Part shown: positions 1 through 64,000 of the stretch, piece after piece | Layout: each line of letters starts with the position of its first letter | Numbering within the stretch: position 1 is the stretch's first letter | Assembly (NCBI GenBank): GCA_033763455.1 | Contig: JANRKO010000062.1 | Location: 1 to 64,000 of the forward strand | Length of the DNA stretch: 64,000 nucleotides | Direction: 5' to 3' | DNA from: Polyangiaceae bacterium | Lineage (GTDB): Bacteria; Myxococcota_A; Polyangia; Polyangiales; Polyangiaceae | Notes under the pieces: generated by a model | Databases searched by the model: none | The model's input: only the letters and a program-made list of their open reading frames with translations | Told to the model about the DNA's origin: nothing | Made by a program: the position numbers and the translations under genes

Positions 1-1647
1 GGAGCAGGGTCAGTTGTAGGCGGGCCCGGTTCGGGAGGTAGTGGGAACCCGAACGGAAGTGGGGGCAACGGGGTAGTGAATCCCCCCGTGAATCTGCCGG
101 CGGAGGGTGCGTTGGGTCCGGTGGCGCTGCGTCGTCTGACCACACCGGAGTATGAGAATACGGTCCAGCAACTGCTCAAGGTTCCTGCGGGCACGGCGTC
201 GACCTTTTTGCCGGACGACGAGTCGTCCGGGTTCAAGAACATGGCGGCGGCGTTGCGGGTTCCGCAGGCGGTTGCGGAGCAATACGCGCGAGCAGCGAAG
301 ACATTGGCGGCCGGAGTAGCATCTCAAGCGACAACGCTGGCGCCATGTGCGGACGCGGGTGCTGAGGCGGCGTGTGCCGACTCGTTCATTCGTCAATTTG
401 GTCAGCAAGCCTATCGTCGGCCACTAACAACCGAAGAAGTTGGCGTATACGCGAAGCTGTTCACGGACGAGCGCGCACGAGCGACCTACGCGGACGGTAT
501 CAGCATCATCGTGGAAACGATGCTTCAATCGCCGCACTTTCTGTACAAGACGGAGATAGGGGTAGGCAGCGGTTTAGATCGACAGTTGACGCAATACGAG
601 CTTGCGTCGCAGATTTCATACTTGGCAACCGGTGGCATGCCGGACGATCAGCTGTTTGCGGCGGCTGCAGGTAACCAGTTGGCGACGGGAGCGGGTCGAG
701 AGGCCCAGCTGCGGCGGCTGCTGCCGACGGCGACGCCGTGGTTACGAGGATTCGTTCTAGATTGGCTGGGGATTTCGAAAGCGGTGGGAGCCACGAAAGA
801 TACGACGCTTTTCCCGACGTACGACACGGGGCTACACACGGCAATTGTGGAAGAATCGCACCGATTTGTGGATTCGATCTTCAGCGAAGCGGGAGGTTCG
901 GTCGTAACGCTGTTCAACGCGAATTGGACGTATGCGGATGGCATGATGGCAAGCCACTATGGAGTGAGTGGTGGGCCGACGGGTACGGATTGGGCGAAGG
1001 TAACGTTACCTGGGGAGCGGATGGGTATCCTGACGCAGGCTGCGTTTCTGACTGCCCATTCGAAGATCAATGATTCGTTTCCCATCACGCGGGGGAAGAT
1101 CTTGAGGACGCGGGTGATGTGCACGGCGATGCCGCCACCGCCGCCCGGGCTGAAGATCGATCCGGTGGCGCCACCTTCAGCAACAGCCACGACTCGTGAA
1201 CGGATCAATGCACATTCGACGAATCCGACGTGTGCGTCATGTCACACGCTGATCGATCCGTTGGGTTTTGGTTTGGAAAACTACGACGCGGTGGGAGCGT
1301 ACCGAGCGGTTGAAAGCGGCAAGCCTGTCGATTCGTCTGGAGAAGTGAAGCAGATCGATCCTGAAGTAGATGGGCCGTTTGCCAACGGAATCGAGCTGGT
1401 TGGTCGGATCGCAGGGAGCCAGGTACTGAAGAACTGCGTATCGCGAGAAGCGTTCCGTTGGGGGACAGGCCGGGTGAGTTTGGATCCAGTAACAGACACG
1501 ACGAGCCCGGATTACCCGAAGTACCTGAGGGATAAGGGGATCATCGACGCGATGATGACGAAGATGGTGAGCACCAACGCGGATATGCGGGAACTCCTGA
1601 CGGCCCTGGTGGGCAACGAGAGCTACGCGTACCGGTCGGACAAGTAA
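1..1647 (+). CDS. DUF1592/DUF1588/DUF1595-type (PSD domain) protein with a CxxCH motif; 5' end lies outside the window
   Basis: Frame 1 is open from base 1 (GAGSVVGGPGSGG linker). Motifs LRRLTTPEYENTV, MLQSPHFLY, ELASQISY, CASCHTLIDPLGFGLENYDAVG. Paired with the DUF1552 gene. Confidence 0.88.
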   Translation, partial: GAGSVVGGPGSGGSGNPNGSGGNGVVNPPVNLPAEGALGPVALRRLTTPEYENTVQQLLKVPAGTASTFLPDDESSGFKNMAAALRVPQAVAEQYARAAKTLAAGVASQATTLAPCADAGAEAACADSFIRQFGQQAYRRPLTTEEVGVYAKLFTDERARATYADGISIIVETMLQSPHFLYKTEIGVGSGLDRQLTQYELASQISYLATGGMPDDQLFAAAAGNQLATGAGREAQLRRLLPTATPWLRGFVLDWLGISKAVGATKDTTLFPTYDTGLHTAIVEESHRFVDSIFSEAGGSVVTLFNANWTYADGMMASHYGVSGGPTGTDWAKVTLPGERMGILTQAAFLTAHSKINDSFPITRGKILRTRVMCTAMPPPPPGLKIDPVAPPSATATTRERINAHSTNPTCASCHTLIDPLGFGLENYDAVGAYRAVESGKPVDSSGEVKQIDPEVDGPFANGIELVGRIAGSQVLKNCVSREAFRWGTGRVSLDPVTDTTSPDYPKYLRDKGIIDAMMTKMVSTNADMRELLTALVGNESYAYRSDK

Positions 1648-1687
1648 GGCAGCAACTCAAGTTTCGCTGGAAAGAAAAGGAAGAAAC

Positions 1688-3076
1688 ATGTTGTCGAAAT
1701 CACTTTTGAAGCGGCGTGAGTTGATGATGAGCATGGGCGCGGCCGGGTTCCTGGCAGTCCCGCTCTTTCGTGAGAGCTTTGTTGAGGCTCAAGCGGCATC
1801 TTTCCCCGTTAGGTTCGTGGTGCTCCACATTGCAGGTGGGGTCTATTTCCCGACAGGAACAGAAGGCTTGGGCGGCTGGACGTTCGACAAAGTACTTAAG
1901 CCTCTGGCGGGTTTGCAGTCCGAGAGCATTCAGATCCACGGCTCCAACAATGATGCTGGCGCACAGATGTGGTCGCAGAGCAACGAACCACACGGGGCGG
2001 CAATGCGTGGGCTCCTCACGGGTGATTCTAGCGTCCCGGATGCAGGAGTGGCGAAGTGGGCTCTTACGGACTCTATCGATCAGCAAATAGCCGATAAGAT
2101 CGGCGGTACAGTCAAGTTTCCATCCCTCCAGTTCGGGGTATCTACGCGGGGCGCGCAGATCGATCAGATGCGCATCAGCTTTCGAGGCGGAAGCGCACTA
2201 CCACCTATCGATTCCCCCGCGACTATGTTCAGTCGGCTTTTCTCGGGAGCGACACCCACACCCACACCACAGCCCACAACGACGTCTACGGGCACCGCGA
2301 CAACGCCTCCGGTTGCCCCTCCAGTCGATACGGGCGCACGGGGGCGCAGCATGCTCGACGTGCTCAAGAACGAGATAGTTGCGCTGAAAGCTGTCGGTGG
2401 TGTCAACGAGCAGCAGAAGCTCGATCAACATCTGGAATCACTGCGCGCGCTTGAGCAGCAGCTGGGGCCAGCGCCCGGACCCGGTGGCGGCACAGGTGGT
2501 GGCGGGGGCGGAGTGAACGTACCTCCCCCAGTTGTGGGGACGGGATGCATGACCCCCAACGTCGGCAATCCTACCGATGTTCCAAACATCTTACCCGCGC
2601 AGTTTGACCTCTTGTACCAATCGCTTGTGTGTGATCTGAGTCGTGTTGCGAGCGTGCAAATGCTGTGTTCAGCCCAGAGCGGCATCGCATTCCCTTACAT
2701 TGGTGTTTCGGACAATCACCATGATCTGGAGCACAGCTTCAATCCGGCGTTGGACAAAGTGCAGACCTATTTCGTCGACCAAATGGCTGTTTTCATGAAT
2801 CGCTTGAAGGCCACGCCGGAGGGCAACGGCAACATGCTCGACAACACACTCATCCTATTGTGCTCCGAGTTCGGTGCGGCCGGTGATCACAACCACTCAC
2901 TCGTTCCATACACAACGTTCGGGCGAGCTGGCGGTAAAGTTACTCCAGGAAGAACTCTTGACTACGGTGAGGCGTCGAACAACCTGGTACTTCGCAGCAT
3001 CTTGCAGCCGTTCGGTATCGACAAGCCCATCGGGGACACCAACCTGAACGCTGGCACGGTATTGTCCCTCGCCTAG
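1688..3076 (+). CDS. DUF1552 domain protein with Tat-like signal
   Basis: LLKRRELM...AQA N-terminus; DSIDQQIA, KLDQHLESLRALE, DLSRVAS, MLDNTLILLCSEFG motifs; usual partner of DUF1592 genes. Confidence 0.88.
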   Translation: MLSKSLLKRRELMMSMGAAGFLAVPLFRESFVEAQAASFPVRFVVLHIAGGVYFPTGTEGLGGWTFDKVLKPLAGLQSESIQIHGSNNDAGAQMWSQSNEPHGAAMRGLLTGDSSVPDAGVAKWALTDSIDQQIADKIGGTVKFPSLQFGVSTRGAQIDQMRISFRGGSALPPIDSPATMFSRLFSGATPTPTPQPTTTSTGTATTPPVAPPVDTGARGRSMLDVLKNEIVALKAVGGVNEQQKLDQHLESLRALEQQLGPAPGPGGGTGGGGGGVNVPPPVVGTGCMTPNVGNPTDVPNILPAQFDLLYQSLVCDLSRVASVQMLCSAQSGIAFPYIGVSDNHHDLEHSFNPALDKVQTYFVDQMAVFMNRLKATPEGNGNMLDNTLILLCSEFGAAGDHNHSLVPYTTFGRAGGKVTPGRTLDYGEASNNLVLRSILQPFGIDKPIGDTNLNAGTVLSLA

Positions 3077-3164
3077 CGCCAAGGCTGACGAGAAAGGCCT
3101 CAGGGCACCACCCTGGCTCGCGCGGGGTGATCTCAGCGTTGAATACGAGGCGAACCAGAATTGC

Positions 3165-3193
3165 TTGACACTCTCTGGGGCCGCCGATAGGGT
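3165..3193 (+). promoter_or_regulatory. sigma70-type promoter for the riboswitch/btuB operon
   Basis: TTGACA (3165-3170), 17-nt spacer, TAGGGT (3188-3193), directly before the riboswitch. Confidence 0.6.
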
Positions 3194-3199
3194 CCGCGC

Positions 3200-3405
3200 C
3201 GTCACTCGTCGTGAGTCCCGGTGGGCTCACTTCAAGGGAATCCGGTGAAAATCCGGAACTGCCCAGCAGCGGTATAGGGAACGAACGTCGTCTCGAAGCA
3301 CTGATCAAGTTGGCCCCAGGCTCATCTGGCGGCGGCAAGGTTGGGAAGCGACGACGCTTAGGACAGCACCTCTCGGTGCCCGCCCCAAGTCCGAAGACCT
3401 GACGA
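3200..3405 (+). ncRNA. Cobalamin (B12) riboswitch; ends approximate
   Basis: AAGGGAA-TCCGGTGAAAATCCGGAACTGCCC-AGCAGCGGT core (3234-3273), GGGAAG, and B12-box-like AGTCCGAAGACCTG near 3388-3401. Hairpin CACCCGAA/TTCGGGTG at 3410-3429. Lies upstream of a TonB receptor and cobU. Confidence 0.93.
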
Positions 3406-3518
3406 GGATCACCCGAAACAGTTCGGGTGCCGGTTCCGAAGCTTTCTAGGGAGAGCGGTGAGCCAAGCAGGTCCAAAAACGCGCCAATTTGAGCGTGTTT
3501 TCGGGCAGTCGGTGCCTC

Positions 3519-5573
3519 GTGAAGCAAAAGCCTCTGGCTCGTGAATTACTGTTGATATTTGCGCTCTTAACGCAGGGTGCAGTTGCGTCTGCAACGGACA
3601 CGAGTGGGTCTGCTGTCACCAACGCTTCAACGGCGAATCAGGGGGAGCGGAGCGCATCAGACGGGGGTTCGGACGATGCTGCGCGCACTGTGGAGGTGGT
3701 GGGAGCCCCGCTTCACCCGCATGCGCTGCCGGGCGAGCCTGCGATTTCTGGCTCCGTGGTTCGGCGTGAAGACCTGGAAGCACCTGGGCTTCAGGCGGCA
3801 GATGTGTTGCGGCGTGAGAGCGGCGTTGAGGTTGCCGAATACGGGGGCTTTGGATCCGCGGCTACAGCTTCCGTGCGCGGGGCCACTGCCGAGCAAACCC
3901 CAGTCTACCTTGCAGGGATCCGCTTGAACGATGAGGTGGGGGGCGCTGTTGACCTTTCTACGGTGCCACTCTGGCTTGTGGACAGAGTAGAGATCTATCG
4001 TGGAAATGCCCCAATTTTTGCCGATGAATTAGGCATAGGTGGGGCCATTGCCTTTGAGCCAAGGCGCCCGGAGCCTGGTCAGTCCGGAGCTGGGGTCACT
4101 ATTGGGAGTTTTGGATCCGTCTCAGGTTTTTCTTGGGCGGCGGCGGGTAGCCAGAGCCATCAAACGTTGGTCGGCATCCAGGCTGCACATGCTGATAACG
4201 ACTACCCGTTTCACGACAACCGCGGGACACTGTTCGTCACGGGGGACGACCGTGCCGGGAGACAGAGCAACGGTGATGTGAGCATCTTAGACGCCTGGTT
4301 TCTTGATCGTGTTCAGTTGAACGATCACGTCAACTTGAATGTCGTCGCCAATGTTACATCGCGTGAACAAGGCGTTGTGGGGCTGGCCCTTTTGCCCACA
4401 GAACGCGCGCGAGCCCGCTACGCTCGCGTTCTTTTGGGTGTGAGCTCACGCGCCAAATTTGGGCCTCGGAAGCTCCACTCGCTGCGGCTTGCGACCTCTT
4501 TTACAAGCGCAAGCTCCGTGTACGAGGACCCGGAATCGGAGCTTTCCTTGCTCGCTCCACGAGTCGAAAACGCTGGGCAACGGGGAGCGCAGAAGCTTGA
4601 TCTGGACCTTGCACTCTCCCGGAATGCAAAGCTCGTCGCAGCCTTGGATGCCTCTGTTGATAGGTTGGAACGCCGTGACGGAGATGTTGCGGTTCCGAGC
4701 GCATCAGCCGTTACTCTGCGCGGTGCGACCGGTTTGGACTATGAGTTCGCAAAGAGCTGGTTCTTGAGTCCACTTGGGGCTTTAAGCTGTCGGAGGGCTC
4801 TGGAATTCGCTCGTTGTGATGGGTTGGAACCCGTTGGGCGCGTTGCTGTCTCACATCGCACCGAGGTGCTCACGACGTACGCGAGTGCAGCGCGCTATGT
4901 TCGCTTCCCGAGCCTTGGCGAAGTCCACGGCGTGGGGCTTTTGGTTCGGGGCAATTCGCACTTGTTGCCCGAAAGTGGAGTCACCGCAGAAATCGGTACT
5001 CGGCTGCAGGTAGGCACCGATTCGGCGCGTTTCTGGGCGGATGCGGACGTTTACTCCCGTAGTGCCGAACGCCTGGTGAGCTATGTGCGCAACGCTCAGG
5101 GGTACCTGATACCCATCAACGTTCAGGCGGCGCGTGTGCAGGGCGTTGAAACGGCGGCCGGTGCGGACCTTGGCGAACACTTAAGCACAGACCTATCGCT
5201 TACGCTGCTCGATGCTCGCGATACAACTCCGGACCGGCGTATTACCAACGATCTTCTGCCATTTCATTCACGCTTGGTTGGTGCCCTCGGTGTAGAGGTG
5301 CGCACGAAAGCGCACTCACCGGGAACGCTTGAGTGCACAAAGCTTCGTGCGAGCTCACTCTATCAGTCGAGCCGCTATGCAGATCCGGCGGGCCTGGTCG
5401 TTATCCCCCAGCAATTCAGCGTGGACCTGGAGCTTGAGCAGGGATTTTTGGCTGATGCACTAAAGGCGCGGGGGCGCATCGCCAATGTTTTGGGTTCCGA
5501 ACGTTTTGATCGAGTTGGTTATCCGCTGCCACAGCGCAGCTTCTTTGTGTCAATGGAGATGTCAATCAAGTGA
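3519..5573 (+). CDS. btuB: TonB-dependent receptor, probable cobamide transporter (BtuB-like); start GTG 3519 or TTG 3489
   Basis: Plug motifs ASVRGATAEQTPVYLAGIRLN and VDRVEIYRG; barrel end IANVLG...GYPLPQRSFFV; riboswitch upstream. Confidence 0.8.
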   Translation: MKQKPLARELLLIFALLTQGAVASATDTSGSAVTNASTANQGERSASDGGSDDAARTVEVVGAPLHPHALPGEPAISGSVVRREDLEAPGLQAADVLRRESGVEVAEYGGFGSAATASVRGATAEQTPVYLAGIRLNDEVGGAVDLSTVPLWLVDRVEIYRGNAPIFADELGIGGAIAFEPRRPEPGQSGAGVTIGSFGSVSGFSWAAAGSQSHQTLVGIQAAHADNDYPFHDNRGTLFVTGDDRAGRQSNGDVSILDAWFLDRVQLNDHVNLNVVANVTSREQGVVGLALLPTERARARYARVLLGVSSRAKFGPRKLHSLRLATSFTSASSVYEDPESELSLLAPRVENAGQRGAQKLDLDLALSRNAKLVAALDASVDRLERRDGDVAVPSASAVTLRGATGLDYEFAKSWFLSPLGALSCRRALEFARCDGLEPVGRVAVSHRTEVLTTYASAARYVRFPSLGEVHGVGLLVRGNSHLLPESGVTAEIGTRLQVGTDSARFWADADVYSRSAERLVSYVRNAQGYLIPINVQAARVQGVETAAGADLGEHLSTDLSLTLLDARDTTPDRRITNDLLPFHSRLVGALGVEVRTKAHSPGTLECTKLRASSLYQSSRYADPAGLVVIPQQFSVDLELEQGFLADALKARGRIANVLGSERFDRVGYPLPQRSFFVSMEMSIK

Positions 5574-6829
5574 AAAATCTAATGAGTTTGGTTTTGGTTG
5601 TTGGCCTTTTGGGATGCAATGTTGAGAGCAAAGATAGCAGCACCGGGGGCATCGATTTGCCGGTTACACGTGATTCGCGGGGAGCCTTGAAGTGCCCCTC
5701 CGGGATGGTGGCCGTCTTGGGTGACTTCGTTTCGAGTCAGGTGGCACTTCTGGATCCCCAGGGTGAGGCGCTTTCAGCTTCCTTCCTCTCGAGTGGTTCC
5801 ACCCAGGCTTCCGGGCTCGCCGCTCCCTTCTCGGGAGATCTAGTGGTTCCAGGCACCCGCCCTCTAGGCGATGAAGTTACACTCATCGATCGGTATGCGA
5901 CGAACGTGTTGACCTGGGCCGATCCAAAAACAGCGTCGGTTCGCGCTCAGCTCCCCGTAGGTACTGGTTTTGAATCCAACCCGTATGATTACCTTGAGCT
6001 CTCCAAGACCAAGGCCTACGTCGCACGTTTTGGTGACAACGCAGCGCCTGGTAAAGAACCCTTCGACCAAGGTGGAGATATCTTGGTTATCGACCCGAGT
6101 GTGCCCAAAATTGTGTCGAGCATTGCCCTACCTCGTGGCACGAGTTTTCCACCGGCCCCCGTCTCCCTCACCCTTCGGAACGAGACCGTGATTGTCGTCC
6201 TGCAGCGCTTTGATTCGATGACGTTCATGTCGGGAGAAAGTGAGCTTCTGGGCTTCAATACGATGACCGATGAGGTCAGTTGGAACTTCGTTTTGCAGGG
6301 TAAAAAGGCCTGTGGGCGAGCAGAACTCTCTCCGTCTGAGAAGCTTCTAGCGGTGTCCTGCACAGGCATCATCAATCTCGATGGCACACTCGCAGATCCG
6401 AATGAATCAGGTGTATTGGTCTTTGATGCGACCACCACGCCGCCCACCCTCAAAAAGACGATCTCAGTCCACGCTCAACTTGGCTTTTCCTCTCAAGGGG
6501 AGCTCGCCTTCGCTTCCGAGACTCAGATCTTGAGCAAGACGCAAACACCGTACGGTGGGGTGGGCGATAATCAGCTATTTGTGCTCGATCTCACCACGGA
6601 AATCACTCGTGTGCTCGCGACCGCACGTCCGGACAAGGACGGAAAGGGCAAAGGCGTGGTCTACAACGGCCTAAAATGCATGCCTGGCTGCAACGATCTA
6701 TGTTTGCTCGCAGATACAGACACCGGCACCATCCGCCGCTTCGATGCAAAAGCGGACTTTATGGAGCTTGCTCCCGTCACCATCGAATCTTCTAGCGGCT
6801 TGCCGCCAGTTGGTTTAGGGCCATTCTAA
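5570..6829 (+). CDS. Lipoprotein, predicted beta-propeller (YncE/DUF5074, BtuG-like)
   Basis: Lipobox LLGC; NPYDYLELSKTKAYVARF blade-like motif; GTGA overlap with the receptor gene. Confidence 0.6.
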   Translation: MKNLMSLVLVVGLLGCNVESKDSSTGGIDLPVTRDSRGALKCPSGMVAVLGDFVSSQVALLDPQGEALSASFLSSGSTQASGLAAPFSGDLVVPGTRPLGDEVTLIDRYATNVLTWADPKTASVRAQLPVGTGFESNPYDYLELSKTKAYVARFGDNAAPGKEPFDQGGDILVIDPSVPKIVSSIALPRGTSFPPAPVSLTLRNETVIVVLQRFDSMTFMSGESELLGFNTMTDEVSWNFVLQGKKACGRAELSPSEKLLAVSCTGIINLDGTLADPNESGVLVFDATTTPPTLKKTISVHAQLGFSSQGELAFASETQILSKTQTPYGGVGDNQLFVLDLTTEITRVLATARPDKDGKGKGVVYNGLKCMPGCNDLCLLADTDTGTIRRFDAKADFMELAPVTIESSSGLPPVGLGPF

Positions 6830-6833
6830 GGGC

Positions 6834-7349
6834 ATGTTAACTCTGGTCATTGGTGGCGCCAGATCGGGTAAAAGTCGTTTCGCTCAGTCGCAAGCCCGCG
6901 CACTAAGTGAAACTCCCGTGTACGTGGCAACGGCACGCGTGCTTGACGCAGAACTTCAGGAACGCGTGCGGCGGCACCAGGCCGATCGGGGGCCAGAGTG
7001 GCGAACAATCGAGGAACCCAAGGCCCTCGGGTCGCTTGAGCTTGTGAATGAAGTGGTGGTGATAGATTGCGCAACGCTTTGGCTCAGCAACTGGTTCTTC
7101 GATCTCGATGCCGACGTGGAGCAAGCCCTCCAAGGCATGTACAACGAACTTTCGCGCCTGCTCGAGCGTCAGAACCATTGCATCTTCGTCACGAACGAAC
7201 TGGGTTGGGGCCCCCACGCGGAGACCGAAATTTCTAGGAGGTTCGTTGACGCGCAGGGCTTTTTGAATCAGGAGTTAGCGCGTCGTGCTTCGCGTGTGGT
7301 GCTGATGGTTGCAGGCATTCCGACGGTGATAAAGGAAACAGCACCTTAG
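6834..7349 (+). CDS. cobU: Bifunctional adenosylcobinamide kinase / cobinamide-phosphate guanylyltransferase
   Basis: GGARSGKS P-loop, RVRRHQADRGPEWRTIEEP, VIDCATLWLSN, VTNELGWG, MVAGIP. Confidence 0.95.
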   Translation: MLTLVIGGARSGKSRFAQSQARALSETPVYVATARVLDAELQERVRRHQADRGPEWRTIEEPKALGSLELVNEVVVIDCATLWLSNWFFDLDADVEQALQGMYNELSRLLERQNHCIFVTNELGWGPHAETEISRRFVDAQGFLNQELARRASRVVLMVAGIPTVIKETAP

Positions 7350-7404
7350 GCATCAACGCGCATCCCCTTGTAGTGGCCTGGGCGTACGCCTTTTCGTCCG
7401 CCGC

Positions 7405-7546
7405 AGAGTACTTCGCATACAAAGTATGTGTTGCATATGCAGGCCCGGGTGTGCGCGATGTGGCTGGGAAGCCCTTGTCGCGCGCGGTAGAGTACTTCGC
7501 ATACAAAGTATGTGTTGCATATGCAGGCCCGGGTGTGCGCGATGTG
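7405..7546. repeat. Two exact 58-bp direct repeats separated by 26 bp
   Basis: AGAGTACTTCGCATACAAAGTATGTGTTGCATATGCAGGCCCGGGTGTGCGCGATGTG at 7405-7462 and 7489-7546. Confidence 0.95.
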
Positions 7547-7610
7547 CCGCGGTGGCTGCGGCCTAGTGGCAAAGAAACACGCCCCGTGGCCCGAATATAG
7601 GCTTTGGATG

Positions 7611-8378
7611 CTACTTCCAGGTTAGGATTACGAGCGCAGCTATTTCCCCTATTTGCTCGGTGGCGCCGAGAAAGTCCCCGGTTACGCCTCCCACGCGCCG
7701 GTAGTACCGATAACCAGTAACGATGGTGATCAGCGCTAAACTCAGTACGAGGCACCCCGTCCGCTCGGGTGTCAGCCAACGGAAGTAGTGAGCGAATGCA
7801 AGACCAGCGACTAGCCAAAGCGTCGCAACCGCTGTTTGTAGCCAGCCGGCGCGACTAAGGTCCCCGCTTTTTGAGAACTTCTCATCGGTAACGTATGGCA
7901 ACGTGGCAATAAGAACGATGGGGCCCACGCGCGCAGCTGCGCCCACAAGCGGAAGCGCCCACAAGCCGGATGGCCCAAGCTGAGCGATCAATGCCACGCG
8001 AATAAGCAGTGAGATGCAGAGAGCCGCGGCTCCAAAGGCCCCGACCCGACTATCCTTGAGGATCTCCAGCACCTTCGCGCGCGTGTAACCACCACCAAGA
8101 GCATCGGCGGTATCGGCGAGGCCATCTTCGTGAAAGGCGCCGGTAACAAGGAGGGATACGGCGACCGCGATTCCAGCTGCGCCCAGCTCCCCGATCGGGA
8201 GAAGCAGCCAGAAAACAAGCCCCGTGAGCCCGCCGACGAAGTAGCCAACGAGCGGAGCGTGGGCCGCCGCCCAGCGAAAATCTTCCGCGGAATAAGGAAA
8301 CCCCCCGAGCGGAATGCGTGTGAGAAAGACGAAGCAGGCGCGGAGCCCTCGGAGAGGGGCGGGCAGCTTACTCTCCAC
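7611..8378 (-). CDS. cobS: Adenosylcobinamide-GDP ribazoletransferase (cobalamin synthase); probable start GTG 8378
   Basis: FLTRIP, TGAFHEDGLADTADA, ILKDSRVGAFG, GGVTGDFLGA. Confidence 0.95.
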   Translation of the reverse strand: MESKLPAPLRGLRACFVFLTRIPLGGFPYSAEDFRWAAAHAPLVGYFVGGLTGLVFWLLLPIGELGAAGIAVAVSLLVTGAFHEDGLADTADALGGGYTRAKVLEILKDSRVGAFGAAALCISLLIRVALIAQLGPSGLWALPLVGAAARVGPIVLIATLPYVTDEKFSKSGDLSRAGWLQTAVATLWLVAGLAFAHYFRWLTPERTGCLVLSLALITIVTGYRYYRRVGGVTGDFLGATEQIGEIAALVILTWK

Positions 8379-9534
8379 GTGGGCCCAGCCCCGCACGCTC
8401 AATGGCGGCATCGAGCGTCGACATCTGGAGCATCACGTCGACCGCGCTTCGCAATAGCGAAATTCCAAGTGCGGCGCCGCTTCCTTCACCCAGGCGCATG
8501 GAAAACTCAAGCAAAGGATTGAGAGCGAGGCGGTCATTCACCACACGCGCTCCTGGTTCGGTGGAGCCGTGGGACGCCAGCAAAAAGCGGCGAACGTTAG
8601 GTACAAGCTCAGCCGCCACTAGCGCAGCAGCACCGGTTACAACTCCATCCAGCACTACAGGTGTACGCCTTCGTGCCGCCTCCAGTATGAAGCCGACCAT
8701 CGCGGCCACTTCAAACCCGCCAAGCTCAGTCAATAAGGTTAAAGCATTGACCCGTGGAACCTTGGCATTACGAGCTCCCTGCAAGACCTCGGCCTCTGCT
8801 GCGTCCGCGGGGCGGACAGCAGACTCGGGGTGGCCTGCGCGGAAACGTTTGAGGGCCTTTTCGATCACGTGAATCTTCCGTTCGACGCCCTCTGCATCGA
8901 GACCCGCACCTGGCCCCACGACGCTTCTGGCGGGAATTCCCGTGACCCCAGCGATCAAGGCCGAGGCGCACGCCGTGTTGCCGATCCCAATTTCGCCTAC
9001 GGCGAGGAGCTTGGATCCCGCTGTGATGGCCTCCTGGGCGACCCCTTGGCCAACATTGAGAGCGGCGTGAACCTGTTCAGGCGTCATGGCGGCGCGTTGC
9101 AAGAAGTTCTGGGTGCCATGACCAACGCTGCGGCATTCGAGTGGAACTGCCGCCTCGCGTGGTGCTCTCGATAGATTGCCCGAGAGCCCCACATCCACTA
9201 AACGCAGGTGGATACCGTTCGAGCGGCACAGCGCGTTGATCGCCGAACCCCCTGCCATGACGTTGATGACAACGGCTGCAGTGACGGCCGAAGGGTAGGC
9301 GCTGACCCCTTCAGCGGTGCTTCCGTGGTCGGCTGCGAACACTACCAGCGTGGGGCGCTCTGGGGCTGGCGGAGGCATCAAGCCGTGCGCGCCGACATAA
9401 TACGCGGCGATCTCCTCCAGGCGCCCCAGGCTCCCGGGAGGCTTGGCCAAGCGTTGGTGGAACTCCTGCGCCGCGGCCCGCGCCGCTTCGCTAAATTCAG
9501 GAAAATCGGCACCAACGAGAGATGAGATGAGCAC
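8368..9534 (-). CDS. cobT: Nicotinate-nucleotide--dimethylbenzimidazole phosphoribosyltransferase
   Basis: KPPGSLGRLE, FAADHG, GVSAYP, GEIGIGNT, LGGFEVAAMVG, MRLGEGSGA. Confidence 0.95.
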   Translation of the reverse strand: MLISSLVGADFPEFSEAARAAAQEFHQRLAKPPGSLGRLEEIAAYYVGAHGLMPPPAPERPTLVVFAADHGSTAEGVSAYPSAVTAAVVINVMAGGSAINALCRSNGIHLRLVDVGLSGNLSRAPREAAVPLECRSVGHGTQNFLQRAAMTPEQVHAALNVGQGVAQEAITAGSKLLAVGEIGIGNTACASALIAGVTGIPARSVVGPGAGLDAEGVERKIHVIEKALKRFRAGHPESAVRPADAAEAEVLQGARNAKVPRVNALTLLTELGGFEVAAMVGFILEAARRRTPVVLDGVVTGAAALVAAELVPNVRRFLLASHGSTEPGARVVNDRLALNPLLEFSMRLGEGSGAALGISLLRSAVDVMLQMSTLDAAIERAGLGPRGE

Positions 9535-9577
9535 CGTGTGCGTATATCACTGGTTAGCTTTCTGCTAAACACACCGC

Positions 9578-10234
9578 GTGAAACGCCTCGTTGTTGCCAG
9601 CCTCAACTACTCCTCTTGGTCGGTGCGAGCGTGGCTCGCCCTTAAGTATGCAGGGATTGAATTTCGCACGCACGAGGTGGGCCTATTTGTCGATCCCGAA
9701 TGGAAACAAAAAGTGCTGCAGTTTTCAGGCGCGGGGAAGGTGCCAATCCTTATCGACGGCTCACTGAGTGTGCACGAAGCCTTGGCGATTTGTGAATACG
9801 CAGCTGAGCTTGTGCCTGCCGCTCGCCTTTGGCCGGAAGCGCGGGAGCTGAGGGCGCGAGCCCGTGCCATCAGCTGCGAAATGTCTACAAATTTTGCGTG
9901 CTTGCGCAACGAAATGTCCATGAACGCACGCGCGCGCTTCACATTGAAGGGGGTCTCAGAGGGAGCCAAGTGGGAGATCGCGCGGGTGAAGGACATTTGG
10001 TCGGCTTCGCTGCAAGCCTCTGGCGGCCCGTATCTGTTCGGTCACTTCACGATTGCGGATGCCATGTATTTCCCAATCCTCAGTCGCTTTCGAACCTATG
10101 GCGTCGAGCTTGCGGGGGATTTCGCAAGCTACCAGGCCACACTTTGGGAAACGCCAGTGGTGCAAGAGTGGTGGCGGCTCGCTCAGAGCGCGGCTGCCAT
10201 TCCAAAGTATGACGCTCCAAGCAATTGGGGCTGA
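9578..10234 (+). CDS. Glutathione S-transferase family protein
   Basis: NYSSWSVRAWL, GKVPIL, EALAICEY, GPYLFGHFTIADAMY. Confidence 0.92.
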   Translation: MKRLVVASLNYSSWSVRAWLALKYAGIEFRTHEVGLFVDPEWKQKVLQFSGAGKVPILIDGSLSVHEALAICEYAAELVPAARLWPEARELRARARAISCEMSTNFACLRNEMSMNARARFTLKGVSEGAKWEIARVKDIWSASLQASGGPYLFGHFTIADAMYFPILSRFRTYGVELAGDFASYQATLWETPVVQEWWRLAQSAAAIPKYDAPSNWG

Positions 10235-11550
10235 CTTTTGGAGCTGTGGCGAGGATACCTGGGAGCTCCTCAATGCTCCCGGTAAGTCGCAAAGTAGTCA
10301 GGGCTCGCCTGCCCGCGGCCGTCATCGCGTTCGGGGTTGCGAGCTTCTTCACGGATGTTGGATCCGAGATGATCTTCCCGTTACTTCCGGCGTACGTGGC
10401 TTCGCTAGGGGCAAGCGCGATATTTCTTGGGCTCGTAGAGGGTGTGGCTGACCTTACCTCAAGCCTGTTGCGGCTCGCGTCGGGTTATTTCACTGACCGC
10501 GTAGAGAGGAAAAAGCCTCTGGTGCTTGCCGGCTATGCGCTGGCTTCACTCGTTCGCCCGTTGGTCGCTTTCGCCACAGCTCCTTGGCACGTGTTGGCCG
10601 TACGCGTGACGGACCGAGTTGGGAAAGGTGTGCGCATGGCTCCCCGCGACGTGATGCTCGCCGAATCGGTGGCGCACGAAGATGTGGGGCGCGCATTTGG
10701 GTTTCAGCGAGCGCTCGATCACGCGGGAGCGGTGGTGGGGCCGCTATTGGCCACGGCACTGCTCGGCCTGGGTTTCTCGCTGCAGACTGTATTTCTTTGT
10801 GCTTTTATTCCCGGAGCGCTCGCCGTCGTTGCGGTTAGCACGGTGAGAGAAAGCTTGCCCACAAAAACAAGAATGGATCCTGGGCCCGAACCACGTGCGG
10901 ATGCTTCGACGGCGGAGGTTTCAGTAGCCGCGGCTTCGGCTGCTGCCGCTTCGGTTGCAGCTCCACGTCCCCCAGTGCCGGAGCCGTTACCTGCGTCGCT
11001 GCGCGCCTATTTCGGCATTCTTCTGTTGTTTTCCGTCGGCTGTTCCTCGGATGCGTTTCTTCTTCTACGTGCGCGGGAGCTCGGCGTTGAGCTAGCCGTC
11101 ATCCCGCTGCTTTGGACGGTCTTTCATGTTTCCAAAGCTGCTACCTCCTACGCCGGTGGTGCGTGGTCTGATCGCGTTTCGCGCGTGAAGCTCATTGTGG
11201 TTGGCTGGGCAGTGTATGCGGCCACGTATCTTGGGTTTGGGCTCGCTACGCAGACATGGCAGATCTGGGTGCTTTTCGTGGTCTACGGGGCGTATTACGG
11301 GTTCAGCGAACCTGCCGAGAAGGCGCTCGTGCGCGACTTGGCTCCAGCGAGCTCACGCGGCCGGGCCTTTGGTTACTACAATTTCATGGCCGGGATCAGT
11401 GCAGTGCCTGCGGGGTTGCTTACGGGCTGGCTGTGGCAAAGCGTGAGCCCCCTTGCCGCGCTCGCGACCGGAGCTGCAATCGCAGCGCTGGCATCTGCTG
11501 CGATTCTCGTCTGGAGCCAGATGTGGAACCGCCCAGATGTTAACCAGTGA
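10225..11550 (+). CDS. MFS transporter (true start may be further downstream)
   Basis: ASFFTDVGSEMIFPLLP, DRVGKGVRMAPRD, GRAFGFQRALD; two hydrophobic halves joined by a Pro/Ala linker. Confidence 0.9.
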   Translation: MGLTFGAVARIPGSSSMLPVSRKVVRARLPAAVIAFGVASFFTDVGSEMIFPLLPAYVASLGASAIFLGLVEGVADLTSSLLRLASGYFTDRVERKKPLVLAGYALASLVRPLVAFATAPWHVLAVRVTDRVGKGVRMAPRDVMLAESVAHEDVGRAFGFQRALDHAGAVVGPLLATALLGLGFSLQTVFLCAFIPGALAVVAVSTVRESLPTKTRMDPGPEPRADASTAEVSVAAASAAAASVAAPRPPVPEPLPASLRAYFGILLLFSVGCSSDAFLLLRARELGVELAVIPLLWTVFHVSKAATSYAGGAWSDRVSRVKLIVVGWAVYAATYLGFGLATQTWQIWVLFVVYGAYYGFSEPAEKALVRDLAPASSRGRAFGYYNFMAGISAVPAGLLTGWLWQSVSPLAALATGAAIAALASAAILVWSQMWNRPDVNQ

Positions 11551-11908
11551 GCTTGTTGAACTCCTGCTGAAAGATGGCGTCCGCAATCACGGAAAGGCCA
11601 AATAGTGAGAGCAGAAGGCCCAGCATTCCGAAGTGCGTTTCCGTAGTTCCGCCCTGAGCTCTCAGAAAGGCATCAAGATCCGTACCGAACTTGTACTGGT
11701 AATAGATGTGGAAGAGACCACAGGTGATGAACGAAACGCCCAGCCAGAGCCAGAAATTGTACTCTTCCCGTCCAAGCAGCGTGTTCATCGCCTCGAACTG
11801 CTTCTTGTTCCAGAAGATGTTGTAGATGCCGCACGTGATGACCGTGAATACCACGCCAAGCACAATATCTACGCGGAAGCGAGGGCTTAAGCGTTGGGTT
11901 CCGTACAT
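11540..11908 (-). CDS. Small membrane protein, DUF4234-like
   Basis: Repeated ITCGIYNIFW / ITCGLFHIYY motifs; C-terminal IFQQEFNKL. Confidence 0.7.
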   Translation of the reverse strand: MYGTQRLSPRFRVDIVLGVVFTVITCGIYNIFWNKKQFEAMNTLLGREEYNFWLWLGVSFITCGLFHIYYQYKFGTDLDAFLRAQGGTTETHFGMLGLLLSLFGLSVIADAIFQQEFNKLTG

Positions 11909-11941
11909 AGTGAGTTTCCTGAGAGCGCGCCCAATAGTGAG

Positions 11942-12901
11942 CTACTTCTTAGCATTACCCCGTCGATAGGTTGCTTTTGCATTTTTGTACATCACCTGGT
12001 CGCGCACGGCTGTACCGTGCGGCGCCAGGAATTCCTCCGCCAGACGGATCTGTTCGCCGAAGCTTCCGCCCAGATCTGACACAGGCCAGTTGCTCCCCCA
12101 AATCAAGCGCTGCGGGCCAAATGCGCTCAGCAGCACATCGAAGTGCGCTTGGTACGCCGAGAGATTTGCGGGCGACTTCCAGGTTTTATCTTCCGCGGGC
12201 GCGGTGCTGTACATGTCAAAAAAAGACGAGAATTTAACGAAGATGTTCGGATGCAAATCCGCCAGGCGACGCATGTTGAGCTCCCACTCGGCATCTGGCT
12301 CGGCCCCTTTTGCGCCCGCCAAGTGATCGAGCACGATGCGCAGCTTGGGGGCAGCGGCGGCCAGCTTCGACACCAAGGCTTTCGGATTGAGCGTATTGCG
12401 ACTCACCAAATCCATCACCAGGCCAGCCTTTTCGATCTCACGCACATGAGCCAATTGCGTTTCATCCAACGTGAGCGTGGGGCTCCAAAGAAAACAGCGC
12501 ACACCCACCACACGTTTATCCTTCTTCAGCTCGGCGAGGTTCCTGGCGAAATCAGGAGAGCCTACTTCAAGCTGAGCGACGAGGAACGGAAAAAAGGTAT
12601 CTCCCTTGATCTGATCGAGCACCCAGAAGTTATCTTGGTGCAAAGGGCTCGCCTCCACGATGCCACAGCCAACAATTCCGTGTGCCGCTGCAAGCTCCTT
12701 GTACGCGGCCGGTGTGATATCGCGATACAGCAACTTCTGCTTTTTCGAAGGCCACGGCACGCCGCCTGGTCGAGTCACCTGATAAAGGTGAATGTGCGTA
12801 TCCATGATCGGGCGCGCCTTTGAAGCGCTGGGAGCTTTGGGAGCTTTGGGAGCTTTGGGAGCGGCCTTCTTGGCGGGAGAAGCTGGGGTGTTCTTGGGCA
12901 T
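11942..12901 (-). CDS. Amidohydrolase_2 family (sugar lactonase-like) protein with Lys/Ala/Pro-rich N-terminus
   Basis: IMDTHIH, VLDHLAG, FGPQRLIWGSNWPV. Start placed at ATG 12901 because the longer ORF overlaps the divergent gene. Confidence 0.85.
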   Translation of the reverse strand: MPKNTPASPAKKAAPKAPKAPKAPSASKARPIMDTHIHLYQVTRPGGVPWPSKKQKLLYRDITPAAYKELAAAHGIVGCGIVEASPLHQDNFWVLDQIKGDTFFPFLVAQLEVGSPDFARNLAELKKDKRVVGVRCFLWSPTLTLDETQLAHVREIEKAGLVMDLVSRNTLNPKALVSKLAAAAPKLRIVLDHLAGAKGAEPDAEWELNMRRLADLHPNIFVKFSSFFDMYSTAPAEDKTWKSPANLSAYQAHFDVLLSAFGPQRLIWGSNWPVSDLGGSFGEQIRLAEEFLAPHGTAVRDQVMYKNAKATYRRGNAKK

Positions 12902-13027
12902 GGGTGTTAGCCTGGCGGATAACATGAGCGGCAGGTGGGGGGCTACGTGGGAGCTTGAAGCGGGTCGAAAAACAGGCCACTCTCGCTGTCCTTTGCCTGG
13001 GGGTAACGCCAAGATCAGAGGACCAAC

Positions 13028-14458
13028 ATGTTTCGAAGCCTTCTGCAAACACGCTCAACCTCAGCGATCAACTCTAGTTACGCTCGTGTCACATCCTGGC
13101 GCGCTTTGTCATTCGCTCTCCTAGGGCTCTCGGGAGTTTTGGTGGCCGTGGGATGTTCGTCACCCGCGGTGCGCAACGCTGAAGGCAAGGCAACGTCAGC
13201 GGCTTCGGGGGGTAGTGGTGCCGGTGGTGGCTCACAGATTAACAACAGTGCAGGCGGAGCATTTGTGAGCACTGGGGCTGGCGGAAGGATGGGTACGGCA
13301 AGCGGCGGTGCTTCAAATGCCAACTCGGGTGGTGCTACCGCAGCAGGCGGCGGTGGCACGGTGATTAACACCGGCTGGTGGGACCCCGCTTGGGCCAGGC
13401 GCAGAGTCATTACGGTTCAGGGGCCCCAAGCGGAAGCGCTGGTTAACTTCCCGGTGCCCGTGAAGCTTGGCGCCGACTTTGACTTCGCAAGCGCGAAGAG
13501 CATGGGTGAAGACATCCGTTTTACCGACGCTTCAGGCACACCTCTGGATTCCGAGATCGAAAGCTGGAGCGCTACGGAAGCGGTAGTTTGGGTGCGCGTG
13601 CCGAGCTTGCCCCCGATGGGTCAGAGCGTGGAATTGCGCATGTACTACGGGAATCCTGCAGCAACTGCACTGCCGGCTTCGGCGACACAGGGCGTGTGGA
13701 GCGCGGACTCCTACATCGGCGTATGGCACTTTGCGGACGGCAAGGATTCGGGCGCGGGGAAGTACGACGGCAAAGCGATGACCGGGGCTGGTGATGGCGG
13801 AATGGAGAACGGTGCTGGGACGGAGTTTGTCGCCGCGAAGGTCGGTAAAGGACTTCTGTTGCGCCAAGCTGTGCAGTCCCACTTCGATTTGCCTCAGGCA
13901 GCTGTAAAGTTGGGTGGGGCACCGGCGATGTCGTTCTCCGGGTGGTGGCAGGCCCACCCTTCCACGGTCGACTCAGCGGGTGCGATTATCGCGCTCGCGG
14001 GTAACGGCGCTATCGGGGGGGTTCCTGGGGGGCACGCCGCCTTCGAGATCGACCAGGAGGGAGAAGGGCTCTACGTGGTTGCCAACCCTGTCTGGGTGAA
14101 GGACATGCCCTTCATTCATGAGTTTCGACTAAATAATGGGAAGGTTGTGAACGACGTCTGGACACACATCGTGGTCGTCGTTGACCTGGTGTCGAGTACT
14201 ACAGTTGTCTATCAAGATGGCGTTCAGGTCGAAATGCAGACCGGGATCGATTACATGACGATGAAGTTCCCCGATGGGCTCCTCGCCGATGGGGGTTATT
14301 TCGGGTGCGATCCGACAGTAAACGGCGCCTTCGCCAATGCCACGATGGACGAATTCCGCCTCCAAAAGGTCCCTCGCTCTGCCGAGTGGGTCAAAGCCGA
14401 ATTCGCCTCGATGACGTCGCCCACGTTTGCGGTGGTCGGCGGCCTCGAGACGCACTGA
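13028..14458 (+). CDS. Secreted lipoprotein with DUF2341 and LamG-like domains
   Basis: VAVGC lipobox, Gly-rich linker, GEDIRFTD...EIESW...VWVRVP...MYYGN, WTHIVVV, MDEFRL...RSAEWVKAEF. Confidence 0.8.
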   Translation: MFRSLLQTRSTSAINSSYARVTSWRALSFALLGLSGVLVAVGCSSPAVRNAEGKATSAASGGSGAGGGSQINNSAGGAFVSTGAGGRMGTASGGASNANSGGATAAGGGGTVINTGWWDPAWARRRVITVQGPQAEALVNFPVPVKLGADFDFASAKSMGEDIRFTDASGTPLDSEIESWSATEAVVWVRVPSLPPMGQSVELRMYYGNPAATALPASATQGVWSADSYIGVWHFADGKDSGAGKYDGKAMTGAGDGGMENGAGTEFVAAKVGKGLLLRQAVQSHFDLPQAAVKLGGAPAMSFSGWWQAHPSTVDSAGAIIALAGNGAIGGVPGGHAAFEIDQEGEGLYVVANPVWVKDMPFIHEFRLNNGKVVNDVWTHIVVVVDLVSSTTVVYQDGVQVEMQTGIDYMTMKFPDGLLADGGYFGCDPTVNGAFANATMDEFRLQKVPRSAEWVKAEFASMTSPTFAVVGGLETH

Positions 14459-14467
14459 GTTCCCCCA

Positions 14468-15229
14468 GTGAAGATCGATCTGCACGGAAAGCTGGCCGTT
14501 GTTACCGGCGGCTCTGGCCAGTTGGGGCGCGTGATCTGCCGCGCTCTGGCTAACTGCGGTGCGAGTGTTGCCGTGAATTACATTCGCAATCAGAAGATGG
14601 CCGAGCAGGTTGCAGGTGAGGTGAGAGAGCGCGGTGGACGGAGCTTGGCGATTCAGGCTGACGTGACCGATAAATCCGCCATTTTATCTATGAAGGCACG
14701 CATCGAAGCGGAGCTAGGGGTGCCGGACATCATTGTTACCAATGCCGTGATTCAGTACGCGTGGACGCAGGTTCTCGAACAAAATGTCGCCGATTACGAG
14801 AGCCAATTTCGCTCGTGTGTGCTTCACAATGTGCTGATGGCGCAAGCTTTTGTGCCGGCCATGGTGGAGCGTAAGCGCGGGAGGGTTATTGCTATCAATA
14901 CCGAGTGCGCGATGCAGAATTTCCCGAACCAATCGGCGTATGTTGCTGGCAAACGCGGCATGGATGGAGTGCTTCGCGTATTAGCTCGCGAAGTGGGCGA
15001 ACATCAGATCACCGTGAACCAGGTGGCGCCCGGTTGGGTGGTGAGCCACGACGTGCCGGATGGAAATAGCGAGGCTGAACGCGGCTACAAATCAAAAGTG
15101 CCCATGAAGCGTCGAGGTACCGATCAAGACGTGGCCAATCTTGTGGCGTTTTTGGCCTCGGATTTGGCTCAATTCATTAGCGGACAGTACATTTCTGTGT
15201 CGGGTGGGAATGTGATGCCGGCGATTTGA
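14468..15229 (+). CDS. SDR family oxidoreductase
   Basis: VTGGSGQLG, QADVTD, YVAGK catalytic motif, ITVNQVAPG. Confidence 0.92.
   Translation: MKIDLHGKLAVVTGGSGQLGRVICRALANCGASVAVNYIRNQKMAEQVAGEVRERGGRSLAIQADVTDKSAILSMKARIEAELGVPDIIVTNAVIQYAWTQVLEQNVADYESQFRSCVLHNVLMAQAFVPAMVERKRGRVIAINTECAMQNFPNQSAYVAGKRGMDGVLRVLAREVGEHQITVNQVAPGWVVSHDVPDGNSEAERGYKSKVPMKRRGTDQDVANLVAFLASDLAQFISGQYISVSGGNVMPAI
15015..15085 (+). repeat. Left copy of a 71-bp degenerate direct repeat (inside the SDR gene)
   Basis: 64/71 nt identical, ungapped, to 30939-31009 (aligned by hand). Confidence 0.9.
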
Positions 15230-15258
15230 AGGGGACCCCGCCGTTCGCACGCAGGCCA

Positions 15259-16920
15259 TCACGAGGCCACGGCTTCACCATTCGCTGGTGTAGGTGCTCT
15301 CAGCATGATCACCTCGCTACGTTCTGCGTCGGCATCGGTCAGCTCCACGTTGAGGGCCTTCAGCGTGTCCTTGGCGTTTCGCAGGAGCAGGCTCAGCTTA
15401 TCGCCTCCTTTTCGAAGCTCTTCGCCAAGTTCTTCGGCATCCTTCCGAATGCGCTCCGCCAGCTTCTTCATCGTTTCGTGACGTTTGAGTTCCTGTTGTA
15501 TGCGGTGTTCAACGTCGGCCAAGGCTTTAATGTCGCCTTCGTCCAGCGGGCGGCGTTGGCGGCTGGCAAGCGCGAGCCCTAGGATCACGCCCGCGTGCAA
15601 GTAAGGGTCAGTCGAATCGTCTTCGTCATCCCAGGTGACGAGGACGTCTTGGCCGTAGCGCGCCATTGCGGGGAAGCCGGCAGGTGCGTGGCTCTTGGCC
15701 ATCACGAAAAGGCCAACTTGAGCACTTCGGTTGCTACGTGCGACCTCGAGCTCTGCCAGGGCTCGCGACACCGTGTAGGAGGAGTCGTGCTTCATCTCAA
15801 CGACGAGCGCAGCTCCTGCGAAGAGGCTTTCCTCATTAAACCGCAGCAGCTGGTCGCCGACTTTGCTGCCGGGGCGAGCGCCGACAATGCCGCCGAGGTT
15901 GTCGACGATAATCGGAGCGCCGTGGACCGCGCGCTGGATGAAGTTCAGGCCGTTATCCTGAAATGTATTGCCACCGCGTGCGCAGCGTGCGTCTCCGCGT
16001 CGCCGCTCTTCGAGGCGTGCGACCGATTCGCGAATATAGTGGTCCAGCTTCTGCTGCCGCTCTTCGACAACCAGGGCCTCCGTCTGCGATTTGGCCTGGG
16101 CCTCCAGCAGTGAGGAGAGCGACGCCTTCAGCACTGCGAGTGGTGAACCGGGTTCATCGGGATTCATGGCGTGCAAGAAGGCCAAACGAGCGGACTGGGT
16201 CTCACGCATGAGCCGGCTCAAGAGGGATGCTTCGTCGTTTGCGTCCAGGGCCTTCGTCACTGCGGCTAGCTGCTTCGTTCGGTCGTTGTCCGCCTTTTCG
16301 ATGTCGATGCGCAGTGCCCGAAGGAAACGCGTAACGTGGCCGTCTTCGTTCAAGGGATCCAGTGCTTTCGCCAAGGAAAGCTGATTTTGCGCGAGCGCTT
16401 CCCGAATGCGGGTTTCAAGCACGTGCACGATGCCTTCGTGATCGGTGGGGCTGAGGCGTTTAAGAAGCGGGCTGTTTTCTCCGAGTTGCCCTGCGAGCGT
16501 GCGGGCAAGAGCACCGTGCTCCGGCGCGAGATACTTCTCCATAGCGTGGGTCAATTGTCCTCCGTCCTTGACGAAGCCGTCGATGCGCTGGGCAACCTGG
16601 CCATCGTTGGGATCAAAGTATCGCTTCAACATTTCCACCAGGAGATCATGGTGGCGAACGACGTGCGTCTGGAGCTCCCGATCCAGGTCGGACAAGATGG
16701 TCTTGCCAACGTCGGCCAGGCGAGCTTCCTCGGCGTTGCGGTGGGCATTCATGATCGCTCGGACGCCGACCGTCCAGGCGTCGGCAACGAAGCTGCGCCG
16801 TTGGCCTTCGTCGAGCGGGAGCAACGTTGAAACAACGTCTGACCGCGAATCGCGGATGGAGGCGTCAAGGTTGGAGGTGTCCATTTGAACGTCGATGGCG
16901 AGGGGGCTTTGAGTTAACAT
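15259..16920 (-). CDS. Uncharacterised protein: long coiled coil plus C-terminal PD-(D/E)XK-like (RmuC/DUF2130-like) nuclease domain
   Basis: Helical L/E/R/K-rich N-terminal ~300 aa, then GGNTFQD...SKVGDQLL...LVVEMKH...ELEVARSNR, then a terminal coiled coil. The ORF is solid; the nuclease call is from the motif only. Confidence 0.6.
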   Translation of the reverse strand: MLTQSPLAIDVQMDTSNLDASIRDSRSDVVSTLLPLDEGQRRSFVADAWTVGVRAIMNAHRNAEEARLADVGKTILSDLDRELQTHVVRHHDLLVEMLKRYFDPNDGQVAQRIDGFVKDGGQLTHAMEKYLAPEHGALARTLAGQLGENSPLLKRLSPTDHEGIVHVLETRIREALAQNQLSLAKALDPLNEDGHVTRFLRALRIDIEKADNDRTKQLAAVTKALDANDEASLLSRLMRETQSARLAFLHAMNPDEPGSPLAVLKASLSSLLEAQAKSQTEALVVEERQQKLDHYIRESVARLEERRRGDARCARGGNTFQDNGLNFIQRAVHGAPIIVDNLGGIVGARPGSKVGDQLLRFNEESLFAGAALVVEMKHDSSYTVSRALAELEVARSNRSAQVGLFVMAKSHAPAGFPAMARYGQDVLVTWDDEDDSTDPYLHAGVILGLALASRQRRPLDEGDIKALADVEHRIQQELKRHETMKKLAERIRKDAEELGEELRKGGDKLSLLLRNAKDTLKALNVELTDADAERSEVIMLRAPTPANGEAVAS

Positions 16921-16932
16921 GCCAGGCGGTAT

Positions 16933-16948
16933 TCCAAGGAGCGTGCCA
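16933..16948 (-). promoter_or_regulatory. Candidate sigma54 (-24/-12) promoter for the 553-aa gene
   Basis: Minus strand TGGCACG-CTCC-TTGGA versus consensus TGGCACG-N4-TTGCW (one mismatch at -12); ATG 14 nt after the -12 base. Confidence 0.6.
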
Positions 16949-17000
16949 GGCCGGGCGAGGGGCTCCTTGTCCAGGATTTATGGGGTTTTCGCTAATTGCT

Positions 17001-17036
17001 CCCTGAGCCAGAATAAGTCGTCTTCTGAGATCAGAA
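17001..17036. promoter_or_regulatory. Candidate enhancer/operator for the sigma54 activator
   Basis: Inverted repeat TTCTGA-GA-TCAGAA (17023-17036) and related CCCTGAGCCAGAA (17001-17013); CTGAG cores 22 bp apart, ~80-115 bp upstream of the predicted sigma54 start. Confidence 0.4.
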
Positions 17037-17056
17037 AATCCGTTATGCTCTCGCCG

Positions 17057-18547
17057 ATGGGAGCAGTCCTGGTGACTTGGTTTGGTACAACCGACCTGCG
17101 CGCGGCGAAGGGCGAGGCCACTGTTGGTCTCGGTCCCGTGGCGCAGGCGGCCAAGGTTCGGGACTTCGAACAAATTGTCTTGGTCACCAACTACTCCAAA
17201 GCTGACACGCAGCTGTTCGTGGGCTGGCTAAAGAAGCAAACGTCTGCGCCGATCGTGGTCCGCACTGAGAAGCTCAGCTCACCCACCCATTATGGCGATA
17301 TCTATCGGGCCGTAACGAACACCCTGGAGTGGTTAGTCCCCAGCATCAGTCCCAAGACGCGTCTGACGTTTCACCTGAGCCCCGGTACACCCGCCATGGC
17401 CGCCATATGGATCCTGGTGGCTCCTCGGTACGGAGCCGAGCTGATCCAGTCATCCAAGGAAGCGGGGGTTGAGGCGGCGAACGTCCCGTTCGAGATTGCT
17501 GCGGAGTTCGTGCCTGCACTTGTTAGGCAAGGCAACGCCAAGTTGGAGGAGTTTGCCGCGGGTGCTCACCCTGAGGACCCGAGCTTCGCCAACATCATTG
17601 GGCGAAGTGACGCAGTTGCAACCATGGTTGAGCGGGCCCGTCAGGCTGCGCCTTACTTGGCGCCAGTTCTGATCGAAGGCGAATCCGGCACCGGAAAGGA
17701 GCTCCTCGCGGCAGCGGTGCATCACGCCAGTGCTCGGAAAGGGGAATTCGTGCCGGTGAATTGCGGAGCGATCCCGAGAGAACTGGTTGAGTCGACGTTC
17801 TTCGGGCACGTGCAAGGCGCGTTCACGGGCGCCAAGACCGCCTCCATCGGTGCCTTCCAGCGCGCCAACGGAGGTACGTTGTTCTTGGATGAAGTCGGAG
17901 AGCTGCCTCTAGAAGCGCAAGTAAAGCTGCTGCGCGCGCTTCAGGAAAAGAAGGTACAAAGGGTTGGCTCAAGCACCGAGACAGCAGTCGACGTGCGGGT
18001 GGTGGCAGCGACAAATCGCGATCTGATGGCCGAGGTTACGGCGGGGCGCTTTCGGGAGGATCTCTACTTCCGTCTCGGAGTTCTGCTCTTGCGCACCCCG
18101 CCGCTGCGCGACCGAGAGGGCGACGTATTGCTCTTAGCGGATCGCCAGCTTGACGCTCTCAACGCGGAGCGTCCCACTACCCAGCATAAGAAACTTTCTG
18201 CTGGGGCAAAATCTCTTCTCCTCAGACAGCCGTGGCCCGGGAATATTCGGGAGCTGCAGGCGACGCTGCTCCGGGCTTTTGTGTGGTCCAAGGGGACGTC
18301 GATCGACGAGAAAGCGCTGGCGGCGGCGCTCATTGTCCGAGCCACGATGAAAGATAGAGATGTACTCCACCGGCCGCTCGGAAATGGCTTTAAACTACAG
18401 GATTCGCTCGGGGAGGTTATCCGCCACTACCTCACCCGGGCGGTCGAAGAAGCCCACGGCAACAAGACCAAGGCCGCCGAGCTCATCGGCTTTACGCACT
18501 ACCAAACGCTCACGAACTGGGCGAAGAAGTATGGGGTGGAATTGTGA
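17057..18547 (+). CDS. Sigma54-dependent activator with RtcR-like CARF sensor, AAA+ domain and Fis-type HTH
   Basis: LTFHLSPGTPAMAAIWILV (RtcR/CARF-like), GESGTGKE, PVNCGAIP, intact GAFTGA, LFLDEVGE, FREDLYFRL, WPGNIREL, GNKTKAAELIG. Start ATG 17057 lies 7 nt after a TATGCT -10-like hexamer. Confidence 0.88.
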   Translation: MGAVLVTWFGTTDLRAAKGEATVGLGPVAQAAKVRDFEQIVLVTNYSKADTQLFVGWLKKQTSAPIVVRTEKLSSPTHYGDIYRAVTNTLEWLVPSISPKTRLTFHLSPGTPAMAAIWILVAPRYGAELIQSSKEAGVEAANVPFEIAAEFVPALVRQGNAKLEEFAAGAHPEDPSFANIIGRSDAVATMVERARQAAPYLAPVLIEGESGTGKELLAAAVHHASARKGEFVPVNCGAIPRELVESTFFGHVQGAFTGAKTASIGAFQRANGGTLFLDEVGELPLEAQVKLLRALQEKKVQRVGSSTETAVDVRVVAATNRDLMAEVTAGRFREDLYFRLGVLLLRTPPLRDREGDVLLLADRQLDALNAERPTTQHKKLSAGAKSLLLRQPWPGNIRELQATLLRAFVWSKGTSIDEKALAAALIVRATMKDRDVLHRPLGNGFKLQDSLGEVIRHYLTRAVEEAHGNKTKAAELIGFTHYQTLTNWAKKYGVEL

Positions 18548-18563
18548 TGGAACGAATCCTGCT
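18548..18563 (+). promoter_or_regulatory. Candidate sigma54 (-24/-12) promoter for the hsdR-hsdM-hsdS operon
   Basis: TGGAACG-AATC-CTGCT with GG (18549-50) and GC (18561-62) exactly 10 nt apart; begins right after the activator stop codon. Confidence 0.6.
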
Positions 18564-18599
18564 GATAGCTCGGGCATGTCTCACGGCGAGGTCCCGTTC

Positions 18600-21500
18600 A
18601 TGAAGTCGCAGAACTTTGAGTTCCTGCGCGCGAAGCGGGCCGTCCTCGCGGATCTGGGCGGGTTCGCCGAACAGTACGCACACTCGGATCCACAAGCCTC
18701 CCTGTTCAAGCAACGAGCTTTCGTCGAAAACGTGGTCGTCGCAATCTATACGGCGTACCGACTTCAGCCGCCTTTTTCAGACAACCTCAACGACCTCATG
18801 ATCGCCGACCCGTTTCGGGAATCTGTGCCCGACGTTGTTCAAAACAAGCTGCACACTGTGCGGAAGGCGGGGAACGCGGCCGTACACCCGCGCCAACCGA
18901 TCGCGAGCCAACAGGCTCTCGATTGCCTGTACGAGTTGTTTGATGCGGCGCGCTGGTTCTACCTCAAGGTTGATGGTGGCAAACGTGAGGACACGCCGAC
19001 GTACGCGCCACCGCAACCTTCGGGCGCCACGAACGGGAAGGCAAAGGAGGCGCTCGAAAAACTCCGCCTTTCGGAGGCGAAGTACGAGTCCGTACTTGCT
19101 GCACTTGAGGATGAGACCAAGAAGCGGCTCGCGGCTGAACGGGCCTCCGCAGTGCACGCCACCGAGCTCACCCAGCTCAAAGATGAGGGGCAGAAAGTTG
19201 CGACGTTCCTCCAGTTCAACGAAGAAACGACACGACGCCGACTTGTCGATCAGGCACTCATCGCGGCTGGATGGAATGTTGGCGAGGCGGGCAAAAACAC
19301 AGAACAAGTGAAACAAGAGCTGCCTCTGTCGGGGCTCCGTTCCACCAAATCCGGCGAAGGGCGCGCCGACTACGTCCTTTACGGCGATGACGGCAAACCA
19401 CTCGCCGTCGTCGAAGCCAAGCGCACAGCGAAGGACGTCCACGAAGGTGCTGAACAGGCCCGTGACTACGCCAACGCGTTGGAAAAAAAGGCTGGCGTTC
19501 GCCCGGTCATCTTCTTCACGAATGGCGCCGAGACTTTCCTATGGGACGACGCGCAAGGATATGCGTGGCGGAAAGTCTACGGCTTCTACTCGAAGGACAG
19601 CCTCGAGTATCTGATACACCAACGGACGAACAAGACACCTCTGGCCACAGTAGAGGCGAACCTTGCCATCGCAGACCGAATCTACCAACTTGAGGCCGTA
19701 AAACGCGTCACCGAACGCTTCGAGAGCAAAGTTCGCAAGGCGCTCATCGTTCAAGCAACAGGCACAGGTAAGACGCGTGTGGCCATTTCCCTTTGCGACG
19801 TTGTGATGCGTGCGGGCTGGGTGAAACGGATCCTCTTTCTGTGCGATCGGCGGGAGTTGCGTAAACAGGCGGACCGCGTCTTCAAGGAGTTCATGCCTGG
19901 CGAACCCCGCATCATCGTCGGCAAAGATACGTCGAGCGATCGCGGTAAGCGCATTTACCTCGCCACTTATCAGTCGATGATGGAGTGCTTCGAAGATTTT
20001 GACGTCGGCTTCTTCGACTTGATCATCGCCGACGAAGCGCATCGCAGCCTGTACAAGAAGTACCGCAGCATTTTTCAGCACTTCGACGCGCTCGAAGTGG
20101 GGCTAACAGCGACGCCGGTGCGTTTTATTGAACGAAACACCTACGGCATGTTTGGTTGCGAAGACCGCGACCCCACCTCCCATTTTAGTTTCGACGACGC
20201 TATCAGCGCCAAGCCGTCCTTTCTCGTTCCATTTCGAGTGATGGCGGTGAGCACCAACTTCAGTCGAGGCGGCTTTCGGTACAAGCAGATGACACCTGAA
20301 CAACAGGCTCAGCTTGAGGACCAAGAGCCGCAGGCTGAGCACGTTGACTACGAGAGCACTGATCTCGACAAACACTTCTTCAACCGAGACACGACCCGCC
20401 TGATCTGGCGCTCCCTTCTTCAGGATGGCATTCGCGAGGCGACTGGCAGTCATATTGGCAAGACCATCGTTTTCGCCAGAAGCCACACGCACGCGGTGCA
20501 CCTTGCAGATGTGTTCAGCGAGCTTTATCCCCACCACGGCTCGGTGTTTTGCCGAGTCATCGACAACAAGGAGCCGAGGGCGGAGCAGCTCATTGACGAT
20601 TTTAAGGATCCCGAGAATGAGCTCACGATTGCCATATCGGTTGACATGCTCGATACGGGCATCGACGTGCCGGAGGTGGTGAACCTCGTTTTCGCCAAGC
20701 CGGTTAAGTCTTACGTGAAGTTTTGGCAGATGATTGGACGGGGCACTCGCCTCCGGAAAGACCTATTTGGCCCGGGGCGGGACAAGACGGAGTTCCTGAT
20801 CTTCGATCACTGGAAAAACTTCTGGTTCTTCGATGAAAAGTACCAGGAAAAGGAGCCCTCGCCGCAAAAATCGCTGCTTCAACACCTCTTCGAGGCCCGC
20901 ATTGAGTTGGCGCGAACCGCGCTCGACAAGATGGAGCAAGATGTATTTCAAGCCGCCGCTGGGCTGATCATCGGCGACATTCGAGCGGTCGTGGACACCA
21001 ATGCCATCGATGCTCGCGATAAACGGCGTGAACTCGAAATGCTGACTGACCCGAACAGGGTGCACCACTTCGCGGCGGCCACACAGGCGGACTTGCTCTC
21101 GATTGCTGCGCCTCTCCAGCGTCTGCGAAGCATTCGCGGTGAAGAAGACGCCTACCGATTCGATCTACTGATGACGCGTCTGGAACTTGAGGTGCTCCGT
21201 GGCGGTGCAGAGGCGCCCAGGGTCCAGGATCTGCGTGCCCGCGTTGAAGCGGCTGTTGAGCTGCTCGCCAAAAACCAGAATCCGGTCAGAGCCAAGGCTG
21301 AGTCCATCAAGCAGGTGGGGAGCAGGGCGTTTTGGGCCACCGTGCAGGTCCACGAGTTAGAGGGCATGCGACGCGAGCTGCGCGGTATTATGAAGTATCA
21401 GCAGTTCGCGCCAACCGGCAGGGTCGCCCCGCGGATTTTCGACGTTACCGACACCGATTTTACCGCGGAAGAGTATGTTCCTCGTCTGGAAGGCTTGGAT

Positions 21501-22016
21501 CTCGTGGAGTACAAGCGCCGGGTCGAAGCGGTGCTTGAGGCGCATTTCGCCGAAAATCCTGTCCTTCAGCGCCTTCGCGCTGGAAACGCCGTGCGCGAGG
21601 ACGAGCTTGAGGCCCTGGCGAAGTTGGTGCTTGAGGTTGACGATAGGGCTAACGTCAAGTTCCTCATGGGGCATGACCCCGAGACCCGCCGCTCGCTGCT
21701 CACAGTGTTTCGCGGCCTAGTGGGCTTGGATGCTGAGGCTGTTGAGGAAGCCTTCACGGCTTTCGTCCATAGCCACCCGCGCCTTTCCGCGCAACAGCTG
21801 CGTTTCCTGCAGGTGCTTCAAAACTACATCGCCCAGAACGGCGGCATCGAGATAGAACGCCTGTACGAGCCACCCTTCACCACCATCCACGCCGAGAGCA
21901 TGGACGGCATTTTCACTAACCAGAAGGATCTGGATGAGCTACTCGCCATCCTCTCTACCTTCGAACCGAGGCGCGCGCTCCCGAGTGACCGCCCGCCTAC
22001 AAGCCAAGCCCTATGA
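18600..22016 (+). CDS. hsdR: Type I restriction enzyme R subunit (EcoAI/EcoEI-like); alternative in-frame ATG at 18576
   Basis: ADYVL...VVEAKR nuclease motif, [44 protein letters not shown] before 18600. Confidence 0.95.
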
Positions 22017-23554
22017 GCACACTGACAACGCAGCAGAAGAGCGACATCGACAAGCTCTGGACCGAATTTTGGACGGGCGGCATCACCAACCCCCTCACCG
22101 TGATCGAACAGATCTCGTTCTTGATGTTTGCGCGCCTGCTCGACGTGATGGAGACAACCGGAGAGCGCCGAGCCGAGCGCACGAAAAAGCCATTTAAGGG
22201 GCGTTTTAGCGGCCCTGACGACAAACGGCGTTGGAAGAACTTCAAGCACCTTCCGGCCACCGTCACCGATTCGGATCGAAGACAAAAACGCCAGAGCATG
22301 CTGGAAGTGGTGCGGGATGACGTGTTTCCACACTTCAGAAAGCTCAACGGCGGCACCACTTTCGGCGAGTACATGCAGGACGCCCAGCTCATGGTGCAGA
22401 AGCCGAGCCTGTTGGTGTCCGCTGTGAACATGATCGACAAGCTGCCGATCACTGAGGGCGACGCCAAGGGCGACCTCTACGAATACTTACTCGGCAAGCT
22501 CACCACCGCGGGGATCAATGGGCAGTTCCGCACGCCACGCCACATCATCCGCTTCATGGTGGAGATGCTGGACCCGAAACCAACAGAAACAATCGCCGAT
22601 CCGGCATGTGGTACCGCGGGTTTTCTCGTGGGTGCCATGCAGTATCTGGTAGAGACGCACACCTCGGCCAAGGGGAAAATTAAGGGAGAAAACGGGGAGA
22701 TCGTCTTCACCGGGGACAAGCTGGAGCCTTACCGAGCTCACATCCAGAACGGCATGTTTCACGGCTTCGATTTCGACGCCACCATGCTGCGCATCGCCTC
22801 GATGAATTTAATGCTTCACGGTGTCGATAGCCCGGACATTCACTATCAGGACACGCTCTCTAACTCGTTCCCCGAGAAGTTCCCGAAACAGGCAAGCGGC
22901 GGCTTCGATGTCGTCCTCGCTAACCCGCCGTTCAAGGGCAGCCTGGATGAAGGAGATGTTCATCCGACGCTTACGCAGGCAGTGAAAACGAAGAAGACCG
23001 AACTGCTCTTCTTGGCCTTAATTCTCCGAATGCTGAAGAAGGGCGGGCGGAGCGCGACGATTGTTCCTGATGGCGTGCTCTTTGGTTCGTCGAAGGCGCA
23101 CCGCGCTTTGCGAGAGCTACTCGTGAAGGACAACCAGCTCGAAGCGGTGATCTCGCTGCCTTCGGGGGTGTTCAAGCCGTATGCCGGCGTGTCGACGGCG
23201 ATCGTGGTGTTTGCGAAGGGCGGAAAAACGGACCACGTGTTCTTCTACGATGTTGGCGCAGATGGCTTTTCGCTCGACGATAAGCGGGACCCGATCGGTG
23301 ACAACGATTTGCCGGATGCATTGGCATGTTGGCGGAATAAAAGCGCGAAGAAGGATACGGACCGTTCGGCGAAGCACTTCATGGTGCCGTTGAAGGAGAT
23401 CGAAGCGAAAGATTTTGACCTCTCGATCAATCGCTACAAGGAGACGAAGCACGAAGAGGTGAAATACGAATCGCCCAAGAAGATTATCGCGAAGTTGCGC
23501 GCGCTTGAGGCGGAGATTGCGAAGGATTTGAGTGAGTTGGAGGGGATGTTGTGA
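22013..23554 (+). CDS. hsdM: Type I R-M N6-adenine methyltransferase
   Basis: [39 protein letters not shown] overlap with hsdR. Confidence 0.96.
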
Positions 23555-24975
23555 GCCTCGGGGAGACGCACCTGGTGGAATGGAAGGAGTCTTGGCGCGA
23601 CGAGTATTTGCGCTGGATCTGCGGATTTGCCAACGCCGATGGCGGGACATTGATCATCGGTAAGAATGACAAGGGCGAATCCGTGGGTGCGCCGGATGCG
23701 CACCGGCTGCTGGTGGATTTGCCGAACAAGATTCGCGATACGCTGGGTATCGTTGCCACGGTGCGGGCCATTCAAGAGGCGGGTCAAACGCTTGTCGAGA
23801 TCGGGGTGGAAGCATCGGCGGTTCCCATCAGCTTCCGCGGTGAGTACCATTTGCGCTCGGGCAGTGCGAAGTTGCAACTCACAGGTAACGCGCTCTCGGC
23901 ATTCTTGCTAAAGAAGTTCGGCCGTCACTGGGATCATGCGCCCGTTCCAGGGGTGTCGGTCGACGACCTGAGCGCCGAGGCCTTCAAGCGCTTTCGACGC
24001 TTCGCTCGCGGACGAGACCGTGTACCGTCGGAGGCGCTGGCACTCACCGACGGCCCTATGCTGGACAAACTGCAGCTGATGGACGGTGGTTGGCCGAAGC
24101 GCGCGGCACTTCTGTGTTTTCATGAGGAACCGGAGCGCTGGTTCACGGGTGCCTACGTCAAGATCGGCATGTTTCGTACCGGCGCGCAGATCCTCTACCA
24201 GGATGAGATCCACGGCGATCTGTTCTTGCAGATGGAGAAGACGCTGGATCTCTTGTTCACCAAGTATATGTCTGCGTGGATCACGTTTCGCGGCGTGCAG
24301 CGAGTCGAGACATTTCCGATTCCATACGAGGCGATGCGTGAGGCGCTGCTGAACGCGCTCATTCACAAGGACTACGCCTCGGGCATTCCGATCCAGATCA
24401 AGGTTTTCACCAGCGGCCTTTCGATGTGGAACCAAGGGCCTCTGCCAGAGGGCTGGACGGAGGCCACCTTACTGGGGCACCACCGCTCGCAGCCGCGGAA
24501 CCCAGATATTGCGAGCACCTTCTTTCGCGCCGGGCTCATCGAATCATGGGGCCGTGGATACGAGCACATCATGGAAGCGTGTCGGGAAAGTGGCCGGTCG
24601 CTGCCGGTTGTGAAATCCGACCCGAGTGCGGTCGGTATCACGTGGACGTGGCAGGCCGACGGTACCGGGGAAGTCACCCCGGAAGTCACCGGGGAAGTCA
24701 CCGAACAAGTTACCGAACAAGTCACCGAACAAGTCACCGAACAAGTCGTGAAGCTGTTGAACGCGCTTGGGCCGGGAGATCACTCCGCTGCCGAACTGAT
24801 GCGGACGCTTGAACTGCGCCATCGGCCCACGTTCCTTTACGCATATTTGCAGCCTGCTCTGGCGCGGGAGTTCATCGCGATGACCATTCCCACCAAGCCC
24901 AACAGTCGCCTGCAGAAGTATCGCCTGACCGCCAAGGGTCGTGCGTTGGTTGGGCATATGAGGCGAGAAACATGA
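23551..24975 (+). CDS. AlbA_2 (Schlafen-like) + HATPase_c_4 (RecG-C-like) + C-terminal winged helix protein
   Basis: [12 protein letters not shown]...[56 protein letters not shown]...[14 protein letters not shown]. Confidence 0.85.
24664..24747 (+). repeat. Seven tandem 12-bp units (ACC-NNN-SAA-GTY) encoding T-x-E/Q-V
   Basis: accggggaagtc, accccggaagtc, accggggaagtc, accgaacaagtt, then accgaacaagtc x3. Confidence 0.95.
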
Positions 24976-25112
24976 GAGGCGCGACGGTGAATGCGATGGA
25001 AGCGGAGTACGAAGCGGTTAAGTATGAGTCGCGGGGGAAACTTGTTGCGAGGGTGTGGGAGCTTGAGGTGGAGATTGTGAAGGAGTTTAGTGAGTTGGAG
25101 GGGATCCTGTGA
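24972..25112 (+). CDS. 46-aa ORF paralogous to the HsdM C-terminus (absent from the supplied ORF track)
   Basis: [46 protein letters not shown]; 20/37 aa identical, ungapped, to the HsdM end; ATGA overlap upstream and GTGA overlap with hsdS. Confidence 0.6.
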   Translation: MRGATVNAMEAEYEAVKYESRGKLVARVWELEVEIVKEFSELEGIL

Positions 25113-26263
25113 CTGTCAGCCCTTCCAAACTCGGGACCAAGTGGCCGCGCGTTGTTCTCAATGACGCCGTCGAGTTTCTCGACCATATGCGCAGGCCGAC
25201 CACCGCGAGCGATCGCGAGCCGGGACCGTACCCGTACTATGGCGCGAATGGCCAACAGGACTCGGTGGCTAAATACATATTTGACGAACCCCTGATCCTT
25301 TTAGCGGAGGACGGCGGCCACTTCGGAGACCCCGCGCGCGGCGTCGCGTACGGCGTGCAGGGAAAGTGCTGGGTCAATAACCACGCGCACGTGCTCCGAC
25401 CGAAGGCAGACTTCGACTTCAGGTTTTTGAAGTGGCACCTCGCACACTACGATCTGGCAGGGTTCGTCAATGGAACCACCAGGGGTAAGCTGACCAAGGG
25501 CGCAGCGGAGCGTATTCCTCTGGTGAAGCCCCCGCTCCCCGAGCAGCGCCGGATCGCCGACATCCTCGACAAGGCCGACACCATCCGCCGCAAGCGCAAG
25601 GAGGCCATCGCCCTCACGGAGGAACTCCTGCGCTCCGCATTCTTGGAAATGTTCGGCGATCCGGTGACGAATCCGAAGGGGTGGGAGGTGAAGCCGCTGG
25701 GTGACCTCGGGCGAATCACGACCGGGAACACACCTTCCCGCGCGGTGGGTGAGTACTTCGGAGCCGACATCGAGTGGATCAAGTCGGACAACATCAACAC
25801 GCGCAGTCACTACCTCACGCGAGCTACTGAGGGGCTCTCGGACCAGGGCCGCGCAATCAGTAGAACTGTGCCTGCAGGTAGCACCCTGATGACCTGTATC
25901 GCAGGTAGCCCCGATTGCATTGGCAATGTCGCTCTTGCCGATCGGGAGGTGGCATTCAACCAGCAGATAAATGCTGTGACTCCTCATGAGGGCGTTGACC
26001 ATCGCTTTCTCTACGTACTGCTCCTCGTCGGAAAGCGCCTCGTCCAGGCGGCTTCCACGAACAGCATGAAGGGCATGGTCAGCAAGGGGAAGCTCGAGGC
26101 CGTTCTGGTGCCTTCGCCTCCCCTGAAGGCGCAGAGCCAGTTCGCGGAAGTGTTTGATCGCGTATTGCGCCTGAGCCGCCGACAAGAAGTCGCGCAAGGG
26201 GAAGCGCTGATGCTATTCGATACAATGGTGCATCGCGCGTTCTCGGGAGGGCTCACCCCATGA
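25109..26263 (+). CDS. hsdS: Type I R-M specificity subunit (two TRDs)
   Basis: PYYGANG/WVNNHAHVL TRD1, PPLPEQRRIADILDKAD...EMFGDPVTNPKGW spacer, TGNTPSR/FNQQINA TRD2. Confidence 0.95.
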   Translation: MTVSPSKLGTKWPRVVLNDAVEFLDHMRRPTTASDREPGPYPYYGANGQQDSVAKYIFDEPLILLAEDGGHFGDPARGVAYGVQGKCWVNNHAHVLRPKADFDFRFLKWHLAHYDLAGFVNGTTRGKLTKGAAERIPLVKPPLPEQRRIADILDKADTIRRKRKEAIALTEELLRSAFLEMFGDPVTNPKGWEVKPLGDLGRITTGNTPSRAVGEYFGADIEWIKSDNINTRSHYLTRATEGLSDQGRAISRTVPAGSTLMTCIAGSPDCIGNVALADREVAFNQQINAVTPHEGVDHRFLYVLLLVGKRLVQAASTNSMKGMVSKGKLEAVLVPSPPLKAQSQFAEVFDRVLRLSRRQEVAQGEALMLFDTMVHRAFSGGLTP

Positions 26264-27237
26264 CCTGGGACGCCGCGGGACGCACAGTAGCCCAACCTAC
26301 CATCGCCACGGTGGGCGGAACAAGCATTGCCGCAGGCGCTCAAGTTCACATCGACCTCTCTTTTGGCATGGTTGAGTGGCCATGGGAAGAAAAGGGGCCC
26401 GTCTCGCTCGTTCCTCAGCCAAGCGAGGTAACTGCACGCACGGATCGGGGCGAGCTCAGCCTTGGTTTTGCAATTCCGGCACCAGCTAGCGTGCTCACGC
26501 CTGCGGAGCATTCGTCAACAGGCATCATTCGGTTCACGCTGTCGCTCAGTACGTTAGCCCTCGTCGAGCTCGAGGCCACGCGCAACGGTGGCGCACTCAC
26601 GCTCATTATGCAACTCGTGGCGCATCCACTGTTTATCACCCGATCTCAGGAATATTCTCCTGGAATCAACATTTACCCGACCAGCGTTTCCTTCCCCTTC
26701 AAAGTTCCCAAGGAGGAGTGGATCGCGTTGCTCAAGAGCGTCGGATATTGTGACACGCTCGTCACGGAGCTGCGCTTGCCCACCTCGGGTCCCGAATCTA
26801 CCGCCAAGGGCCGGAAACGGCTCGCTCACGCAGTCAGTGCACGGAACGACGGCAGTTACGCCGAAGCCATGCGGCGCTGTCGCACTGCACTCGACGAGCT
26901 AAAGAACGCCGGGTTCGGGGGTAAAGCGCCCGCCGACGTCGCTAAATTCCTTCAGGAGAAGGCGGGCACGATGTTACCGGTCGAACGCTTCTCTGTCTTG
27001 CAGGTTGCGCTCCAGCTCTTCTTGTCACCAGCACATCACGCCAACGCACCAGATGAGCACTACACCCGCGAAGACGCCGAACTGGCGATCGCGATGACTG
27101 CCGCGCTGTTGCGGCTTGCACCTCAGCACGCCGACCGCCGGAGGACGGCATCTGATGCCCGGGCTGCATCATCTCGACGCCAACCTTCACGAGTTTCTGG
27201 AGGCCGCAGTATGGAACCTAAGAAACGAGAGGGATGA
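26260..27237 (+). CDS. Uncharacterised protein: beta-rich N-terminus and HEPN-like helical C-terminus
   Basis: ATGA overlap with hsdS; GSYAEAMRRCRTALD...SPAHH...TREDAELAIAMTAALL pattern. Confidence 0.5.
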   Translation: MTWDAAGRTVAQPTIATVGGTSIAAGAQVHIDLSFGMVEWPWEEKGPVSLVPQPSEVTARTDRGELSLGFAIPAPASVLTPAEHSSTGIIRFTLSLSTLALVELEATRNGGALTLIMQLVAHPLFITRSQEYSPGINIYPTSVSFPFKVPKEEWIALLKSVGYCDTLVTELRLPTSGPESTAKGRKRLAHAVSARNDGSYAEAMRRCRTALDELKNAGFGGKAPADVAKFLQEKAGTMLPVERFSVLQVALQLFLSPAHHANAPDEHYTREDAELAIAMTAALLRLAPQHADRRRTASDARAASSRRQPSRVSGGRSMEPKKREG

Positions 27238-27243
27238 TCAGTA

Positions 27244-28269
27244 ATGAACGAGAAACAGAAGAAGCTTGTCGCCGAGACCAAGGAATCTCTGCAGCGCATT
27301 CAGAACTTTGACGCAACGACCATCGCGCGAACCGATGAACTTGGGCGAGAGTTGAACTTTGCGCAGGGAGTGGAGCCGCTTGAACGTTCTCTTGCTCTAT
27401 TCCGAGAAGTCTCGGTGGACGTTCTCGAGAGCATGAGCGCCAGTAGCCTGAATCAGGTTAAGGGCCAATCGGACGCGTTGTTCAATCTGCTCCAGCAGAT
27501 GCTGAACTTCTCGGCGGCGGCAGAAGGGAACCCGAAGGCAACCCGCGATAGCCTCATTCAGCAGCTTGCCAATAGCTACGAAGGCACCTTTAACGACCTG
27601 TGTCCCACAATCGCGTATTCCGTGCGGCGTGCCACGGATTTTTCGCGCATGGAGCGCGAAGCTCGCGCGGCCATACAGTCGATCGAAGACCGGTCCAGGG
27701 AGCTCGAATCGAGCATGAAGGCGAAGCAGGAGGAAGCTGAGGCAGCTCTGGCGGCAATCCGAAAGGTTGCCGCCGAGCAGGGAGTGTCGCAGCAAGCGAT
27801 CTACTTTAGAGAGGAGTCTCAGACTCATGCAGATGAAGCCGAAAAATGGCTCAAATGGACCAAATGGCTGACCGTGGTTCTGGGACTGTTTGCCGGCTCC
27901 ACCCTCGTGCTCCACAAGGTTCCCTTGCTGCGCCCCGAGAATTCGGCTGAGGTGATCCAGTTCGCCCTGGGCAAGATGTTGGTATTCGCGACAGGCGCTT
28001 ATTTCCTGATTCTTGCCGCCCGCAACTACATGGCCCACCGGCACAACGCGATTGTAAACAGGCATCGCCAGAACAGCTTGATCACCTATCAGGCGCTCGT
28101 TGAGGCGGCGGGTGATCAGGCGAATCGTGATATTGTGCTCACGAAGGCGGCCGAGAGCATTTTTGGCGCACAAACGACCGGCTTCACCAAGCACGACGCG
28201 GATGAAGGGAAGGCGTTTTCGATGGTCAACTTAGGCACGAGTGCGCTGAAAGGGACAGGCTCGGGGTGA
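27244..28269 (+). CDS. Uncharacterised coiled-coil protein with two transmembrane helices
   Basis: MEREARAAIQSIEDRSRELESSMKAKQEE coil; hydrophobic WLTVVLGLFAGSTLVL and FALGKMLVFATGAYFLILAA. Confidence 0.7.
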   Translation: MNEKQKKLVAETKESLQRIQNFDATTIARTDELGRELNFAQGVEPLERSLALFREVSVDVLESMSASSLNQVKGQSDALFNLLQQMLNFSAAAEGNPKATRDSLIQQLANSYEGTFNDLCPTIAYSVRRATDFSRMEREARAAIQSIEDRSRELESSMKAKQEEAEAALAAIRKVAAEQGVSQQAIYFREESQTHADEAEKWLKWTKWLTVVLGLFAGSTLVLHKVPLLRPENSAEVIQFALGKMLVFATGAYFLILAARNYMAHRHNAIVNRHRQNSLITYQALVEAAGDQANRDIVLTKAAESIFGAQTTGFTKHDADEGKAFSMVNLGTSALKGTGSG

Positions 28270-28417
28270 AGGCGCGACAAGACGTGAAGGCGCAACGAGG
28301 CAACGTTGCTCATTTGGAGGGCAACCCGACGATTCGTCACGAGCCGTGCGATGAGTGGCGCAAGTGTTGGCAAGTTTATCACGGGGCGCGTGATGTTTTC
28401 GCCGCCAAGAGGGACGC

Positions 28418-29542
28418 ATGACGACCGCCCGCGGCAAGAAGCCAGCCTCGGTGAAGAAAACAGCGACGGCTCGGAAACGATCGACCGCGCTGTTGAAGCC
28501 CGACGCGGCATTCGCCTCGGAGTTGGTGCGCGACCTCTCGGAAATGATCGAGGCGGCCCAGAAGCAGGTCGCCACCGTCGCGAACGTGGCACTCACCGCG
28601 CTCCACTGGCAGATCGGTGACCACGTTCGCAGGCACGTGCTCGAAGGCCGCCGCGCGGAGTACGGCGGGCAGATTGTCTCCACGGTGTCGAGACAATTGG
28701 CAGAGCGCTACGGGCGCGGCTTCAACGAGAAATCGCTGCGCCACATGGTCCAGTTCGCGACCGCCTTTCCGGACCGCGAGATTGTCTCCACGGCGTGGAG
28801 ACAATTGACTTGGAGCCACTTCAAGGTGCTGGCATACCTCAAGGACCCCCTCGCCCGCGACTTCTACTTAGAGATGTCCCGCGTCGAGCGGTGGTCCGTG
28901 CTGCAGCTCGGTGAACGCATCCAGAGTATGCTCTTCGAGCGCACGGCGCTTTCGAAGAAGCCCGAGAAGCTTATTGAGGCGGAGCTCGCGACGCTGCACG
29001 AGACCGGCGAGCTGACGCTCGATCTCGTGATGCGTGACCCGTACATGCTGCCCTTCCTCGGGCTCGCCGACACCTACAGCGAGAGCGATCTCGAAGCGGC
29101 CATCCTGCGCGAGATCGAACGCTTCCTCCTGGAGCTGGGCGTGGGCTTCACCTTCGTCGAGCGCCAGAAGCGCATGACGCTCGACGGCGACGATCACTAC
29201 CTCGATCTCTTGTTCTTCCACCGCCGGTTGCGCCGTCTTGTCGCCATCGAGCTGAAGATCGGCGATTTCAAGGCCCAGGACTTGGGCCAAATGGAGTTGT
29301 ATTTGCGCTGGCTCGACAAGCACGAACGCCAGGTTAACGAAGAACCGCCGCTGGGCATCATCCTCTGCGCGGGCAAGAAGCGAGAGACGGTTAAGATCCT
29401 AAACCTCGACGCGCGTGGCATTCACGTCGCAGAGTACCTGACCGAGTTGCCACCCCGGAAGCTCCTCGAAGAGCGCCTGCACAAGGCCATCGAAAACGCT
29501 CGCAACGGGATCGTCAAAGGTAAGCTGGGAGGCCAGAGGTGA
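28418..29542 (+). CDS. yhcG: YhcG/DUF1016 family PD-(D/E)XK nuclease, copy 1
   Basis: LHWQIG, YGRGF, LTWSHF, RDPYMLPFLG, FLLELGVGFTFVERQ, DLLFFHRRLRRLVAIELK. Confidence 0.92.
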   Translation: MTTARGKKPASVKKTATARKRSTALLKPDAAFASELVRDLSEMIEAAQKQVATVANVALTALHWQIGDHVRRHVLEGRRAEYGGQIVSTVSRQLAERYGRGFNEKSLRHMVQFATAFPDREIVSTAWRQLTWSHFKVLAYLKDPLARDFYLEMSRVERWSVLQLGERIQSMLFERTALSKKPEKLIEAELATLHETGELTLDLVMRDPYMLPFLGLADTYSESDLEAAILREIERFLLELGVGFTFVERQKRMTLDGDDHYLDLLFFHRRLRRLVAIELKIGDFKAQDLGQMELYLRWLDKHERQVNEEPPLGIILCAGKKRETVKILNLDARGIHVAEYLTELPPRKLLEERLHKAIENARNGIVKGKLGGQR

Positions 29543-30729
29543 CGCGGCCGACGATCTCACGAAAGAAGGTCGGGTCGAAGTCCAAGATCTCCCGTGGGGT
29601 GACTGCACCAATTCATCAACAGCCTGTTGGCGAATCGGCCGCGGGTTTGGTTACGCGCCCCAAAGGCTACGCCGGCTGGCTCGCGGAAGTGAAGGCGCGC
29701 GTCCAAGCGGCGCAGCAGCGCGCAGCGCTTGCCGTGAACAAGGAGTTGCTGAAGCTCTATTGGCAAGTGGGCCGAGATCTCAGTGACCGACGTCATGAAT
29801 GGGGCGCTGGCGTCATTGAGCGGGTGTCCGCGGACCTGCGCGCAGCCTTTCCGGAAATGCAGGGGTTTTCGCCGTCGAACCTTCGCTATATGCGCGCGTT
29901 TGCTGAGGCTTGGCCCGACGGCGCAATTCACCAACAACCTGTTGGTGAATTGCCTTGGGGTCACAACGTCGTGCTCCTGACGCGACTCAAGAACAGAACC
30001 GAACGACTTGCCTATGCGCAAGCCGCCCTGACACACGGCTGGTCCCGCAACGTCCTCGACCACCACATAGATCTTCGCACTGTCGAGCGCTCGGGAAAAT
30101 CCATCACGAACTTCGAACGGCAACTGCCCAAGCTGCAGTCGGATCTTGCGCGCGAGTCGCTGAAGGACCCCTACCGCTTCGACTTCCTGAGCCTTGGCGA
30201 CGAAGCGCACGAACGCGAGATCGAGACTGCGCTGGTGAAGCACGTCAAGCAGTTTCTGCTTGAGCTGGGAACGGGATTCGCGTTCGTCGGGCGCCAGCGG
30301 CTGCTCGACGTCGGCGGCGATGAGTTCTTTATCGACCTGCTCTTTTATCACCTCAAGCTACGCCGCTACGTGGTTATCGAGCTTAAGGCGACGAAGTTCA
30401 AACCAGAGCACCTGGGTCAACTGGGCTTCTACTGCACAGCGATCGACGCACAAGTAAAGGCCGACGATGACGCTCCGACCGTTGGCCTTCTCCTGTGTAA
30501 GACGAAGAATGAACTCGTTGCCGAGTACGCTGTGCGAAGTTCGACGAGCCCGATCGGAGTGTCGGAGTACCGGCTCGTAGAATCGCTGCCGAAGGACCTT
30601 GAAGCCAGCCTGCCGAGCATCGCGCGCATCGAGGAAGAGCTGAGCAGGTTGCCAACACCAAGGCCATCCCCGCGTGCCAAGAAGAATGCAACCAAGAAGC
30701 AGATCGACAAACGGAGAAGTCGCCGATGA
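29539..30729 (+). CDS. yhcG: YhcG/DUF1016 family PD-(D/E)XK nuclease, copy 2
   Basis: LYWQVG, GFSPSNLRYMRAFA, LPWGHN, KDPYRFDFL, FLLELGTGFAFVGRQ, DLLFYHLKLRRYVVIELK; GTGA overlap with copy 1. Confidence 0.92.
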   Translation: MTRPTISRKKVGSKSKISRGVTAPIHQQPVGESAAGLVTRPKGYAGWLAEVKARVQAAQQRAALAVNKELLKLYWQVGRDLSDRRHEWGAGVIERVSADLRAAFPEMQGFSPSNLRYMRAFAEAWPDGAIHQQPVGELPWGHNVVLLTRLKNRTERLAYAQAALTHGWSRNVLDHHIDLRTVERSGKSITNFERQLPKLQSDLARESLKDPYRFDFLSLGDEAHEREIETALVKHVKQFLLELGTGFAFVGRQRLLDVGGDEFFIDLLFYHLKLRRYVVIELKATKFKPEHLGQLGFYCTAIDAQVKADDDAPTVGLLLCKTKNELVAEYAVRSSTSPIGVSEYRLVESLPKDLEASLPSIARIEEELSRLPTPRPSPRAKKNATKKQIDKRRSRR

Positions 30730-30938
30730 ATGAACATCAGATTGCGTCCTCAGTTGGCGAGGCCTCGAACGTTGACGGTGGAGTCCTGAGCCACCAAAAC
30801 TCTCAACACCGTTGAGAGAAATTCACGCCACGGCCATCGCGAACTTAATGGGGGATACGTTGTCGAGTCGAGCAACCCGCGTCTGAACCTGGGCGGTCTC
30901 CGCTGGCGTTTTACGGCACACTGTGAAATCAGCAGCCA

Positions 30939-31009
30939 TGAACCAGGTGGCGCCCAGTTGGATGCTGAGCCACACCGTGCCGGATCGAAATAGTGAGGCT
31001 GAACGCGGC
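30939..31009 (+). repeat. Right copy of the 71-bp SDR-derived direct repeat (gene fragment)
   Basis: Encodes NQVAPSWMLSHTVPDRNSEAERG versus NQVAPGWVVSHDVPDGNSEAERG in the SDR. Confidence 0.9.
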
Positions 31010-31091
31010 ACAAACCAATACCTGCGATTCCTGCTGTTTCCCTGTTGGCCCGAGAAATATCATCTTGTGAAATCAGAAGTTCCGCTGCCGA

Positions 31092-31710
31092 ATGCGTGTG
31101 TGGTCAATCCCAACAGTTGTTTTCGAGGAATTGCTCGTCAACGCGCTCGTACACCGTGACTACCTGATCAGCGCGCCGATCCGACTCTTTATGTTTGACG
31201 ACCGCATCGAGATCATCAGTCCGGGCACGCTTCCAAACAATCTCACCGTTGAGAACATCTGTGCGGGCAACTCGAACTTGCGCAACCCGATCCTTGCGAG
31301 CTTCGTTGCGAAGGGCGTGCTGCCGTACCGTGGCCTCGGATCGGGCGTCCCGCGCGCGCTCGAATCCTGGCATGACATTGATTTCCGCGACGACCGCAAC
31401 GGAGGCCTCTTTGTGGCCACCGTTCGGCGGTCACCTGGTAATTTACGGGGTAGAGGGCAAGTCACTGTGGGCGCTACCGCGCAAGCTACCGCGCAAGTCC
31501 GAGAGTTGATCGAACAGCTCGAAGGCGAACTTACGACAGCAGGCCGTGGGCCTCACCCACCGGGAGCACTTCCGCAAGGCCTACCTTCTTCCCGCGCTGG
31601 AGTCCGGCCTGATTGAGATGACCCACCCTGAAACGCCGAACAACCAGAACCAGCGATACCGCCTTACGCCGGCCGGCAAGGCCCTGCGCTCGAAGCGCAG
31701 AAAGTTGTGA
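31092..31710 (+). pseudogene. 5'-truncated, frameshifted HATPase_c_4 / winged-helix gene of the same family as 23551-24975
   Basis: EELLVNALVHRDY, RIEIISPGTLP, RNPILAS, GSGVPR; the tail HREHFRKAYLLPALESGLIEMTHPETPNNQNQRYRLTPAG is in another frame, ending TGA 31710. Confidence 0.8.
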
Positions 31711-31840
31711 CCCGCTTGAATGCGCTCACCACGCTCCCCTGGCAGTTCGACCACAACCTCCCCACGACGGGGTCGAGCGCTGCGGGGAGTACGACGGGCA
31801 GATTGTCTCCACGGCGCGGAGACAATTGGCGGAGCGCTAG
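31707..31840 (+). pseudogene. Decayed yhcG 5' remnant
   Basis: NALTTLPWQ resembles VALTALHWQ of yhcG copy 1; DNA gagtacgacgggcagattgtctccacggcgcggagacaattggcggagcgcta resembles 28658-28710. Confidence 0.75.
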
Positions 31841-31925
31841 CATCAGCACTCGAGGCTTGAGCCGCAGCTTGGCACCAGCCCCCCCTTTATTGACCCCGTT
31901 TAGCGCACTGATGTCACTCTGAGCC

Positions 31926-32981
31926 ATGCATTGCCAATGTCTCGAATCGCGGGTTTTCAGGTGGAGTTGCGCGGGCTTGCTTGGCGTAACCTCTGTGGCG
32001 CTCGGTTGCGGCTCAGATGGTACTGTCCGCCCAGTACGAGGGTCGTACGCTGAAACAGGTGGTGCAGGGGTCACGGTTGGCAACTCGACTGGAGGCGGTG
32101 GGGGGTCCGGTGGTAGCGCTCCGGGGAAGGTGGGTACCGGAGGCACGGCAGGCAGCGGAGGCTCAAATTCAGGTGGAACAGGCGGCAAGTTAACGTCGAT
32201 GGGCGGCTCAGGCGGGGTTCCTTCGGTTCCGACCGGTGGCGCAAGTAGCACTACCGGTGGAGTGGGCAATTCGACGGGGGGAGCTCAGGCCGCCTCGGGT
32301 TGCGCGAATTCAAGCTATCTTCTCTGTGAAGACTTCGAGGGCACAGCGGTGGGGGCAATTCCCGCCGGCTGGACAAAACAAGGTGCGACCGGCGTGGTAG
32401 AAGACAACGCGCGGAATGGCACCCGTTCGCTCAAAGTAGAGCCAGCAACGAACGGACCACGAAGGATTTTGCACCCCGCAGAGACCTTTGGAAGCAAGCA
32501 CTGGGGTAGGATTTTTTATAAGCTACAGCTGCCGGTGCCCGATGCTTTTGTGCACTCGACGTTGGTGGCACTTTCTGGAAACGGCCCCAACATTGGGGCA
32601 GCAGAATATCGCGTTGTGGATACCGTGAAGCAGGCCGTGGATACGCAAGATGTGGGCTCGCGCTATCAATTTTTGTTTAATGTGCAGCCGCAAAATAGTG
32701 CAGAGTTCGGCACCGGCACGAATTATGATCGGCCGTTTGACGGCGAATGGCACTGCGCGGAGTGGAACATCGACGCCGCCGATCAATCTTACCGGATGTA
32801 CTGGGACGGCACCGAGATGCTCAACTTCACTCGCGGAGCCGGCAATTACGCTGGCTCGGAAATCCCCAATGAGTTTGGCGAGATCAGAGTTGGGCTGAAC
32901 AATTACCAAGCGGCTCCGCCCGGATTCACCGTTTGGATCGACGATATTGCGATTTCGGCGGCTCGGGTGGGGTGCCAGTAG
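31926..32981 (+). CDS. Secreted lipoprotein with a Cip1/polysaccharide-lyase-like beta-sandwich domain
   Basis: ALGC lipobox, Gly-rich linker, LCEDFE, ARNGTRSLKV, WHCAEW, WIDDIAIS...RVGC. Confidence 0.6.
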   Translation: MHCQCLESRVFRWSCAGLLGVTSVALGCGSDGTVRPVRGSYAETGGAGVTVGNSTGGGGGSGGSAPGKVGTGGTAGSGGSNSGGTGGKLTSMGGSGGVPSVPTGGASSTTGGVGNSTGGAQAASGCANSSYLLCEDFEGTAVGAIPAGWTKQGATGVVEDNARNGTRSLKVEPATNGPRRILHPAETFGSKHWGRIFYKLQLPVPDAFVHSTLVALSGNGPNIGAAEYRVVDTVKQAVDTQDVGSRYQFLFNVQPQNSAEFGTGTNYDRPFDGEWHCAEWNIDAADQSYRMYWDGTEMLNFTRGAGNYAGSEIPNEFGEIRVGLNNYQAAPPGFTVWIDDIAISAARVGCQ

Positions 32982-32987
32982 ACCTTG

Positions 32988-33028
32988 ATCCTTGCAAATC
33001 TAACACGTTGTGTTTAATTTGCAAGGAT
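32988..33028. promoter_or_regulatory. AT-rich inverted repeat overlapping the ATPase start codon (candidate operator or hairpin)
   Basis: ATCCTTGCAAAT (32988-32999) / ATTTGCAAGGAT (33017-33028) with inner AACAC/GTGTT arms. Confidence 0.6.
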
Positions 33029-34199
33029 GATACCTCGTGCCGTTCTGGCCGCCGTGACGAGGGCGCTGGACCGCCAGGCCGCCGTCTGTCTCGTCGGGCC
33101 CCGCCAAGTGGGCAAGACGACGCTCGCCCGTGAGATCGGAGAAAGAGCGTCTGGGATCTACCTGGACCTCGAGTCCGAAGCGGATCGGGCCAAGCTCACG
33201 GAGCCCGCGCAGTTTCTCCGCAGGTTCGAGGACCGCTTGGTTATCTTGGATGAGATCCACCGTGTGCCGGAAATATTTAGCACACTTCGTGGTCTCATTG
33301 ACGACGGAAGGCGCAGGGGGAAACGCCATGGCAGATTCTTGCTGCTTGGCTCGGCCTCCATCGAATTGCTTCAACAATCTAGCGAGACCTTGGCGGGGCG
33401 AATCGCGTTTGTGGAGATGGGGCCACTCAACATCCGAGAGATCGATCCTTCGGAAGAAGCTCTTGAGCGGCTGTGGTTGAGGGGAGGATTTCCCGACAGC
33501 TTCTTGGCGCGTTCGGATGAGGAAAGCCTACTCATTCGAATGGACTTCATAAGGACGTATCTCGAACGCGACGTGCCCCAGTTTGGCCCTCGTGTGCCAA
33601 CAGAAACTCTACGGCGACTTTGGTCGATGTTGGCCCACAACCAGGGCGCACCGCTCAACGCGTCGCGGCTTGCGATGGGGCTCTCGGTGAGCGCACCGAC
33701 TGTGACTCGGTACATAGATCTGTTGTGCGATTTGCTGTTGGTGCGACGCCTTGCGCCATTGCACGCCAATCTTGGAAAACGGCTTGTAAAGACACCTAAG
33801 GTGTACGTGCGGGATAGCGGGCTAGTGCACGCCTTGCTCAGTATTGAAGATCCAGAAGAGCTTGCGGGCCATCCCGTAGTGGGCGCTAGCTGGGAAGGCT
33901 TCGTGATCGAGAACCTGCTGCTTTTCGCTCCGCCGCAATCCGTTGCTAGCTATTATCGCACCTCAGCCGGCGCGGAGATCGATCTCGTGTTGGATGTTCC
34001 CAAGCGTGGCCGCTGGGCAATTGAGGTAAAAAGCGGGCTTTCTCCGCGACCTACGAAGGGCTTCTACTTGGCATGCGACGATATTGAGCCGAAGAAGCAA
34101 TGGGTTGTGTATATGGGCAACGATCGTTACCCGTTGAGTGCTGGCGTAGAAGCTATCAGCCTCGCGGAGCTCGCTTCGGAGCTGGATGGATCGAAGTGA
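33027..34199 (+). CDS. AAA_14 ATPase with DUF4143 domain
   Basis: GPRQVGKTT, ILDEIH, FLLLGSAS, ETLAGR, RGGFP, KRLVKTPKVYVRDSG, EIDLVL...AIEVK. Confidence 0.92.
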   Translation: MIPRAVLAAVTRALDRQAAVCLVGPRQVGKTTLAREIGERASGIYLDLESEADRAKLTEPAQFLRRFEDRLVILDEIHRVPEIFSTLRGLIDDGRRRGKRHGRFLLLGSASIELLQQSSETLAGRIAFVEMGPLNIREIDPSEEALERLWLRGGFPDSFLARSDEESLLIRMDFIRTYLERDVPQFGPRVPTETLRRLWSMLAHNQGAPLNASRLAMGLSVSAPTVTRYIDLLCDLLLVRRLAPLHANLGKRLVKTPKVYVRDSGLVHALLSIEDPEELAGHPVVGASWEGFVIENLLLFAPPQSVASYYRTSAGAEIDLVLDVPKRGRWAIEVKSGLSPRPTKGFYLACDDIEPKKQWVVYMGNDRYPLSAGVEAISLAELASELDGSK

Positions 34200-34249
34200 C
34201 CGAACCATGACGGCACTCATGCCAACAAGGTGCAATTCTAGTCTTCAGA

Positions 34250-35326
34250 TTGTCCCTCCAAGCTACCTCCACTTACGCCGGTGAAATCAAGCCTCTTTTG
34301 GGAGTGGGTGTCTTTGCGCCTGCGCGCTCTAGATTGTGGTGGTTGCCCCTACATGGTGGGGTCATCGCTCTTTCGATTACAGCTATCGCGATGGGTTGGT
34401 TGCCTTGGTTTTTGTGGCCTCTCGCTTCGTTGCTTCTTGGCTTGAGTTTTGCGGGCCTTACGTTTTTGGCTCATGAGGCGCTGCACGGGGCTGTTGTTCG
34501 TTCGCGCACGTTGCGAACGTTGGTGGGTTGGATTGGATTTTCGCTATTTTGCGTGTCACCCACGCTGTGGGTGGCCTGGCACAACCGGGTGCATCACGGC
34601 AACACGAATAGGCCTCGTGTGGATCCTGATGCATACCCCACGCGCGCTGAATACGATGAGAGCCCGACGTTGCAGTGGATGACGAACGTGATGGCTCCCG
34701 GTCGGCAACGGCCGCTTGGTGTAATAAGCTTGTTGATTGGGTTCACCGTGCAGAGCTTGCACATGCTGGTAGCGGCTCGAAGGCTGGGTTATCTTTCCGC
34801 GTCTCAGCACCGGCGGGCAATCTTTGAAACGAGCCTCGCGGCGTTGCTTTGGGCTGGCCTCGGGTTTCTCATCGGGCCGTTGCCATTTCTGTTCTGTTTC
34901 TTGTTCCCGTTAATGGTCGCCAATTGCATCGTGATGGCGTTCATTCTCACCAACCACAGCCTGAGCCCACTCACGGACGTGAATGACCCTCTCGCCAATT
35001 CCTTGAGCGTTACCTTGCCCGGCTGGTTGGAATGGCTCAGCCTGGGGTTCGGCTACCACGTGGAGCACCACATTTTTCCCGCCATGAGCTCCCGGCACGG
35101 CCAGGCCGTGCGAGCCGTGCTGCGTTCCCGGTGGCCTGGCAGCTACCAATCGCTTCCACTTCTAAAGGCGCTTGGCGCTTTGCATCGATCGCCGCGCGTC
35201 TACAAGACTTACACACTCCTTACGGATCCCCTAGGCAGCTCAGAATGGCCCACGTTGGCCCCACGGCATGTGTCGGAGCCTGTCGGCATCCGCGACGCTC
35301 GCCGACCCTGTGTTGGTGCCGGCTGA
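34250..35326 (+). CDS. Membrane fatty acid desaturase family protein
   Basis: His boxes HEALH, HNRVHH and HVEHH; hydrophobic segments. Confidence 0.88.
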   Translation: MSLQATSTYAGEIKPLLGVGVFAPARSRLWWLPLHGGVIALSITAIAMGWLPWFLWPLASLLLGLSFAGLTFLAHEALHGAVVRSRTLRTLVGWIGFSLFCVSPTLWVAWHNRVHHGNTNRPRVDPDAYPTRAEYDESPTLQWMTNVMAPGRQRPLGVISLLIGFTVQSLHMLVAARRLGYLSASQHRRAIFETSLAALLWAGLGFLIGPLPFLFCFLFPLMVANCIVMAFILTNHSLSPLTDVNDPLANSLSVTLPGWLEWLSLGFGYHVEHHIFPAMSSRHGQAVRAVLRSRWPGSYQSLPLLKALGALHRSPRVYKTYTLLTDPLGSSEWPTLAPRHVSEPVGIRDARRPCVGAG

Positions 35327-35430
35327 ATGACCACCCGCGCGAACCGGTCTAGTGTGCTGCTTGCTTTCCTACCCAATCTTCACCTCGGCGTCGCCATATC
35401 GTCACGCTTGCAGCGGTAACCCCTGAGGCC

Positions 35431-37371
35431 ATGGGAGACCTAGTTGGTGACGTAGTTGCGGGTAAGCTGGTTTGGGTTCCGGCGACTCAATTTGAGCAGA
35501 TTCTGAGGCTTGAGGTTCAACCCGAACGGCGCGCGCAGCTGTTCGCGGATGCTTGCCGCCTGAACGTACTATACATGATAGCCAGAGCCGGCTCTGGGCA
35601 CCTCGGCAGCTCTTTCTCAAGTCTCGACATTGTTACTTGGCTCCACCTGAACCAATTGCAACACGTCAGTGCGGGCGTTCCGGCGCCGAACTCTGACGTC
35701 TACTTTTCCTCGAAAGGGCACGATGCACCCGGGCTGTATGCGGTGCGGCTTGCGATGGGTTTGCTGCCCTTCGAATTGCTCCATCAGCTGAGAGTCCTCA
35801 ACGGTTTGCCTGGTCATCCGGACGTCGGAACACCGGGGATCGTGGCGAACACCGGATCGCTCGGGATGGGGATCTCAAAGGCCAAGGGCATGGCCTGGGC
35901 GCGCCGTCACCAGGGGCGATCCGGTAGGATCTACGTGATGACAGGGGACGGGGAACTTCAAGAGGGGCAGATCTGGGAATCTCTAGTATCTGCCGCCAAC
36001 CATAAGCTTTCCGAGATCACCGTTATCGTTGACCACAACAAGCTTCAAAGCGACACCTTCGTGGGTAACACGAGCGATTTGGGTGATCTCGTTAAGAAGT
36101 TCGAAGCGTTCGGCTGGGCCGTATTTTCAGTGGATGGGCACGATTATTGGTCGCTCGCCGAGATGCTGGAGGCGGCGCGCAGCGTCACGGATAGGCCGCA
36201 GGTGATCATCGCGCACACCGTGAAAGGGCGCGGGGTCTCCTTCATGGAGCATACGAGTTTGGACTCAGATGTCTCATTTTATCGCTTTCATTCAGGGGCA
36301 CCCGACTCCGAAAACTACCAACGTGCTGCCGAGGAGCTCATCGCAAACCTCCATCGCCAATGCGACGCCATGGGCGTGCCTCGGCTCCAGTTTGAATCTG
36401 CACAGAGTGTGGTGGTCCCCGCGAGTGGTCAGAAGGAGCGCCTCATTGGGGCCTACTCGCGCGCACTCCTTTCGCAGATGGACAAGGTCCCCCATCTAGT
36501 GGTGATGGATGCGGATCTACTGGTGGATACGGGGCAATTGCCAGCGCGTGACGCCCATCCGGACCGCTTCATAGAGTGTGGCATCGCCGAGATGGACATG
36601 GTGAGCCAGGCCGGAAGCCTGGCGCGCGAGGGATTTCTCCCCATTTGCCATTCCTTTGCCTGTTTTCTCTCTACGCGTGCCAATGAGCAGATCTACAACA
36701 ACGCGACTGAACATTCGCGAGTGATCTACACCGCCTCGCTTGCAGGCCTCTTGCCCGCAGGCCCCGGTCACTCCCATCAGTCGGTGCGTGATATCTCTGC
36801 GGTGGGAGCGATCCCCGGGCTCATCTTGCTGGAGCCGTCCACAGAAGCTGAGGTGCCCCGGGCGTTGGAGTGGGCCATTGCGCAAGCGCCATCAAGCGTC
36901 TGGCTGCGCCTCGTGAGTATACCTTGTGAAATTCCGTTTCAGTTGCCGGAGGCCCCGCTCGAAATGGGTAAGGGCACTGAGCTTCGGCAAGGTGAGGACG
37001 CGCTGTTCATCGCCTATGGTCCGGTGCTTCTCGCCGAAGCTTGGCACGCCTCGGAGGCACTAGAAGCCCAGCACGGCCTCAAGGTGGGAGTGGTTGCGCT
37101 GCCGTGGTTAAACCGGCTTGATGAAGCTTGGCTCGCCCGTGTCGTGGCTTCTCGCCGCCACATTTTCACGTTGGACAATCACTACGTTGCGGGTGGCCAG
37201 GGGCAGCTCATAGGAGCCACCGTGGCCAGCTTGGGCTTGAGCTCGGTTCGGGTACACAACATCGGGGTGGAATCGGTGCCCGCGTGCGGTCGAAACCAAG
37301 AAGTGCTGCAGCACCATGGCCTGGATGCGGCCTCCCTCGTGCCACGGGTTCGGAGCGTTTTAGAGCGGTGA
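35431..37371 (+). CDS. Transketolase-like ThDP enzyme (fused N and C domains)
   Basis: AGSGHLGSSFS, SKGH, GHP, TGSLGMG, GDGELQEG...N, ECGIAEMDMV, GHSHQ. Confidence 0.88.
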   Translation: MGDLVGDVVAGKLVWVPATQFEQILRLEVQPERRAQLFADACRLNVLYMIARAGSGHLGSSFSSLDIVTWLHLNQLQHVSAGVPAPNSDVYFSSKGHDAPGLYAVRLAMGLLPFELLHQLRVLNGLPGHPDVGTPGIVANTGSLGMGISKAKGMAWARRHQGRSGRIYVMTGDGELQEGQIWESLVSAANHKLSEITVIVDHNKLQSDTFVGNTSDLGDLVKKFEAFGWAVFSVDGHDYWSLAEMLEAARSVTDRPQVIIAHTVKGRGVSFMEHTSLDSDVSFYRFHSGAPDSENYQRAAEELIANLHRQCDAMGVPRLQFESAQSVVVPASGQKERLIGAYSRALLSQMDKVPHLVVMDADLLVDTGQLPARDAHPDRFIECGIAEMDMVSQAGSLAREGFLPICHSFACFLSTRANEQIYNNATEHSRVIYTASLAGLLPAGPGHSHQSVRDISAVGAIPGLILLEPSTEAEVPRALEWAIAQAPSSVWLRLVSIPCEIPFQLPEAPLEMGKGTELRQGEDALFIAYGPVLLAEAWHASEALEAQHGLKVGVVALPWLNRLDEAWLARVVASRRHIFTLDNHYVAGGQGQLIGATVASLGLSSVRVHNIGVESVPACGRNQEVLQHHGLDAASLVPRVRSVLER

Positions 37372-38151
37372 TTGGGGAGGTGTCGGCCGCCGAAACGAAT
37401 GCATGTGGTGCAAGAAATACGCGGCCCAGCCCTCTTTGGGGTAGTCGAGATCAGGCAGGCCATACGCTTGGGGCTTTTGTGCCGGCAAATAAGCCGTCCC
37501 GAACATCCAATCCCAAATCGCTAACTTGGTACCAAAATTCAAACCGGGCGCCTTCGTTTCCCGGGCGTGGTGCCAGCGGTGCATCTCCGGACCGTTGATG
37601 ACGTATTGCAGAACGCCCGAACGCACGTTGATGTTTGAATGAATGTACATCCCCCAGACGGCATCTAGGACGCCTTTTGCCGCAATTACTTCAGGGGCCG
37701 CCCCTAACAAGACCATCGGGGCAAATTCGATCGTTTGGTTGATCAAGATTTCGAGCGCGTGGGAGCGTGCTCCAGAAAGCCAATCCACATCTTTTACAGA
37801 ATGGTGAGCTTCGTGGAGGCGCCAGAGAATGTCAGATTTGTGCTGCAGCCGGTGAAACCAATAAATATAAAAGTCGTGGATCACAAAGAAGAAGGCAAGC
37901 TGAGCCCAGAGCGGCCAAGCGCTCACGAACCCGCCGTCGAACCAGCTCACCTGCGCACGGATAGCCGCAATGATGCCCGCAATCACCACGCTCAATACAT
38001 AGCTCTGCGCTATTGCGTACAAGAAGAGATCTGTGCCGAGGCCTGGCCTTAGGAAACGCTGCCTCGGCTCATAGGGGGCAAGGCGCTCAAGCCCCACCAA
38101 AAGCGCTGCTCCAAGGATGATAATGCCGAAGGTGATGACGGTAGAGTTCAC
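37360..38151 (-). CDS. Sterol desaturase / fatty acid hydroxylase family protein
   Basis: YWFHRLQH, LHEAHHS, YIHSN, HRWHH, NFG...IWDWMFGT. Confidence 0.88.
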   Translation of the reverse strand: MNSTVITFGIIILGAALLVGLERLAPYEPRQRFLRPGLGTDLFLYAIAQSYVLSVVIAGIIAAIRAQVSWFDGGFVSAWPLWAQLAFFFVIHDFYIYWFHRLQHKSDILWRLHEAHHSVKDVDWLSGARSHALEILINQTIEFAPMVLLGAAPEVIAAKGVLDAVWGMYIHSNINVRSGVLQYVINGPEMHRWHHARETKAPGLNFGTKLAIWDWMFGTAYLPAQKPQAYGLPDLDYPKEGWAAYFLHHMHSFRRPTPPQSPL

Positions 38152-38163
38152 ACTTTACCCTTC

Positions 38164-39126
38164 TCAGACTTCGCTAGAAGCGATCCGCCGCAACTTCTCA
38201 CGGTAGGGAACTTCACTCGGGTAAACACGCTTGATGCCATCGCCGAAGGCTTTTTCGATGTCTCGCACCTGCGCTACCAGTCTCTGCAGACCACTCAGCT
38301 CTACGGACGCTGCATGGTCCGTTCCCCACATGGCGCGGTCCAGCGTGATGTGGCGCTCCACAAACGTGGCCCCCATGGCCACGGCGGCCCACGTGGGTGC
38401 GAGCCCTGTTTCGTGCCCCGAATACCCCACTGGGCAGTTGGGGTAACGAAGCTTCAGCGTCTGGATCATGCGCAAATTCAGCTCTTCTAGCGGGCAGGGG
38501 TACGTAGAGGTCGCGTGCGCGATCAGGAGCCCGTCCATGCCCAGTGTTTGTACGGCCGTGTGCACTTCAGCCGAGGTGGACATGCCCGTCGAGAGTATCG
38601 CAGGGCGACCTGTGGACTTGAGCTTTTGCAGAAGCTCCATGTCCGTAATCGAGGCTGACGCGATCTTGTAACATGGTGGTGCGAACTGTTCGATAAAGTC
38701 TACCGACTCGGCATCCCAGCAAGAGGCGAACCAATCAATGCCCTCCCGTCGGCAAAAGCGATCTATCTCTCGGTATTCGGCCTCGCCGAACTCGATGCGA
38801 CGCTTGTAGTCGATGTACTTCATCCGCCCCCACGGCGTATCTCGCATCATCTCCCATTGGCTCTTGGGTACGCAGATTTCGGGCGTTCTTTTTTGGAACT
38901 TCACCGCATCGCATCCCGCGCTCTTTGCGCCGGAAATAAGGCGTTTGGCGATATCGAGGTCGCCGTTGTGATTGATGCCGATCTCGGCGATAAGGTAGAC
39001 GGGCTCACCTTCACCCACATAGCGGTTGCCGATTTTTACCCGAGCCCGCCGGTCTCCGGTTTCAGGTAAACGCGTCATCAGCGTGGAGTGTCGGGTCATT
39101 TCGTCGAGCATTTGGTGCGTTGTCAT
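38164..39126 (-). CDS. N-acetylneuraminate synthase (NeuB/SpsE) family protein, apparently lacking the C-terminal SAF domain
   Basis: IAEIGINHNG, AVKFQKR, KIASAS, ILSTGM, STYP, GYSGHE, VERHITLDR...DHAAS. Confidence 0.9.
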   Translation of the reverse strand: MTTHQMLDEMTRHSTLMTRLPETGDRRARVKIGNRYVGEGEPVYLIAEIGINHNGDLDIAKRLISGAKSAGCDAVKFQKRTPEICVPKSQWEMMRDTPWGRMKYIDYKRRIEFGEAEYREIDRFCRREGIDWFASCWDAESVDFIEQFAPPCYKIASASITDMELLQKLKSTGRPAILSTGMSTSAEVHTAVQTLGMDGLLIAHATSTYPCPLEELNLRMIQTLKLRYPNCPVGYSGHETGLAPTWAAVAMGATFVERHITLDRAMWGTDHAASVELSGLQRLVAQVRDIEKAFGDGIKRVYPSEVPYREKLRRIASSEV

Positions 39127-39129
39127 GTT

Positions 39130-39654
39130 TCATGCCTCCTGTCGAACGGCTAAAATCCAATCCGCAAACTCACGAAAACAGCCCCCGCCGCCTTTGGCTG
39201 TCGTTACCTTGTGCGCCATATCCAGCACGCTCGCCACCGCGTCGTTGGGCGCTCCCGTGAGCCCCACCTCGCTCACGAGCGCCATCGCCCCAAAATCATT
39301 CACGTCGTCGCCGATGTAGGCCACTTCGTCGAGTCGGTAGTGCGCTCTGAGCAGTAGCTCAGGCAACGCACGGGCCTTGTCTTCGACGCCACGCCACACA
39401 TGTGAAAGCTTGAGCTTTTGTGACCTTCGGAGCGCAATTGGGCAATTTTCGCGGGTAAAGTAGGCTGTTTCGATGCCGGCTGAGCGCAGTAGCTCGGTAC
39501 CCATTCCGTCGCGGAGGCTGAATCGCTTCAGCTCCTCACCGCGTTCGCTGTAGTAAACCTGCGCAGGAGTGAGCACTCCATCGACATCACTTACAAGTAG
39601 CCGAATTCTGCGAGCGCGTTCGCCCAGTTGAGCTGACGGGAGCGTTCTCACCAT
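39130..39654 (-). CDS. KdsC/YrbI-type HAD phosphatase
   Basis: DVDGVLT, KRFSLRDG, AYIGDDVND, GGGGCFREF. Confidence 0.88.
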   Translation of the reverse strand: MVRTLPSAQLGERARRIRLLVSDVDGVLTPAQVYYSERGEELKRFSLRDGMGTELLRSAGIETAYFTRENCPIALRRSQKLKLSHVWRGVEDKARALPELLLRAHYRLDEVAYIGDDVNDFGAMALVSEVGLTGAPNDAVASVLDMAHKVTTAKGGGGCFREFADWILAVRQEA

Positions 39655-40463
39655 GCCGTCCAACCACCGTCCACTACCAAGTTGGCGCCGGTCATGTAGG
39701 CGGATTCATCGCTGGCGAGGAATACCAACGCGCCACGGTAGTCTGCTTTGTTCGCCATGCGCCCAAGCGGCACTCGGCTTGCGTATTCAGCTTGGAAATC
39801 AGCGTTCTGGCCGTTCGCCACACCACCGGGAGAAAGTGAGTTCGCACGCACCCCCGACCGCCCATAGTAGGCCGCGAGGTAGCGAGTGAGGTGTAAAAGG
39901 CCAGCTTTTGACACCGGATAGGCCGGTGATTTGAAAAAACGCTGTTGCCCTTGTTGATCGAGATAGAGATCTTGGTTGGGGGCGACGATTCCGTACGTGG
40001 AGGCGACGTTTATGATACTGCCGCTGCCACGGCGTACCATTGCTGGCGCGATACTTTGAGCACAAAGAAAGGCGCCCGTGAGGTTCACGCGCATCAGCCG
40101 CTCCCAGGACTCCAGCGGGTAGTTCTCGAAGCGGCTCTGCTCAAGCACGAGCTCGGGCGATTCCACCTTGTCGTCAACAGCGGCGTTGTTTACCAGCACG
40201 TCCACTCGGTCGAAGCGTGCCAACACTTCGCGCGTCATCTCGACAACAGATGCCCTGTTCCCAACGTCCACGCCTAAGCCAACAGCTCGGCCGCCAAATC
40301 GCTCCGCCAATTCACCGGCAAGGTTCCGGGCCGCGGCGCCATCCAAATCCGCAACAACAACGGTGGCTCCGTTTCCGAGTAGGGCTAAACAATGTTCTTT
40401 GCCAAGCAAACCGAGCGATCCGGTGACGATCGCGACCTTGTGCGTGAGATCGAACATGCTCAT
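39648..40463 (-). CDS. SDR family oxidoreductase
   Basis: VTGSLGLLG, LVNNAA, NVASTYG, YPVSK, VRANSLSPGG. Confidence 0.9.
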   Translation of the reverse strand: MSMFDLTHKVAIVTGSLGLLGKEHCLALLGNGATVVVADLDGAAARNLAGELAERFGGRAVGLGVDVGNRASVVEMTREVLARFDRVDVLVNNAAVDDKVESPELVLEQSRFENYPLESWERLMRVNLTGAFLCAQSIAPAMVRRGSGSIINVASTYGIVAPNQDLYLDQQGQQRFFKSPAYPVSKAGLLHLTRYLAAYYGRSGVRANSLSPGGVANGQNADFQAEYASRVPLGRMANKADYRGALVFLASDESAYMTGANLVVDGGWTAW

Positions 40464-40530
40464 GACGGACTCGTTATGAGTCAGACACTGCCGAACTACG
40501 GTGACAGAACGGCGAAGCTTACGCGACAGT

Positions 40531-41832
40531 TTATTGAGTTTTGCGGAAAACTGGTTGTACGGGTTTGCCTTGAATGTCGTTGCGCACGGTGTTCTTCCTA
40601 ATCGCTCGGCCGAGCACTGGAAGCGCGGCATCGTAGGCGGCGAGAATGCGCTCTACATCCGCTGTTTTGTGCGAAAAGCTCATGTTGTGGAAGCCGGTCC
40701 ACAAGACTCCGTGCCGGATGAGCTCTTGCTGTAAAAGCGACTTGGCAAGCAGTGGGTCGACGGCCTTTTCGTCGAACGTGACGAGTGTGCGACACGGGAG
40801 CCCGATACAGCGCGTAAATGGAAGCTCGTGCTTCTCCGCCAAGCGGTTGTAACCTTCCTGCAACATCGTCCCCATGTCTGCGAGGTGTTGGGGTACGCCC
40901 TTTTCTTCCAACTCCTCGAGCGTGGCTTTTGCCGCTGCCAAAGAAAGGGCCTCACCGCCAAAGGTGGTGTAGAAAAATACGTCATTTTCACACAACTTCA
41001 GCACATCTCGCCGTCCGCTGAGGACGCTCAAAGGCATCCCGTTGGCGACGGCCTTCGAGAAACAAGCCAAGTCGGCTCCCACGTCGAAGTAGGCCTGGGC
41101 TCCACCGAGCCCTAAGCGGAAGCCCGTCCACATCTCATCGAAGATAAGGAGCGTTCCGTTTTGTGTGCAAAGCTGGCGGAGCTCCTGCAAAAACGCGTTG
41201 CGCGGCTCCTCGAATAGCACGGGCTCAAGAATGATGGCCGCAAGGTCTTGGTCCAGAATAGACCGAACGGAAGAAAGATCGTTGTAGGTGAATTTGCGTG
41301 TGAGCGCTTGCACCTCGCTGGGCACTCCCAGGCTTCGCGGGGTCGTGCCGATGTACCAGTCGTGCCAACCGTGATAGCCCGAACACGCCACCACTTTTCT
41401 TCCGGTAAAGGCGCGCGCAAGCCTTACGGCCGCGCTGGTTACGTCGCAGCCTGTTTTGCTAAAACGTACCATTTCCGCCCCAGGAATATGGCCTTTTAGT
41501 TGCTCGGCCACCTCCACCTCCAGAGGATGTACGAGCGAGAAGGTAATCCCATCCTCAAGTTGACGGCGGATGGCATCGTCTACCTTGTCGTAGCAATAGC
41601 CCAGGGAAAGCGGGCCCACGGCCATCGTGAGGTCGATGAATTCGTTCCCATCAACATCCCAGACGCGACAGCCTTTGCCGCGACGTAGGAACTTGGGGGC
41701 CACGCCATCTACGTACTGCGTGGCTCCTTTGGCTAGGGTCTGCGTCGCTCCCGGGATCGCTGCGAGAGCGCGCGCGTACCAGGCATTGGATTCGGAAATT
41801 TTGGGCAGAGCGAGTTCGTCAGTTGGTGGCAT
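40531..41832 (-). CDS. Class III PLP aminotransferase (glutamate-1-semialdehyde aminomutase-like)
   Basis: VWDVDGNEFID, YHGWHDW, LIFDEMWTGFR, FSKAVANG. Confidence 0.9.
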   Translation of the reverse strand: MPPTDELALPKISESNAWYARALAAIPGATQTLAKGATQYVDGVAPKFLRRGKGCRVWDVDGNEFIDLTMAVGPLSLGYCYDKVDDAIRRQLEDGITFSLVHPLEVEVAEQLKGHIPGAEMVRFSKTGCDVTSAAVRLARAFTGRKVVACSGYHGWHDWYIGTTPRSLGVPSEVQALTRKFTYNDLSSVRSILDQDLAAIILEPVLFEEPRNAFLQELRQLCTQNGTLLIFDEMWTGFRLGLGGAQAYFDVGADLACFSKAVANGMPLSVLSGRRDVLKLCENDVFFYTTFGGEALSLAAAKATLEELEEKGVPQHLADMGTMLQEGYNRLAEKHELPFTRCIGLPCRTLVTFDEKAVDPLLAKSLLQQELIRHGVLWTGFHNMSFSHKTADVERILAAYDAALPVLGRAIRKNTVRNDIQGKPVQPVFRKTQ

Positions 41833-42637
41833 GGGGTAGTCCTGAGCTCGGTTGAGGGAGGTGGAGGGTTTTGAGTTCATGCAGGTGCTTCTGTTGCCAG
41901 CACACGCCAAGATGGGTTCGGTTGAGGGCCATGAGCTCGGGCTCTCTGCTCAGCAACTCTAAGATCTCCGGCAGCGAGAAGGCGGCCCCAAACCTCGGGA
42001 GGAGTCGCTCAAAAACAGCCCGAATGAATTGGTAGTCGGCTTCGTAATCCAAGACGAAGCGATGGGTGGCCGAGTAATCCCCACCCCCGGGGTAGAGCAC
42101 ATTACCGATCCGAAAGCGCTCGTTATTGTCCCAAATGAACGGAGTGGTGTGCTCACGCTCAAATGGCCTTTGCGCTTCTATCCACGCAGTCTTGAGCGCA
42201 TCCATCGTCATGATTTCCACGTCGTTGCCGTCTGGCCAACTCGGGGGCTGAAGGTTGCTGACGAAGTCGAAGTTGTCCTTGTTCTCCAGAAAGTAGCCAA
42301 GGACGTGATCCAGTGCGGCCGGATCTATGAGTGGACAGTCGGACGGGATCTTCACAACCACGTCAGCTCCAAACTGCAAGGCTGCGCGATAGTGACGATC
42401 CAAAAGATCGTTGGTGCTGCCGCGAAACACCAGAATGTTGCGCTCTTGGCACAGGCTCACGATGGCGGCATCTTCGGGTTCTGAAGTGGTTGCAACCACC
42501 AACTCGAACTGGCTTTTTGCGGCTCGAATGCGCTCTAACATTCGGACCAAGACTGGCTCTCCAAGGAGCGGCAACAGCACTTTTCCCGGCAAGCGTGATG
42601 ACCCAAGCCGAGCTTGAACAACAACGAGTGTTCTCAC
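41819..42637 (-). CDS. SpsF-like cytidylyltransferase
   Basis: QARLGSSRLPGKVL, RGSTNDLLDR, SDCPLID, REHTTPF, LDYEADY. Confidence 0.88.
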   Translation of the reverse strand: MRTLVVVQARLGSSRLPGKVLLPLLGEPVLVRMLERIRAAKSQFELVVATTSEPEDAAIVSLCQERNILVFRGSTNDLLDRHYRAALQFGADVVVKIPSDCPLIDPAALDHVLGYFLENKDNFDFVSNLQPPSWPDGNDVEIMTMDALKTAWIEAQRPFEREHTTPFIWDNNERFRIGNVLYPGGGDYSATHRFVLDYEADYQFIRAVFERLLPRFGAAFSLPEILELLSREPELMALNRTHLGVCWQQKHLHELKTLHLPQPSSGLPHATN

Positions 42638-43623
42638 GCCGCCACCTCGCCTCGCAAATCGGCCCGTTCGGTGGCTAGGAGTTCGCGGCAAACATCCGCA
42701 ATGCGCTTGGCGGCCTCACCGTTTTGCTCTGGCACGAGCTCCACCAACTCCTCCATGGGGTGGTACGAGTAGCACTCCTTTCCGAGTGCCAAGCCAACGA
42801 ACACCACCGAGGAATACTGGGTGATGAGAACTTCCGAGTTGGCAATCATGGCGTTGGTGTCGCCACTGTCGAAAACGAGTGCATCGGGCACCCAACGTTT
42901 AAGCTCGCGGGTTGCCCGCTGGGCATTTTCGTTGGGATGGAGCTTGAAAATTAGGGGGCGACCAGCGGCTTTTTCAACAGCCCAATCGACGAATTTACGG
43001 CGTTTGTCGAGCTTGAGGGTTTCCCGAGCGTCGGAAGTACACACCAGTGCATAACCACGATAGGGAAACTCATTGTTGAGGAAACGCGCGCAGTTGTCGA
43101 AGTTCGGTATGCCTGTCACGATAAGGCGATCTTCGGGAACGCCGCGCTCAGCGAAGTAGCGCTTATAGCCTGCGCTCGCCACGCAGAAGCGTGAGTAGGC
43201 ACGGCTCATCCCTGTCGTGATGGTCCCCGCAATCCATCGTGGAAGTACCGGGAATTTGCGCACCAAATCCCCTAATACGTTGTTCGGATCCAGGATCCCT
43301 TCCTGCACTAAAACGGTAGGCACCCCGCGAATGTTGTCTGGAATCACGATGTCCGAACACGTGAGCACCAGATCATACCGGCCTCGCCGCCCTCCAATAT
43401 CAAGGTTCAGGCCGTTCGCCTCAAGGTAATCTAGGCATCGGCGCGTCAGCTTGTTGCCCGCGATCGAGAACTCGCACAGCCTCGCTTTCTTGGCAAAGTC
43501 AAGGATGGGTCCGCCGTAGTAGGGAGTAAAATAGGCTTCTGCCTCCGGCAAAAAGCTCGAAATTTGATGCATTTGCGTGGTCTGGTTGAGGGAGCCACAG
43601 ATGTAGAGAACTCGCAGGGTCAT
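42634..43623 (-). CDS. Putative GT-B fold transferase (capsule/sialyltransferase or TagF-like)
   Basis: VLVQEG, VTGIPNFD, IFKLHPNE, LITQYSSV motifs and operon context. Confidence 0.55.
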   Translation of the reverse strand: MTLRVLYICGSLNQTTQMHQISSFLPEAEAYFTPYYGGPILDFAKKARLCEFSIAGNKLTRRCLDYLEANGLNLDIGGRRGRYDLVLTCSDIVIPDNIRGVPTVLVQEGILDPNNVLGDLVRKFPVLPRWIAGTITTGMSRAYSRFCVASAGYKRYFAERGVPEDRLIVTGIPNFDNCARFLNNEFPYRGYALVCTSDARETLKLDKRRKFVDWAVEKAAGRPLIFKLHPNENAQRATRELKRWVPDALVFDSGDTNAMIANSEVLITQYSSVVFVGLALGKECYSYHPMEELVELVPEQNGEAAKRIADVCRELLATERADLRGEVAA

Positions 43624-43631
43624 ACCGTGAT

Positions 43632-44678
43632 CTAGTTGGTTGTAAGTGTTGTGGGCGTTAAGTGGAAAGTGCGTGGGAGCGCAAAAAGGCCGTAGCCTAT
43701 ACTGGCCCAGAAGAGCTCTTTGCCGCGCTTCAGTAGGCTAAAGGCAGCAGCTGTTGAGACAGGATCGACCACCCCGAGTGCTCGGAAGAACGTAAAGTAC
43801 CCTAGGTCTTGGATGCCAAGCCCTGCCGGAACTACAACAATCAAGCTGCGCGCTAGGCTGAGGAGGACCTCGAAGCTCATCACCTCTGCCAAGCTCAACC
43901 GAGCGCCGAGAAGGCTCAAGATCACCCAGGTTTCCACCGATTCCATGGCCCACAAGAGGACAATTGGAGCCACCTGGGTGAGCCCCACCGGGCGATGGAA
44001 GAAGCGCTGTAGCGTGGCGTCAGTGGCAGAGAAGTGCGGTGACGCACGCAATAGGGTGCGCCGAAAGGCTTCGCTCGGGATCCGCAGCAACACTCTTAGG
44101 GTGAAGGTTGCAAGCGCGCCGCGGTTTAGACCGGAACCAAACACGATGGCCACCGTTCCGAGTGTGATGGCGGCCACCAGCGGAGCCCACTGTAAAGCGG
44201 TGGAATTGATTAGTTTTTGCGAAGCTTGTGCGAGCGCCTCATGACCTACAAGAAATGCGACCAAGAGAAACCACGCCTGCGATAGCGCGAGCAGGTACTT
44301 GCGCACCCCCACTGCCGCCACGCCGGCTGATACGGGAAGGCCTCCCCGTTGGAGCAAGGCAGCTGTGGCAGAATCACACACGAGTTGTCCGAACGGCAGA
44401 GTGAGCGAAAGCGCTTCCGTCTTCAGGCGGACACGCAAAAGCCCCACAAATGGCACCGCATGACCGAGACGAAGAATGGCGTTTCGCCAGCCCCAGGTCT
44501 CACTGCCGACTGCCAAGGCGTATGGGAGCAAAACGAGGGGGAGCGCCGCCGGATGGAGCCGCCCTAGCAGTGCGGTTACTTGATTGAGCTGGGCGTGGCG
44601 GAAAGTCCAGGCGAGCAATCCTAACGCTGCGACAACGCCAAGCGTTGCAAGAGTGCGCCGATGCTTTGCTCGACCCAT
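43632..44678 (-). CDS. Lysylphosphatidylglycerol synthase TM domain (UPF0104, flippase-like) protein
   Basis: Polytopic membrane protein with VPAGLGIQD and KRGKELFW motifs. Confidence 0.8.
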   Translation of the reverse strand: MGRAKHRRTLATLGVVAALGLLAWTFRHAQLNQVTALLGRLHPAALPLVLLPYALAVGSETWGWRNAILRLGHAVPFVGLLRVRLKTEALSLTLPFGQLVCDSATAALLQRGGLPVSAGVAAVGVRKYLLALSQAWFLLVAFLVGHEALAQASQKLINSTALQWAPLVAAITLGTVAIVFGSGLNRGALATFTLRVLLRIPSEAFRRTLLRASPHFSATDATLQRFFHRPVGLTQVAPIVLLWAMESVETWVILSLLGARLSLAEVMSFEVLLSLARSLIVVVPAGLGIQDLGYFTFFRALGVVDPVSTAAAFSLLKRGKELFWASIGYGLFALPRTFHLTPTTLTTN

Positions 44679-44808
44679 GATTGGGTGACCGTAGTGACGT
44701 CAGATGACAGTTCGGCGACGGTTTCATAACGTATTGGGCGCAGACAAAACATCGGGCGCCTGGGAGGCGGGGATTGACAGCTGTTGGCGAGCCCCACAAA
44801 AGCTCGGC

Positions 44809-45927
44809 ATGCACCAAGCTCGTGGCGTCTGGCTGTTTGGGATATCTTTCCTCTTTGCGGGTTGCGGGGACAAAGCAAGTCCACCCGTGAGCGACACGGC
44901 CTTAGGTGGAGCGACGAGTTCCGGCGGAGCTAGTGTGAGGGCCGGTGGAAGTGGTGGCGGGGGAGGCGCTGCGGGCGGTGCAAGCGCAGGAGGGAGTGTG
45001 GCGGCTGGAGGCACTGTCGCCGCTGCTGGCGCACTGAATCCTTCTGGAGGTAATGGTGGAGCGGGTGGAGCTGGGCAAGTCGCGTGCGTACGGGATCAAG
45101 ACTGTTTCGACGGAAACTTCTGTAACGGCGAGGAAGTCTGTTCTCCGGGTGCGCCGGGTACGGATGCGCGTGGGTGTAAGCCTGCGCTCGCAGGGCCTTG
45201 CGCTGGCGATACGCTCTGCGATGAGGCAACGTATCGCTGCGTGGGCGCTTGCCCTGTTGTAGGCGCGCAGCAGTCTCTTGTGCCCACAATTGCCTCAGAA
45301 TTTTCGCTGGCGCAGGAGTTTGGTTCAAACGTTTCGGTAGCGCTGGCGCCACTTGATGCAGACGGGGACGGCGCTGCGTGGGATGTGGACTGCGACGATA
45401 ACAACCCCAACCGTTACCCTGGAAATACGGAGGTGTGTGACCTTCAGAACGTGGACGAAGACTGCAACCCAGCCACCTTCGGTCTAATCGATCAAGACGG
45501 GGACGGTGCTATCTCCGCCTCGTGCTGCAACGCGCAGCCCTCTGGCGGCCCTCTGTGCGGTACCGATTGCGACGACTTGCATTCGAACGTCAAGCCAGGT
45601 GTCTTGGAAACCTGCAATCACGTCGACGACAATTGCGACGGAGTCGTCGACGATGGCGTCGGTCAAGTGGGCTATCGGGATCAGGATGGTGATGGTTTTG
45701 GAGACCCTGGCTGCACGCGGTCCGTTTGCGGGGTCGAGAACGGCTACGTTCTGAATGCGAATGACTGTGACGACACACGGCCAGCCATCGGTGTTGGCAG
45801 CCAGGTTTGCGCGCCAGATGGACAGGCGGTGTTGTTGTGCGCTTCTCCCGCCACTTTCTCGCGTCTACCGTGCCCCAAAGGCAAGGTTTGCGTCTCCCAG
45901 CCGGACGGCACCGGTCGGTGCGAGTAG
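44809..45927 (+). CDS. Cys/Asp-rich lipoprotein with MopE-like putative metal-binding repeats
   Basis: LFAGC lipobox; DADGDG...DCDD...YPGNTEVCD, ETCNHVDDNCDG, DQDGDGFG repeats. Confidence 0.8.
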   Translation: MHQARGVWLFGISFLFAGCGDKASPPVSDTALGGATSSGGASVRAGGSGGGGGAAGGASAGGSVAAGGTVAAAGALNPSGGNGGAGGAGQVACVRDQDCFDGNFCNGEEVCSPGAPGTDARGCKPALAGPCAGDTLCDEATYRCVGACPVVGAQQSLVPTIASEFSLAQEFGSNVSVALAPLDADGDGAAWDVDCDDNNPNRYPGNTEVCDLQNVDEDCNPATFGLIDQDGDGAISASCCNAQPSGGPLCGTDCDDLHSNVKPGVLETCNHVDDNCDGVVDDGVGQVGYRDQDGDGFGDPGCTRSVCGVENGYVLNANDCDDTRPAIGVGSQVCAPDGQAVLLCASPATFSRLPCPKGKVCVSQPDGTGRCE

Positions 45928-45947
45928 TTGGTGCGGGATCGCTCGCA

Positions 45948-47861
45948 TCACTCCCAGGCGCTTTTCCAGGCCCCCGAAGCCTGGGCAAATTCTATCCAGC
46001 TCTTGTAGTACTCATGCCCACCTAGAGTTGCGCTATCCCCAATCACAAGCAAGAAGCTGCGCGCGCGTGTGATGGCGACGTTGGTGCGGCGCACGTCCGA
46101 AAGGAAGCCGATTTGGCCTGTGTCGTTGGAACGCACGAGGTCCAAAACGATGACCTCTTTTTCGCGCCCCTGAAAGCCGTCCACGGTTCCGATCTCTAGC
46201 CCTTGCGCCACTTCCGTAGCTAGCAGCTCTCGTAGCAGCTTCACCTGGGCTGAGTACGGCGTGATGGCGGCGATTTCGGTCGCGGGCACACCACGGGCCA
46301 GGAGGCGCTGGATCTCGGTGGCGGTGCGCGCCGCTTGAGCCGGATTACTGGTGCTGGCGTTAAGCAGAGGATCGCTTTCGGAAAAGCCCATGCCTGCTGT
46401 ATCGAGGAATAAGAAGGGGCCGGGGCGTTCGGGGTCGGGAGCAATTCCCGGCAAATCCTCCAGCCTGCGCCCCAGCACCGATGCATCCGTTTGCAGCCGG
46501 TTTTGATACATACTGAGCGACGGGTAGGCTATGAGCCCTTCATGCATGCGGTATTGCACCGTGAGCATGCGCGTACAGGTTTCTTTCCAATGTGCCGAAA
46601 GGCGCTCGAACAGCGTTGTTCCCAGGCCCTCACGCGCAGCGTCCCGATCGATCACCGTGGGGGAAAGCTGCTGCGGATCACCCGCCAGGATCCAGAGCTT
46701 GCCCCGCTCAAGCGCGGCCAAAGCAATTGGATCTTGAGCTTGGGTGGCTTCATCCACAATTACCATATCGAAACGCGCTTCCCCCAAGAGAGAAGTATCC
46801 ACGCCGCCACACGTCGTACACACCACCCGGCAGCGCCGGAGCACCTTGGCTCGTGCTGCATCGAACGAACGGCGCGCATCCTGCGAAAGACGCTGAGCTT
46901 CCGCCAAGAGATCTTTCCCAGTGGATTTGGTGAGGCTTCCGCGCGCTTTTCGCTTGTGTTGCCGGTTGCGGAGTGCGCGCGCTTCGGCGAGCCACTTTTG
47001 AGCTAACTTGCTTTCTTCGGTCTGCTCGATCAAGACGTCCATGGTGCGCGCCTCAACGGCGGGCGAGATGCGTGCGGGGTGCCCGAGCCGCAGTGGCTTC
47101 AACCCCGCTTTCAGCATGCGTTCGGTCAAATTATCGACTGCGGTGTTACTGGGAGCAGTGACCAACACACTTTGGTCCCGCTGCAGCGCTTGCCGAACCA
47201 CTTCCACTAGAGTTTGCGTCTTGCCTGTACCCGGTGGGCCGTGGATAAGCGCGATTTCTTGGGCTTGAAGAGCGAAGCGCACTGCTTGTTTCTGGCTTTC
47301 ATTCAGATTGGGATCTTTGAAAGGCACTCCGGGCAGTGCGTTTTCAAAACGGGGCGCTCGGCCACCGAAGAGTACTTCCCTGCCGCTTCGCAGATCTTTG
47401 CTCCCTAAGAACGCGTTGATGGCGTTTTTTCCGCGTTCGAACGTAACCTCGGGCGCTTCGCGATCGAGATTCATCGCTCCCTCTTCGATGAAGTCAGCAT
47501 AGTTGGCGCCTACCATCACGGCGATGCGATCGTCGGTCCGGCGTACCAGTGTGCCGCGTTCCCCCGTTTTGGGATCGGGGTGCCCTTGCCAGAGCAATAC
47601 AGGCTCTCCGCCGTTCAATCTGAAGTTTGCGAGCGTCTTCGGATCGCTCGGTCGGAGCCAGAGCAGAGCTCGGCCACCCAGCTTGGCCTCCACTTCATCG
47701 AGGTGAAGCTTCTGCAGAGCCGTGCCGCGCCGGATGCGCTCCACCAATGGCGTGGCCACTCGTTGTTCGTGTTCCGCGTCGCGAGTGGCTGTGAGCTCTT
47801 TTTTCCAGAGCCCTAGCAGTTGATAGAGCGCTGCTTCGGCCTGGGTTCCTGGATCCTGCAT
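45948..47861 (-). CDS. IGHMBP2/DNA2-NAM7 family SF1 helicase
   Basis: LNESQ, GPPGTGKT, APSNTAVD, DEATQ, AGDPQQL, QYRM, TVDGFQGRE, NVAITRAR. Confidence 0.92.
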   Translation of the reverse strand: MQDPGTQAEAALYQLLGLWKKELTATRDAEHEQRVATPLVERIRRGTALQKLHLDEVEAKLGGRALLWLRPSDPKTLANFRLNGGEPVLLWQGHPDPKTGERGTLVRRTDDRIAVMVGANYADFIEEGAMNLDREAPEVTFERGKNAINAFLGSKDLRSGREVLFGGRAPRFENALPGVPFKDPNLNESQKQAVRFALQAQEIALIHGPPGTGKTQTLVEVVRQALQRDQSVLVTAPSNTAVDNLTERMLKAGLKPLRLGHPARISPAVEARTMDVLIEQTEESKLAQKWLAEARALRNRQHKRKARGSLTKSTGKDLLAEAQRLSQDARRSFDAARAKVLRRCRVVCTTCGGVDTSLLGEARFDMVIVDEATQAQDPIALAALERGKLWILAGDPQQLSPTVIDRDAAREGLGTTLFERLSAHWKETCTRMLTVQYRMHEGLIAYPSLSMYQNRLQTDASVLGRRLEDLPGIAPDPERPGPFLFLDTAGMGFSESDPLLNASTSNPAQAARTATEIQRLLARGVPATEIAAITPYSAQVKLLRELLATEVAQGLEIGTVDGFQGREKEVIVLDLVRSNDTGQIGFLSDVRRTNVAITRARSFLLVIGDSATLGGHEYYKSWIEFAQASGAWKSAWE

Positions 47862-47891
47862 GGGTGCCCGTTGTACGGGCAAACGCGTGCG

Positions 47892-49739
47892 TCAGTCGAC
47901 TTGGCGGCGCACTCCGCGCCGGAAGACGGCCACCATGCCGGCTAATATGCCGAGGAAGGCAAGGCTGTTGGCGCCGGAGGTGCCGTGATGGCTCGAGGCA
48001 GAGCAACCCGACGACTCAACACTGCCGTCGTCGATGGGCACCGCAGTTCCGCTGTCAGGGCCCGTGCCTGATCCATTTCCGGTCGCTCCCGTACCGTTGC
48101 CGGTCATGGCTACGTTCCCAGAGCCGCCCGAGGCATTCATGGTAGTGGGATGCACTGTCGGCATTGGCTTCGCGAGGCCTGCGCTATACGCCGCGGTCTC
48201 TGCAACGATAGCAGCGGAGTTGTCTTCAAGTACTCGGCCAGCACCTGTTTCAGCCTGCCGCAGGATGCGCTGGTTCGCAGGGCCCATACTGAAATCGGGC
48301 CAGGTGTTGAGTGTTGCCGGCGTGCCGCGAATAACGCCCCCTTTGGGCAGCTCGATGCGCCACGGTGCCTCGGATTGGTAGAAGCCTTTAGCGCATTCAA
48401 TAATGCGCTCCGCGGTGTGAAGGTTGCTCACGGGGGCAAGTTCAGGATTGAACGCAAACAACGGATCCACGGTCATTTCCGCTGCTGAAAGCGTGGTGTA
48501 CATGCGGGTGACCTGTGGGTGTGCATCTAACAGCTGCTGCACCACGCGGGCCGGCTGAATAACGTCAGCTTCGAGCGCGGCTATGAACTTTGCGGGGTCC
48601 AGGCTAACCCTACACGGCGTCGGGAAATAGCAGGTCTGGAGGACCTCGCTCGCTTGGCCGGGGGGCACCGTAACTTCCTTGGCAACCATGTCCCAGAAGC
48701 CCTCTGCGGCGCCGTATTGGTTACGCGCCTGCACGAAGAGCTCATCCGGACCTGAAAACGGCTGTTGCTTGAAGTTTTGCCACAATTGCTCTTCGTTCGC
48801 AGACCAAACGAACTCTTTGAGGGCTGAAGTGGGCTGTGCATACTCCGTTACGAAGCCCTGCCCACCCGCGTCATTCGCAGCGGCCGTGACTACATCGTTG
48901 TAGTTCTGGGAAGCATTGAACCAGTTGATGCGCGCTTCGTTCAGTTCCAGAGCGTTGTAGTTCTGGGGAATGGCTTGGGCGTCGCCCAAGATCCAGGTCA
49001 TCACGCCCATGTTTTCGTTCGCGGCTACGGCCGTAAGCTTGATGGGTATCATGGGTTTGGTTGCATTATAAGTGAGCACCAAGGGGCGAATCGAACCAGT
49101 ATCCGCTCCCTTAACGAGGCGCAGCGCCAACAGATGCATGCCGTCAGCTAGGTACGGTCCGAGCAGGGCAGGGGCGCCGGCGGGGACGTCGTAACCATTT
49201 GCCGTGAGCCACTGAACGGCAGCATCCGCGGGATTGGGGAGGCTCGCTTCCAGCGAAATTACCTTATACTCAAAGGCACCTACGATCCCCATAGCGGACA
49301 CGGTAACCGCGCCCCCGACGCCCGACGTCGGTGGACCTGCAGCTGCGCCCCCGGTGCCAGCCGCCCCGAAAAATGGGCTGTTCGGCTCAACATCGCATGT
49401 GCCTTCCACCCGCGTGGTCAAAGAGTAGTTCGGGTTCGTGGCTTGCTGCAGTCGCTGAAAAGCGCTGTTGGAGGCCACAGCGATCTGGTCCGTGTTGGGG
49501 ACCGAAGAGATGGGCAACAACCAAGAAAAGTTCTGCGAGGGCCCCTGGTATTGGATCTCGATCACGGCGGTGACCGTCCCGTTGTTATTCTTCGCGAAAA
49601 TGATGCGCTCCGCCGCCTGATTTACAGGCTGCGTTTGCGAGCAGAAAAAGCCACCACACGCTTCGGCTTGGCTCACGCCCACCCAAGTGGCCATTCCCAA
49701 CACGCCCGAAAGCAACCCTCGAAATGCACGCTTCTTCAT
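47892..49739 (-). CDS. DUF2330 domain protein with MYXO-CTERM-like sorting signal
   Basis: ACGGFFCS...VNQAAERIIF, WLTANGY, PMIPIKLT, VTEYA; C-terminal SSGCS...hydrophobic...RRGVRR. Confidence 0.85.
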   Translation of the reverse strand: MKKRAFRGLLSGVLGMATWVGVSQAEACGGFFCSQTQPVNQAAERIIFAKNNNGTVTAVIEIQYQGPSQNFSWLLPISSVPNTDQIAVASNSAFQRLQQATNPNYSLTTRVEGTCDVEPNSPFFGAAGTGGAAAGPPTSGVGGAVTVSAMGIVGAFEYKVISLEASLPNPADAAVQWLTANGYDVPAGAPALLGPYLADGMHLLALRLVKGADTGSIRPLVLTYNATKPMIPIKLTAVAANENMGVMTWILGDAQAIPQNYNALELNEARINWFNASQNYNDVVTAAANDAGGQGFVTEYAQPTSALKEFVWSANEEQLWQNFKQQPFSGPDELFVQARNQYGAAEGFWDMVAKEVTVPPGQASEVLQTCYFPTPCRVSLDPAKFIAALEADVIQPARVVQQLLDAHPQVTRMYTTLSAAEMTVDPLFAFNPELAPVSNLHTAERIIECAKGFYQSEAPWRIELPKGGVIRGTPATLNTWPDFSMGPANQRILRQAETGAGRVLEDNSAAIVAETAAYSAGLAKPMPTVHPTTMNASGGSGNVAMTGNGTGATGNGSGTGPDSGTAVPIDDGSVESSGCSASSHHGTSGANSLAFLGILAGMVAVFRRGVRRQVD

Positions 49740-49965
49740 CGCAACTAACCTCTCGCAGAAGACTTCCCCACCGCACCCCTGACGTCCGATGCCGCTTGCC
49801 GCCCGGATTGGCACAAGGTGGCACAGTTTTGAGGGTTGGAAAGCATCGGTTCAAATCTTGTGCAAGCTCAATGCCACCGGAGAATCCACCCGTGGCGCTC
49901 AAGATTGGGGAGGGTGAGCCGCACTCGAAGCCGCCTAGTACCGCCCCGGCACGAAAACTGCTCTG

Positions 49966-50475
49966 GTGCCACCCATGGTTCGGAGCTGCATCGTTTGGGG
50001 CGCATGCCTGCTCGCGCTCAGTTGCGGCAGCGTAGAGCCGGGCGCTACCCCCGTCGTGGAACCGGACGTGGTGAGTGTTGAGCTTGGAATTCCAGCGGGG
50101 GATGGCTTAGATTTTGCGCCCATCAAGGATGGGGACGAATTGTACGTGCAGACCTTCGGCCAAGGCGGCACGCATGTTCTAGTAGGCGTTCGTTGTCTGG
50201 GATTCGGGAGCCGTGCGTTCATTTCGGCGGAGCTCACCAACCTTAGCACTGGCGTTCAGGTAGAAGAGCCGGCACCCGCGCGGCCTCAGCTTCTCTACTG
50301 TACCGAAGGCGGCCCTTGCGATCTGGTGCCCTATCTCGTGCACACGAGTGGCCTTGTGCCAAGCGGCGTGAAGGGTGCCGGTGTGCATGCACGGTTACGG
50401 ATCAAGGCTCGCACCGAGGCGGGGCTACAAGCCGAAGGCGAACGGGAAGTTTTACTGAACACGAGCAATCTTTGA
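49966..50475 (+). CDS. Hypothetical lipoprotein (start GTG 49966 or ATG 49975)
   Basis: LALSC lipobox; GQGGTHV motif. Confidence 0.65.
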   Translation: MPPMVRSCIVWGACLLALSCGSVEPGATPVVEPDVVSVELGIPAGDGLDFAPIKDGDELYVQTFGQGGTHVLVGVRCLGFGSRAFISAELTNLSTGVQVEEPAPARPQLLYCTEGGPCDLVPYLVHTSGLVPSGVKGAGVHARLRIKARTEAGLQAEGEREVLLNTSNL

Positions 50476-50543
50476 GGTACGGGACGCGCAATCTAGCGGC
50501 TTTAGAAAGTCTGAACCCTAACGCTAAGAGCTAGGAAGAGAAT

Positions 50544-53354
50544 ATGAATCGTCTGTGGGTCATCTGGGTATTGTTCGCGGCGGTAAGCCTCGGGTGCAGC
50601 AATCACAAGGCAGGGCAAGAGGTACCCAGCTGGGCGTGGGCGGCTCACAGTGAGGCCGCGGCGTTGCTGAGTGTGCACGGAACATCGGGCGAAGACGTGT
50701 GGATGGCTGGCGCTGACGACGGCCAAGGGCCACTTGTGTTGCACTTCGACGGAAGTGCCTGGGAGCGCCGAGTCACAGGTGTTTCAGGGGACATTTGGTG
50801 GGTGCACGCCACGGCGGAGGGCCCAGTTTTTCTAGGTGGCTCGGGCTCGTTGCTGTTGCGTTACGAAGCTGGGAAATTTGAACGCCTCGTCACTCCAGGT
50901 CTCGGAAAGCACACCATTTTCGGCGTCTCTGCAGCATCTTCCGAGGATGTCTATGCGGTGGGCGCTGCGGCAGGGCGAAATGGATTCATTTGGCATTTCG
51001 ATGGAGTGAAAGTGGTGGAGGTCCCGCTTCCTCAAACGGTGCCTCAAGATGCCCACCACGACGTGCCTGGCATGTTCAAGGTGTGGGTCGCCTCTCCGAA
51101 GGATGTATGGGTGGTCGGTGCGCACGGCGTGGTGTTGCGCGGGAACGCAACCGACGGCTTTTCGCTCGTTCAATCCGGCGGAGAGGAAATCTTGTTCACG
51201 GTGCATGGTAGCGGAGAACATGTGGCGATTGTTGGCGGCACAGGGCAGGGCCAGGTGCTAGAAAGTCGTGGCGAAGGGCTGGAGAATCACACGCCAGAGG
51301 CCGCGCCTCTCTTGCAAGGCGTGTTTGTGCAACCGAACGGTGTCTCTTGGGCTGTGGGCGCAGGCGGTAGCATTTTTCGTGGTTTTGACGGCAAATATGA
51401 GGCAGTCGATCCAGAGCTCGCTTTCGCTGCGGGGGAATCCTTGCATGCGGTGTGGGTCGATCCGAGCGGCGGGGTGTGGGCAGTGGGTGGAGACGTGTTA
51501 ACACCCGAGCTCGATCAGGGGTTGGCTCTTTCCACTCGCCCAGGAGTGCCCGAGTTCAAGCTGGAGAAGCCCGTCCCTGGTGCACCCAGCTGCCCAGAAG
51601 CAGTGGTCGATCCTCATCCGAACGGCTCAATTGCTCGGCGCTGGGACGAGCAGTTGCTCAACGCCATTCGCCGCGATGTGCCGCGTCCAGGCGTGCATGC
51701 GCGCAATCTATTCCATACTTCGATCGCGTTTTGGGATGCCTTTGCGGCCTACGACGCCCAAGCCGACGGCGTCTTGACTCACGAACGCCTGCAAGCGCCT
51801 GATATCAGCCTCGCGCGCACGGAGGCCATTTCCTACGCGGCCTATCGCGTGCTGAGCCAACGTTACGCAAAAGCCGTAGGTGGGGGCGTTTCCCAGGCCT
51901 GCTTCGATGCTTTCATGGCCAAGCTTGGGTTCGACCCCAAAGACACCACCGAAGTTGGCACCTCCCCGCGTGCCCTCGGCAACCGGATCGGGAGCACCAT
52001 CTTGCAGACCTTTGCCAATGATGGAGCCAATGAAGCGAACAACTACGCCGATCCCGCTGGGTTTGTTCCGGATACTCCCAATCTCGTCGTCGATCAGCCG
52101 GGCACAACCACAGAGTCACCGCTCCTTTGGCAACGCTTGGTGCTAGCCAAGGCGGAAACTCAGAACGGGATCCCGAGCGATGCGGGCGCCCAGGGTTACA
52201 TTGGGGGCCAGTGGGGCACCGTGACACCCTTTGCGCTCGTTCGCCCGGCGCCGAACATGCCCTACCTCGATCTCGGCACGGCTCCGCTTGCGCTAGATGA
52301 CACACTGGTCGCAGACACGGTGGACGTGATTCGGCGTTCCTCCGAACTGGACGCAGAAGATGCCACCATGATCGATATCTCGCCCGGAGCTCTTGGCAAC
52401 AATGCTCTCGGTACCAACGACGGCCACGGCTACGCCGAAAATCCGATTACTCACACTCCGTACGCATCACAGCCGGTTCGGCGCTCGGATTTCGGACGCG
52501 TCCTCGCAGAATTTTGGGCAGACGGCCCCACCTCGGAAACCCCGCCCGGGCACTGGAACACCATCGCGAACGATGTGGCTGACAACCCACAATTCAAACG
52601 CCAGTTGTTCGGAGCCGGAGAAGCGTTGGACGCTCTTACGTGGGATGTGCACACGTATCTTGCACTCAACGCAGCGGTACACGACGCGGGTATCGCCGCC
52701 TGGGAGCTCAAGCGAAAGTACCTCACCGCCCGGCCCATTACTCTCATTCGTTACATGGGCGGCAAAGGGCAACGAACGGATGCCACTGGGCTATCTTATT
52801 CCCCGGAAGGGTTGCCGCTCGTTCCCGATCTGATCGAGGTTATTACGGAGGCGAGTTCGATGCCGGGGCAGCGGCATGCGCATCTTAGCCGATACGTGGG
52901 GGAGGTTGCTGTGCGTGCGTGGCGCGGAGAACCTGGAGACCGTAAACAAGAGGTTGGCGGGGTGGGGTGGCTCCGAGCGGTCGAATGGACCCCGTATCAG
53001 CGGCGTACGTTCGTCACGCCTGCGTTCCCCGGCTACATCTCAGGGCACAGCACCTTCAGTCGTGCAGCGGCAACGGTGCTTTCCGAGCTCACCGGTTCCG
53101 CCTATTTCCCGGGAGGGCTCGGCAGTTACACGTTTGCTCCCGGGTACCTATTTTTTGAAAAGGGGCCCACGGCGAGCATCAAGCTACAGTGGGCTACGTA
53201 TTTTGACGCTGCCGATCAGGCGGGGCAGTCCAGGATTTGGGGTGGTATTCATTCGGCCCCAGATGATTTCGATGGTCGCAAAGTGGGCGCGGTGGTGGGC
53301 GCTAAGAGTTTGGCACTAGCCAAGACCTACTTCGATGGGTCTGCCGTGCCCTAG
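50544..53354 (+). CDS. Lipoprotein fusing a beta-propeller repeat domain to a vanadium-dependent haloperoxidase (PAP2 superfamily) domain
   Basis: SLGC lipobox; DVWMAG/DVYAVG/DVWVVG/GVWAVG repeats; K...TARP, PAFPGYISGHSTFS, SRIWGGIH. Confidence 0.85.
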   Translation: MNRLWVIWVLFAAVSLGCSNHKAGQEVPSWAWAAHSEAAALLSVHGTSGEDVWMAGADDGQGPLVLHFDGSAWERRVTGVSGDIWWVHATAEGPVFLGGSGSLLLRYEAGKFERLVTPGLGKHTIFGVSAASSEDVYAVGAAAGRNGFIWHFDGVKVVEVPLPQTVPQDAHHDVPGMFKVWVASPKDVWVVGAHGVVLRGNATDGFSLVQSGGEEILFTVHGSGEHVAIVGGTGQGQVLESRGEGLENHTPEAAPLLQGVFVQPNGVSWAVGAGGSIFRGFDGKYEAVDPELAFAAGESLHAVWVDPSGGVWAVGGDVLTPELDQGLALSTRPGVPEFKLEKPVPGAPSCPEAVVDPHPNGSIARRWDEQLLNAIRRDVPRPGVHARNLFHTSIAFWDAFAAYDAQADGVLTHERLQAPDISLARTEAISYAAYRVLSQRYAKAVGGGVSQACFDAFMAKLGFDPKDTTEVGTSPRALGNRIGSTILQTFANDGANEANNYADPAGFVPDTPNLVVDQPGTTTESPLLWQRLVLAKAETQNGIPSDAGAQGYIGGQWGTVTPFALVRPAPNMPYLDLGTAPLALDDTLVADTVDVIRRSSELDAEDATMIDISPGALGNNALGTNDGHGYAENPITHTPYASQPVRRSDFGRVLAEFWADGPTSETPPGHWNTIANDVADNPQFKRQLFGAGEALDALTWDVHTYLALNAAVHDAGIAAWELKRKYLTARPITLIRYMGGKGQRTDATGLSYSPEGLPLVPDLIEVITEASSMPGQRHAHLSRYVGEVAVRAWRGEPGDRKQEVGGVGWLRAVEWTPYQRRTFVTPAFPGYISGHSTFSRAAATVLSELTGSAYFPGGLGSYTFAPGYLFFEKGPTASIKLQWATYFDAADQAGQSRIWGGIHSAPDDFDGRKVGAVVGAKSLALAKTYFDGSAVP

Positions 53355-53492
53355 CAGCTAGCTTGCTAGGCCTGCTCGCGGACGGGTGCGGGAGCTCGCA
53401 TCCGGGGATTTGAACACAAAGATCACCGATCCAAGCTATTGTCTTGGAGTAACCCTCGTTGCCTTGATGGGCCCCGAAAGAGGTGTGTTCAA

Positions 53493-55610
53493 ATGGCGAG
53501 TCAACGGCTTGGGTTAACGTGTGTAGCGTTGTTGGTGGCGGGTGTATCCGCTTGGTCGTGCAGCAGCAAGTCGCTTGAGGACTCGGCCGCACCGATGGCG
53601 TCCGCCACCGCGGAGATGCCGGGGACTGGTGGCGCCGGGATGATCGCCGTGGTGCCCATGGATCCACCGCCCAATCCTGACGTTCCGAAGGCCGCAGGCG
53701 AGGGCACGCTCACTTGTCGCCCCACGTTTGCGCCGCCCACGGTGCCCGCAATGGGCAAGATAATCTATGTAGCAAAAACCGGCAAAGATACGAATGACGG
53801 CAGCCAGCTCTCGCCGCTCGCCAGTGTCTCGAAAGCCGCTGAGCTGGCACAGCCGGGTGATACGGTGCTAGTTCGCGAGGGTATCTACCGCGGGCGCGTG
53901 GCTCCGGCGCGTGGCGGCGTTGAAGGAATGCCCATCACGTACATGGCTGAGCCGGGCAAGACGGTGGTCCTCAGAGGATCAGATGAATGGAAGCCCACCT
54001 GGGAGCCAGTGCCGGATCGGCCCAACGTCTTCAAAGCTGTGCCCGATGTTGCCATGTTCACCGACGCAAGCCAGGCGGACGGAGCGAATCCTCTGGAAAT
54101 CCAACGTAAGGATGCCAAGCCGGGCATGACACTCGGGCAGGTATTTTTGGATTCCGAACGCATGGTGCAGCAGCAAGCCCTAAACGATATCTGGAAGCGG
54201 CCTGGAACCTGGCATTACCTGGCGTCGGAAAAGGCTATTTACCTGCATTTCCCGGACGGTAAGGCACCGGGCACCGCGATGATTGAGCTGACGACGCAGA
54301 GGAGGGTTTTCGCGCCGCATGTGCGAGGGCTCGGGTACATCACGCTCAGTGGCTTCACCATCGAGCACGCGGCCAATCAAAACCCCGGGGGATTTTATGA
54401 GGGAGATGTCAAACGCAACCAAGCGGGAATGGTAGGCGTGCGTAGCGGGCACCACTGGATCATCGAGAACAACATTATTCGGTTTGCCAATTCTTTGGGT
54501 ATAGATTGCGGCGTGGAGGGCACGCCTCCAGATATCGAAAACGTGGATCAATCAGTCAAAGTGCCGAGCTTTCCAATTATTCGGAACAACGTGATCTCCG
54601 ATAATGGTACCGGCGGGATGATGTGTTGGCGCGTTCAAGACGCGCAGATTGTCAACAACGTATTCGAACGCAACAATCACCACCGGGAAACGGGGCCGGA
54701 ATCGGCCGCCATCAAATTTCACGGTTCGCAGCGAGCCCAGATTATTGGCAACCTCTTTCGAAATAACCTGGCGTTTGGCATGTACACGGACAATGGGGAC
54801 CGCGATGCTCGCATCCGGCAGAACGTGTTCTTGAATAACATGTCGGCCGGGGTATTCGTTGAGCTTCCGCGCGGGACCAACAATACCGTCGACAACAATA
54901 TTATTGTGGGCAACATCCCTAACGGGATCTACACCCACAATTCCTCCGCCGTACACGTGCTTCACAACCTGATAGCGAACAACACGGGTGACGACGACTA
55001 CGGGGCCCACGGTGAGGGCTACTTCTTGCGAAAAGTGGGGGAAGGAACCCAGCCTCCGAAGGACCACCTAGTGGTGAATAACATCTTTGCCCAGAACAAA
55101 GGTGGAGCCATCAACATTCCCTACACGTGTGGCGGTACCATCAACAATATCAGCGATTACAACGTCTATTCTGAAACGCTGCCACGCCCCTTCTTTGTCA
55201 ACGGCTACTGCCCCGATACGCAGATGATGTTGGCACCGGGTCTTCAAACGCTCGTCTTTGGGGGGCTTGGAGCCGCCGCACCGGCAGGCATCAGTGAGCT
55301 AGGATCCGGTCAGAACGCGGTTGGGCTAAATCTCGCGGAGTGGCGAGCATTCTGGGCCAGCCAGGGCGAGACTCATGACGCCAAGAGTGTGCTTTCGCCG
55401 GGGGTAAAAGCCACCGTAGATCCTCAAACACTCAAGCTCTCGCTCATGGTTGATTTCGACCCTACCACGGTAGGGTCGCAGACGGTCGCTCCGGTTACTT
55501 CCGATTTCTTTGACAAGCCGGTGCCTCAAGACGGAACCGCCAAGCCCGGCCCATTTCAGGATCTGGTGCAGGGGCAGAACGAGTTCCAGCTCTACAAGTG
55601 CGCGCCTTAG
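53493..55610 (+). CDS. Secreted right-handed beta-helix protein (DUF1565-like N-terminus)
   Basis: IYVAKTGKDTNDGS...AQPGDTVLVREGIYR; Asn-rich IENNII/IRNNVI repeats; lipobox-like AWSC. Confidence 0.8.
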   Translation: MASQRLGLTCVALLVAGVSAWSCSSKSLEDSAAPMASATAEMPGTGGAGMIAVVPMDPPPNPDVPKAAGEGTLTCRPTFAPPTVPAMGKIIYVAKTGKDTNDGSQLSPLASVSKAAELAQPGDTVLVREGIYRGRVAPARGGVEGMPITYMAEPGKTVVLRGSDEWKPTWEPVPDRPNVFKAVPDVAMFTDASQADGANPLEIQRKDAKPGMTLGQVFLDSERMVQQQALNDIWKRPGTWHYLASEKAIYLHFPDGKAPGTAMIELTTQRRVFAPHVRGLGYITLSGFTIEHAANQNPGGFYEGDVKRNQAGMVGVRSGHHWIIENNIIRFANSLGIDCGVEGTPPDIENVDQSVKVPSFPIIRNNVISDNGTGGMMCWRVQDAQIVNNVFERNNHHRETGPESAAIKFHGSQRAQIIGNLFRNNLAFGMYTDNGDRDARIRQNVFLNNMSAGVFVELPRGTNNTVDNNIIVGNIPNGIYTHNSSAVHVLHNLIANNTGDDDYGAHGEGYFLRKVGEGTQPPKDHLVVNNIFAQNKGGAINIPYTCGGTINNISDYNVYSETLPRPFFVNGYCPDTQMMLAPGLQTLVFGGLGAAAPAGISELGSGQNAVGLNLAEWRAFWASQGETHDAKSVLSPGVKATVDPQTLKLSLMVDFDPTTVGSQTVAPVTSDFFDKPVPQDGTAKPGPFQDLVQGQNEFQLYKCAP

Positions 55611-55638
55611 CAAGGCCAGCGGTGTGAGAGCCTGGCTA

Positions 55639-56877
55639 CTACGCTGCGCCCCAACCAAGTTGACGAAAGGCTGTTAGCGGCAGCGTCACAGCCGTGATGC
55701 AAACGGGCGTTTGCCGGTAGTTGCGCTCCGGGTGAAGGCACTCATAGGGCGCACCGCTCGCGGCATCCGTTCGGAAATCCGTCGCTTTTAGCTCGCTCAC
55801 GTATTCCTCAGCCAGCCGGCGCGCCGCCAGCTCGTCCACCTGAGCCATCGCAAAACACACCCATCCTACCGTGGGCATCCAATAGGCGCCGTTTTGGTAC
55901 TCATTCAGCGGTAAAGGGCCTACGGTACGTTCCCAGGCAGTCTCCGTGCTGAAATCATCTGAAGTGAGCACACTTCGCACGGCTCCTCGGTACGCAAGCG
56001 TTCCTGTGCGGTAGGCGTCACACAGCCGCTCGCAAATTCGCTCGCGGAGCGCCCCCTTCACGGCGCCAGTGTATACCGCGTACGCGGAACCGAATACGTC
56101 GGGCTGTTGGCTCACACCTGTGCAGGCTCGGAGCAGGCCCCCCGCGTGTGCAAATGTATCCGGCAAAGTGGCCTCAATCCTCGCAGCTATAGTGCTGTAG
56201 GCTTCGTTCCCGGTGAGCTCCGCCAATAGGAGCGCCCCACGCCGCCTCAGAAGCGACGCAAACAAGAGCTCTCCCGTGTGCACGACTGCATCGCAAAACC
56301 CAAAGGAAGCTGCTCGTTCCTCTTCCGTGCACCTTACGAGGCCGTTCTCCACGCTTACTTTGGGTACGGAAAAGGCCAATTCCAACCGCTCGATGAGCGG
56401 CTCACCCGCGACAAGCTCGCCCAAGATGCTGCGGCTAGCGGAGCGGTTACAATACTCCCAGACCATTTCGATGAACAAAAAGTGATCGTCCACGCTTGGG
56501 AGCGTACCCCAAGCGCTGCTCTGCATTTGTGCGTCCAGGGTGCCAGGGAAAAACACGGCTTCGCCGCTGAAGCTGATGTGATCAGCAATGGATCCCTTGG
56601 GGACAAAGCTGCCTGAAGGGGTGTGCCAGTCCCGTGTCTGTTGGGTACGAGCTGCCAAGAGGATCGCATGACGCTGTTCCTCAAGGCTGATGCAGCCGCT
56701 CGCCACGGAGAGTGCGTGATCGCGCAGCCAGAATGCTGGATAGCTGCAGCGCCCGCTCGGCTGAAGTAGCGTCCCGCCGGTAACGTTCGGTGGGGTACCC
56801 TCCGAGGTCCGATCCGGTGGCACACGGCAGGCCTCCACTACCGCTTGGGTGAGGTCGGTCAAGAACTTGAGATCCAT
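55639..56877 (-). CDS. Putative six-hairpin glycosidase-like protein
   Basis: YPAFWLRD, FGFCDAV, YQNGAYW, PYEC motifs. Confidence 0.55.
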   Translation of the reverse strand: MDLKFLTDLTQAVVEACRVPPDRTSEGTPPNVTGGTLLQPSGRCSYPAFWLRDHALSVASGCISLEEQRHAILLAARTQQTRDWHTPSGSFVPKGSIADHISFSGEAVFFPGTLDAQMQSSAWGTLPSVDDHFLFIEMVWEYCNRSASRSILGELVAGEPLIERLELAFSVPKVSVENGLVRCTEEERAASFGFCDAVVHTGELLFASLLRRRGALLLAELTGNEAYSTIAARIEATLPDTFAHAGGLLRACTGVSQQPDVFGSAYAVYTGAVKGALRERICERLCDAYRTGTLAYRGAVRSVLTSDDFSTETAWERTVGPLPLNEYQNGAYWMPTVGWVCFAMAQVDELAARRLAEEYVSELKATDFRTDAASGAPYECLHPERNYRQTPVCITAVTLPLTAFRQLGWGAA

Positions 56878-57052
56878 TTGCCCACTTTGCGCTCACTTAG
56901 GCGGGGTTTGAAGTTCGCGGCGGACCTAGCCAAATGCGCACGGCTTTCTTACCAAGGCTTGGTGCCCACCGCTGAGCTGTGATATGCGGAGGATCGTGCG
57001 ACGTTCGACGCTGCGAGATCGCTTTCGGTAATCAGCCTTAATTGAGGCTGCC

Positions 57053-57421
57053 GTGGCGTTCTGTCTGCTGCTGCAGCTTTCCTCTGTGGCACACTTCCTT
57101 ATCGTTCGGCATGAGGCTTGCGCCGAGCACGGGGAGCTCGCGCACGTGGATACTGTCGATCTGTCGAACCTGGCTGACCAGGGTTTGCGGTCTGCGGCTC
57201 TTGCGAAGGTCGTTGCGGTTCGTAGCGGGCATTCAGGCGGTGGCCACGAGCATTGCCCGCTGGTTTCAGATCGCGCGGGGCAAACGGTACTTGTGCCCAA
57301 TTCAGTGCAAAATATCGCTGAATTGAGGCTCTCGGGGAGCGGTAGGCCTCACACTACAGCAGTCTGCTTGTCGCCGAACGCGCTTCAGCTGCTCGCACCG
57401 AAAACATCTCCGCCCGTCTGA
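57053..57421 (+). CDS. Small His/Cys-rich protein (DUF2946-like) heading the metal-uptake operon
   Basis: Hydrophobic N-terminus, HEACAEHGELAH, HEHC, C-terminal LAPKTSPPV. Confidence 0.6.
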   Translation: MAFCLLLQLSSVAHFLIVRHEACAEHGELAHVDTVDLSNLADQGLRSAALAKVVAVRSGHSGGGHEHCPLVSDRAGQTVLVPNSVQNIAELRLSGSGRPHTTAVCLSPNALQLLAPKTSPPV

Positions 57422-57560
57422 GCGTCACCCCTCATCTACGCTACACGCAGTGCCTTCGTATTGCGTCATCGAACCCGTTCGCGCTTGGCCTACGGCCGTG
57501 CGGGCGTGTGTGTCGTCACGATAAACCTATAGATCCGCTCCAGCGCGGAGGAGAATTGCC

Positions 57561-58904
57561 ATGCGAATGTGGAAATCCACACGCATGCTGGCCACTCAAT
57601 GGAGTGCCAGCCTATGCGTATTTGTGTTGAGTCAAGTAGGGTTCGCCCAAGAAGCTGCACCGCCCAACGCTGCGACTTCGGAAGCGTCCCCTGAGAAAGC
57701 TGAAGTCGGTCCGCCAGTTCAAAACGCAGAAGAAGCCGCGGCCCGAGCCCGGGAAGAGGCTGAAATAGCCGCGGAACTGGCGAAGAATCAAGGTGCTTCG
57801 GAAGGCACAGTCGATGGGCCATCCGAGAGCAGGCAGCCGGAAGTAAGTGGAGCCTCGGCCTCATCGAACGGCCTCAGCAATTTCATGAACCCAGCCATTA
57901 GTGTCGCTGGCATCACGCTTGGGGGTGCGACTTCCAGATCCGAAAACGCGGTAGAAGGCACGCCAGATGATCTACCTACCGGCATATCGCTTCAGGAAGT
58001 GGAACTCCGCGCAAGTGCGATCGTGGACCCGTTTCTACGAGCAGACGTGAGTTTGAGCGGGAGCGTGGAAGAGGTGGGGTTTGAGGAGGCTTACATCACA
58101 ACCTTGGGCATTCCCAGGTTAACCGTGCGAGCTGGGCAGATGCGAGCAGCCCTGGGGCGACACAACCTCTTACACACCCACGCCTTCCCGTTCATCACAG
58201 CTCCGTTGCCGTGGCGAGCGCTTATCGGGCCAGAAGGGCTCACCGATGCTGGAGTCTCGGCAGAGTTGCTCCTCCCGTTGCCCTTCTACGGTGAGATCAC
58301 GGGGCAGGTTTTTCAGGGAGATTGGGCCTCTCTACAAGGTGAGATTGCGGACGACCCTTTGACGGCGGTTGATGAATCGGTGCCGGATAGGCGTAAGGAC
58401 CGTGACCTCGGTTACGTAGCACACTTGAAGACGCTTTTTGACCTCAGCGAGTCAACGACGCTTGAGCTCGGCACAAGTTACGCTGGCGGCCGCAACGGCT
58501 ATGCGGGGCTCACCTCACTCCTTGGCGGAGACGTGACGCTCAAATGGCGCCCACTGAACGCTGAGCGTTACACGGGAATCGATTGGACTACCGAATACGT
58601 ATGGTCGGATCGGGATGGCGCTCCCGTGGATCGAAAGCGGGGCGGCGGCTACTCGGCTTTGCGGTTTCAGTTCGCACAACAATGGTGGCTGCAGGCACGC
58701 GGAGCCGTGTTGGGCGTGCCTGAGGCTGAGAGTCGCCGTATTTGGCGCGGGGAAGCGCTGGCGGCTTTCGTGCCGAGTGAGTTCTCAACGGTCAGGCTTC
58801 AATATGCCTTGGAAAGACGGGAACAAAGCCCAGAACGGCCCGTGCAGGAGCTGTTCTTACAGGCCATTTTCTCGATTGGGCCACACCCAGCCCACGCCTA
58901 TTAA
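57561..58904 (+). CDS. Outer-membrane beta-barrel associated with Zn/Mn/Ni uptake
   Basis: MNPAISV, LQEVEL...VDPF, EEAY, GRHNLLHTH, PSEFS, C-terminal IGPHPAHAY. Confidence 0.7.
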   Translation: MRMWKSTRMLATQWSASLCVFVLSQVGFAQEAAPPNAATSEASPEKAEVGPPVQNAEEAAARAREEAEIAAELAKNQGASEGTVDGPSESRQPEVSGASASSNGLSNFMNPAISVAGITLGGATSRSENAVEGTPDDLPTGISLQEVELRASAIVDPFLRADVSLSGSVEEVGFEEAYITTLGIPRLTVRAGQMRAALGRHNLLHTHAFPFITAPLPWRALIGPEGLTDAGVSAELLLPLPFYGEITGQVFQGDWASLQGEIADDPLTAVDESVPDRRKDRDLGYVAHLKTLFDLSESTTLELGTSYAGGRNGYAGLTSLLGGDVTLKWRPLNAERYTGIDWTTEYVWSDRDGAPVDRKRGGGYSALRFQFAQQWWLQARGAVLGVPEAESRRIWRGEALAAFVPSEFSTVRLQYALERREQSPERPVQELFLQAIFSIGPHPAHAY

Positions 58905-58928
58905 CGCCTATTAATCTCAGTAGGAGAG

Positions 58929-59861
58929 ATGAGAGCTATGAAATATCTGTTCTTTACGTTGTTCGTCTGCTTTGTGGGCTTGTTCGTTACGGATCCTGCA
59001 TCAGCCGAGCTCCGCGTGGTCACTACCACCTCAGATCTTGGGTACTTTGTCCGCACTATTGGTGGAGACAAAGTGCGCGTAGATACGATTTGTCAGGGGG
59101 CCCAAGATCCACACTTTGTGCAGGCACGCCCGAGCTATATGGTAACTCTGAGTCGCGCCGACCTTTTGGTCTCGGTAGGGCTTGAGCTGGAAGTGGGTTG
59201 GCTCCCGTCTTTGATTCAGGGTGCTAGGAACCCTAACATCAAGCCGGGTAAACCTGGGTACTTGGAGGCTTCGAGGGCGGTCAAAGCGATCGATATTCCG
59301 AAGGGTCAGGTAGATCGCTCGCGGGGTGACGTTCATCCCTTCGGAAATCCACATTTTTGGCTGGATCCACTGAATGCAAAGCTTGCCTCCAGCGCCATCG
59401 CAGAGCGCATGGCAGCTCTCGATCCAAAGAACGCCGGCCTTTATCGAGCCAATCAGCGGACGTTTGAGGGAAAGCTGGATAAGAAGATGAAGGAATGGTC
59501 GGACCGCATGGCGCCATTTCGCAATACGAAGATTGTCTCCTATCACGCCACCTTCAATTACTTTCACAGGCGTTTTGGGCTCAGTGGGATCGGGTATCTG
59601 GAAGATCGTCCCGGCATTCCGCCTTCGCCTGCCCATTTGGTGGAGCTCATTCGTCAGATGAAGGAGCACAAGGTTCGGGTCATCTTCCACGAAGCTTTCT
59701 ATGATCACTCTACATCCGACATGGTTGGCGCTCGTGCGTCGGCCAAAGTGCTCGTGCTCCCAACGTCGGTAGGTGGCGCCAAAGGCGCCGACACGTATGA
59801 GCAGCTCATTGATACGTTGGTGAACCAATTCGTTGCTGCCGCCAAACAGGCCAAATCATGA
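58929..59861 (+). CDS. Metal ABC transporter substrate-binding protein (ZnuA/TroA family)
   Basis: VVTT, QDPHF, GLELEVGWL, GDVHPFGNPHFWLDP, YH. Confidence 0.9.
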   Translation: MRAMKYLFFTLFVCFVGLFVTDPASAELRVVTTTSDLGYFVRTIGGDKVRVDTICQGAQDPHFVQARPSYMVTLSRADLLVSVGLELEVGWLPSLIQGARNPNIKPGKPGYLEASRAVKAIDIPKGQVDRSRGDVHPFGNPHFWLDPLNAKLASSAIAERMAALDPKNAGLYRANQRTFEGKLDKKMKEWSDRMAPFRNTKIVSYHATFNYFHRRFGLSGIGYLEDRPGIPPSPAHLVELIRQMKEHKVRVIFHEAFYDHSTSDMVGARASAKVLVLPTSVGGAKGADTYEQLIDTLVNQFVAAAKQAKS

Positions 59862-60685
59862 TGGATGCGCTGGTTTTCCTGGGGCCAGCGCTGGCCATTT
59901 GCCTCGTAATTGCCAGCCTGCATGTCTATTTGGGCATGCACGTTTTGGCTCGTGAGGTCATTTTTGTGGATCTTTCCTTAGCGCAATTGGCGGCACTTGG
60001 GGCCACAGTTGCGGCGTTGCTTACCTCCGAAGAAGAGCCCGGGTGGCAAGCTCACGCGTTGGCTCTGGCGTTCACGATCTTGGGCGCCGCGTTGTTTGCG
60101 TTTACGCGCCGCGCGCGAAAGCAGGTGTCTCAGGAAGCCATCGTTGGGATTGTGTACGCGGTTGCGAGCGCCGTCACGGTGTTGGTTGTCAGCCACTCGC
60201 CCCATGGTGCTGAGCATATCAAAGATATCTTGGTCGGTTCGTTATTGAACACCACCTGGGCAAACGTGTGGCAGACAGCCGCAGCCTATGTGGTGTTGGG
60301 CGCCGTGCAGCTGGCCCTAGCAAAACGCTTCATCACCATTTCCTGGCAACCAGACGAAGCGGAGGCTGCGAGCCGGTTTGTGGCGTGGTGGGATTTTGGG
60401 TTTTACGTGTTGTTCGGTTTGATGATCACGATCAGCGTTCAGTTTGCCGGGATCCTCTTGGTATTTTCGTATCTCATCGTGCCGGCGCTCATCACCCGGC
60501 TGTACCTGAACCGGCTACTTCCACGGCTGTTCGCTGGCTGGGGTGTGGCGACGGCCGGGAGCTTGCTCGGGCTCTCGGCCTCGTGGGTGTGGGATTTCCC
60601 AACGGGAGCGGCCATCGTTGCCGCGTTTGGCGCGCTGCTGGCTGTAGCAGCGTTGGGGCGCCTGCTGGCGCCCAGTCGGGCGTAA
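59858..60685 (+). CDS. Metal ABC transporter permease (ZnuB family)
   Basis: YLGMHVLAREVIFVDLSLAQ, EAIVGIVY, GILLVFSYLIVPA, DFPTGAAIV. Confidence 0.9.
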   Translation: MMDALVFLGPALAICLVIASLHVYLGMHVLAREVIFVDLSLAQLAALGATVAALLTSEEEPGWQAHALALAFTILGAALFAFTRRARKQVSQEAIVGIVYAVASAVTVLVVSHSPHGAEHIKDILVGSLLNTTWANVWQTAAAYVVLGAVQLALAKRFITISWQPDEAEAASRFVAWWDFGFYVLFGLMITISVQFAGILLVFSYLIVPALITRLYLNRLLPRLFAGWGVATAGSLLGLSASWVWDFPTGAAIVAAFGALLAVAALGRLLAPSRA

Positions 60686-60693
60686 AACCCCGC

Positions 60694-61671
60694 TTACGGG
60701 TTGGAGGCGCCAGGCGTCACCTCGGGTGTCACAGAGAAGTTGCCGGTGCCATTGGGGCGGCGCCCGTAGCTGGTCGTTACATCCGCCGGGAAGTCGACTG
60801 CATCGAGCTGCGTTTGGCTGGAATTAAACAGGTAAATCGTCTCGCCTGAGTTGCTCACCGCGAACGTGCCTTTGTAGCACCCTTCCCCCACATCTTCACA
60901 CTGCGCAGCGGAGAGCGGGCCTGAACTATTGTTGTCACTCACTGCTAACAGTACCACGTAGTGCCCCGGTTGAAGCAGGGTTCCGTTCGGAAAGACGAAG
61001 GGATTCGCGAGGTCGGGCTCGTCGCTGTTAGTATCGGTTACAAGGTAACCACTCAGGTTTGCCACCGCATTGCCGGCGTTGTATAGCTCGACAAAATCAG
61101 GAGCATTGCCGCGAATCTCATTGATGACCACCTTGGGCATCAGAGCTTGTGCGCCACCGGTTCCGAACCCGCCGGAAGTTCCACCGCTAGCTGTGTTTCC
61201 GCCTGAGGAGTTGCCGCTCCCGCCGAGCCCGAGCTGGCCCCCGCTCGCGTTACCTCCTGTCGATGTGGCTCCACCACTTGCTCCTAGGTTGCCTCCGGTC
61301 GCTGAGTTGCTGCCACCCGTGTCGGGTCCCGCGTTGGTCCCGCCTGCTCCAAGTACGCCGCCAGTGCCGACGTTTGCTCCGCCTCCCGAACTCGGTGCCT
61401 CGGAAGGATTGCCGCCCGCGGAAGGTGTTGGATTAGCGGAGCCTCCCAGGCTTGGCGAAAAGCCTCCGCTGCCCGCTCTCACGCCGCCGGTTCCGCTAGC
61501 GCCACCTGCTGAGGTTCCCGGTGTGTTCGGCAAAACACTCGGCGAAGTGAATGTCGCGTCAGGCGGGGTGCTGCAGGCCAGAAACCCGATGATGCCGAGA
61601 GCCAAGAGCGGCGTTGCGGGTGCCAGACGTTTTCGCGTTCCGCCGCGAGGGCGAAGGGACGGGGGCGCCAT
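60694..61671 (-). CDS. Lipoprotein with lamin-tail domain
   Basis: FLAC lipobox, Gly/Ser linker, VVINEI...DFVELYN...LSGY, SYGR.PNG, TPG. Confidence 0.82.
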   Translation of the reverse strand: MAPPSLRPRGGTRKRLAPATPLLALGIIGFLACSTPPDATFTSPSVLPNTPGTSAGGASGTGGVRAGSGGFSPSLGGSANPTPSAGGNPSEAPSSGGGANVGTGGVLGAGGTNAGPDTGGSNSATGGNLGASGGATSTGGNASGGQLGLGGSGNSSGGNTASGGTSGGFGTGGAQALMPKVVINEIRGNAPDFVELYNAGNAVANLSGYLVTDTNSDEPDLANPFVFPNGTLLQPGHYVVLLAVSDNNSSGPLSAAQCEDVGEGCYKGTFAVSNSGETIYLFNSSQTQLDAVDFPADVTTSYGRRPNGTGNFSVTPEVTPGASNP

Positions 61672-62024
61672 GATACGCGAATAAGCCACGAGATTTAGGT
61701 GGCGGCAAGGCGGGCCCCAACAGGGACGTTCTGACAGTTGCGGGGGCCCCGTGGGGTGAGATTCGGAACCCCGGCCGCCCTGGGTCGGGTAGAATGGCGG
61801 AAATCCTACGGTTGGGCTTCACGCTGAATTCAGCCAGGATTGCTGAAATAGTCCTAGGTTTCGGCGATTTGACCCCTCGCACAGCCAGCCCGAGGGGGTT
61901 CGGCGAAATAAGAATGGAACGCGGGGGCGGAATTCAGGGTACGGTGTTCGGAATAAGTGTACGCAGCTCTCGTTGCAGCCACTTTGGTGGCAACGGGCAG
62001 CGTATTTTCAAAGGCAGTGCAAAA

Positions 62025-62222
62025 GTGGCTGAAGGCAAAATCAAGAGAAAAACGGACCGCGGATTTGGTTTCATCGACACCGGCAGTGGGAAAGACTTGT
62101 TCTTCCACATGTCGGCTCTAGAGGGAGCTCGTTTCGAGGACCTAGAGGAGGGCCAGCGCGTGTCCTTCACTGAAGGTCAGGGGCAAAAAGGGCCCTGCGC
62201 AATCAGTGTTCGCCCTATCTGA
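62025..62222 (+). CDS. Cold-shock domain protein
   Basis: GTG start; GKIK...RGFGFI, DLFFHMS, LEEGQRVSF, GQKGPCA; long upstream non-coding region. Confidence 0.92.
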   Translation: MAEGKIKRKTDRGFGFIDTGSGKDLFFHMSALEGARFEDLEEGQRVSFTEGQGQKGPCAISVRPI

Positions 62223-62257
62223 GCATTGGCTCGGTCGGGATCAACATTGGGTTGGAG

Positions 62258-62290
62258 CTAGACGGGGGCGCCTTGAGCGCGCCCGTCTAG
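62258..62290. terminator. GC-rich hairpin after the cold-shock gene
   Basis: CTAGACGGG (62258-62266) / CCCGTCTAG (62282-62290); no clear U-tract. Confidence 0.4.
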
Positions 62291-62533
62291 ACTCTCCTTA
62301 AGAAAATCGTAGCGGTACGGGGGAAGAGAAAGAGAACTGGTGGGGCGAGTGGGGAAATACTTGGGGGAAGACGCGGAACGAACCAGCGCTTGGGAGTGTG
62401 GTTGACCCAGGGTGGAGCGGAGAGCTTCTTGAGTCGGGCTTCGCTGGCTCTGCTGGCGGTGCCCCCCGTTGCCGGCATAGCATGGCGCCCGCCGAGAATA
62501 CGGCACCCCATCTCACAGCCATAGGAGTCAAAG

Positions 62534-63067
62534 ATGCCTAACGCATTTGCACATATCGAGCTTGCCACCGATGACGTGAAAGCAGCCAAAAAGTTCTACA
62601 AATCTCTGTTTGATTGGAACCTTAACGACCTCCCCGCGATGTCGTACACCATGATCGACGTTGGGGGCGGTACCGGCGGCGGCATGGCAAAGAAGCAGAT
62701 GCCCGAACAGCCGACGGCGTGGCTTCCATACGTGGAGGTAGCCGATGTGAAGAAGACACTTGCGAAAGCTGCAAAGGCGGGCGCCAAGGTCGTGCTTGAC
62801 TACCAAGAGATCGGTGAGATGGGTGCAATTGGCGTTTTCGTGGATCCGATGGGCGCGGGGCTCGGTATTTGGCAGAAGGGAGCCGGCGCACCGCCACCGC
62901 CCGCGACCAAAACGAAAGCTTCTAAGAAATCTGTGAAGGCGAAAGCCCCCGCTGAGAAACCTGTGGCTAAGAAAGCATCCGCGGCCAAAGCGGCGCCCGC
63001 CAAGGCACCCGCAGGCAAAGCTGCCCCTGCCAAAGGTTCAGCGAAAAAGGCCTCAAAAAAGCGCTAA
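62534..63067 (+). CDS. VOC/glyoxalase family protein with Lys/Ala-rich tail
   Basis: HIELATDD...FYKSLFDW, WLPYVEV, FVDPMG; AGGAG SD. Confidence 0.88.
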   Translation: MPNAFAHIELATDDVKAAKKFYKSLFDWNLNDLPAMSYTMIDVGGGTGGGMAKKQMPEQPTAWLPYVEVADVKKTLAKAAKAGAKVVLDYQEIGEMGAIGVFVDPMGAGLGIWQKGAGAPPPPATKTKASKKSVKAKAPAEKPVAKKASAAKAAPAKAPAGKAAPAKGSAKKASKKR

Positions 63068-63127
63068 ATAGTGCGAAAGAGGGCGGGCTGGCTGCCGGTA
63101 GCTTAACAGTGCCCAGGCCAGCCCTTG

Positions 63128-63574
63128 CTAGCCATCGACCGCATTGGGGAGCTCGTTCTTATCGGTAACCGCCTTGCGCGGGAAGTGGTGCGAGAGCTGA
63201 GCTCCTGCGGCGGAAATGGCAGCGACTAAACCCGCCGTGAACTCCCCACGCTTGAAGTGTTCGGTGAGGATGGCCGCGAGAGCCTCCCAGAACTCTTGCC
63301 CCACGTGGGCATGAATACCTTCATCGCCCAGCACCGCGAAGGCTCGGCGTGACGGCACCACGAAGAACAACACGCCGTTTCGATCTTGGGTCTTCGTCAT
63401 GCCGAGGCGCACGAATGCGCGATCTGCCGCACGCTTCACGTTGCCCCAAAAGTATGGCGCCAAAGACACACGGATTTCCCCCGAGGTCTGGAGTTCCGCT
63501 TGTGCTATCGCTTGTTGAATCAACTCGCGATCGACCCAAGTAGAGTTCTTCTTTCGACCAAACCACAGCATCAT
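63128..63574 (-). CDS. TPM domain protein (small partner)
   Basis: AELQTSGEIRV, GMTKTQDRNGVL, GDEGIH, NELPN. Confidence 0.88.
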   Translation of the reverse strand: MMLWFGRKKNSTWVDRELIQQAIAQAELQTSGEIRVSLAPYFWGNVKRAADRAFVRLGMTKTQDRNGVLFFVVPSRRAFAVLGDEGIHAHVGQEFWEALAAILTEHFKRGEFTAGLVAAISAAGAQLSHHFPRKAVTDKNELPNAVDG

Positions 63575-63584
63575 AAAGCCTGCT

Positions 63585-64000
63585 TTACCATGAGCCCGAA
63601 GCGCCGCCGCCCCCCGAGCGTCCGCCCCCGCCACCACCAAACCCGCCTCCACCTCCACCAAATCCGCCTCCCCCGCGTCCGCCGCTAGTCAGCACCCAGA
63701 GTAGGCTAAGTGCGAGCGTCGGGTGAGTGACAGCGAGGAGCAAGAACCCAAGTAGCAGCAGACCAAGCACCACGAGCTGTGCCTTACCGGGGCCGCTCGA
63801 CTGAGCTGGATCTTCCGGCGGAAGGGCAGGAGGGCGGGCGGCAAACGGTTTGCCTGAAATGGCCTCCAACGTCGCGTCGATTCCGTCGGAAAGAGCCGCG
63901 CTTGTATCACCGGCACGAAGCTTCGGAACCATGACGTCGTTGATGATCCGCGCCGCTACGGCATCTGGCACCCGATCTTCGAGGCCATAGCCCACCTCGA
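63585..64000 (-). CDS. TPM/YgcG domain membrane protein, 5' end outside the window
   Basis: EVGYGLE...PD, TM helix, GGGGGRSGGGGASGSW tail. Confidence 0.9.
   Translation of the reverse strand, partial: EVGYGLEDRVPDAVAARIINDVMVPKLRAGDTSAALSDGIDATLEAISGKPFAARPPALPPEDPAQSSGPGKAQLVVLGLLLLGFLLLAVTHPTLALSLLWVLTSGGRGGGGFGGGGGGFGGGGGGRSGGGGASGSW

Follow-up and report, generated by a model that had tools for sequence, protein, structure and literature searches.

In the window analysed here, a stretch of 64,000 nt from a Polyangiaceae bacterium (GCA_033763455.1, contig JANRKO010000062.1, positions 1–64,000, forward strand), a CARF-AAA+-HTH sigma54 activator gene is flanked by two outward-facing sigma54-type promoters. 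One precedes a divergent 553-aa gene (X553), and the other precedes a type I restriction-modification (R-M) operon (Table 1). A sequence-only reading had proposed this locus as a candidate new system, and the sequence features it described were all found in place.

Table 1. Genes and regulatory features of the locus
Feature	Position	Strand	Description
X553	15259..16920	-	~310 aa of long helices, PD-(D/E)xK-like domain (~320–456), C-terminal long helix
X553 promoter, sigma54-type	16948–16933	-	TGGCACG-CTCC-TTGGA; predicted transcription start ~16922; ATG 16920
Candidate enhancer 1 (UAS)	17015..17044	.	AAG-TCGT-CTT 17015–17024; palindrome TTCTGAGATCAGAA 17023–17036; degenerate second dyad ending GTTAT
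Activator	17057..18547	+	CARF ~17057–17500, Sigma54_activat 17594–18085, GAFTGA 17816–17833
Candidate enhancer 2	18188..18222	+	inside activator coding sequence; AAGAAACTTTCT ... CAAAATCTCTTCT
R-M operon promoter, sigma54-type	18548–18563	+	TGGAACG-AATC-CTGCT; abuts activator stop; predicted start ~18574
hsdR	18576..22016	+	type I restriction subunit, EcoAI/EcoEI-like, N-terminal DUF4145
hsdM	22013..23554	+	N6_Mtase 4.9e-62, HsdM_N; PADLOC MTase_I 3.7e-182
AlbA_2 (Schlafen-type)/HATPase_c_4/Fic-like_C protein	23551..24975	+	variable cargo, outside conserved core
46-aa ORF (miniORF)	24972..25112	+	
hsdS	25109..26263	+	Methylase_S 1.6e-35, two stretches
325-aa ORF	26260..27237	+	recurrent cargo after hsdS
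341-aa ORF	27244..28269	+	sub-threshold matches only
Two tandem DUF1016/YhcG PD-(D/E)xK genes	28418..30729	+	PADLOC PDC-S02; variable cargo

The activator matched Pfam Sigma54_activat (3.4e-66) and was covered over its full length by the PADLOC model PDLC01995 RtcR_PspF2--CARF_AAA_HTH (2.2e-180), and its GAFTGA loop was intact, as had been reported. Judged from sequence, the most likely start is ATG 17057, which gives the 496 aa of most homologues and makes a start of the ORF at 16919 unlikely; an alternative upstream ATG lies at 17045. The N-terminal domain, earlier called RtcR-like and expected to be CARF, was modelled with a pLDDT of 87 and gave 67 Foldseek matches in the PDB at E<=1e-3, with Csm6 as the best (1.3e-6). 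The matches included Csm6, Csx1-like SSO1393, Sis0811, Can2, Cam1, Cad1, Csa3, Card1, and VC1899, and among those listed all but one were CARF proteins. Together with the full-length PADLOC model, this fold match bears out the CARF expectation, and sequence and model support the identification of the protein as a CARF-AAA+-HTH enhancer-binding protein. A search for a sequence-level link to solved CARF or RtcR structures found none, and identity as an RtcR orthologue was rejected, as NCBIfam NF038308 scored 311 bits where the cut-off is 650. No rpoN gene was present in the window.

X553 matched no family in Pfam, PADLOC, NCBIfam, or PHROGs, and its homologues (314 clusters) were nearly all unnamed or labelled 'hypothetical protein'. 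The residues D356, E375, and K377 (D, E-x-K) were invariant across 50 sequences. The AF2 model of the surrounding domain had a pLDDT of ~85–92, its top Foldseek matches were all PD-(D/E)xK nucleases, none at E<=1e-3, and a few distant relatives matched Mrr_cat or DUF2130. These three lines of evidence agree with the earlier description of the gene as nuclease-like. X553 is thus likely a helical protein with an Mrr-like PD-(D/E)xK nuclease domain, as judged from residue conservation and weak fold matches. Its coiled-coil plus PD-(D/E)xK architecture presumably resembles that of RmuC-type proteins; no match to RmuC in Pfam or to Shield in PADLOC was obtained. Homologues also occurred without the activator beside other R-M genes: in locus L058 directly 3ʹ of a HindI-type hsdR, with HEPN and Abi_C genes, and in L012 and L026 next to N6_Mtase pairs, in L026 also with SMODS.

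The HsdR protein matched ResIII, EcoEI_R_C, HSDR_N, and DUF4145 in Pfam and REase_I in PADLOC (5.4e-270), and its gene has a conserved internal start at 18600 besides the promoter-proximal ATG. The described 4-nt overlaps were present at all five junctions from hsdR to the 325-aa ORF (22013–22016, 23551–23554, 24972–24975, 25109–25112, and 26260–26263). The AlbA_2 protein was full length in the window only and partial in L022 (three fragments) and L063 (residues 242–465). The 46-aa ORF matched no Pfam, PADLOC, NCBIfam, or PHROGs family and nothing in 63 loci. The 325-aa ORF likewise had no family in these four collections; its homologues lay 3ʹ of hsdS in L020, L023, and L030, with another match in L022. 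About 10 loci had DUF1016/YhcG homologues, placed 3ʹ of hsdS or separating it from hsdM. Internal promoter-like sites for hsdM and hsdS did not exceed chance (three found, 3.8 expected). It speaks against inducible control that hsdM and hsdS lie behind hsdR in one unit, since host DNA would be left unmethylated unless a constitutive promoter lay inside the operon.

Both promoter sequences were confirmed, each with its ATG 14 nt past the −12 base, at promoter position 29. The description of both as GG-N10-GC holds for the right promoter; the left one has GG at −12 in place of the canonical GC. Within the window, GG-N10-GC alone (1000 observed, 981 expected) and TGG[CA]AC-N5-NTG[CAG] (5 observed, 3.9 expected) were uninformative. 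A promoter followed by A/GTG exactly 13 nt on occurred twice, both times at the described sites, compared to 0.10 expected from 200 first-order Markov simulations (maximum 2). The predicted promoters owe their decisive support to the comparison of sequences across loci rather than to these within-window statistics. As the sequence-only reading had asked of homologous loci, both motifs were conserved, at hsdR in 33 of 35 sequences and at X553 in 44 of 47, in several phyla, although part of this conservation reflects common descent because the loci were collected by X553 similarity. The invariant bases were TGGCAC and a G 11 nt later, while intervening and flanking bases varied.

At X553, the motif with an in-frame start was found in 47 of 61 sequences. 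It was present in 44/47 activator-bearing sequences and in 0/9 activator-less loci with enough upstream sequence; at least L012 and L026 of the latter carried Shine-Dalgarno-like leaders in its place. The −12 element was TGA rather than the canonical TGC at 20 of the 47 sites, and TGG only in the window. At hsdR, the promoter directly followed the activator stop codon in 31/33 sequences, and in the window it begins at the very next base after the TGA (18545–18547). The 33 31-mers were all distinct, 18 of them with TGA instead of TGC at −12, and a start codon stood at position 29 in 31. From this position to the conserved M-K-S codon of hsdR, the distance took nine lengths (18 to 66 nt) and was divisible by 3 in 33 of 34 loci. 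The one out-of-frame locus was a mis-anchored regex match. Relatives free of X553, carried on plasmids of Pseudomonas luteola and Azotobacter, had the same activator-promoter-hsdR layout; in four of the five plasmid loci examined, a promoter-like motif stood at the activator stop or overlapped it. The spacing between promoter and in-frame start is fixed. Transcripts from both promoters probably start 0–3 nt before the start codon and would be leaderless or nearly so. Both promoters are predicted to depend on sigma54 and the activator.

Candidate enhancer 1 immediately precedes the activator start and is ~100–120 nt upstream of the start site of X553. Relatives had AAG-N4-CTT dyads at the equivalent intergenic position, in 12 loci as an exact pair at a distance of 20 bp. 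Candidate enhancer 2 (family consensus aGAAGAAaCTTTCTG-N5-GCAAGaAAtCTTCTtCT) lies ~330–360 nt upstream of the hsdR promoter, further away than the usual enhancer-to-promoter distance of 80–150 nt. In a synonymous-codon constraint scan, its 8-codon window reached 1.85 bits (KL), compared to 0.41 for the next activator window and to maxima of 0.36 in X553, 0.46 in hsdR, and 0.61 in hsdM (~1,600 control windows, three genes). The element is preserved via rare CTT/TCT/GCA/AGA codons and kept the form AGAA/TTCT in both clades, unlike the intergenic dyads, which were clade-dependent (GAAG...CTTC or CAAG...CTTG). We infer that the AAG-N4-CTT dyads and the embedded element act as enhancers.

The divergent X553/activator pair was kept in 46 of 63 loci, and the window-type hsdR in 32 loci plus the window. 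Mantel r was 0.90 for X553 and the activator, 0.85 for hsdR and hsdM, and 0.60–0.63 across the two modules. The activator and X553 co-evolve, in line with the proposed inheritance of the cassette as one set. Hosts belonged to Myxococcota, Acidobacteriota, Eisenbacteria, Gemmatimonadota, Planctomycetota, and Pseudomonadota.

The sigma54 activator PspF is divergent from its target pspABCDE, autoregulated via a shared enhancer, without a sensor domain, and controlled by PspA. The cassette resembles it in its divergent layout, in candidate activator sites overlapping the activator's own upstream region, and in a PADLOC model name that groups the two, and differs in the CARF domain fused to its activator. 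With RtcR/rtcBA of E. coli and Salmonella, it shares the three-domain activator, the divergent target, the placing of the enhancer (here a candidate) between the two divergent genes, and the sigma54-type promoter before the target. However, it has neither rtcA nor rtcB, it is predicted to control a nuclease gene together with a type I R-M operon, and it carries a second promoter at the activator stop and a candidate enhancer in coding sequence.

An association of the activator with type I R-M, along with a prediction of sigma54 control, is already in print (2014, 2024), so 'candidate new system' was overstated. Passages of Makarova et al. 2014 (PMC4012209) describe PspF/RtcR-like CARF activators as 'often associated with R-M systems' and predict sigma54-dependent activation of the genes downstream. 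Entries of its Supplementary File 4 give activator-hsdR(DUF4145/EcoEI_R_C)-hsdM-hsdS in Desulfobacterium, Desulfococcus, Geobacter, and Marinomonas, and activator-hsdM-hsdS-hsdR in Hahella. The family and the former order are those of the cassette, but these passages present gene neighbourhoods only, whereas promoters and candidate enhancers are mapped here; the words 'promoter' and 'enhancer' are absent from that main text, and part 1 of 3 of the table does not mention an X553 partner. Passages of Bell et al. 2024 (PMC11090510) describe RtcR-homologue superoperons of CoCoNuT type IV and ancillary type I R-M, with the coiled-coil RmuC nuclease ShdA. There too, a CARF activator of the RtcR-like kind stands first in a defence operon transcribed in its own direction, sometimes with type I R-M, and a coiled-coil nuclease accompanies R-M. 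In contrast, the cassette has no McrB/McrC, HEPN, or CnuH genes (Pfam, PADLOC), and X553 differs from ShdA in lacking an RmuC/Shield match and in being divergent with its own sigma54-type promoter. That main text has no 'enhancer' and 'promoter' once, about internal RtcR-independent promoters, and these passages do not mention an X553 partner. What is new is the two mapped promoters, the near-leaderless layout, the embedded candidate enhancer, and the nuclease partner X553. The reading as a ligand-gated dual-effector regulon is partly supported, by activator identity, promoter conservation, the nuclease-like gene, and joint inheritance; gating by a ligand and dependence on rpoN and the activator would hold by analogy with RtcR. 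Its novelty was overrated.

We regard the locus as probably a horizontally mobile, self-contained, regulated defence cassette in which the CARF activator drives a nuclease and a type I R-M system. The activator would recognise two enhancers through their AAG-N4-CTT dyads; the first, between the divergent genes, would overlap the activator's own promoter region, and the second would lie within the activator's own coding sequence. By analogy with RtcR, whose CARF domain is described as a repressive sensor module in passages of PMC9650030, the CARF domain would keep the ATPase off until bound by a ligand, perhaps a nucleotide or RNA end made during infection or nucleic-acid damage. The active hexamer would then open sigma54-RNA polymerase complexes at both promoters, giving near-leaderless transcripts for the coiled-coil Mrr-like nuclease, which may serve in defence, and for hsdR-hsdM-(cargo)-hsdS. 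The mapped control elements now open this regulation to direct testing.

It is unlikely that the activator is instead an establishment or timing controller like the C-proteins of type II R-M, one that delays or limits restriction-subunit expression in a new host or ties expression to the physiology of that host, with a CARF domain that senses not infection but a housekeeping metabolite. This reading would fit the clear mobility of the cassette, which is found in several phyla and on plasmids, the place of hsdR first behind the promoter, and the overlap of the candidate enhancer with the activator's own upstream region, as expected under autoregulation. However, hsdM and hsdS downstream of hsdR are the opposite of a methylation-first delay, the activator family also heads non-R-M defence operons of the VWA-PP2C-kinase-AAA type, and in every solved match the ligands of the CARF domain are nucleotide second messengers or derived from RNA.

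Just as doubtful is that X553 is no second effector but a regulator of the activator (RtcA/RtcB- or PspA-like) or an RmuC-like nuclease repairing restriction breaks. This would fit its tight co-evolution with the activator, its presumed RmuC likeness, and its position, which is that of rtcBA relative to rtcR; according to passages of PMC9650030, RtcAB bind the CARF domain of RtcR and are required for activation. Against it stand the homologues without an activator beside other R-M genes, the invariant catalytic residues, and the absence of RmuC (Pfam) and Shield (PADLOC) matches.

That the conserved motifs are other signals than sigma54 promoters, for example a context for translation or for leaderless starts, or a junction at which the regulatory module recombined with the R-M module, is very improbable: the −12 element is often other than GC, shuffling occurred at the junction of the activator and hsdR modules, and the hsdR N-terminal extension varies in length, yet the invariant bases match the −24/−12 class exactly, the X553 motif accompanies only the GAFTGA activator, and the same motif precedes two unrelated genes on opposite strands.

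A CARF-sensor sigma54 activator had been held, in a sequence-only reading, to control both a type I restriction-modification (R-M) operon and a divergent nuclease-like gene, whose 553-aa product is here called X553. We confirmed the sequence features behind this reading, and their comparative support was far stronger than that from the window alone. Two sigma54-type promoters face outward from the activator gene, P-X553 towards the X553 gene and P-hsdR towards hsdR, and both read as had been described, with an ATG 14 nt past the -12 base in each case. P-hsdR begins immediately after the TGA stop codon of the activator. The further claim that both sites carry GG-N10-GC held for the right site (CTGC), but the left site has GG, not GC, at -12. 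GG-N10-GC was no rarer in the window than chance (1000 observed vs 981 expected), and TGG[CA]AC-N5-NTG[CAG] also stood at chance level (5 vs 3.9); a promoter followed 13 nt later by A/GTG occurred only at these two sites, vs 0.10 expected. Under conventional numbering, with the C of GC at -12, transcription is predicted to start 2 nt before each ATG, and both mRNAs would be leaderless or nearly so.

Features of the cassette and its surroundings in the window (strand given where assigned)
Feature	Position	Strand	Remark
PSD/PSCyt-type genes (DUF1587, DUF1592, DUF1595, DUF1588) and DUF1552 gene	76-3076		left flank; TonB-dependent receptor gene follows; ordinary flanking genes
X553 gene	15259-16920	-	553 aa; ATG at 16920
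P-X553	16948-16933	-	TGGCACG-CTCC-TTGGA
Candidate enhancer 1	17015-17044		intergenic
Perfect palindrome TTCTGAGATCAGAA	17023-17036		within candidate enhancer 1
Region of the -10-like hexamer	17035-17060		before likely activator start
Upstream ATG	17045		
Activator gene	17057-18547	+	start codon probable
GAFTGA loop	17816-17833		
Candidate enhancer 2	18188-18222		inside activator gene
Activator TGA stop codon	18545-18547		
P-hsdR	18548-18563	+	TGGAACG-AATC-CTGCT
ATG after P-hsdR	18576		
Near-palindrome AGAACTTCGAGTTC(T)	18603-18625		hsdR 5' coding region
AlbA_2/HATPase_c_4/Fic-like_C gene (Schlafen-type)	23551-24975		cargo; between hsdM and hsdS
46-aa ORF			cargo
Uncharacterised ORFs, 325 and 341 aa			cargo
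Two DUF1016/YhcG nucleases			cargo
Truncated HATPase_c_4 ORF	31092-31616		further downstream of the Schlafen-type gene
DUF4143/AAA_14 ATPase	33027-34199		just beyond the cassette
Lone UPF1-like AAA_11/AAA_12 helicase	45948-47882	-	beside DUF2330 gene, 15 kb from the cassette; by its neighbours no CoCoNuT

To compare related loci, one genome per species was scanned with the X553 alignment, which yielded 63 loci. Their hosts were mostly Myxococcota, together with Acidobacteriota/Thermoanaerobaculia, Eisenbacteria, Gemmatimonadota, Planctomycetota and Pseudomonadota. When the window proteins were used in tblastn, an intact activator was found divergent from X553 in 46 of the 63. A window-type hsdR came right after the activator in 32 loci and the window, followed by hsdM and usually hsdS, while R-M genes of another type followed it elsewhere (hsdR about 31-34% identical in L015, L024, L031, L044, L051 and L057; hsdM first in L018 and L049). 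X553 stood without the activator in nine loci with enough upstream sequence (L012, L026, L038, L039, L040, L052, L053, L058 and L059). Two loci, L011 and L060, were decayed, with frameshifts in activator, hsdR, hsdM and X553; X553 is split in L051, and in the rearranged L061 a C-terminal fragment of the activator abuts X553.

For P-hsdR, we took the 35 sequences in which the hsdR match started no more than 15 residues from the N-terminus and searched them for [TC]GG[CA]-N8-[TC]GN with an in-frame start. The motif was present in 33 of them, and all 33 31-mers differed in sequence; it was missing in L053, which is without the activator, and in the rearranged L061. In 31 of these 33 the promoter directly followed the activator stop codon (...TGA-TGGCACG...), and in 31 the hsdR start codon fell at position 29 when the T of TGG is taken as position 1. 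When the frame requirement was dropped, the distance from position 29 to the codon of the conserved M-K-S-x-N-F-E was divisible by three in 33 of the 34 loci, with spacers of nine lengths from 18 to 66 nt; the sole exception was a mis-anchored regex match. As the frame was kept over nine spacer lengths, we take the promoter-proximal ATG for a start codon; at the least, the sequence that follows it would be translated.

P-X553 with a start at position 28-33 was found in 47 of 61 sequences (20 at position 29, 14 at position 30), all 47 being distinct, so both promoter motifs singled out earlier are conserved in homologous loci. Of the 47 sequences that carry the activator, 44 had P-X553, vs none of the 9 that lack it. 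Inspected by eye, the misses with an activator were L029 (motif present, longer leader), L051 (frameshifted X553) and L054 (no motif), and the activator-less L012 and L026 had Shine-Dalgarno-like leaders in place of P-X553. The background of the loose promoter motif in these loci was 0.0006 per nt. Among the relatives' sites, the -24 block was near-invariant and the G at position 14 invariant; the base after this G was C or A in 20 each of the 47 P-X553 sites and G or T in one each, with CGC in five sites. The -12 element was TGA in about half of all sites and TGG only at the left site of the window. As the loci were retrieved through X553, they share ancestry, and we argue for selection from the invariance of the motif bases amid spacers and flanks that vary, the contrast between presence and absence of the activator, and the control genes of the codon-constraint scan described below. 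The -12 types of the two promoters tended to be opposite within a locus: P-X553 had GTGA and P-hsdR TGGAAC...CTGC in the window's clade, and the other clade had CTGC and TTGA, respectively.

Among the five X553-free plasmid relatives of the CARF domain that were examined, four had a sigma54-like motif at or overlapping the activator stop codon. The motif was followed by hsdR on the Vitreoscilla plasmid and, with an in-frame ATG at position 28, on the Pseudomonas luteola and Azotobacter chroococcum plasmids. On a Rhodoferax plasmid (L064, 10494-10700) it overlapped the activator stop and preceded an unannotated small ORF, with a VWA-PP2C-kinase-AAA operon behind. The activator homologue of a Polaromonas plasmid (L067) also fronts a VWA-PP2C-kinase-AAA operon; there, no motif was found at the activator stop, where a DUF4258 (BrnT-like) gene lies.

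The activator translation showed the intact GAFTGA loop that had been claimed, Walker A GESGTGKE and GGTLFLDEV. Pfam Sigma54_activat (PF00158) was matched at 3.4e-66 and AAA_lid_14 was also matched, and the Pfam match to HTH_8 was weak (E 0.0041, 17.3 bits, cut-off 22). Over its full length the protein matched the PADLOC model RtcR_PspF2--CARF_AAA_HTH (2.2e-180), aligned to the last model position (481/481), with weaker matches to RtcR_PspF1, RtcR, CARF4 and Csx1/Csm6; the source of these model names is presumably Makarova et al. 2020. The protein is not an RtcR orthologue, as it scored 311 bits with NF038308 vs a cut-off of 650, and rtcA and rtcB were absent among the neighbours.

In the N-terminal region (residues 5-180), PADLOC CARF4 matched at 3.6e-15, and sequence and profile searches of the PDB with the CARF domain gave no match. 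An AF2/AlphaFold model of this region, built from 45 sequences, reached a pLDDT of 87.3. Foldseek against the PDB returned 67 matches at E<=1e-3, the best being Csm6 (1.3e-6). The top matches were Csm6, SSO1393, Sis0811, Cdn1, Cami1, Can2, Cam1, Cad1, Csa3, Card1 and VC1899, and the single non-CARF protein among the matches listed was the glycosyltransferase 7vlb. As modelled, the N-terminal domain is a CARF (Rossmann-like) fold, which upholds the original assignment against the alternative that it is not CARF. The CARF-domain family numbered 998 clusters, roughly threefold the 314 of the X553 family, indicating that X553 is the partner of only a subset of CARF activators.

The activator probably starts at ATG 17057 and has 496 aa, as this is the commonest length of its relatives and all tblastn alignments begin there. 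The likely start codon is ATG in the window and GTG in many relatives. A -10-like hexamer (TAnnnT), in the form GTTA[TC]NCT or TGTAT(C/T), is conserved 7-9 nt 5' of this start (L001-L057), and given its position the activator mRNA, too, may lack a leader. The upstream ATG belongs to this DNA motif and is not a conserved start.

Candidate binding sites for the activator were found in two places. In the X553/activator intergenic region of relatives, AAG-N4-CTT dyads adjoin the activator start. The window's clade has the form GAAG-N4-CTTC and the other clade CAAG/TAAG-N4-CTTG, and in twelve loci there is a pair of exact dyads spaced by 20 bp. The window counterpart, candidate enhancer 1, precedes the predicted X553 start by about 100-120 nt. 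No clade-specific dyads were found just upstream of P-hsdR. A scan for synonymous-codon constraint in 46 activator genes gave one extreme outlier, an 8-codon window at residues about 381-395, in which rare codons were conserved (CTT in 33 of 46, TCT in 33, GCA in 38 and CTT in 38). The mean divergence from gene-wide codon use was 1.85 bits in this window and 0.41 bits in the next best window of the activator, and the maxima in X553, hsdR and hsdM were 0.36, 0.46 and 0.61 bits, respectively. The DNA consensus of the embedded element, aGAAGAAaCTTTCTG-N5-GCAAGaAAtCTTCTtCT, consists of two AAG-N4-CTT-like dyads about 21 bp apart. We consider it a candidate second enhancer within the activator coding sequence, about 330-360 nt upstream of P-hsdR; it is far from this promoter and, unlike the intergenic dyads, does not differ between the clades.

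The recognition helix of the activator, (S/N)YQTL(T/K)NW, is conserved. K for T in this helix pairs with GAAG...CTTC dyads in L004-L006, and L003, L007 and L009 have K too, but no exact dyad. This covariation of helix and dyad is suggestive, though it probably reflects one evolutionary event. The near-palindrome in the hsdR 5' coding region occurs in many loci, resembles AGAA/TTCT half-sites and encodes the conserved Q-N-F-E-F-L of HsdR; it was set aside as a binding site, as the hsdR codon scan showed no excess constraint there.

X553 belongs to no Pfam, PADLOC, NCBIfam or PHROGs family, and the homologues in its 314 clusters are nearly all named 'hypothetical protein' or nameless. D356, E375 and K377 (the 'VVEAK' motif) were invariant in an alignment of 50 relatives and in 56 domain sequences. 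The AlphaFold model (mean pLDDT 72) has long helices to residue about 310, an alpha/beta domain at about 320-456 (pLDDT 85-92) and then another long helix. Foldseek gave no match at E<=1e-3 (best McrC, 7.1e-3), which we attribute to the use of the whole 553-aa model as the query; the best sub-threshold matches were all PD-(D/E)xK nucleases, namely McrC, Bax1, XisH, Hjc, MspJI, EcoO109I, HindIII, BamHI and FokI. Sequence and profile searches of the PDB with the nuclease domain gave no match. A profile of this domain collected 1432 representative clusters at E<=1e-3, and a scan of 46 of them assigned Mrr_cat to 2, DUF2130 to 1 and no family to 41, with chance-level matches to unrelated families in 2. 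In the protein atlas, the neighbours of X553 were only 'hypothetical', Mrr_cat (15%) and DUF2130 (13%) accounting for small fractions. The catalytic motif, with invariant D and E-x-K, and the fold trend of the model support the description of X553 as nuclease-like, though no fold match was significant.

An identity with RmuC or the Shield protein ShdA was rejected for X553, as there was no Pfam RmuC match and no PADLOC match at E<=0.01. Homologues without the activator also adjoin R-M or other defence genes. In L058 the X553 homologue follows a HindI-type hsdR, with HEPN and Abi_C genes, and in L012 and L026 it lies near N6_Mtase pairs, with SMODS also in L026. These neighbourhoods speak for X553 as an effector or an accessory to R-M rather than as a regulator only.

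The type I R-M subunits HsdR, HsdM and HsdS of the window each carry their signature domains. The hsdR gene is EcoAI/EcoEI-like (ResIII, Helicase_C, EcoEI_R_C, HSDR_N and N-terminal DUF4145), hsdM has N6_Mtase and HsdM_N, and hsdS has two Methylase_S stretches; the EcoAI-family model NF046051 was matched at 4.9e-82, but under its own cut-off. The 4-nt overlaps reported earlier were found again along hsdR, hsdM, the AlbA_2 gene, the 46-aa ORF, hsdS and the 325-aa ORF. For the 325-aa ORF, the protein atlas held nothing and PHROGs gave nothing useful. Scans of 14.8-32 kb were at or below chance, with 3 candidate sigma70 promoters vs 3.8 expected, and no lead on an internal hsdM promoter, and 13 candidate terminators vs 17.1 expected. 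As hsdM and hsdS lie behind hsdR in a unit that would be inducible, methylation of the host would have to be kept up by basal transcription or by an internal promoter that was not seen. The operon is not a CoCoNuT superoperon, since no McrB-like GTPase, McrC-like nuclease or UPF1-like helicase with HEPN was found at 18.5-31 kb. Bacterial Schlafen nucleases are described as antiviral effectors, and tRNA cleavage is stated for human Schlafens (2025 preprint, PMC12330615). If active, the Schlafen-type gene of the window could make RNA ends of the kind proposed for RtcR-type CARF sensing. This gene is not conserved in the cassette.

In the mechanism that we propose, the activator would bind both candidate enhancers, and autoregulation is likely, as the intergenic one overlaps the activator's own upstream region. 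The CARF domain would hold the ATPase off until a ligand binds, as for RtcR, whose CARF-deleted form is reported to be constitutively active and whose CARF domain is reported to repress in trans (PMC9650030). The active oligomer would then remodel the sigma54 holoenzyme at both promoters, leading to expression of X553 and the R-M operon. Candidate ligands are RNA ends with a 2',3'-cyclic phosphate, which have been proposed for RtcR homologues (PMC11090510), or cyclic oligonucleotides, which are suggested by the solved CARF matches.

Tentatively, and with somewhat less than even confidence in the statement as a whole, we read the cassette as an immune switch that acts on transcription and is portable. 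Through CARF, a nucleotide or RNA-end signal derived from infection would induce sigma54-dependent, near-leaderless type I restriction together with a coiled-coil Mrr-like nuclease; the regulator would have an enhancer in the synonymous sites of its gene, whose stop codon would be fused to a promoter. As part of the same reading, the embedded enhancer and stop-codon promoter would allow recombination to join the unit of regulator, promoter and start codon in frame to different defence operons (several type I R-M families, VWA-PP2C-kinase-AAA). Type I restriction is usually regarded as a constitutive barrier. If the portable switch is real, restriction in these bacteria would be an induced response and no constitutive barrier. 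CARF-gated, sigma54-dependent type I restriction would amount to an innate response that can be induced, and CARF signalling would reach beyond CRISPR effectors to include R-M transcription.

The association itself has precedents. Makarova et al. (2014) described an RtcR-like family with NtrC-like AAA+ and HTH, 'often associated with restriction-modification systems', and predicted sigma54-dependent activation of the downstream genes (PMC4012209). In Supplementary File 4 of that paper, the activator is followed by hsdR-hsdM-hsdS in Desulfobacterium, Desulfococcus, Geobacter and Marinomonas, and by hsdM-hsdS-hsdR in Hahella. Bell et al. (2024) described superoperons of RtcR homologues with type I R-M and CoCoNuTs, and in Pseudomonas also with the coiled-coil RmuC-like ShdA (PMC11090510). 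Thus, the candidate new system announced in the sequence-only reading stands as an architecture and its signalling is a proposal, but its gene association had already been described. The words 'promoter' and 'enhancer' are both absent from the main text of 2014 (PMC4012209), and the 2024 text has no 'enhancer' or 'leaderless' and a single 'promoter', on internal RtcR-independent promoters (PMC11090510). A literature search, including by PADLOC model name, gave no experimental study of this circuit. A search on leaderless and sigma54 gave no sigma54-driven leaderless mRNA among the matches listed, which is weak evidence of absence.

What appears to be new is the promoter pair with its 29-nt spacing to in-frame start codons, the fusion of a promoter to the activator's stop codon, the candidate enhancer that conserved rare codons maintain within the activator gene, and X553 as a co-evolving coiled-coil Mrr-like nuclease partner. 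Control of R-M by CARF and sigma54 is a prediction standing since 2014, and the means for a test are now supplied, namely both promoters with predicted starts, two candidate enhancers with a consensus dyad, and a conserved nuclease partner. The candidate enhancer kept by rare codons and the fixed 29-nt spacing would also be unusual cases of regulatory DNA overlapping or abutting genes.

Co-evolution was assessed by Mantel tests on pairwise-identity matrices of 28 sequences (27 loci and the window) with all four genes. The correlation was 0.90 between X553 and activator, 0.85 between hsdR and hsdM, and 0.60-0.63 across the two modules (p=0.001 each), indicating that the cassette consists of two co-evolving modules that have been re-paired. 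GC was flat across the window (0.56-0.62), and the cassette thus does not stand out as a compositional island; no tRNA gene was found in the window. Carriers include the cultivable Sorangium cellulosum So ce26, Myxococcus qinghaiensis, Corallococcus sp. CA053C, Polyangium sp. 15x6 and Minicystis rosea.

Follow-up and report, generated by a model that had tools for sequence, protein, structure and literature searches.

YhcG (DUF1016) nuclease genes carry a rapidly evolving in-frame palindrome whose symmetry is kept at the nucleic-acid level

Genes of the YhcG/DUF1016 family bear an in-frame, odd palindrome of 25 bp that occupies the nine codons preceding the W-S/G-H motif and has the general form ATTGT-N4-5-core-N4-5-ACAAT. 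A near-perfect palindrome is found at the equivalent 25-mer in relatives from many phyla of bacteria and archaea. The palindrome evolves rapidly and retains its symmetry. Because codon choice, and even amino-acid choice, is bent to hold this symmetry, the signature peptide of the family (IVATLSRQL, IVQQAVGQL and similar) is in large part dictated by the DNA palindrome.

The palindromes were examined in a 64-kb stretch of DNA from a Polyangiaceae bacterium (the window, meaning the whole stretch analysed), which contains two tandem yhcG genes and a remnant of a yhcG1-like gene:

18360..26263 (+): type I restriction-modification operon (Pfam), upstream of the yhcG pair
18360-22016 (+): hsdR (Pfam)
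22013-23554 (+): hsdM (Pfam)
23551-24975 (+): AlbA_2/HATPase_c_4/Fic-like_C gene (Pfam)
25109-26263 (+): hsdS (Pfam)
28418..29542 (+): yhcG1, DUF1016_N + YhcG_C PD-(D/E)XK nuclease gene
28673-28697: yhcG1 site 1, in-frame palindrome, 10/12 pairs, IVSTVSRQL (residues 86-94)
28781-28805: yhcG1 site 2, perfect 12+1+12 palindrome, IVSTAWRQL (residues 122-130)
29539..30729 (+): yhcG2, tandem paralogue of yhcG1, DUF1016_N + YhcG_C
29611-29635: yhcG2 upstream copy, 10/12 pairs, IHQQPVGES
29923-29953: yhcG2 site 2, perfect 14+3+14 palindrome, (A)IHQQPVGEL(P), preceding W-G-H
31722-31839 (+): yhcG1-like remnant of 118 nt
31802-31826: palindrome of the remnant, 11/12 pairs

Both genes are members of the YhcG/DUF1016 family, their two domains scoring above the gathering cut-offs of Pfam PF17761 and PF06250 (32.8 and 32.5 bits): 136.3 and 155.7 bits for yhcG1 (E 9.9e-40 and 1.2e-45), 135.0 and 205.0 bits for yhcG2. 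They are 34% identical, the GTG start of yhcG2 overlaps the yhcG1 stop codon (GTGA), and two unknown ORFs lie between the restriction-modification operon and the pair. The PADLOC profile HMM PDC-S02, which stands for a candidate defence gene only, matches yhcG1 and yhcG2 with E-values of 6.2e-123 and 1.1e-152.

The five sites that a sequence-only reading of the window had described proved exact in position and sequence. Site 2 of yhcG1 is ATTGTCTCCACG-G-CGTGGAGACAAT, with 12-nt arms free of mismatches, and directly precedes T-W-S-H; two bases differ from it at 28673-28697 and one at 31802-31826. The core of yhcG2 site 2 (29926-29950) is perfect as 11+3+11, the arms reaching 14 nt at 29923-29953, and BLASTP aligns IVSTAWRQL with IHQQPVGEL, so that the differing palindromes of the two genes stand at homologous codons. 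The copy at 29611-29635 differs at three bases from 29926-29950. It had been assigned to yhcG2 as a second copy within the gene; it is present, but lies ahead of the Pfam domain, which begins at residue 50, in an N-terminal extension or possibly a 5' leader. Motifs resembling it occur in the extensions of about 20 among 120 relatives listed. Palindromes had also been said to be scattered around the genes: the copy at 31802 is real, but it is part of a gene fragment and not a free-standing site, since the remnant is 78.7% identical to nt 172-293 of yhcG1 (122 aligned columns), the homology stopping 13 nt past its palindrome.

The 64 kb contain only six 25-mers in which 10 or more of the 12 pairs are complementary, five of them being the yhcG and remnant sites, and no other 25-mer in the window exceeded 10/12. 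The window held no copy of the palindromes outside the yhcG loci and the remnant. Chance alone would give about 0.004 perfect 12+1+12 palindromes per 64 kb (4^-12 x 64,000), and neither palindrome pattern was matched in any of 100 dinucleotide-preserving shuffles. In 100,000 synonymous resamplings of the window sites, drawn with the codon usage of the window itself, the observed symmetry was reached with a probability of 0.00001 at 28781, 0.00054 at 28673, 0.0010 at 29926, 0.021 at 29611 and 0.00001 at 31802. Stabilities computed with DNA parameters only were -10.6 kcal/mol for the hairpin of yhcG1 site 2 and -15.1 kcal/mol for that of yhcG2 site 2 (z -4.3 in both cases).

The YhcG family comprises 19,591 cluster representatives at E<=0.001 in a representative library. 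Symmetry was measured in 76 distinct genes (74 loci and the two window genes), in which site 2 forms on average 10.24/12 Watson-Crick pairs, compared with 5.23 after synonymous resampling. Symmetry exceeded resampling at P<=0.05 in 71/76 genes and at P<=0.001 in 47/76. Other in-frame 25-mers of the same genes (n=24,596) average 3.04/12 pairs, and only 0.09% of them attain nine. Across 89 aligned sites, 91.3% of cells are paired versus 65.1% in shuffles (0/500 shuffles as high), the covariation score is 0.635 versus 0.165, and two-sided changes are seen at 12/12 pairs; shifting the partner by one to three columns lowers pairing to 29-49%. At least one such palindrome is present in 90/97 genes, at 30-60% protein identity in bacteria and archaea, and in 12/14 plasmid genes of the yhcG2 type. 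The seven genes without a strong palindrome keep all catalytic residues, so the palindrome is not indispensable.

The coding sequence is shaped accordingly. Isoleucine at codon 1 is ATT in 61/64 genes (background 0.38) and leucine at codon 9 is TTG or TTA in 70/73 (background 0.31). A perfect palindrome can encode the site-2 peptide in 47/98 and 84/120 proteins, compared with 0.3-0.4% of other 9-mers. Amino-acid pairs change together as predicted by base complementarity in the offset frame (I..L versus F..I, V..Q versus H/R..E). The central base alternates between G and C; at the innermost pair the third-position base is A in 50 genes, G in 21 and C in 2, a pattern that fits no single model. 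The proposal of a constraint at the level of the nucleic acid rather than the peptide is thus strongly supported family-wide, by resampling and covariation and by the Escherichia coli alleles described below.

In many genes a second copy precedes site 2 by 108 nt, and some carry additional ones, in tandem or just beyond the ORF. That the second copy of a gene resembles its own version generalises from the window to 32 genes in which both sites are palindromic: the two sites of one gene differ at 4.28/25 bases and those of different genes at 8.14, and 0/10,000 permutations gave a within-gene mean that low. The flanks of the two copies are unrelated in sequence. Tandem paralogues carry differing palindromes (in the window and at locus L019), and three tandem non-coding copies stand upstream of the ATG at locus L021. 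Copy spacings of 108, 39, 23 and 315 nt share no common helical phase, and site 2 is palindromic in genes that have lost site 1 (yhcG2, L069-L079). A scan of 533,516 nt of flanking DNA located the palindrome nowhere but in yhcG genes, in remnants of them and in their immediate flanks. As the neighbouring genes vary from locus to locus (hsdM, integrase, parAB or none), YhcG is the only constant partner of the palindrome. No reverse transcriptase or other diversifying machinery was seen among the scanned neighbours, which leaves the earlier suggestion of a diversifying tag without support.

The yhcG gene of E. coli K-12 contains three tandem in-frame palindromes, and a perfect non-coding copy lies 15 nt past its stop codon; among seven E. 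coli alleles this last copy shows a compensatory G:C to C:G change. Palindrome columns are about three times more variable than the rest of the gene (35/100 versus 127/1088), and the sites remain symmetric. This hypervariability counts against a plain operator, because such an operator would be expected to be conserved. The same arm variants reappear at different positions among alleles. Copies within a gene share the core CAGAC-N3-GTCTG and differ at bases 4-6, each being self-complementary even there; intrastrand pairing or arm copying accounts for these differences better than recognition of a single fixed 25-bp sequence would. The palindrome region of E. coli-type proteins consists of a Pro/Ser/Thr-rich repeat, seemingly tolerant of change. 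Genomes of E. coli with a match have it at a median of 3 places, with a maximum of 6. Deletion of yhcG is reported to be synthetically lethal with hypomorphs of dnaB, dnaN and parE (Hu et al., 2009; PMC2672614).

The columns aligned to E226, E239, D263, E278 and K280 of yhcG1 (E-E-D-E-K), which represent the PD-(D/E)XK catalytic motif E...D...(E/D)xK given in PMC1189080, are intact in 97/97 genes. With Foldseek, the C-terminal domain matched EndoMS/NucS, Cas4, MGME1 and AdnAB nucleases; TM-scores of the matches to 5gke, 2vld and 9iab were low (0.2-0.3), and the alignment to 5gke covered 104 columns with an rmsd of 3.9 (prob 1.00). The helical N-terminal domain of about 200 residues had no confident structural relative in Foldseek, and no sequence match to solved structures in PDB was obtained at E<=1. 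YhcG is predicted to be a symmetric homodimer: the prediction score was 0.61, compared with 0.00 for the best of 3 controls, a mark reached by 20/30 solved proteins with a pair of the same chain and by 1/23 single-chain ones. Three runs had at least 83% of contacts in common, with a partner pLDDT of at least 75, and this model supports self-binding. In the predicted structure the site-1 peptide of yhcG1 lies in helix 81-98, inside the predicted dimer interface, so that it has a structural role as well and is not a DNA-reading helix. The site-2 peptide has a pLDDT above 90 in the model.

The pattern of mismatches points to DNA rather than RNA as the medium of the symmetry, since G:T is not in excess: outside the innermost pair there are 9 G:T, 15 A:C and 37 other mismatches, and pairs 1-11 contain 17 G-U cells versus 85 unpaired cells. 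With the innermost pair closed, the loop would be a single nucleotide, too short to form in a hairpin. No Rfam 15 family matched at E<=1 on either strand of 28000-32200. Four terminator-like sites were found in 28000-32000 (4.1 by chance), none at a palindrome, and no terminator-like T-run follows the palindrome stems.

Our leading explanation, to which we give considerable weight while stopping short of calling it probable, is that the palindrome is a hairpin-capable site recognised by the gene's own dimeric nuclease, probably for self-control, and that its symmetry is maintained by arm-to-arm copying. It would be a cis-acting site able to form a hairpin or cruciform, and the recogniser would be the predicted symmetric homodimer with its NucS/Cas4-like PD-(D/E)XK domain. 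The most likely use would be self-control by a nuclease that may be toxic and that moves among foreign operons as a cassette of one gene; binding or cutting at sites within and beside its own ORF would exert negative feedback and make a promoter of its own unnecessary. The likely mutational route to renewed symmetry is a switch of template at the hairpin, together with conversion of one copy by another. Indirect support for the earlier proposal that YhcG may recognise, copy or rewrite its palindrome comes from the predicted homodimer, the NucS/EndoMS- and Cas4-like nuclease domain, the non-coding copies next to the gene and the recurrence of arm variants at differing positions in E. coli alleles. 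A more doubtful extension is that enzyme and palindrome form a self-referential pair. Dimeric YhcG would recognise hairpin or cruciform sites that lie in its ORF and next to it, and would cut them or stall there. Template-switch repair would copy arm onto arm and seed the unit at new positions nearby, and rapid co-diversification of enzyme and site would produce orthogonal pairs in tandem paralogues, with the signature peptide following merely from the symmetry of the DNA.

The main rival to self-recognition, which we consider unlikely, is a palindrome that perpetuates itself without function: a chance quasi-palindrome that arose in a permissive linker of the ancestral gene and was kept perfect by replication switching template between the arms and by conversion between copies, the covariation being mutational rather than selected. 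Template switching is known to correct quasi-palindromes to perfect ones, and strict Watson-Crick pairing without G:T excess, a threefold higher variability in E. coli with symmetry intact, identical arm variants at different positions in different alleles, a centre base that switches from G to C or back, as expected from inversion of the unit, and the apparent tolerance of the Pro/Ser/Thr-rich repeat all agree with it. However, the cause would have to be specific to one family and one position, as shown by the rarity of comparable 25-mers in the window and in the same genes, and to act in bacteria and archaea alike in 90/97 genes. Retention should also be costly, because the palindrome appears fragile, with truncations ending at it, and so calls for a benefit; and correction in place cannot explain new copies outside the ORF beside the gene. 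An mRNA hairpin acting without YhcG, which would tune translation, ribosome pausing at the domain boundary or decay of the transcript (RNase III, for instance, acting on a long-range duplex of sites 1 and 2), is still less probable. All copies, including non-coding ones, lie within or very near the transcription unit, the stems are stable by the DNA parameters, and two like palindromes should, from their sequence, be mutually complementary over 25 nt. Such a hairpin is at odds with the lack of G-U enrichment (A:C mismatches being at least as common as G:T), with the 1-nt loop and with the absence of an Rfam match and T-run; the long duplex is not a conserved feature, because site 2 persists where site 1 is lost.

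Use of the palindromes as crossover or break points for exchange, truncation and duplication of yhcG cassettes, by partner recombinases or host hairpin processing, seems to us slightly less probable again. In six truncated copies the break falls on a palindrome or no more than 15 nt away from one: the window remnant at 31839, L024, L043, L092, E. coli B-type strains, whose break coincides exactly with the 3' end of palindrome 3, and strain T16R, where an IS1 end lies at base 4 of palindrome 3. These cases are anecdotal and came from a search near palindromes, and other fragments break elsewhere (L045, L014, L028, L032; H82, H83, H85). Recombinase genes overlap yhcG in L091, L093 and L094, YhcG has been linked to IntF, IntS and PinE (Hu et al., 2009; PMC2672614), and tandem paralogues are common (window, L019, L024, L045). 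Against this, a recombinase is absent near most loci, and identity between genes climbs smoothly from the N-terminal domain towards the C-terminal one and shows no jump at site 2. Known recombinase core sites have a 6-8 bp or 2 bp spacer, which the 12+1+12 geometry lacks. A purely protein-level constraint, in which a conserved peptide happens to be encodable by a palindrome, would accord with the conservation and modelled structure of the peptide (helical and at the dimer interface in site 1, confidently modelled in site 2). It is refuted by resampling with the peptide fixed (5.2 versus 10.2/12 pairs observed), by the covariation of aligned sites, including amino-acid pairs that follow offset-frame complementarity, and by the E. 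coli alleles, and symmetry is kept in non-coding copies; we give it practically no weight.

No published description of a coding palindrome in YhcG genes was found in the literature searched. The closest parallels in form are the inverted repeats of up to 284 bp reported in ORFs of Nematomorpha (2019, PMC6649704), where both arms are coding and a structural element is preserved jointly with protein sequence; the YhcG palindromes likewise lie in frame in intact ORFs with conserved catalytic residues. As described there, the Nematomorpha repeats are long, perfect and spread across many genes of one organelle genome, whereas the YhcG unit is 25-33 bp, is tied to one family at a fixed codon position in bacteria and archaea, and has extra adjoining copies. 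Rickettsia palindromic elements (RPEs) are also in-frame palindromic DNA tolerated in coding genes, with selfish behaviour proposed for them (Ogata et al., 2000/2002, as cited in PMC4316617); according to that account they measure about 100-150 nt and occur in many unrelated genes, RNAs and intergenic regions of one genus. The YhcG unit, in contrast, is 25-33 nt, is part of the conserved core motif of a family and is not dispersed.

Resemblance to REP/RAYT systems is partial. REPs are short hairpin palindromes of lineage-specific sequence beside a nuclease gene thought to act on them; they are extragenic, in tens to hundreds of copies, and the RAYT is an HUH/Y1 enzyme. YhcG palindromes similarly adjoin a nuclease gene and vary with lineage, but the enzyme is of the PD-(D/E)XK type and the copies are mostly within the ORF. 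No HUH (Y1) domain was found in the yhcG genes (only DUF1016_N and YhcG_C) or in the scanned neighbours, and dispersal is lacking both in the 64-kb window and in the few places per E. coli genome. For the favoured mechanism, feedback through a cis site, precedents are offered by lac O2 inside lacZ and by the hairpins of their own mRNAs on which RNase III and RNase E act, each being a cis site within the transcription unit that serves feedback by the product or regulator; we know of no case in which these sites impose co-varying amino acids on a family motif or are conserved across domains of life. The catalytic domain of YhcG appears to have the fold of NucS/EndoMS and Cas4. EndoMS acts as a dimer and cleaves the two strands at positions symmetrical about a central base pair, a geometry that suits an odd palindrome; YhcG, however, has no PDB sequence match at E<=1, and its N-terminal domain is unmatched.

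The YhcG palindrome is a clear case of a large protein family whose conserved signature motif is dictated by a constraint on nucleic acid instead of by protein function; the amino acids co-vary because their encoding bases pair. Covariation-based prediction of protein contacts, dN/dS scans and codon optimisation would misread such regions. The palindrome also provides a handle on an uncharacterised nuclease found in restriction-modification and defence islands, and the question is amenable in E. coli K-12, whose yhcG has four copies. Should YhcG act on the palindrome of its own gene, mobile nuclease genes would control or propagate themselves in a way that is new; and if enzyme and palindrome do form a self-referential pair, E. 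coli K-12 would harbour a member of a new class of genetic elements that regulate and, in part, propagate themselves.

Two tandem genes of the YhcG/DUF1016 nuclease family, yhcG1 and yhcG2, lie in the window among the following features.

18360-26263, type I restriction-modification operon: hsdR, hsdM, an AlbA_2/HATPase_c_4/Fic-like_C gene and hsdS (Pfam)
23551-24975, the AlbA_2/HATPase_c_4/Fic-like_C gene of this operon, intact
26260-27237, ORF of 325 aa between hsdS and yhcG1
27244-28269, ORF of 341 aa between hsdS and yhcG1
28418-29542, yhcG1: DUF1016_N and YhcG_C (Pfam), PDC-S02 (PADLOC)
29539-30729, yhcG2: DUF1016_N and YhcG_C (Pfam), PDC-S02 (PADLOC)
31089-31704, second AlbA_2-type gene copy, decayed and frame-broken, downstream of the yhcG pair
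31722-31839, remnant (118 nt) of a yhcG1-like gene, directly after the decayed AlbA_2-type copy

The yhcG1 stop is overlapped by the yhcG2 start. The two proteins are 34% identical (BLASTP) and both match PDC-S02, a candidate defence family of PADLOC; NCBIfam had no model for either. The two ORFs between hsdS and yhcG1 had no match in Pfam, PADLOC or NCBIfam except a sub-threshold one to DUF2937. The decayed AlbA_2-type copy and the yhcG1-like remnant appear to be what is left of an earlier island copy.

The sequence-only reading had described 25-nt palindromes within the reading frame of yhcG1 (28673-28697 and 28781-28805) and of yhcG2 (29611-29635 and 29926-29950), and others around these genes; one such site lies in the remnant (31802-31826). 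All five, scored here as 12 pairs and a central base, matched that description exactly in pattern checks, and neither pattern was matched in 100 shuffles. The whole window contains six 25-mers with at least 10 of 12 complementary pairs, five of which are these sites; the sixth, at 63507-63531, is ATCGCTTGTTGAATCAACTCGCGAT. The homologous position proposed for the palindromes was borne out, as BLASTP pairs the peptide IVSTAWRQL of yhcG1 with IHQQPVGEL of yhcG2; at homologous codons, immediately ahead of a W-S-H or W-G-H motif, each gene therefore has a different palindrome in the same register (site 2; site 1 is the second copy, upstream in the same gene). Synonymous resampling with the peptide fixed and the codon usage of the window reached the symmetry of the real sites at a P of 0.00001 to 0.021 per site. 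Rare codons are used in these sites, for example AGA (5% of Arg codons) and TTG (19% of Leu codons), and the two perfect sites folded as single-stranded DNA at -10.6 and -15.1 kcal/mol (z about -4.3). A minus-strand open frame of 146 aa (28379-28819) covers both yhcG1 palindromes, exactly antisense to the yhcG1 codons, and may be a mere by-product of G+C content and symmetry.

A search of 1.84 billion representative proteins gave 19,591 relatives at E<=0.001. Relatives of yhcG1 mostly have IVATLSRQL or a variant at site 2, many with the same at site 1, and relatives of yhcG2 have IVQQAVGQL, FVQQPVGQL, DRQQAVGEL and similar peptides at site 2. A perfect 12+1+12 palindrome can be encoded by the site-2 peptide in 47 of 98 yhcG1 relatives and 84 of 120 yhcG2 relatives, versus only 0.3-0.4% of the other 9-mers of the same proteins. 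Amino-acid co-variation fits base pairing in an offset frame: V or G at peptide position 2 pairs with Q at position 8, and H, R or L with E; similarly, I (ATT) at position 1 pairs with L (TTG) at position 9, and F (TTT) with I (A..).

At the DNA level, a scan of genome contigs yielded 601 candidate stretches, 596 of which were confirmed; the best 80 loci, which span many bacterial phyla and methanogenic archaea, were kept, leaving 76 genes after removal of duplicates, both window genes included. The sequence-only reading had placed the constraint on the nucleic acid, and the family bears this out: site 2 has a mean of 10.24 Watson-Crick pairs of 12, versus 5.23 under synonymous resampling with each gene's own codon usage and 3.04 in the other in-frame 25-mers of the same genes (n = 24,596). 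Twelve pairs were found in 16 genes, 11 in 32, 10 in 11, nine in nine and fewer in eight; two of these eight, the loci L074 and L080, were mis-registered by codon anchoring (scores 3 and 2), have real palindromes a few codons off, and were retained as misses in all 76-gene counts. Site 2 exceeded resampling at P<=0.05 in 71 of the 76 genes and at P<=0.001 in 47. About half of the genes have a palindromic site 1 (mean 7.63 versus 4.44; P<=0.05 in 40 of 75). Among 14 genes of the yhcG2 and E. coli types on plasmids, 12 have the site-2 palindrome. Overall, an in-frame palindrome of 10 or more pairs out of 12 is present in 90 of 97 genes, of which 24 have two and one has three. Catalytic residues are kept in 97 of 97 genes, palindrome-poor ones included, which leaves no contrast for a test of joint loss.

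In an alignment of 89 sites, 91.3% of cells were paired, versus 65.1% in shuffled alignments (0 of 500 shuffles reached the observed value), the covariation score was 0.635 versus 0.165, and two-sided changes, found at all 12 pairs, amounted to 255 cells versus 78 in shuffles. Shifting the partner by one to three columns reduced pairing to 29-49% of cells. Where codon 1 encodes Ile, 61 of 64 genes use ATT, versus 38% elsewhere in the same genes; where codon 9 encodes Leu, 70 of 73 use TTG or TTA, versus 31% elsewhere. These results establish that selection or copying acts at the nucleic-acid level.

In the type gene, yhcG of E. coli K-12 (b3220), three palindromes follow each other in frame every 39 nt, at gene positions 303, 342 and 381. 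Their coordinates in the K-12 locus (L095) are:

L095 13130-13233, three in-frame palindromes
L095 13970-13994, non-coding palindrome

By inspection, the arms of the in-frame palindromes reach 15-16 nt. The fourth copy is a perfect 12+1+12 palindrome 15 nt past the yhcG stop, in the 59-nt gap before the convergent nanQ, and a core CAGAC-N3-GTCTG is common to all four. The non-coding copy was matched in 4,431 of 5,426 complete E. coli genomes, at a median of three and at most six places per genome, none on plasmids; unlike REP elements, the unit is thus not a dispersed repeat. Among seven E. coli alleles, 35 of 100 columns are variable in the palindromes versus 127 of 1088 elsewhere, and symmetry is kept. 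The non-coding copy has two forms, ...CTGCAG...CTGCAG... and ...CTCCAG...CTGGAG..., both with 12 of 12 pairs; palindrome 1 exists as CGCC...GGCG and GTGC...GCAC (12/12 each) and, in K-12, as CACC...GGCG (11/12). Identical arm variants recur at differing positions among the alleles, and the centre base alternates between G and C. A cause at the level of the protein only is excluded by synonymous resampling, pair covariation and this allele variation.

Across the family, variation is fairly low both at the outer bases (ATTGT...ACAAT) and in the core, which is CA-C-TG in genes of the yhcG1 type, CAG-C-CTG in those of the yhcG2 type and CAGAC-N3-GTCTG in those of the E. coli type. Pairs 4 to 10 are freely variable, with three or four Watson-Crick pair types each. 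Where both sites of a gene are palindromic, their centres are 108 nt apart in 29 of 32 genes. Each gene had been said to carry a second copy of its own version, and indeed the two sites of one gene differ at 4.28 of 25 bases versus 8.14 between genes (32 genes; 0 of 10,000 permutations had a mean as low), with unrelated flanks (17 of 24 bases mismatched). Tandem paralogues with different palindrome versions were found in the window pair and in locus L019, and the second genes or N-terminal fragments below each have their own, different palindrome.

L019 1120-2130, tandem second yhcG gene or N-terminal fragment
L024 2925-3510, likewise
L045 5071-5595, likewise
L043 3989-4246, likewise

Copies also occur outside the reading frame. 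A Methanoregula contig (L021) has three overlapping non-coding units at about 2838-2910, some 80-150 nt upstream of the ATG; the two units scored resemble the gene's own site 2, with 5 and 9 differences. One palindrome copy lies 160 nt upstream, outside the ORF (L086), and another 3 nt past the ORF end (L054). In a Moraxella plasmid (L083 1891-1961), two near-identical palindromes between parB and yhcG, AAACTGTGGCAAATTGCCACAGTTT (12/12), are unrelated to the yhcG site and may be partition sites.

The AlphaFold2 model of YhcG (mean pLDDT 80.7) has a helical N-terminal domain and a PD-(D/E)XK C-terminal domain; the site-1 peptide lies within helix 81-98, and the site-2 peptide forms a short helix (120-126) and a loop before helix 132-139. 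Foldseek matched the nuclease domain only, to Cas4-family ACE1, MGME1, AdnAB and NucS/EndoMS, and gave nothing convincing for the N-terminal domain; a PDB sequence search had no match at E<=1. Kosinski et al. (2005; PMC1189080) place the domain nearest to YraN/archaeal Holliday-junction-resolvase-like and DUF91 nucleases. The homodimer prediction scored 0.61 (best of three controls, 0.00), a score reached by 20 of 30 proteins whose solved structure is a pair of one chain and by 1 of 23 whose solved structure is a single chain. The runs had 83% or more of their contacts in common, with a partner pLDDT of at least 75, and the predicted interface consists of helix 30-75 and residues 86, 89-90, 93-94 and 97-98 of the site-1 helix. 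The model thus supports YhcG as a predicted homodimer.

An RNA hairpin as the sole cause is less likely. Outside the innermost pair, the mismatches of 68 good site-2 palindromes are G:T in 9 cases, A:C in 15 and other in 37, and pairs 1-11 of the 89-site alignment contain 17 G-U cells versus 85 unpaired cells. A selected RNA stem is expected to tolerate G-U, and DNA is therefore favoured as the medium, although coding constraints make this argument less than decisive. A hairpin closed by the innermost pair would have an impossible loop of 1 nt; even so, at the four-fold degenerate base of this pair, 50 of 73 genes have A, 21 have G and 2 have C (background A 0.17, G 0.29). Rfam had no family at E<=1 in window positions 28000-32200, and a scan for promoters and terminators detected neither a promoter-like site nor a terminator at the palindromes.

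A recombination site is also less likely. The window remnant stops 13 nt past its palindrome, the L024 and L043 fragments stop 7-15 nt past site 2, and a fragment in L092 begins at a palindrome. The yhcG homology between E. coli B-type strains and K-12 ends precisely at the 3' boundary of palindrome 3; beyond it are about 470 nt of unrelated DNA containing a 101-aa ORF that is annotated 'transposase' and had no match in Pfam. Strain T16R has an IS1 end adjoining base 4 of palindrome 3.

L096 2930-2960 and L097 2486-2510, breaks at palindrome 3 in B-type strains and T16R

Other fragments break at places without a palindrome, and these cases, met while inspecting palindromes, are no more than suggestive of fragility. 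In a mosaic-junction test on 4,560 gene pairs, identities of the N-, middle and C-segments correlated at 0.68-0.74, outlier pairs being mostly frameshifted or truncated at the N-terminus, and sliding identity profiles rose gradually, without a jump at site 2 that would indicate recombination. Recombinase genes overlap yhcG in three plasmid loci: a tyrosine integrase gene shares 4 nt with the yhcG start in L091 (835-2034) and L093 (697-1896), and in L094 (2927-3502) the overlap is between a serine recombinase gene and the yhcG stop.

Such palindromes are otherwise nearly absent, and the cause is therefore specific to the YhcG family. The sole partner common to all gene contexts is YhcG itself; we therefore favour the palindrome as a candidate cognate cis site of the predicted dimeric nuclease. 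The strongest rival is that copying between arms alone keeps a functionless palindrome in a permissive linker, which fits well with the hypervariability within species and with the copy-to-copy differences at bases 4-6; the depth of conservation, the apparent cost of fragility and the birth of new copies beside the gene argue against it.

In the literature collection searched, papers on DUF1016, YhcG and PDC-S02 gave no description of this palindrome; the passages retrieved on yhcG and palindromes concern REP elements and Rickettsia palindromic elements (RPEs). The nearest published parallels are long palindromes in the coding sequence of hairworm mitochondria (PMC6649704) and the RPEs (PMC4316617), which, as described there, differ from the YhcG palindrome in length and distribution and have no tie to one gene family.

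Hu et al. (2009; PMC2672614) report synthetic lethality between a yhcG deletion and hypomorphs of dnaB, dnaN and parE, and link YhcG with HsdMRS, McrABC, IntF, IntS and PinE. Relatives are rare in phages, being present in only 13 of 50,697 records. If the palindrome is a cognate site of YhcG, template switching between its arms would be the mutational route that renews symmetry, and the cis site would most plausibly give self-control to a mobile, potentially toxic nuclease gene.
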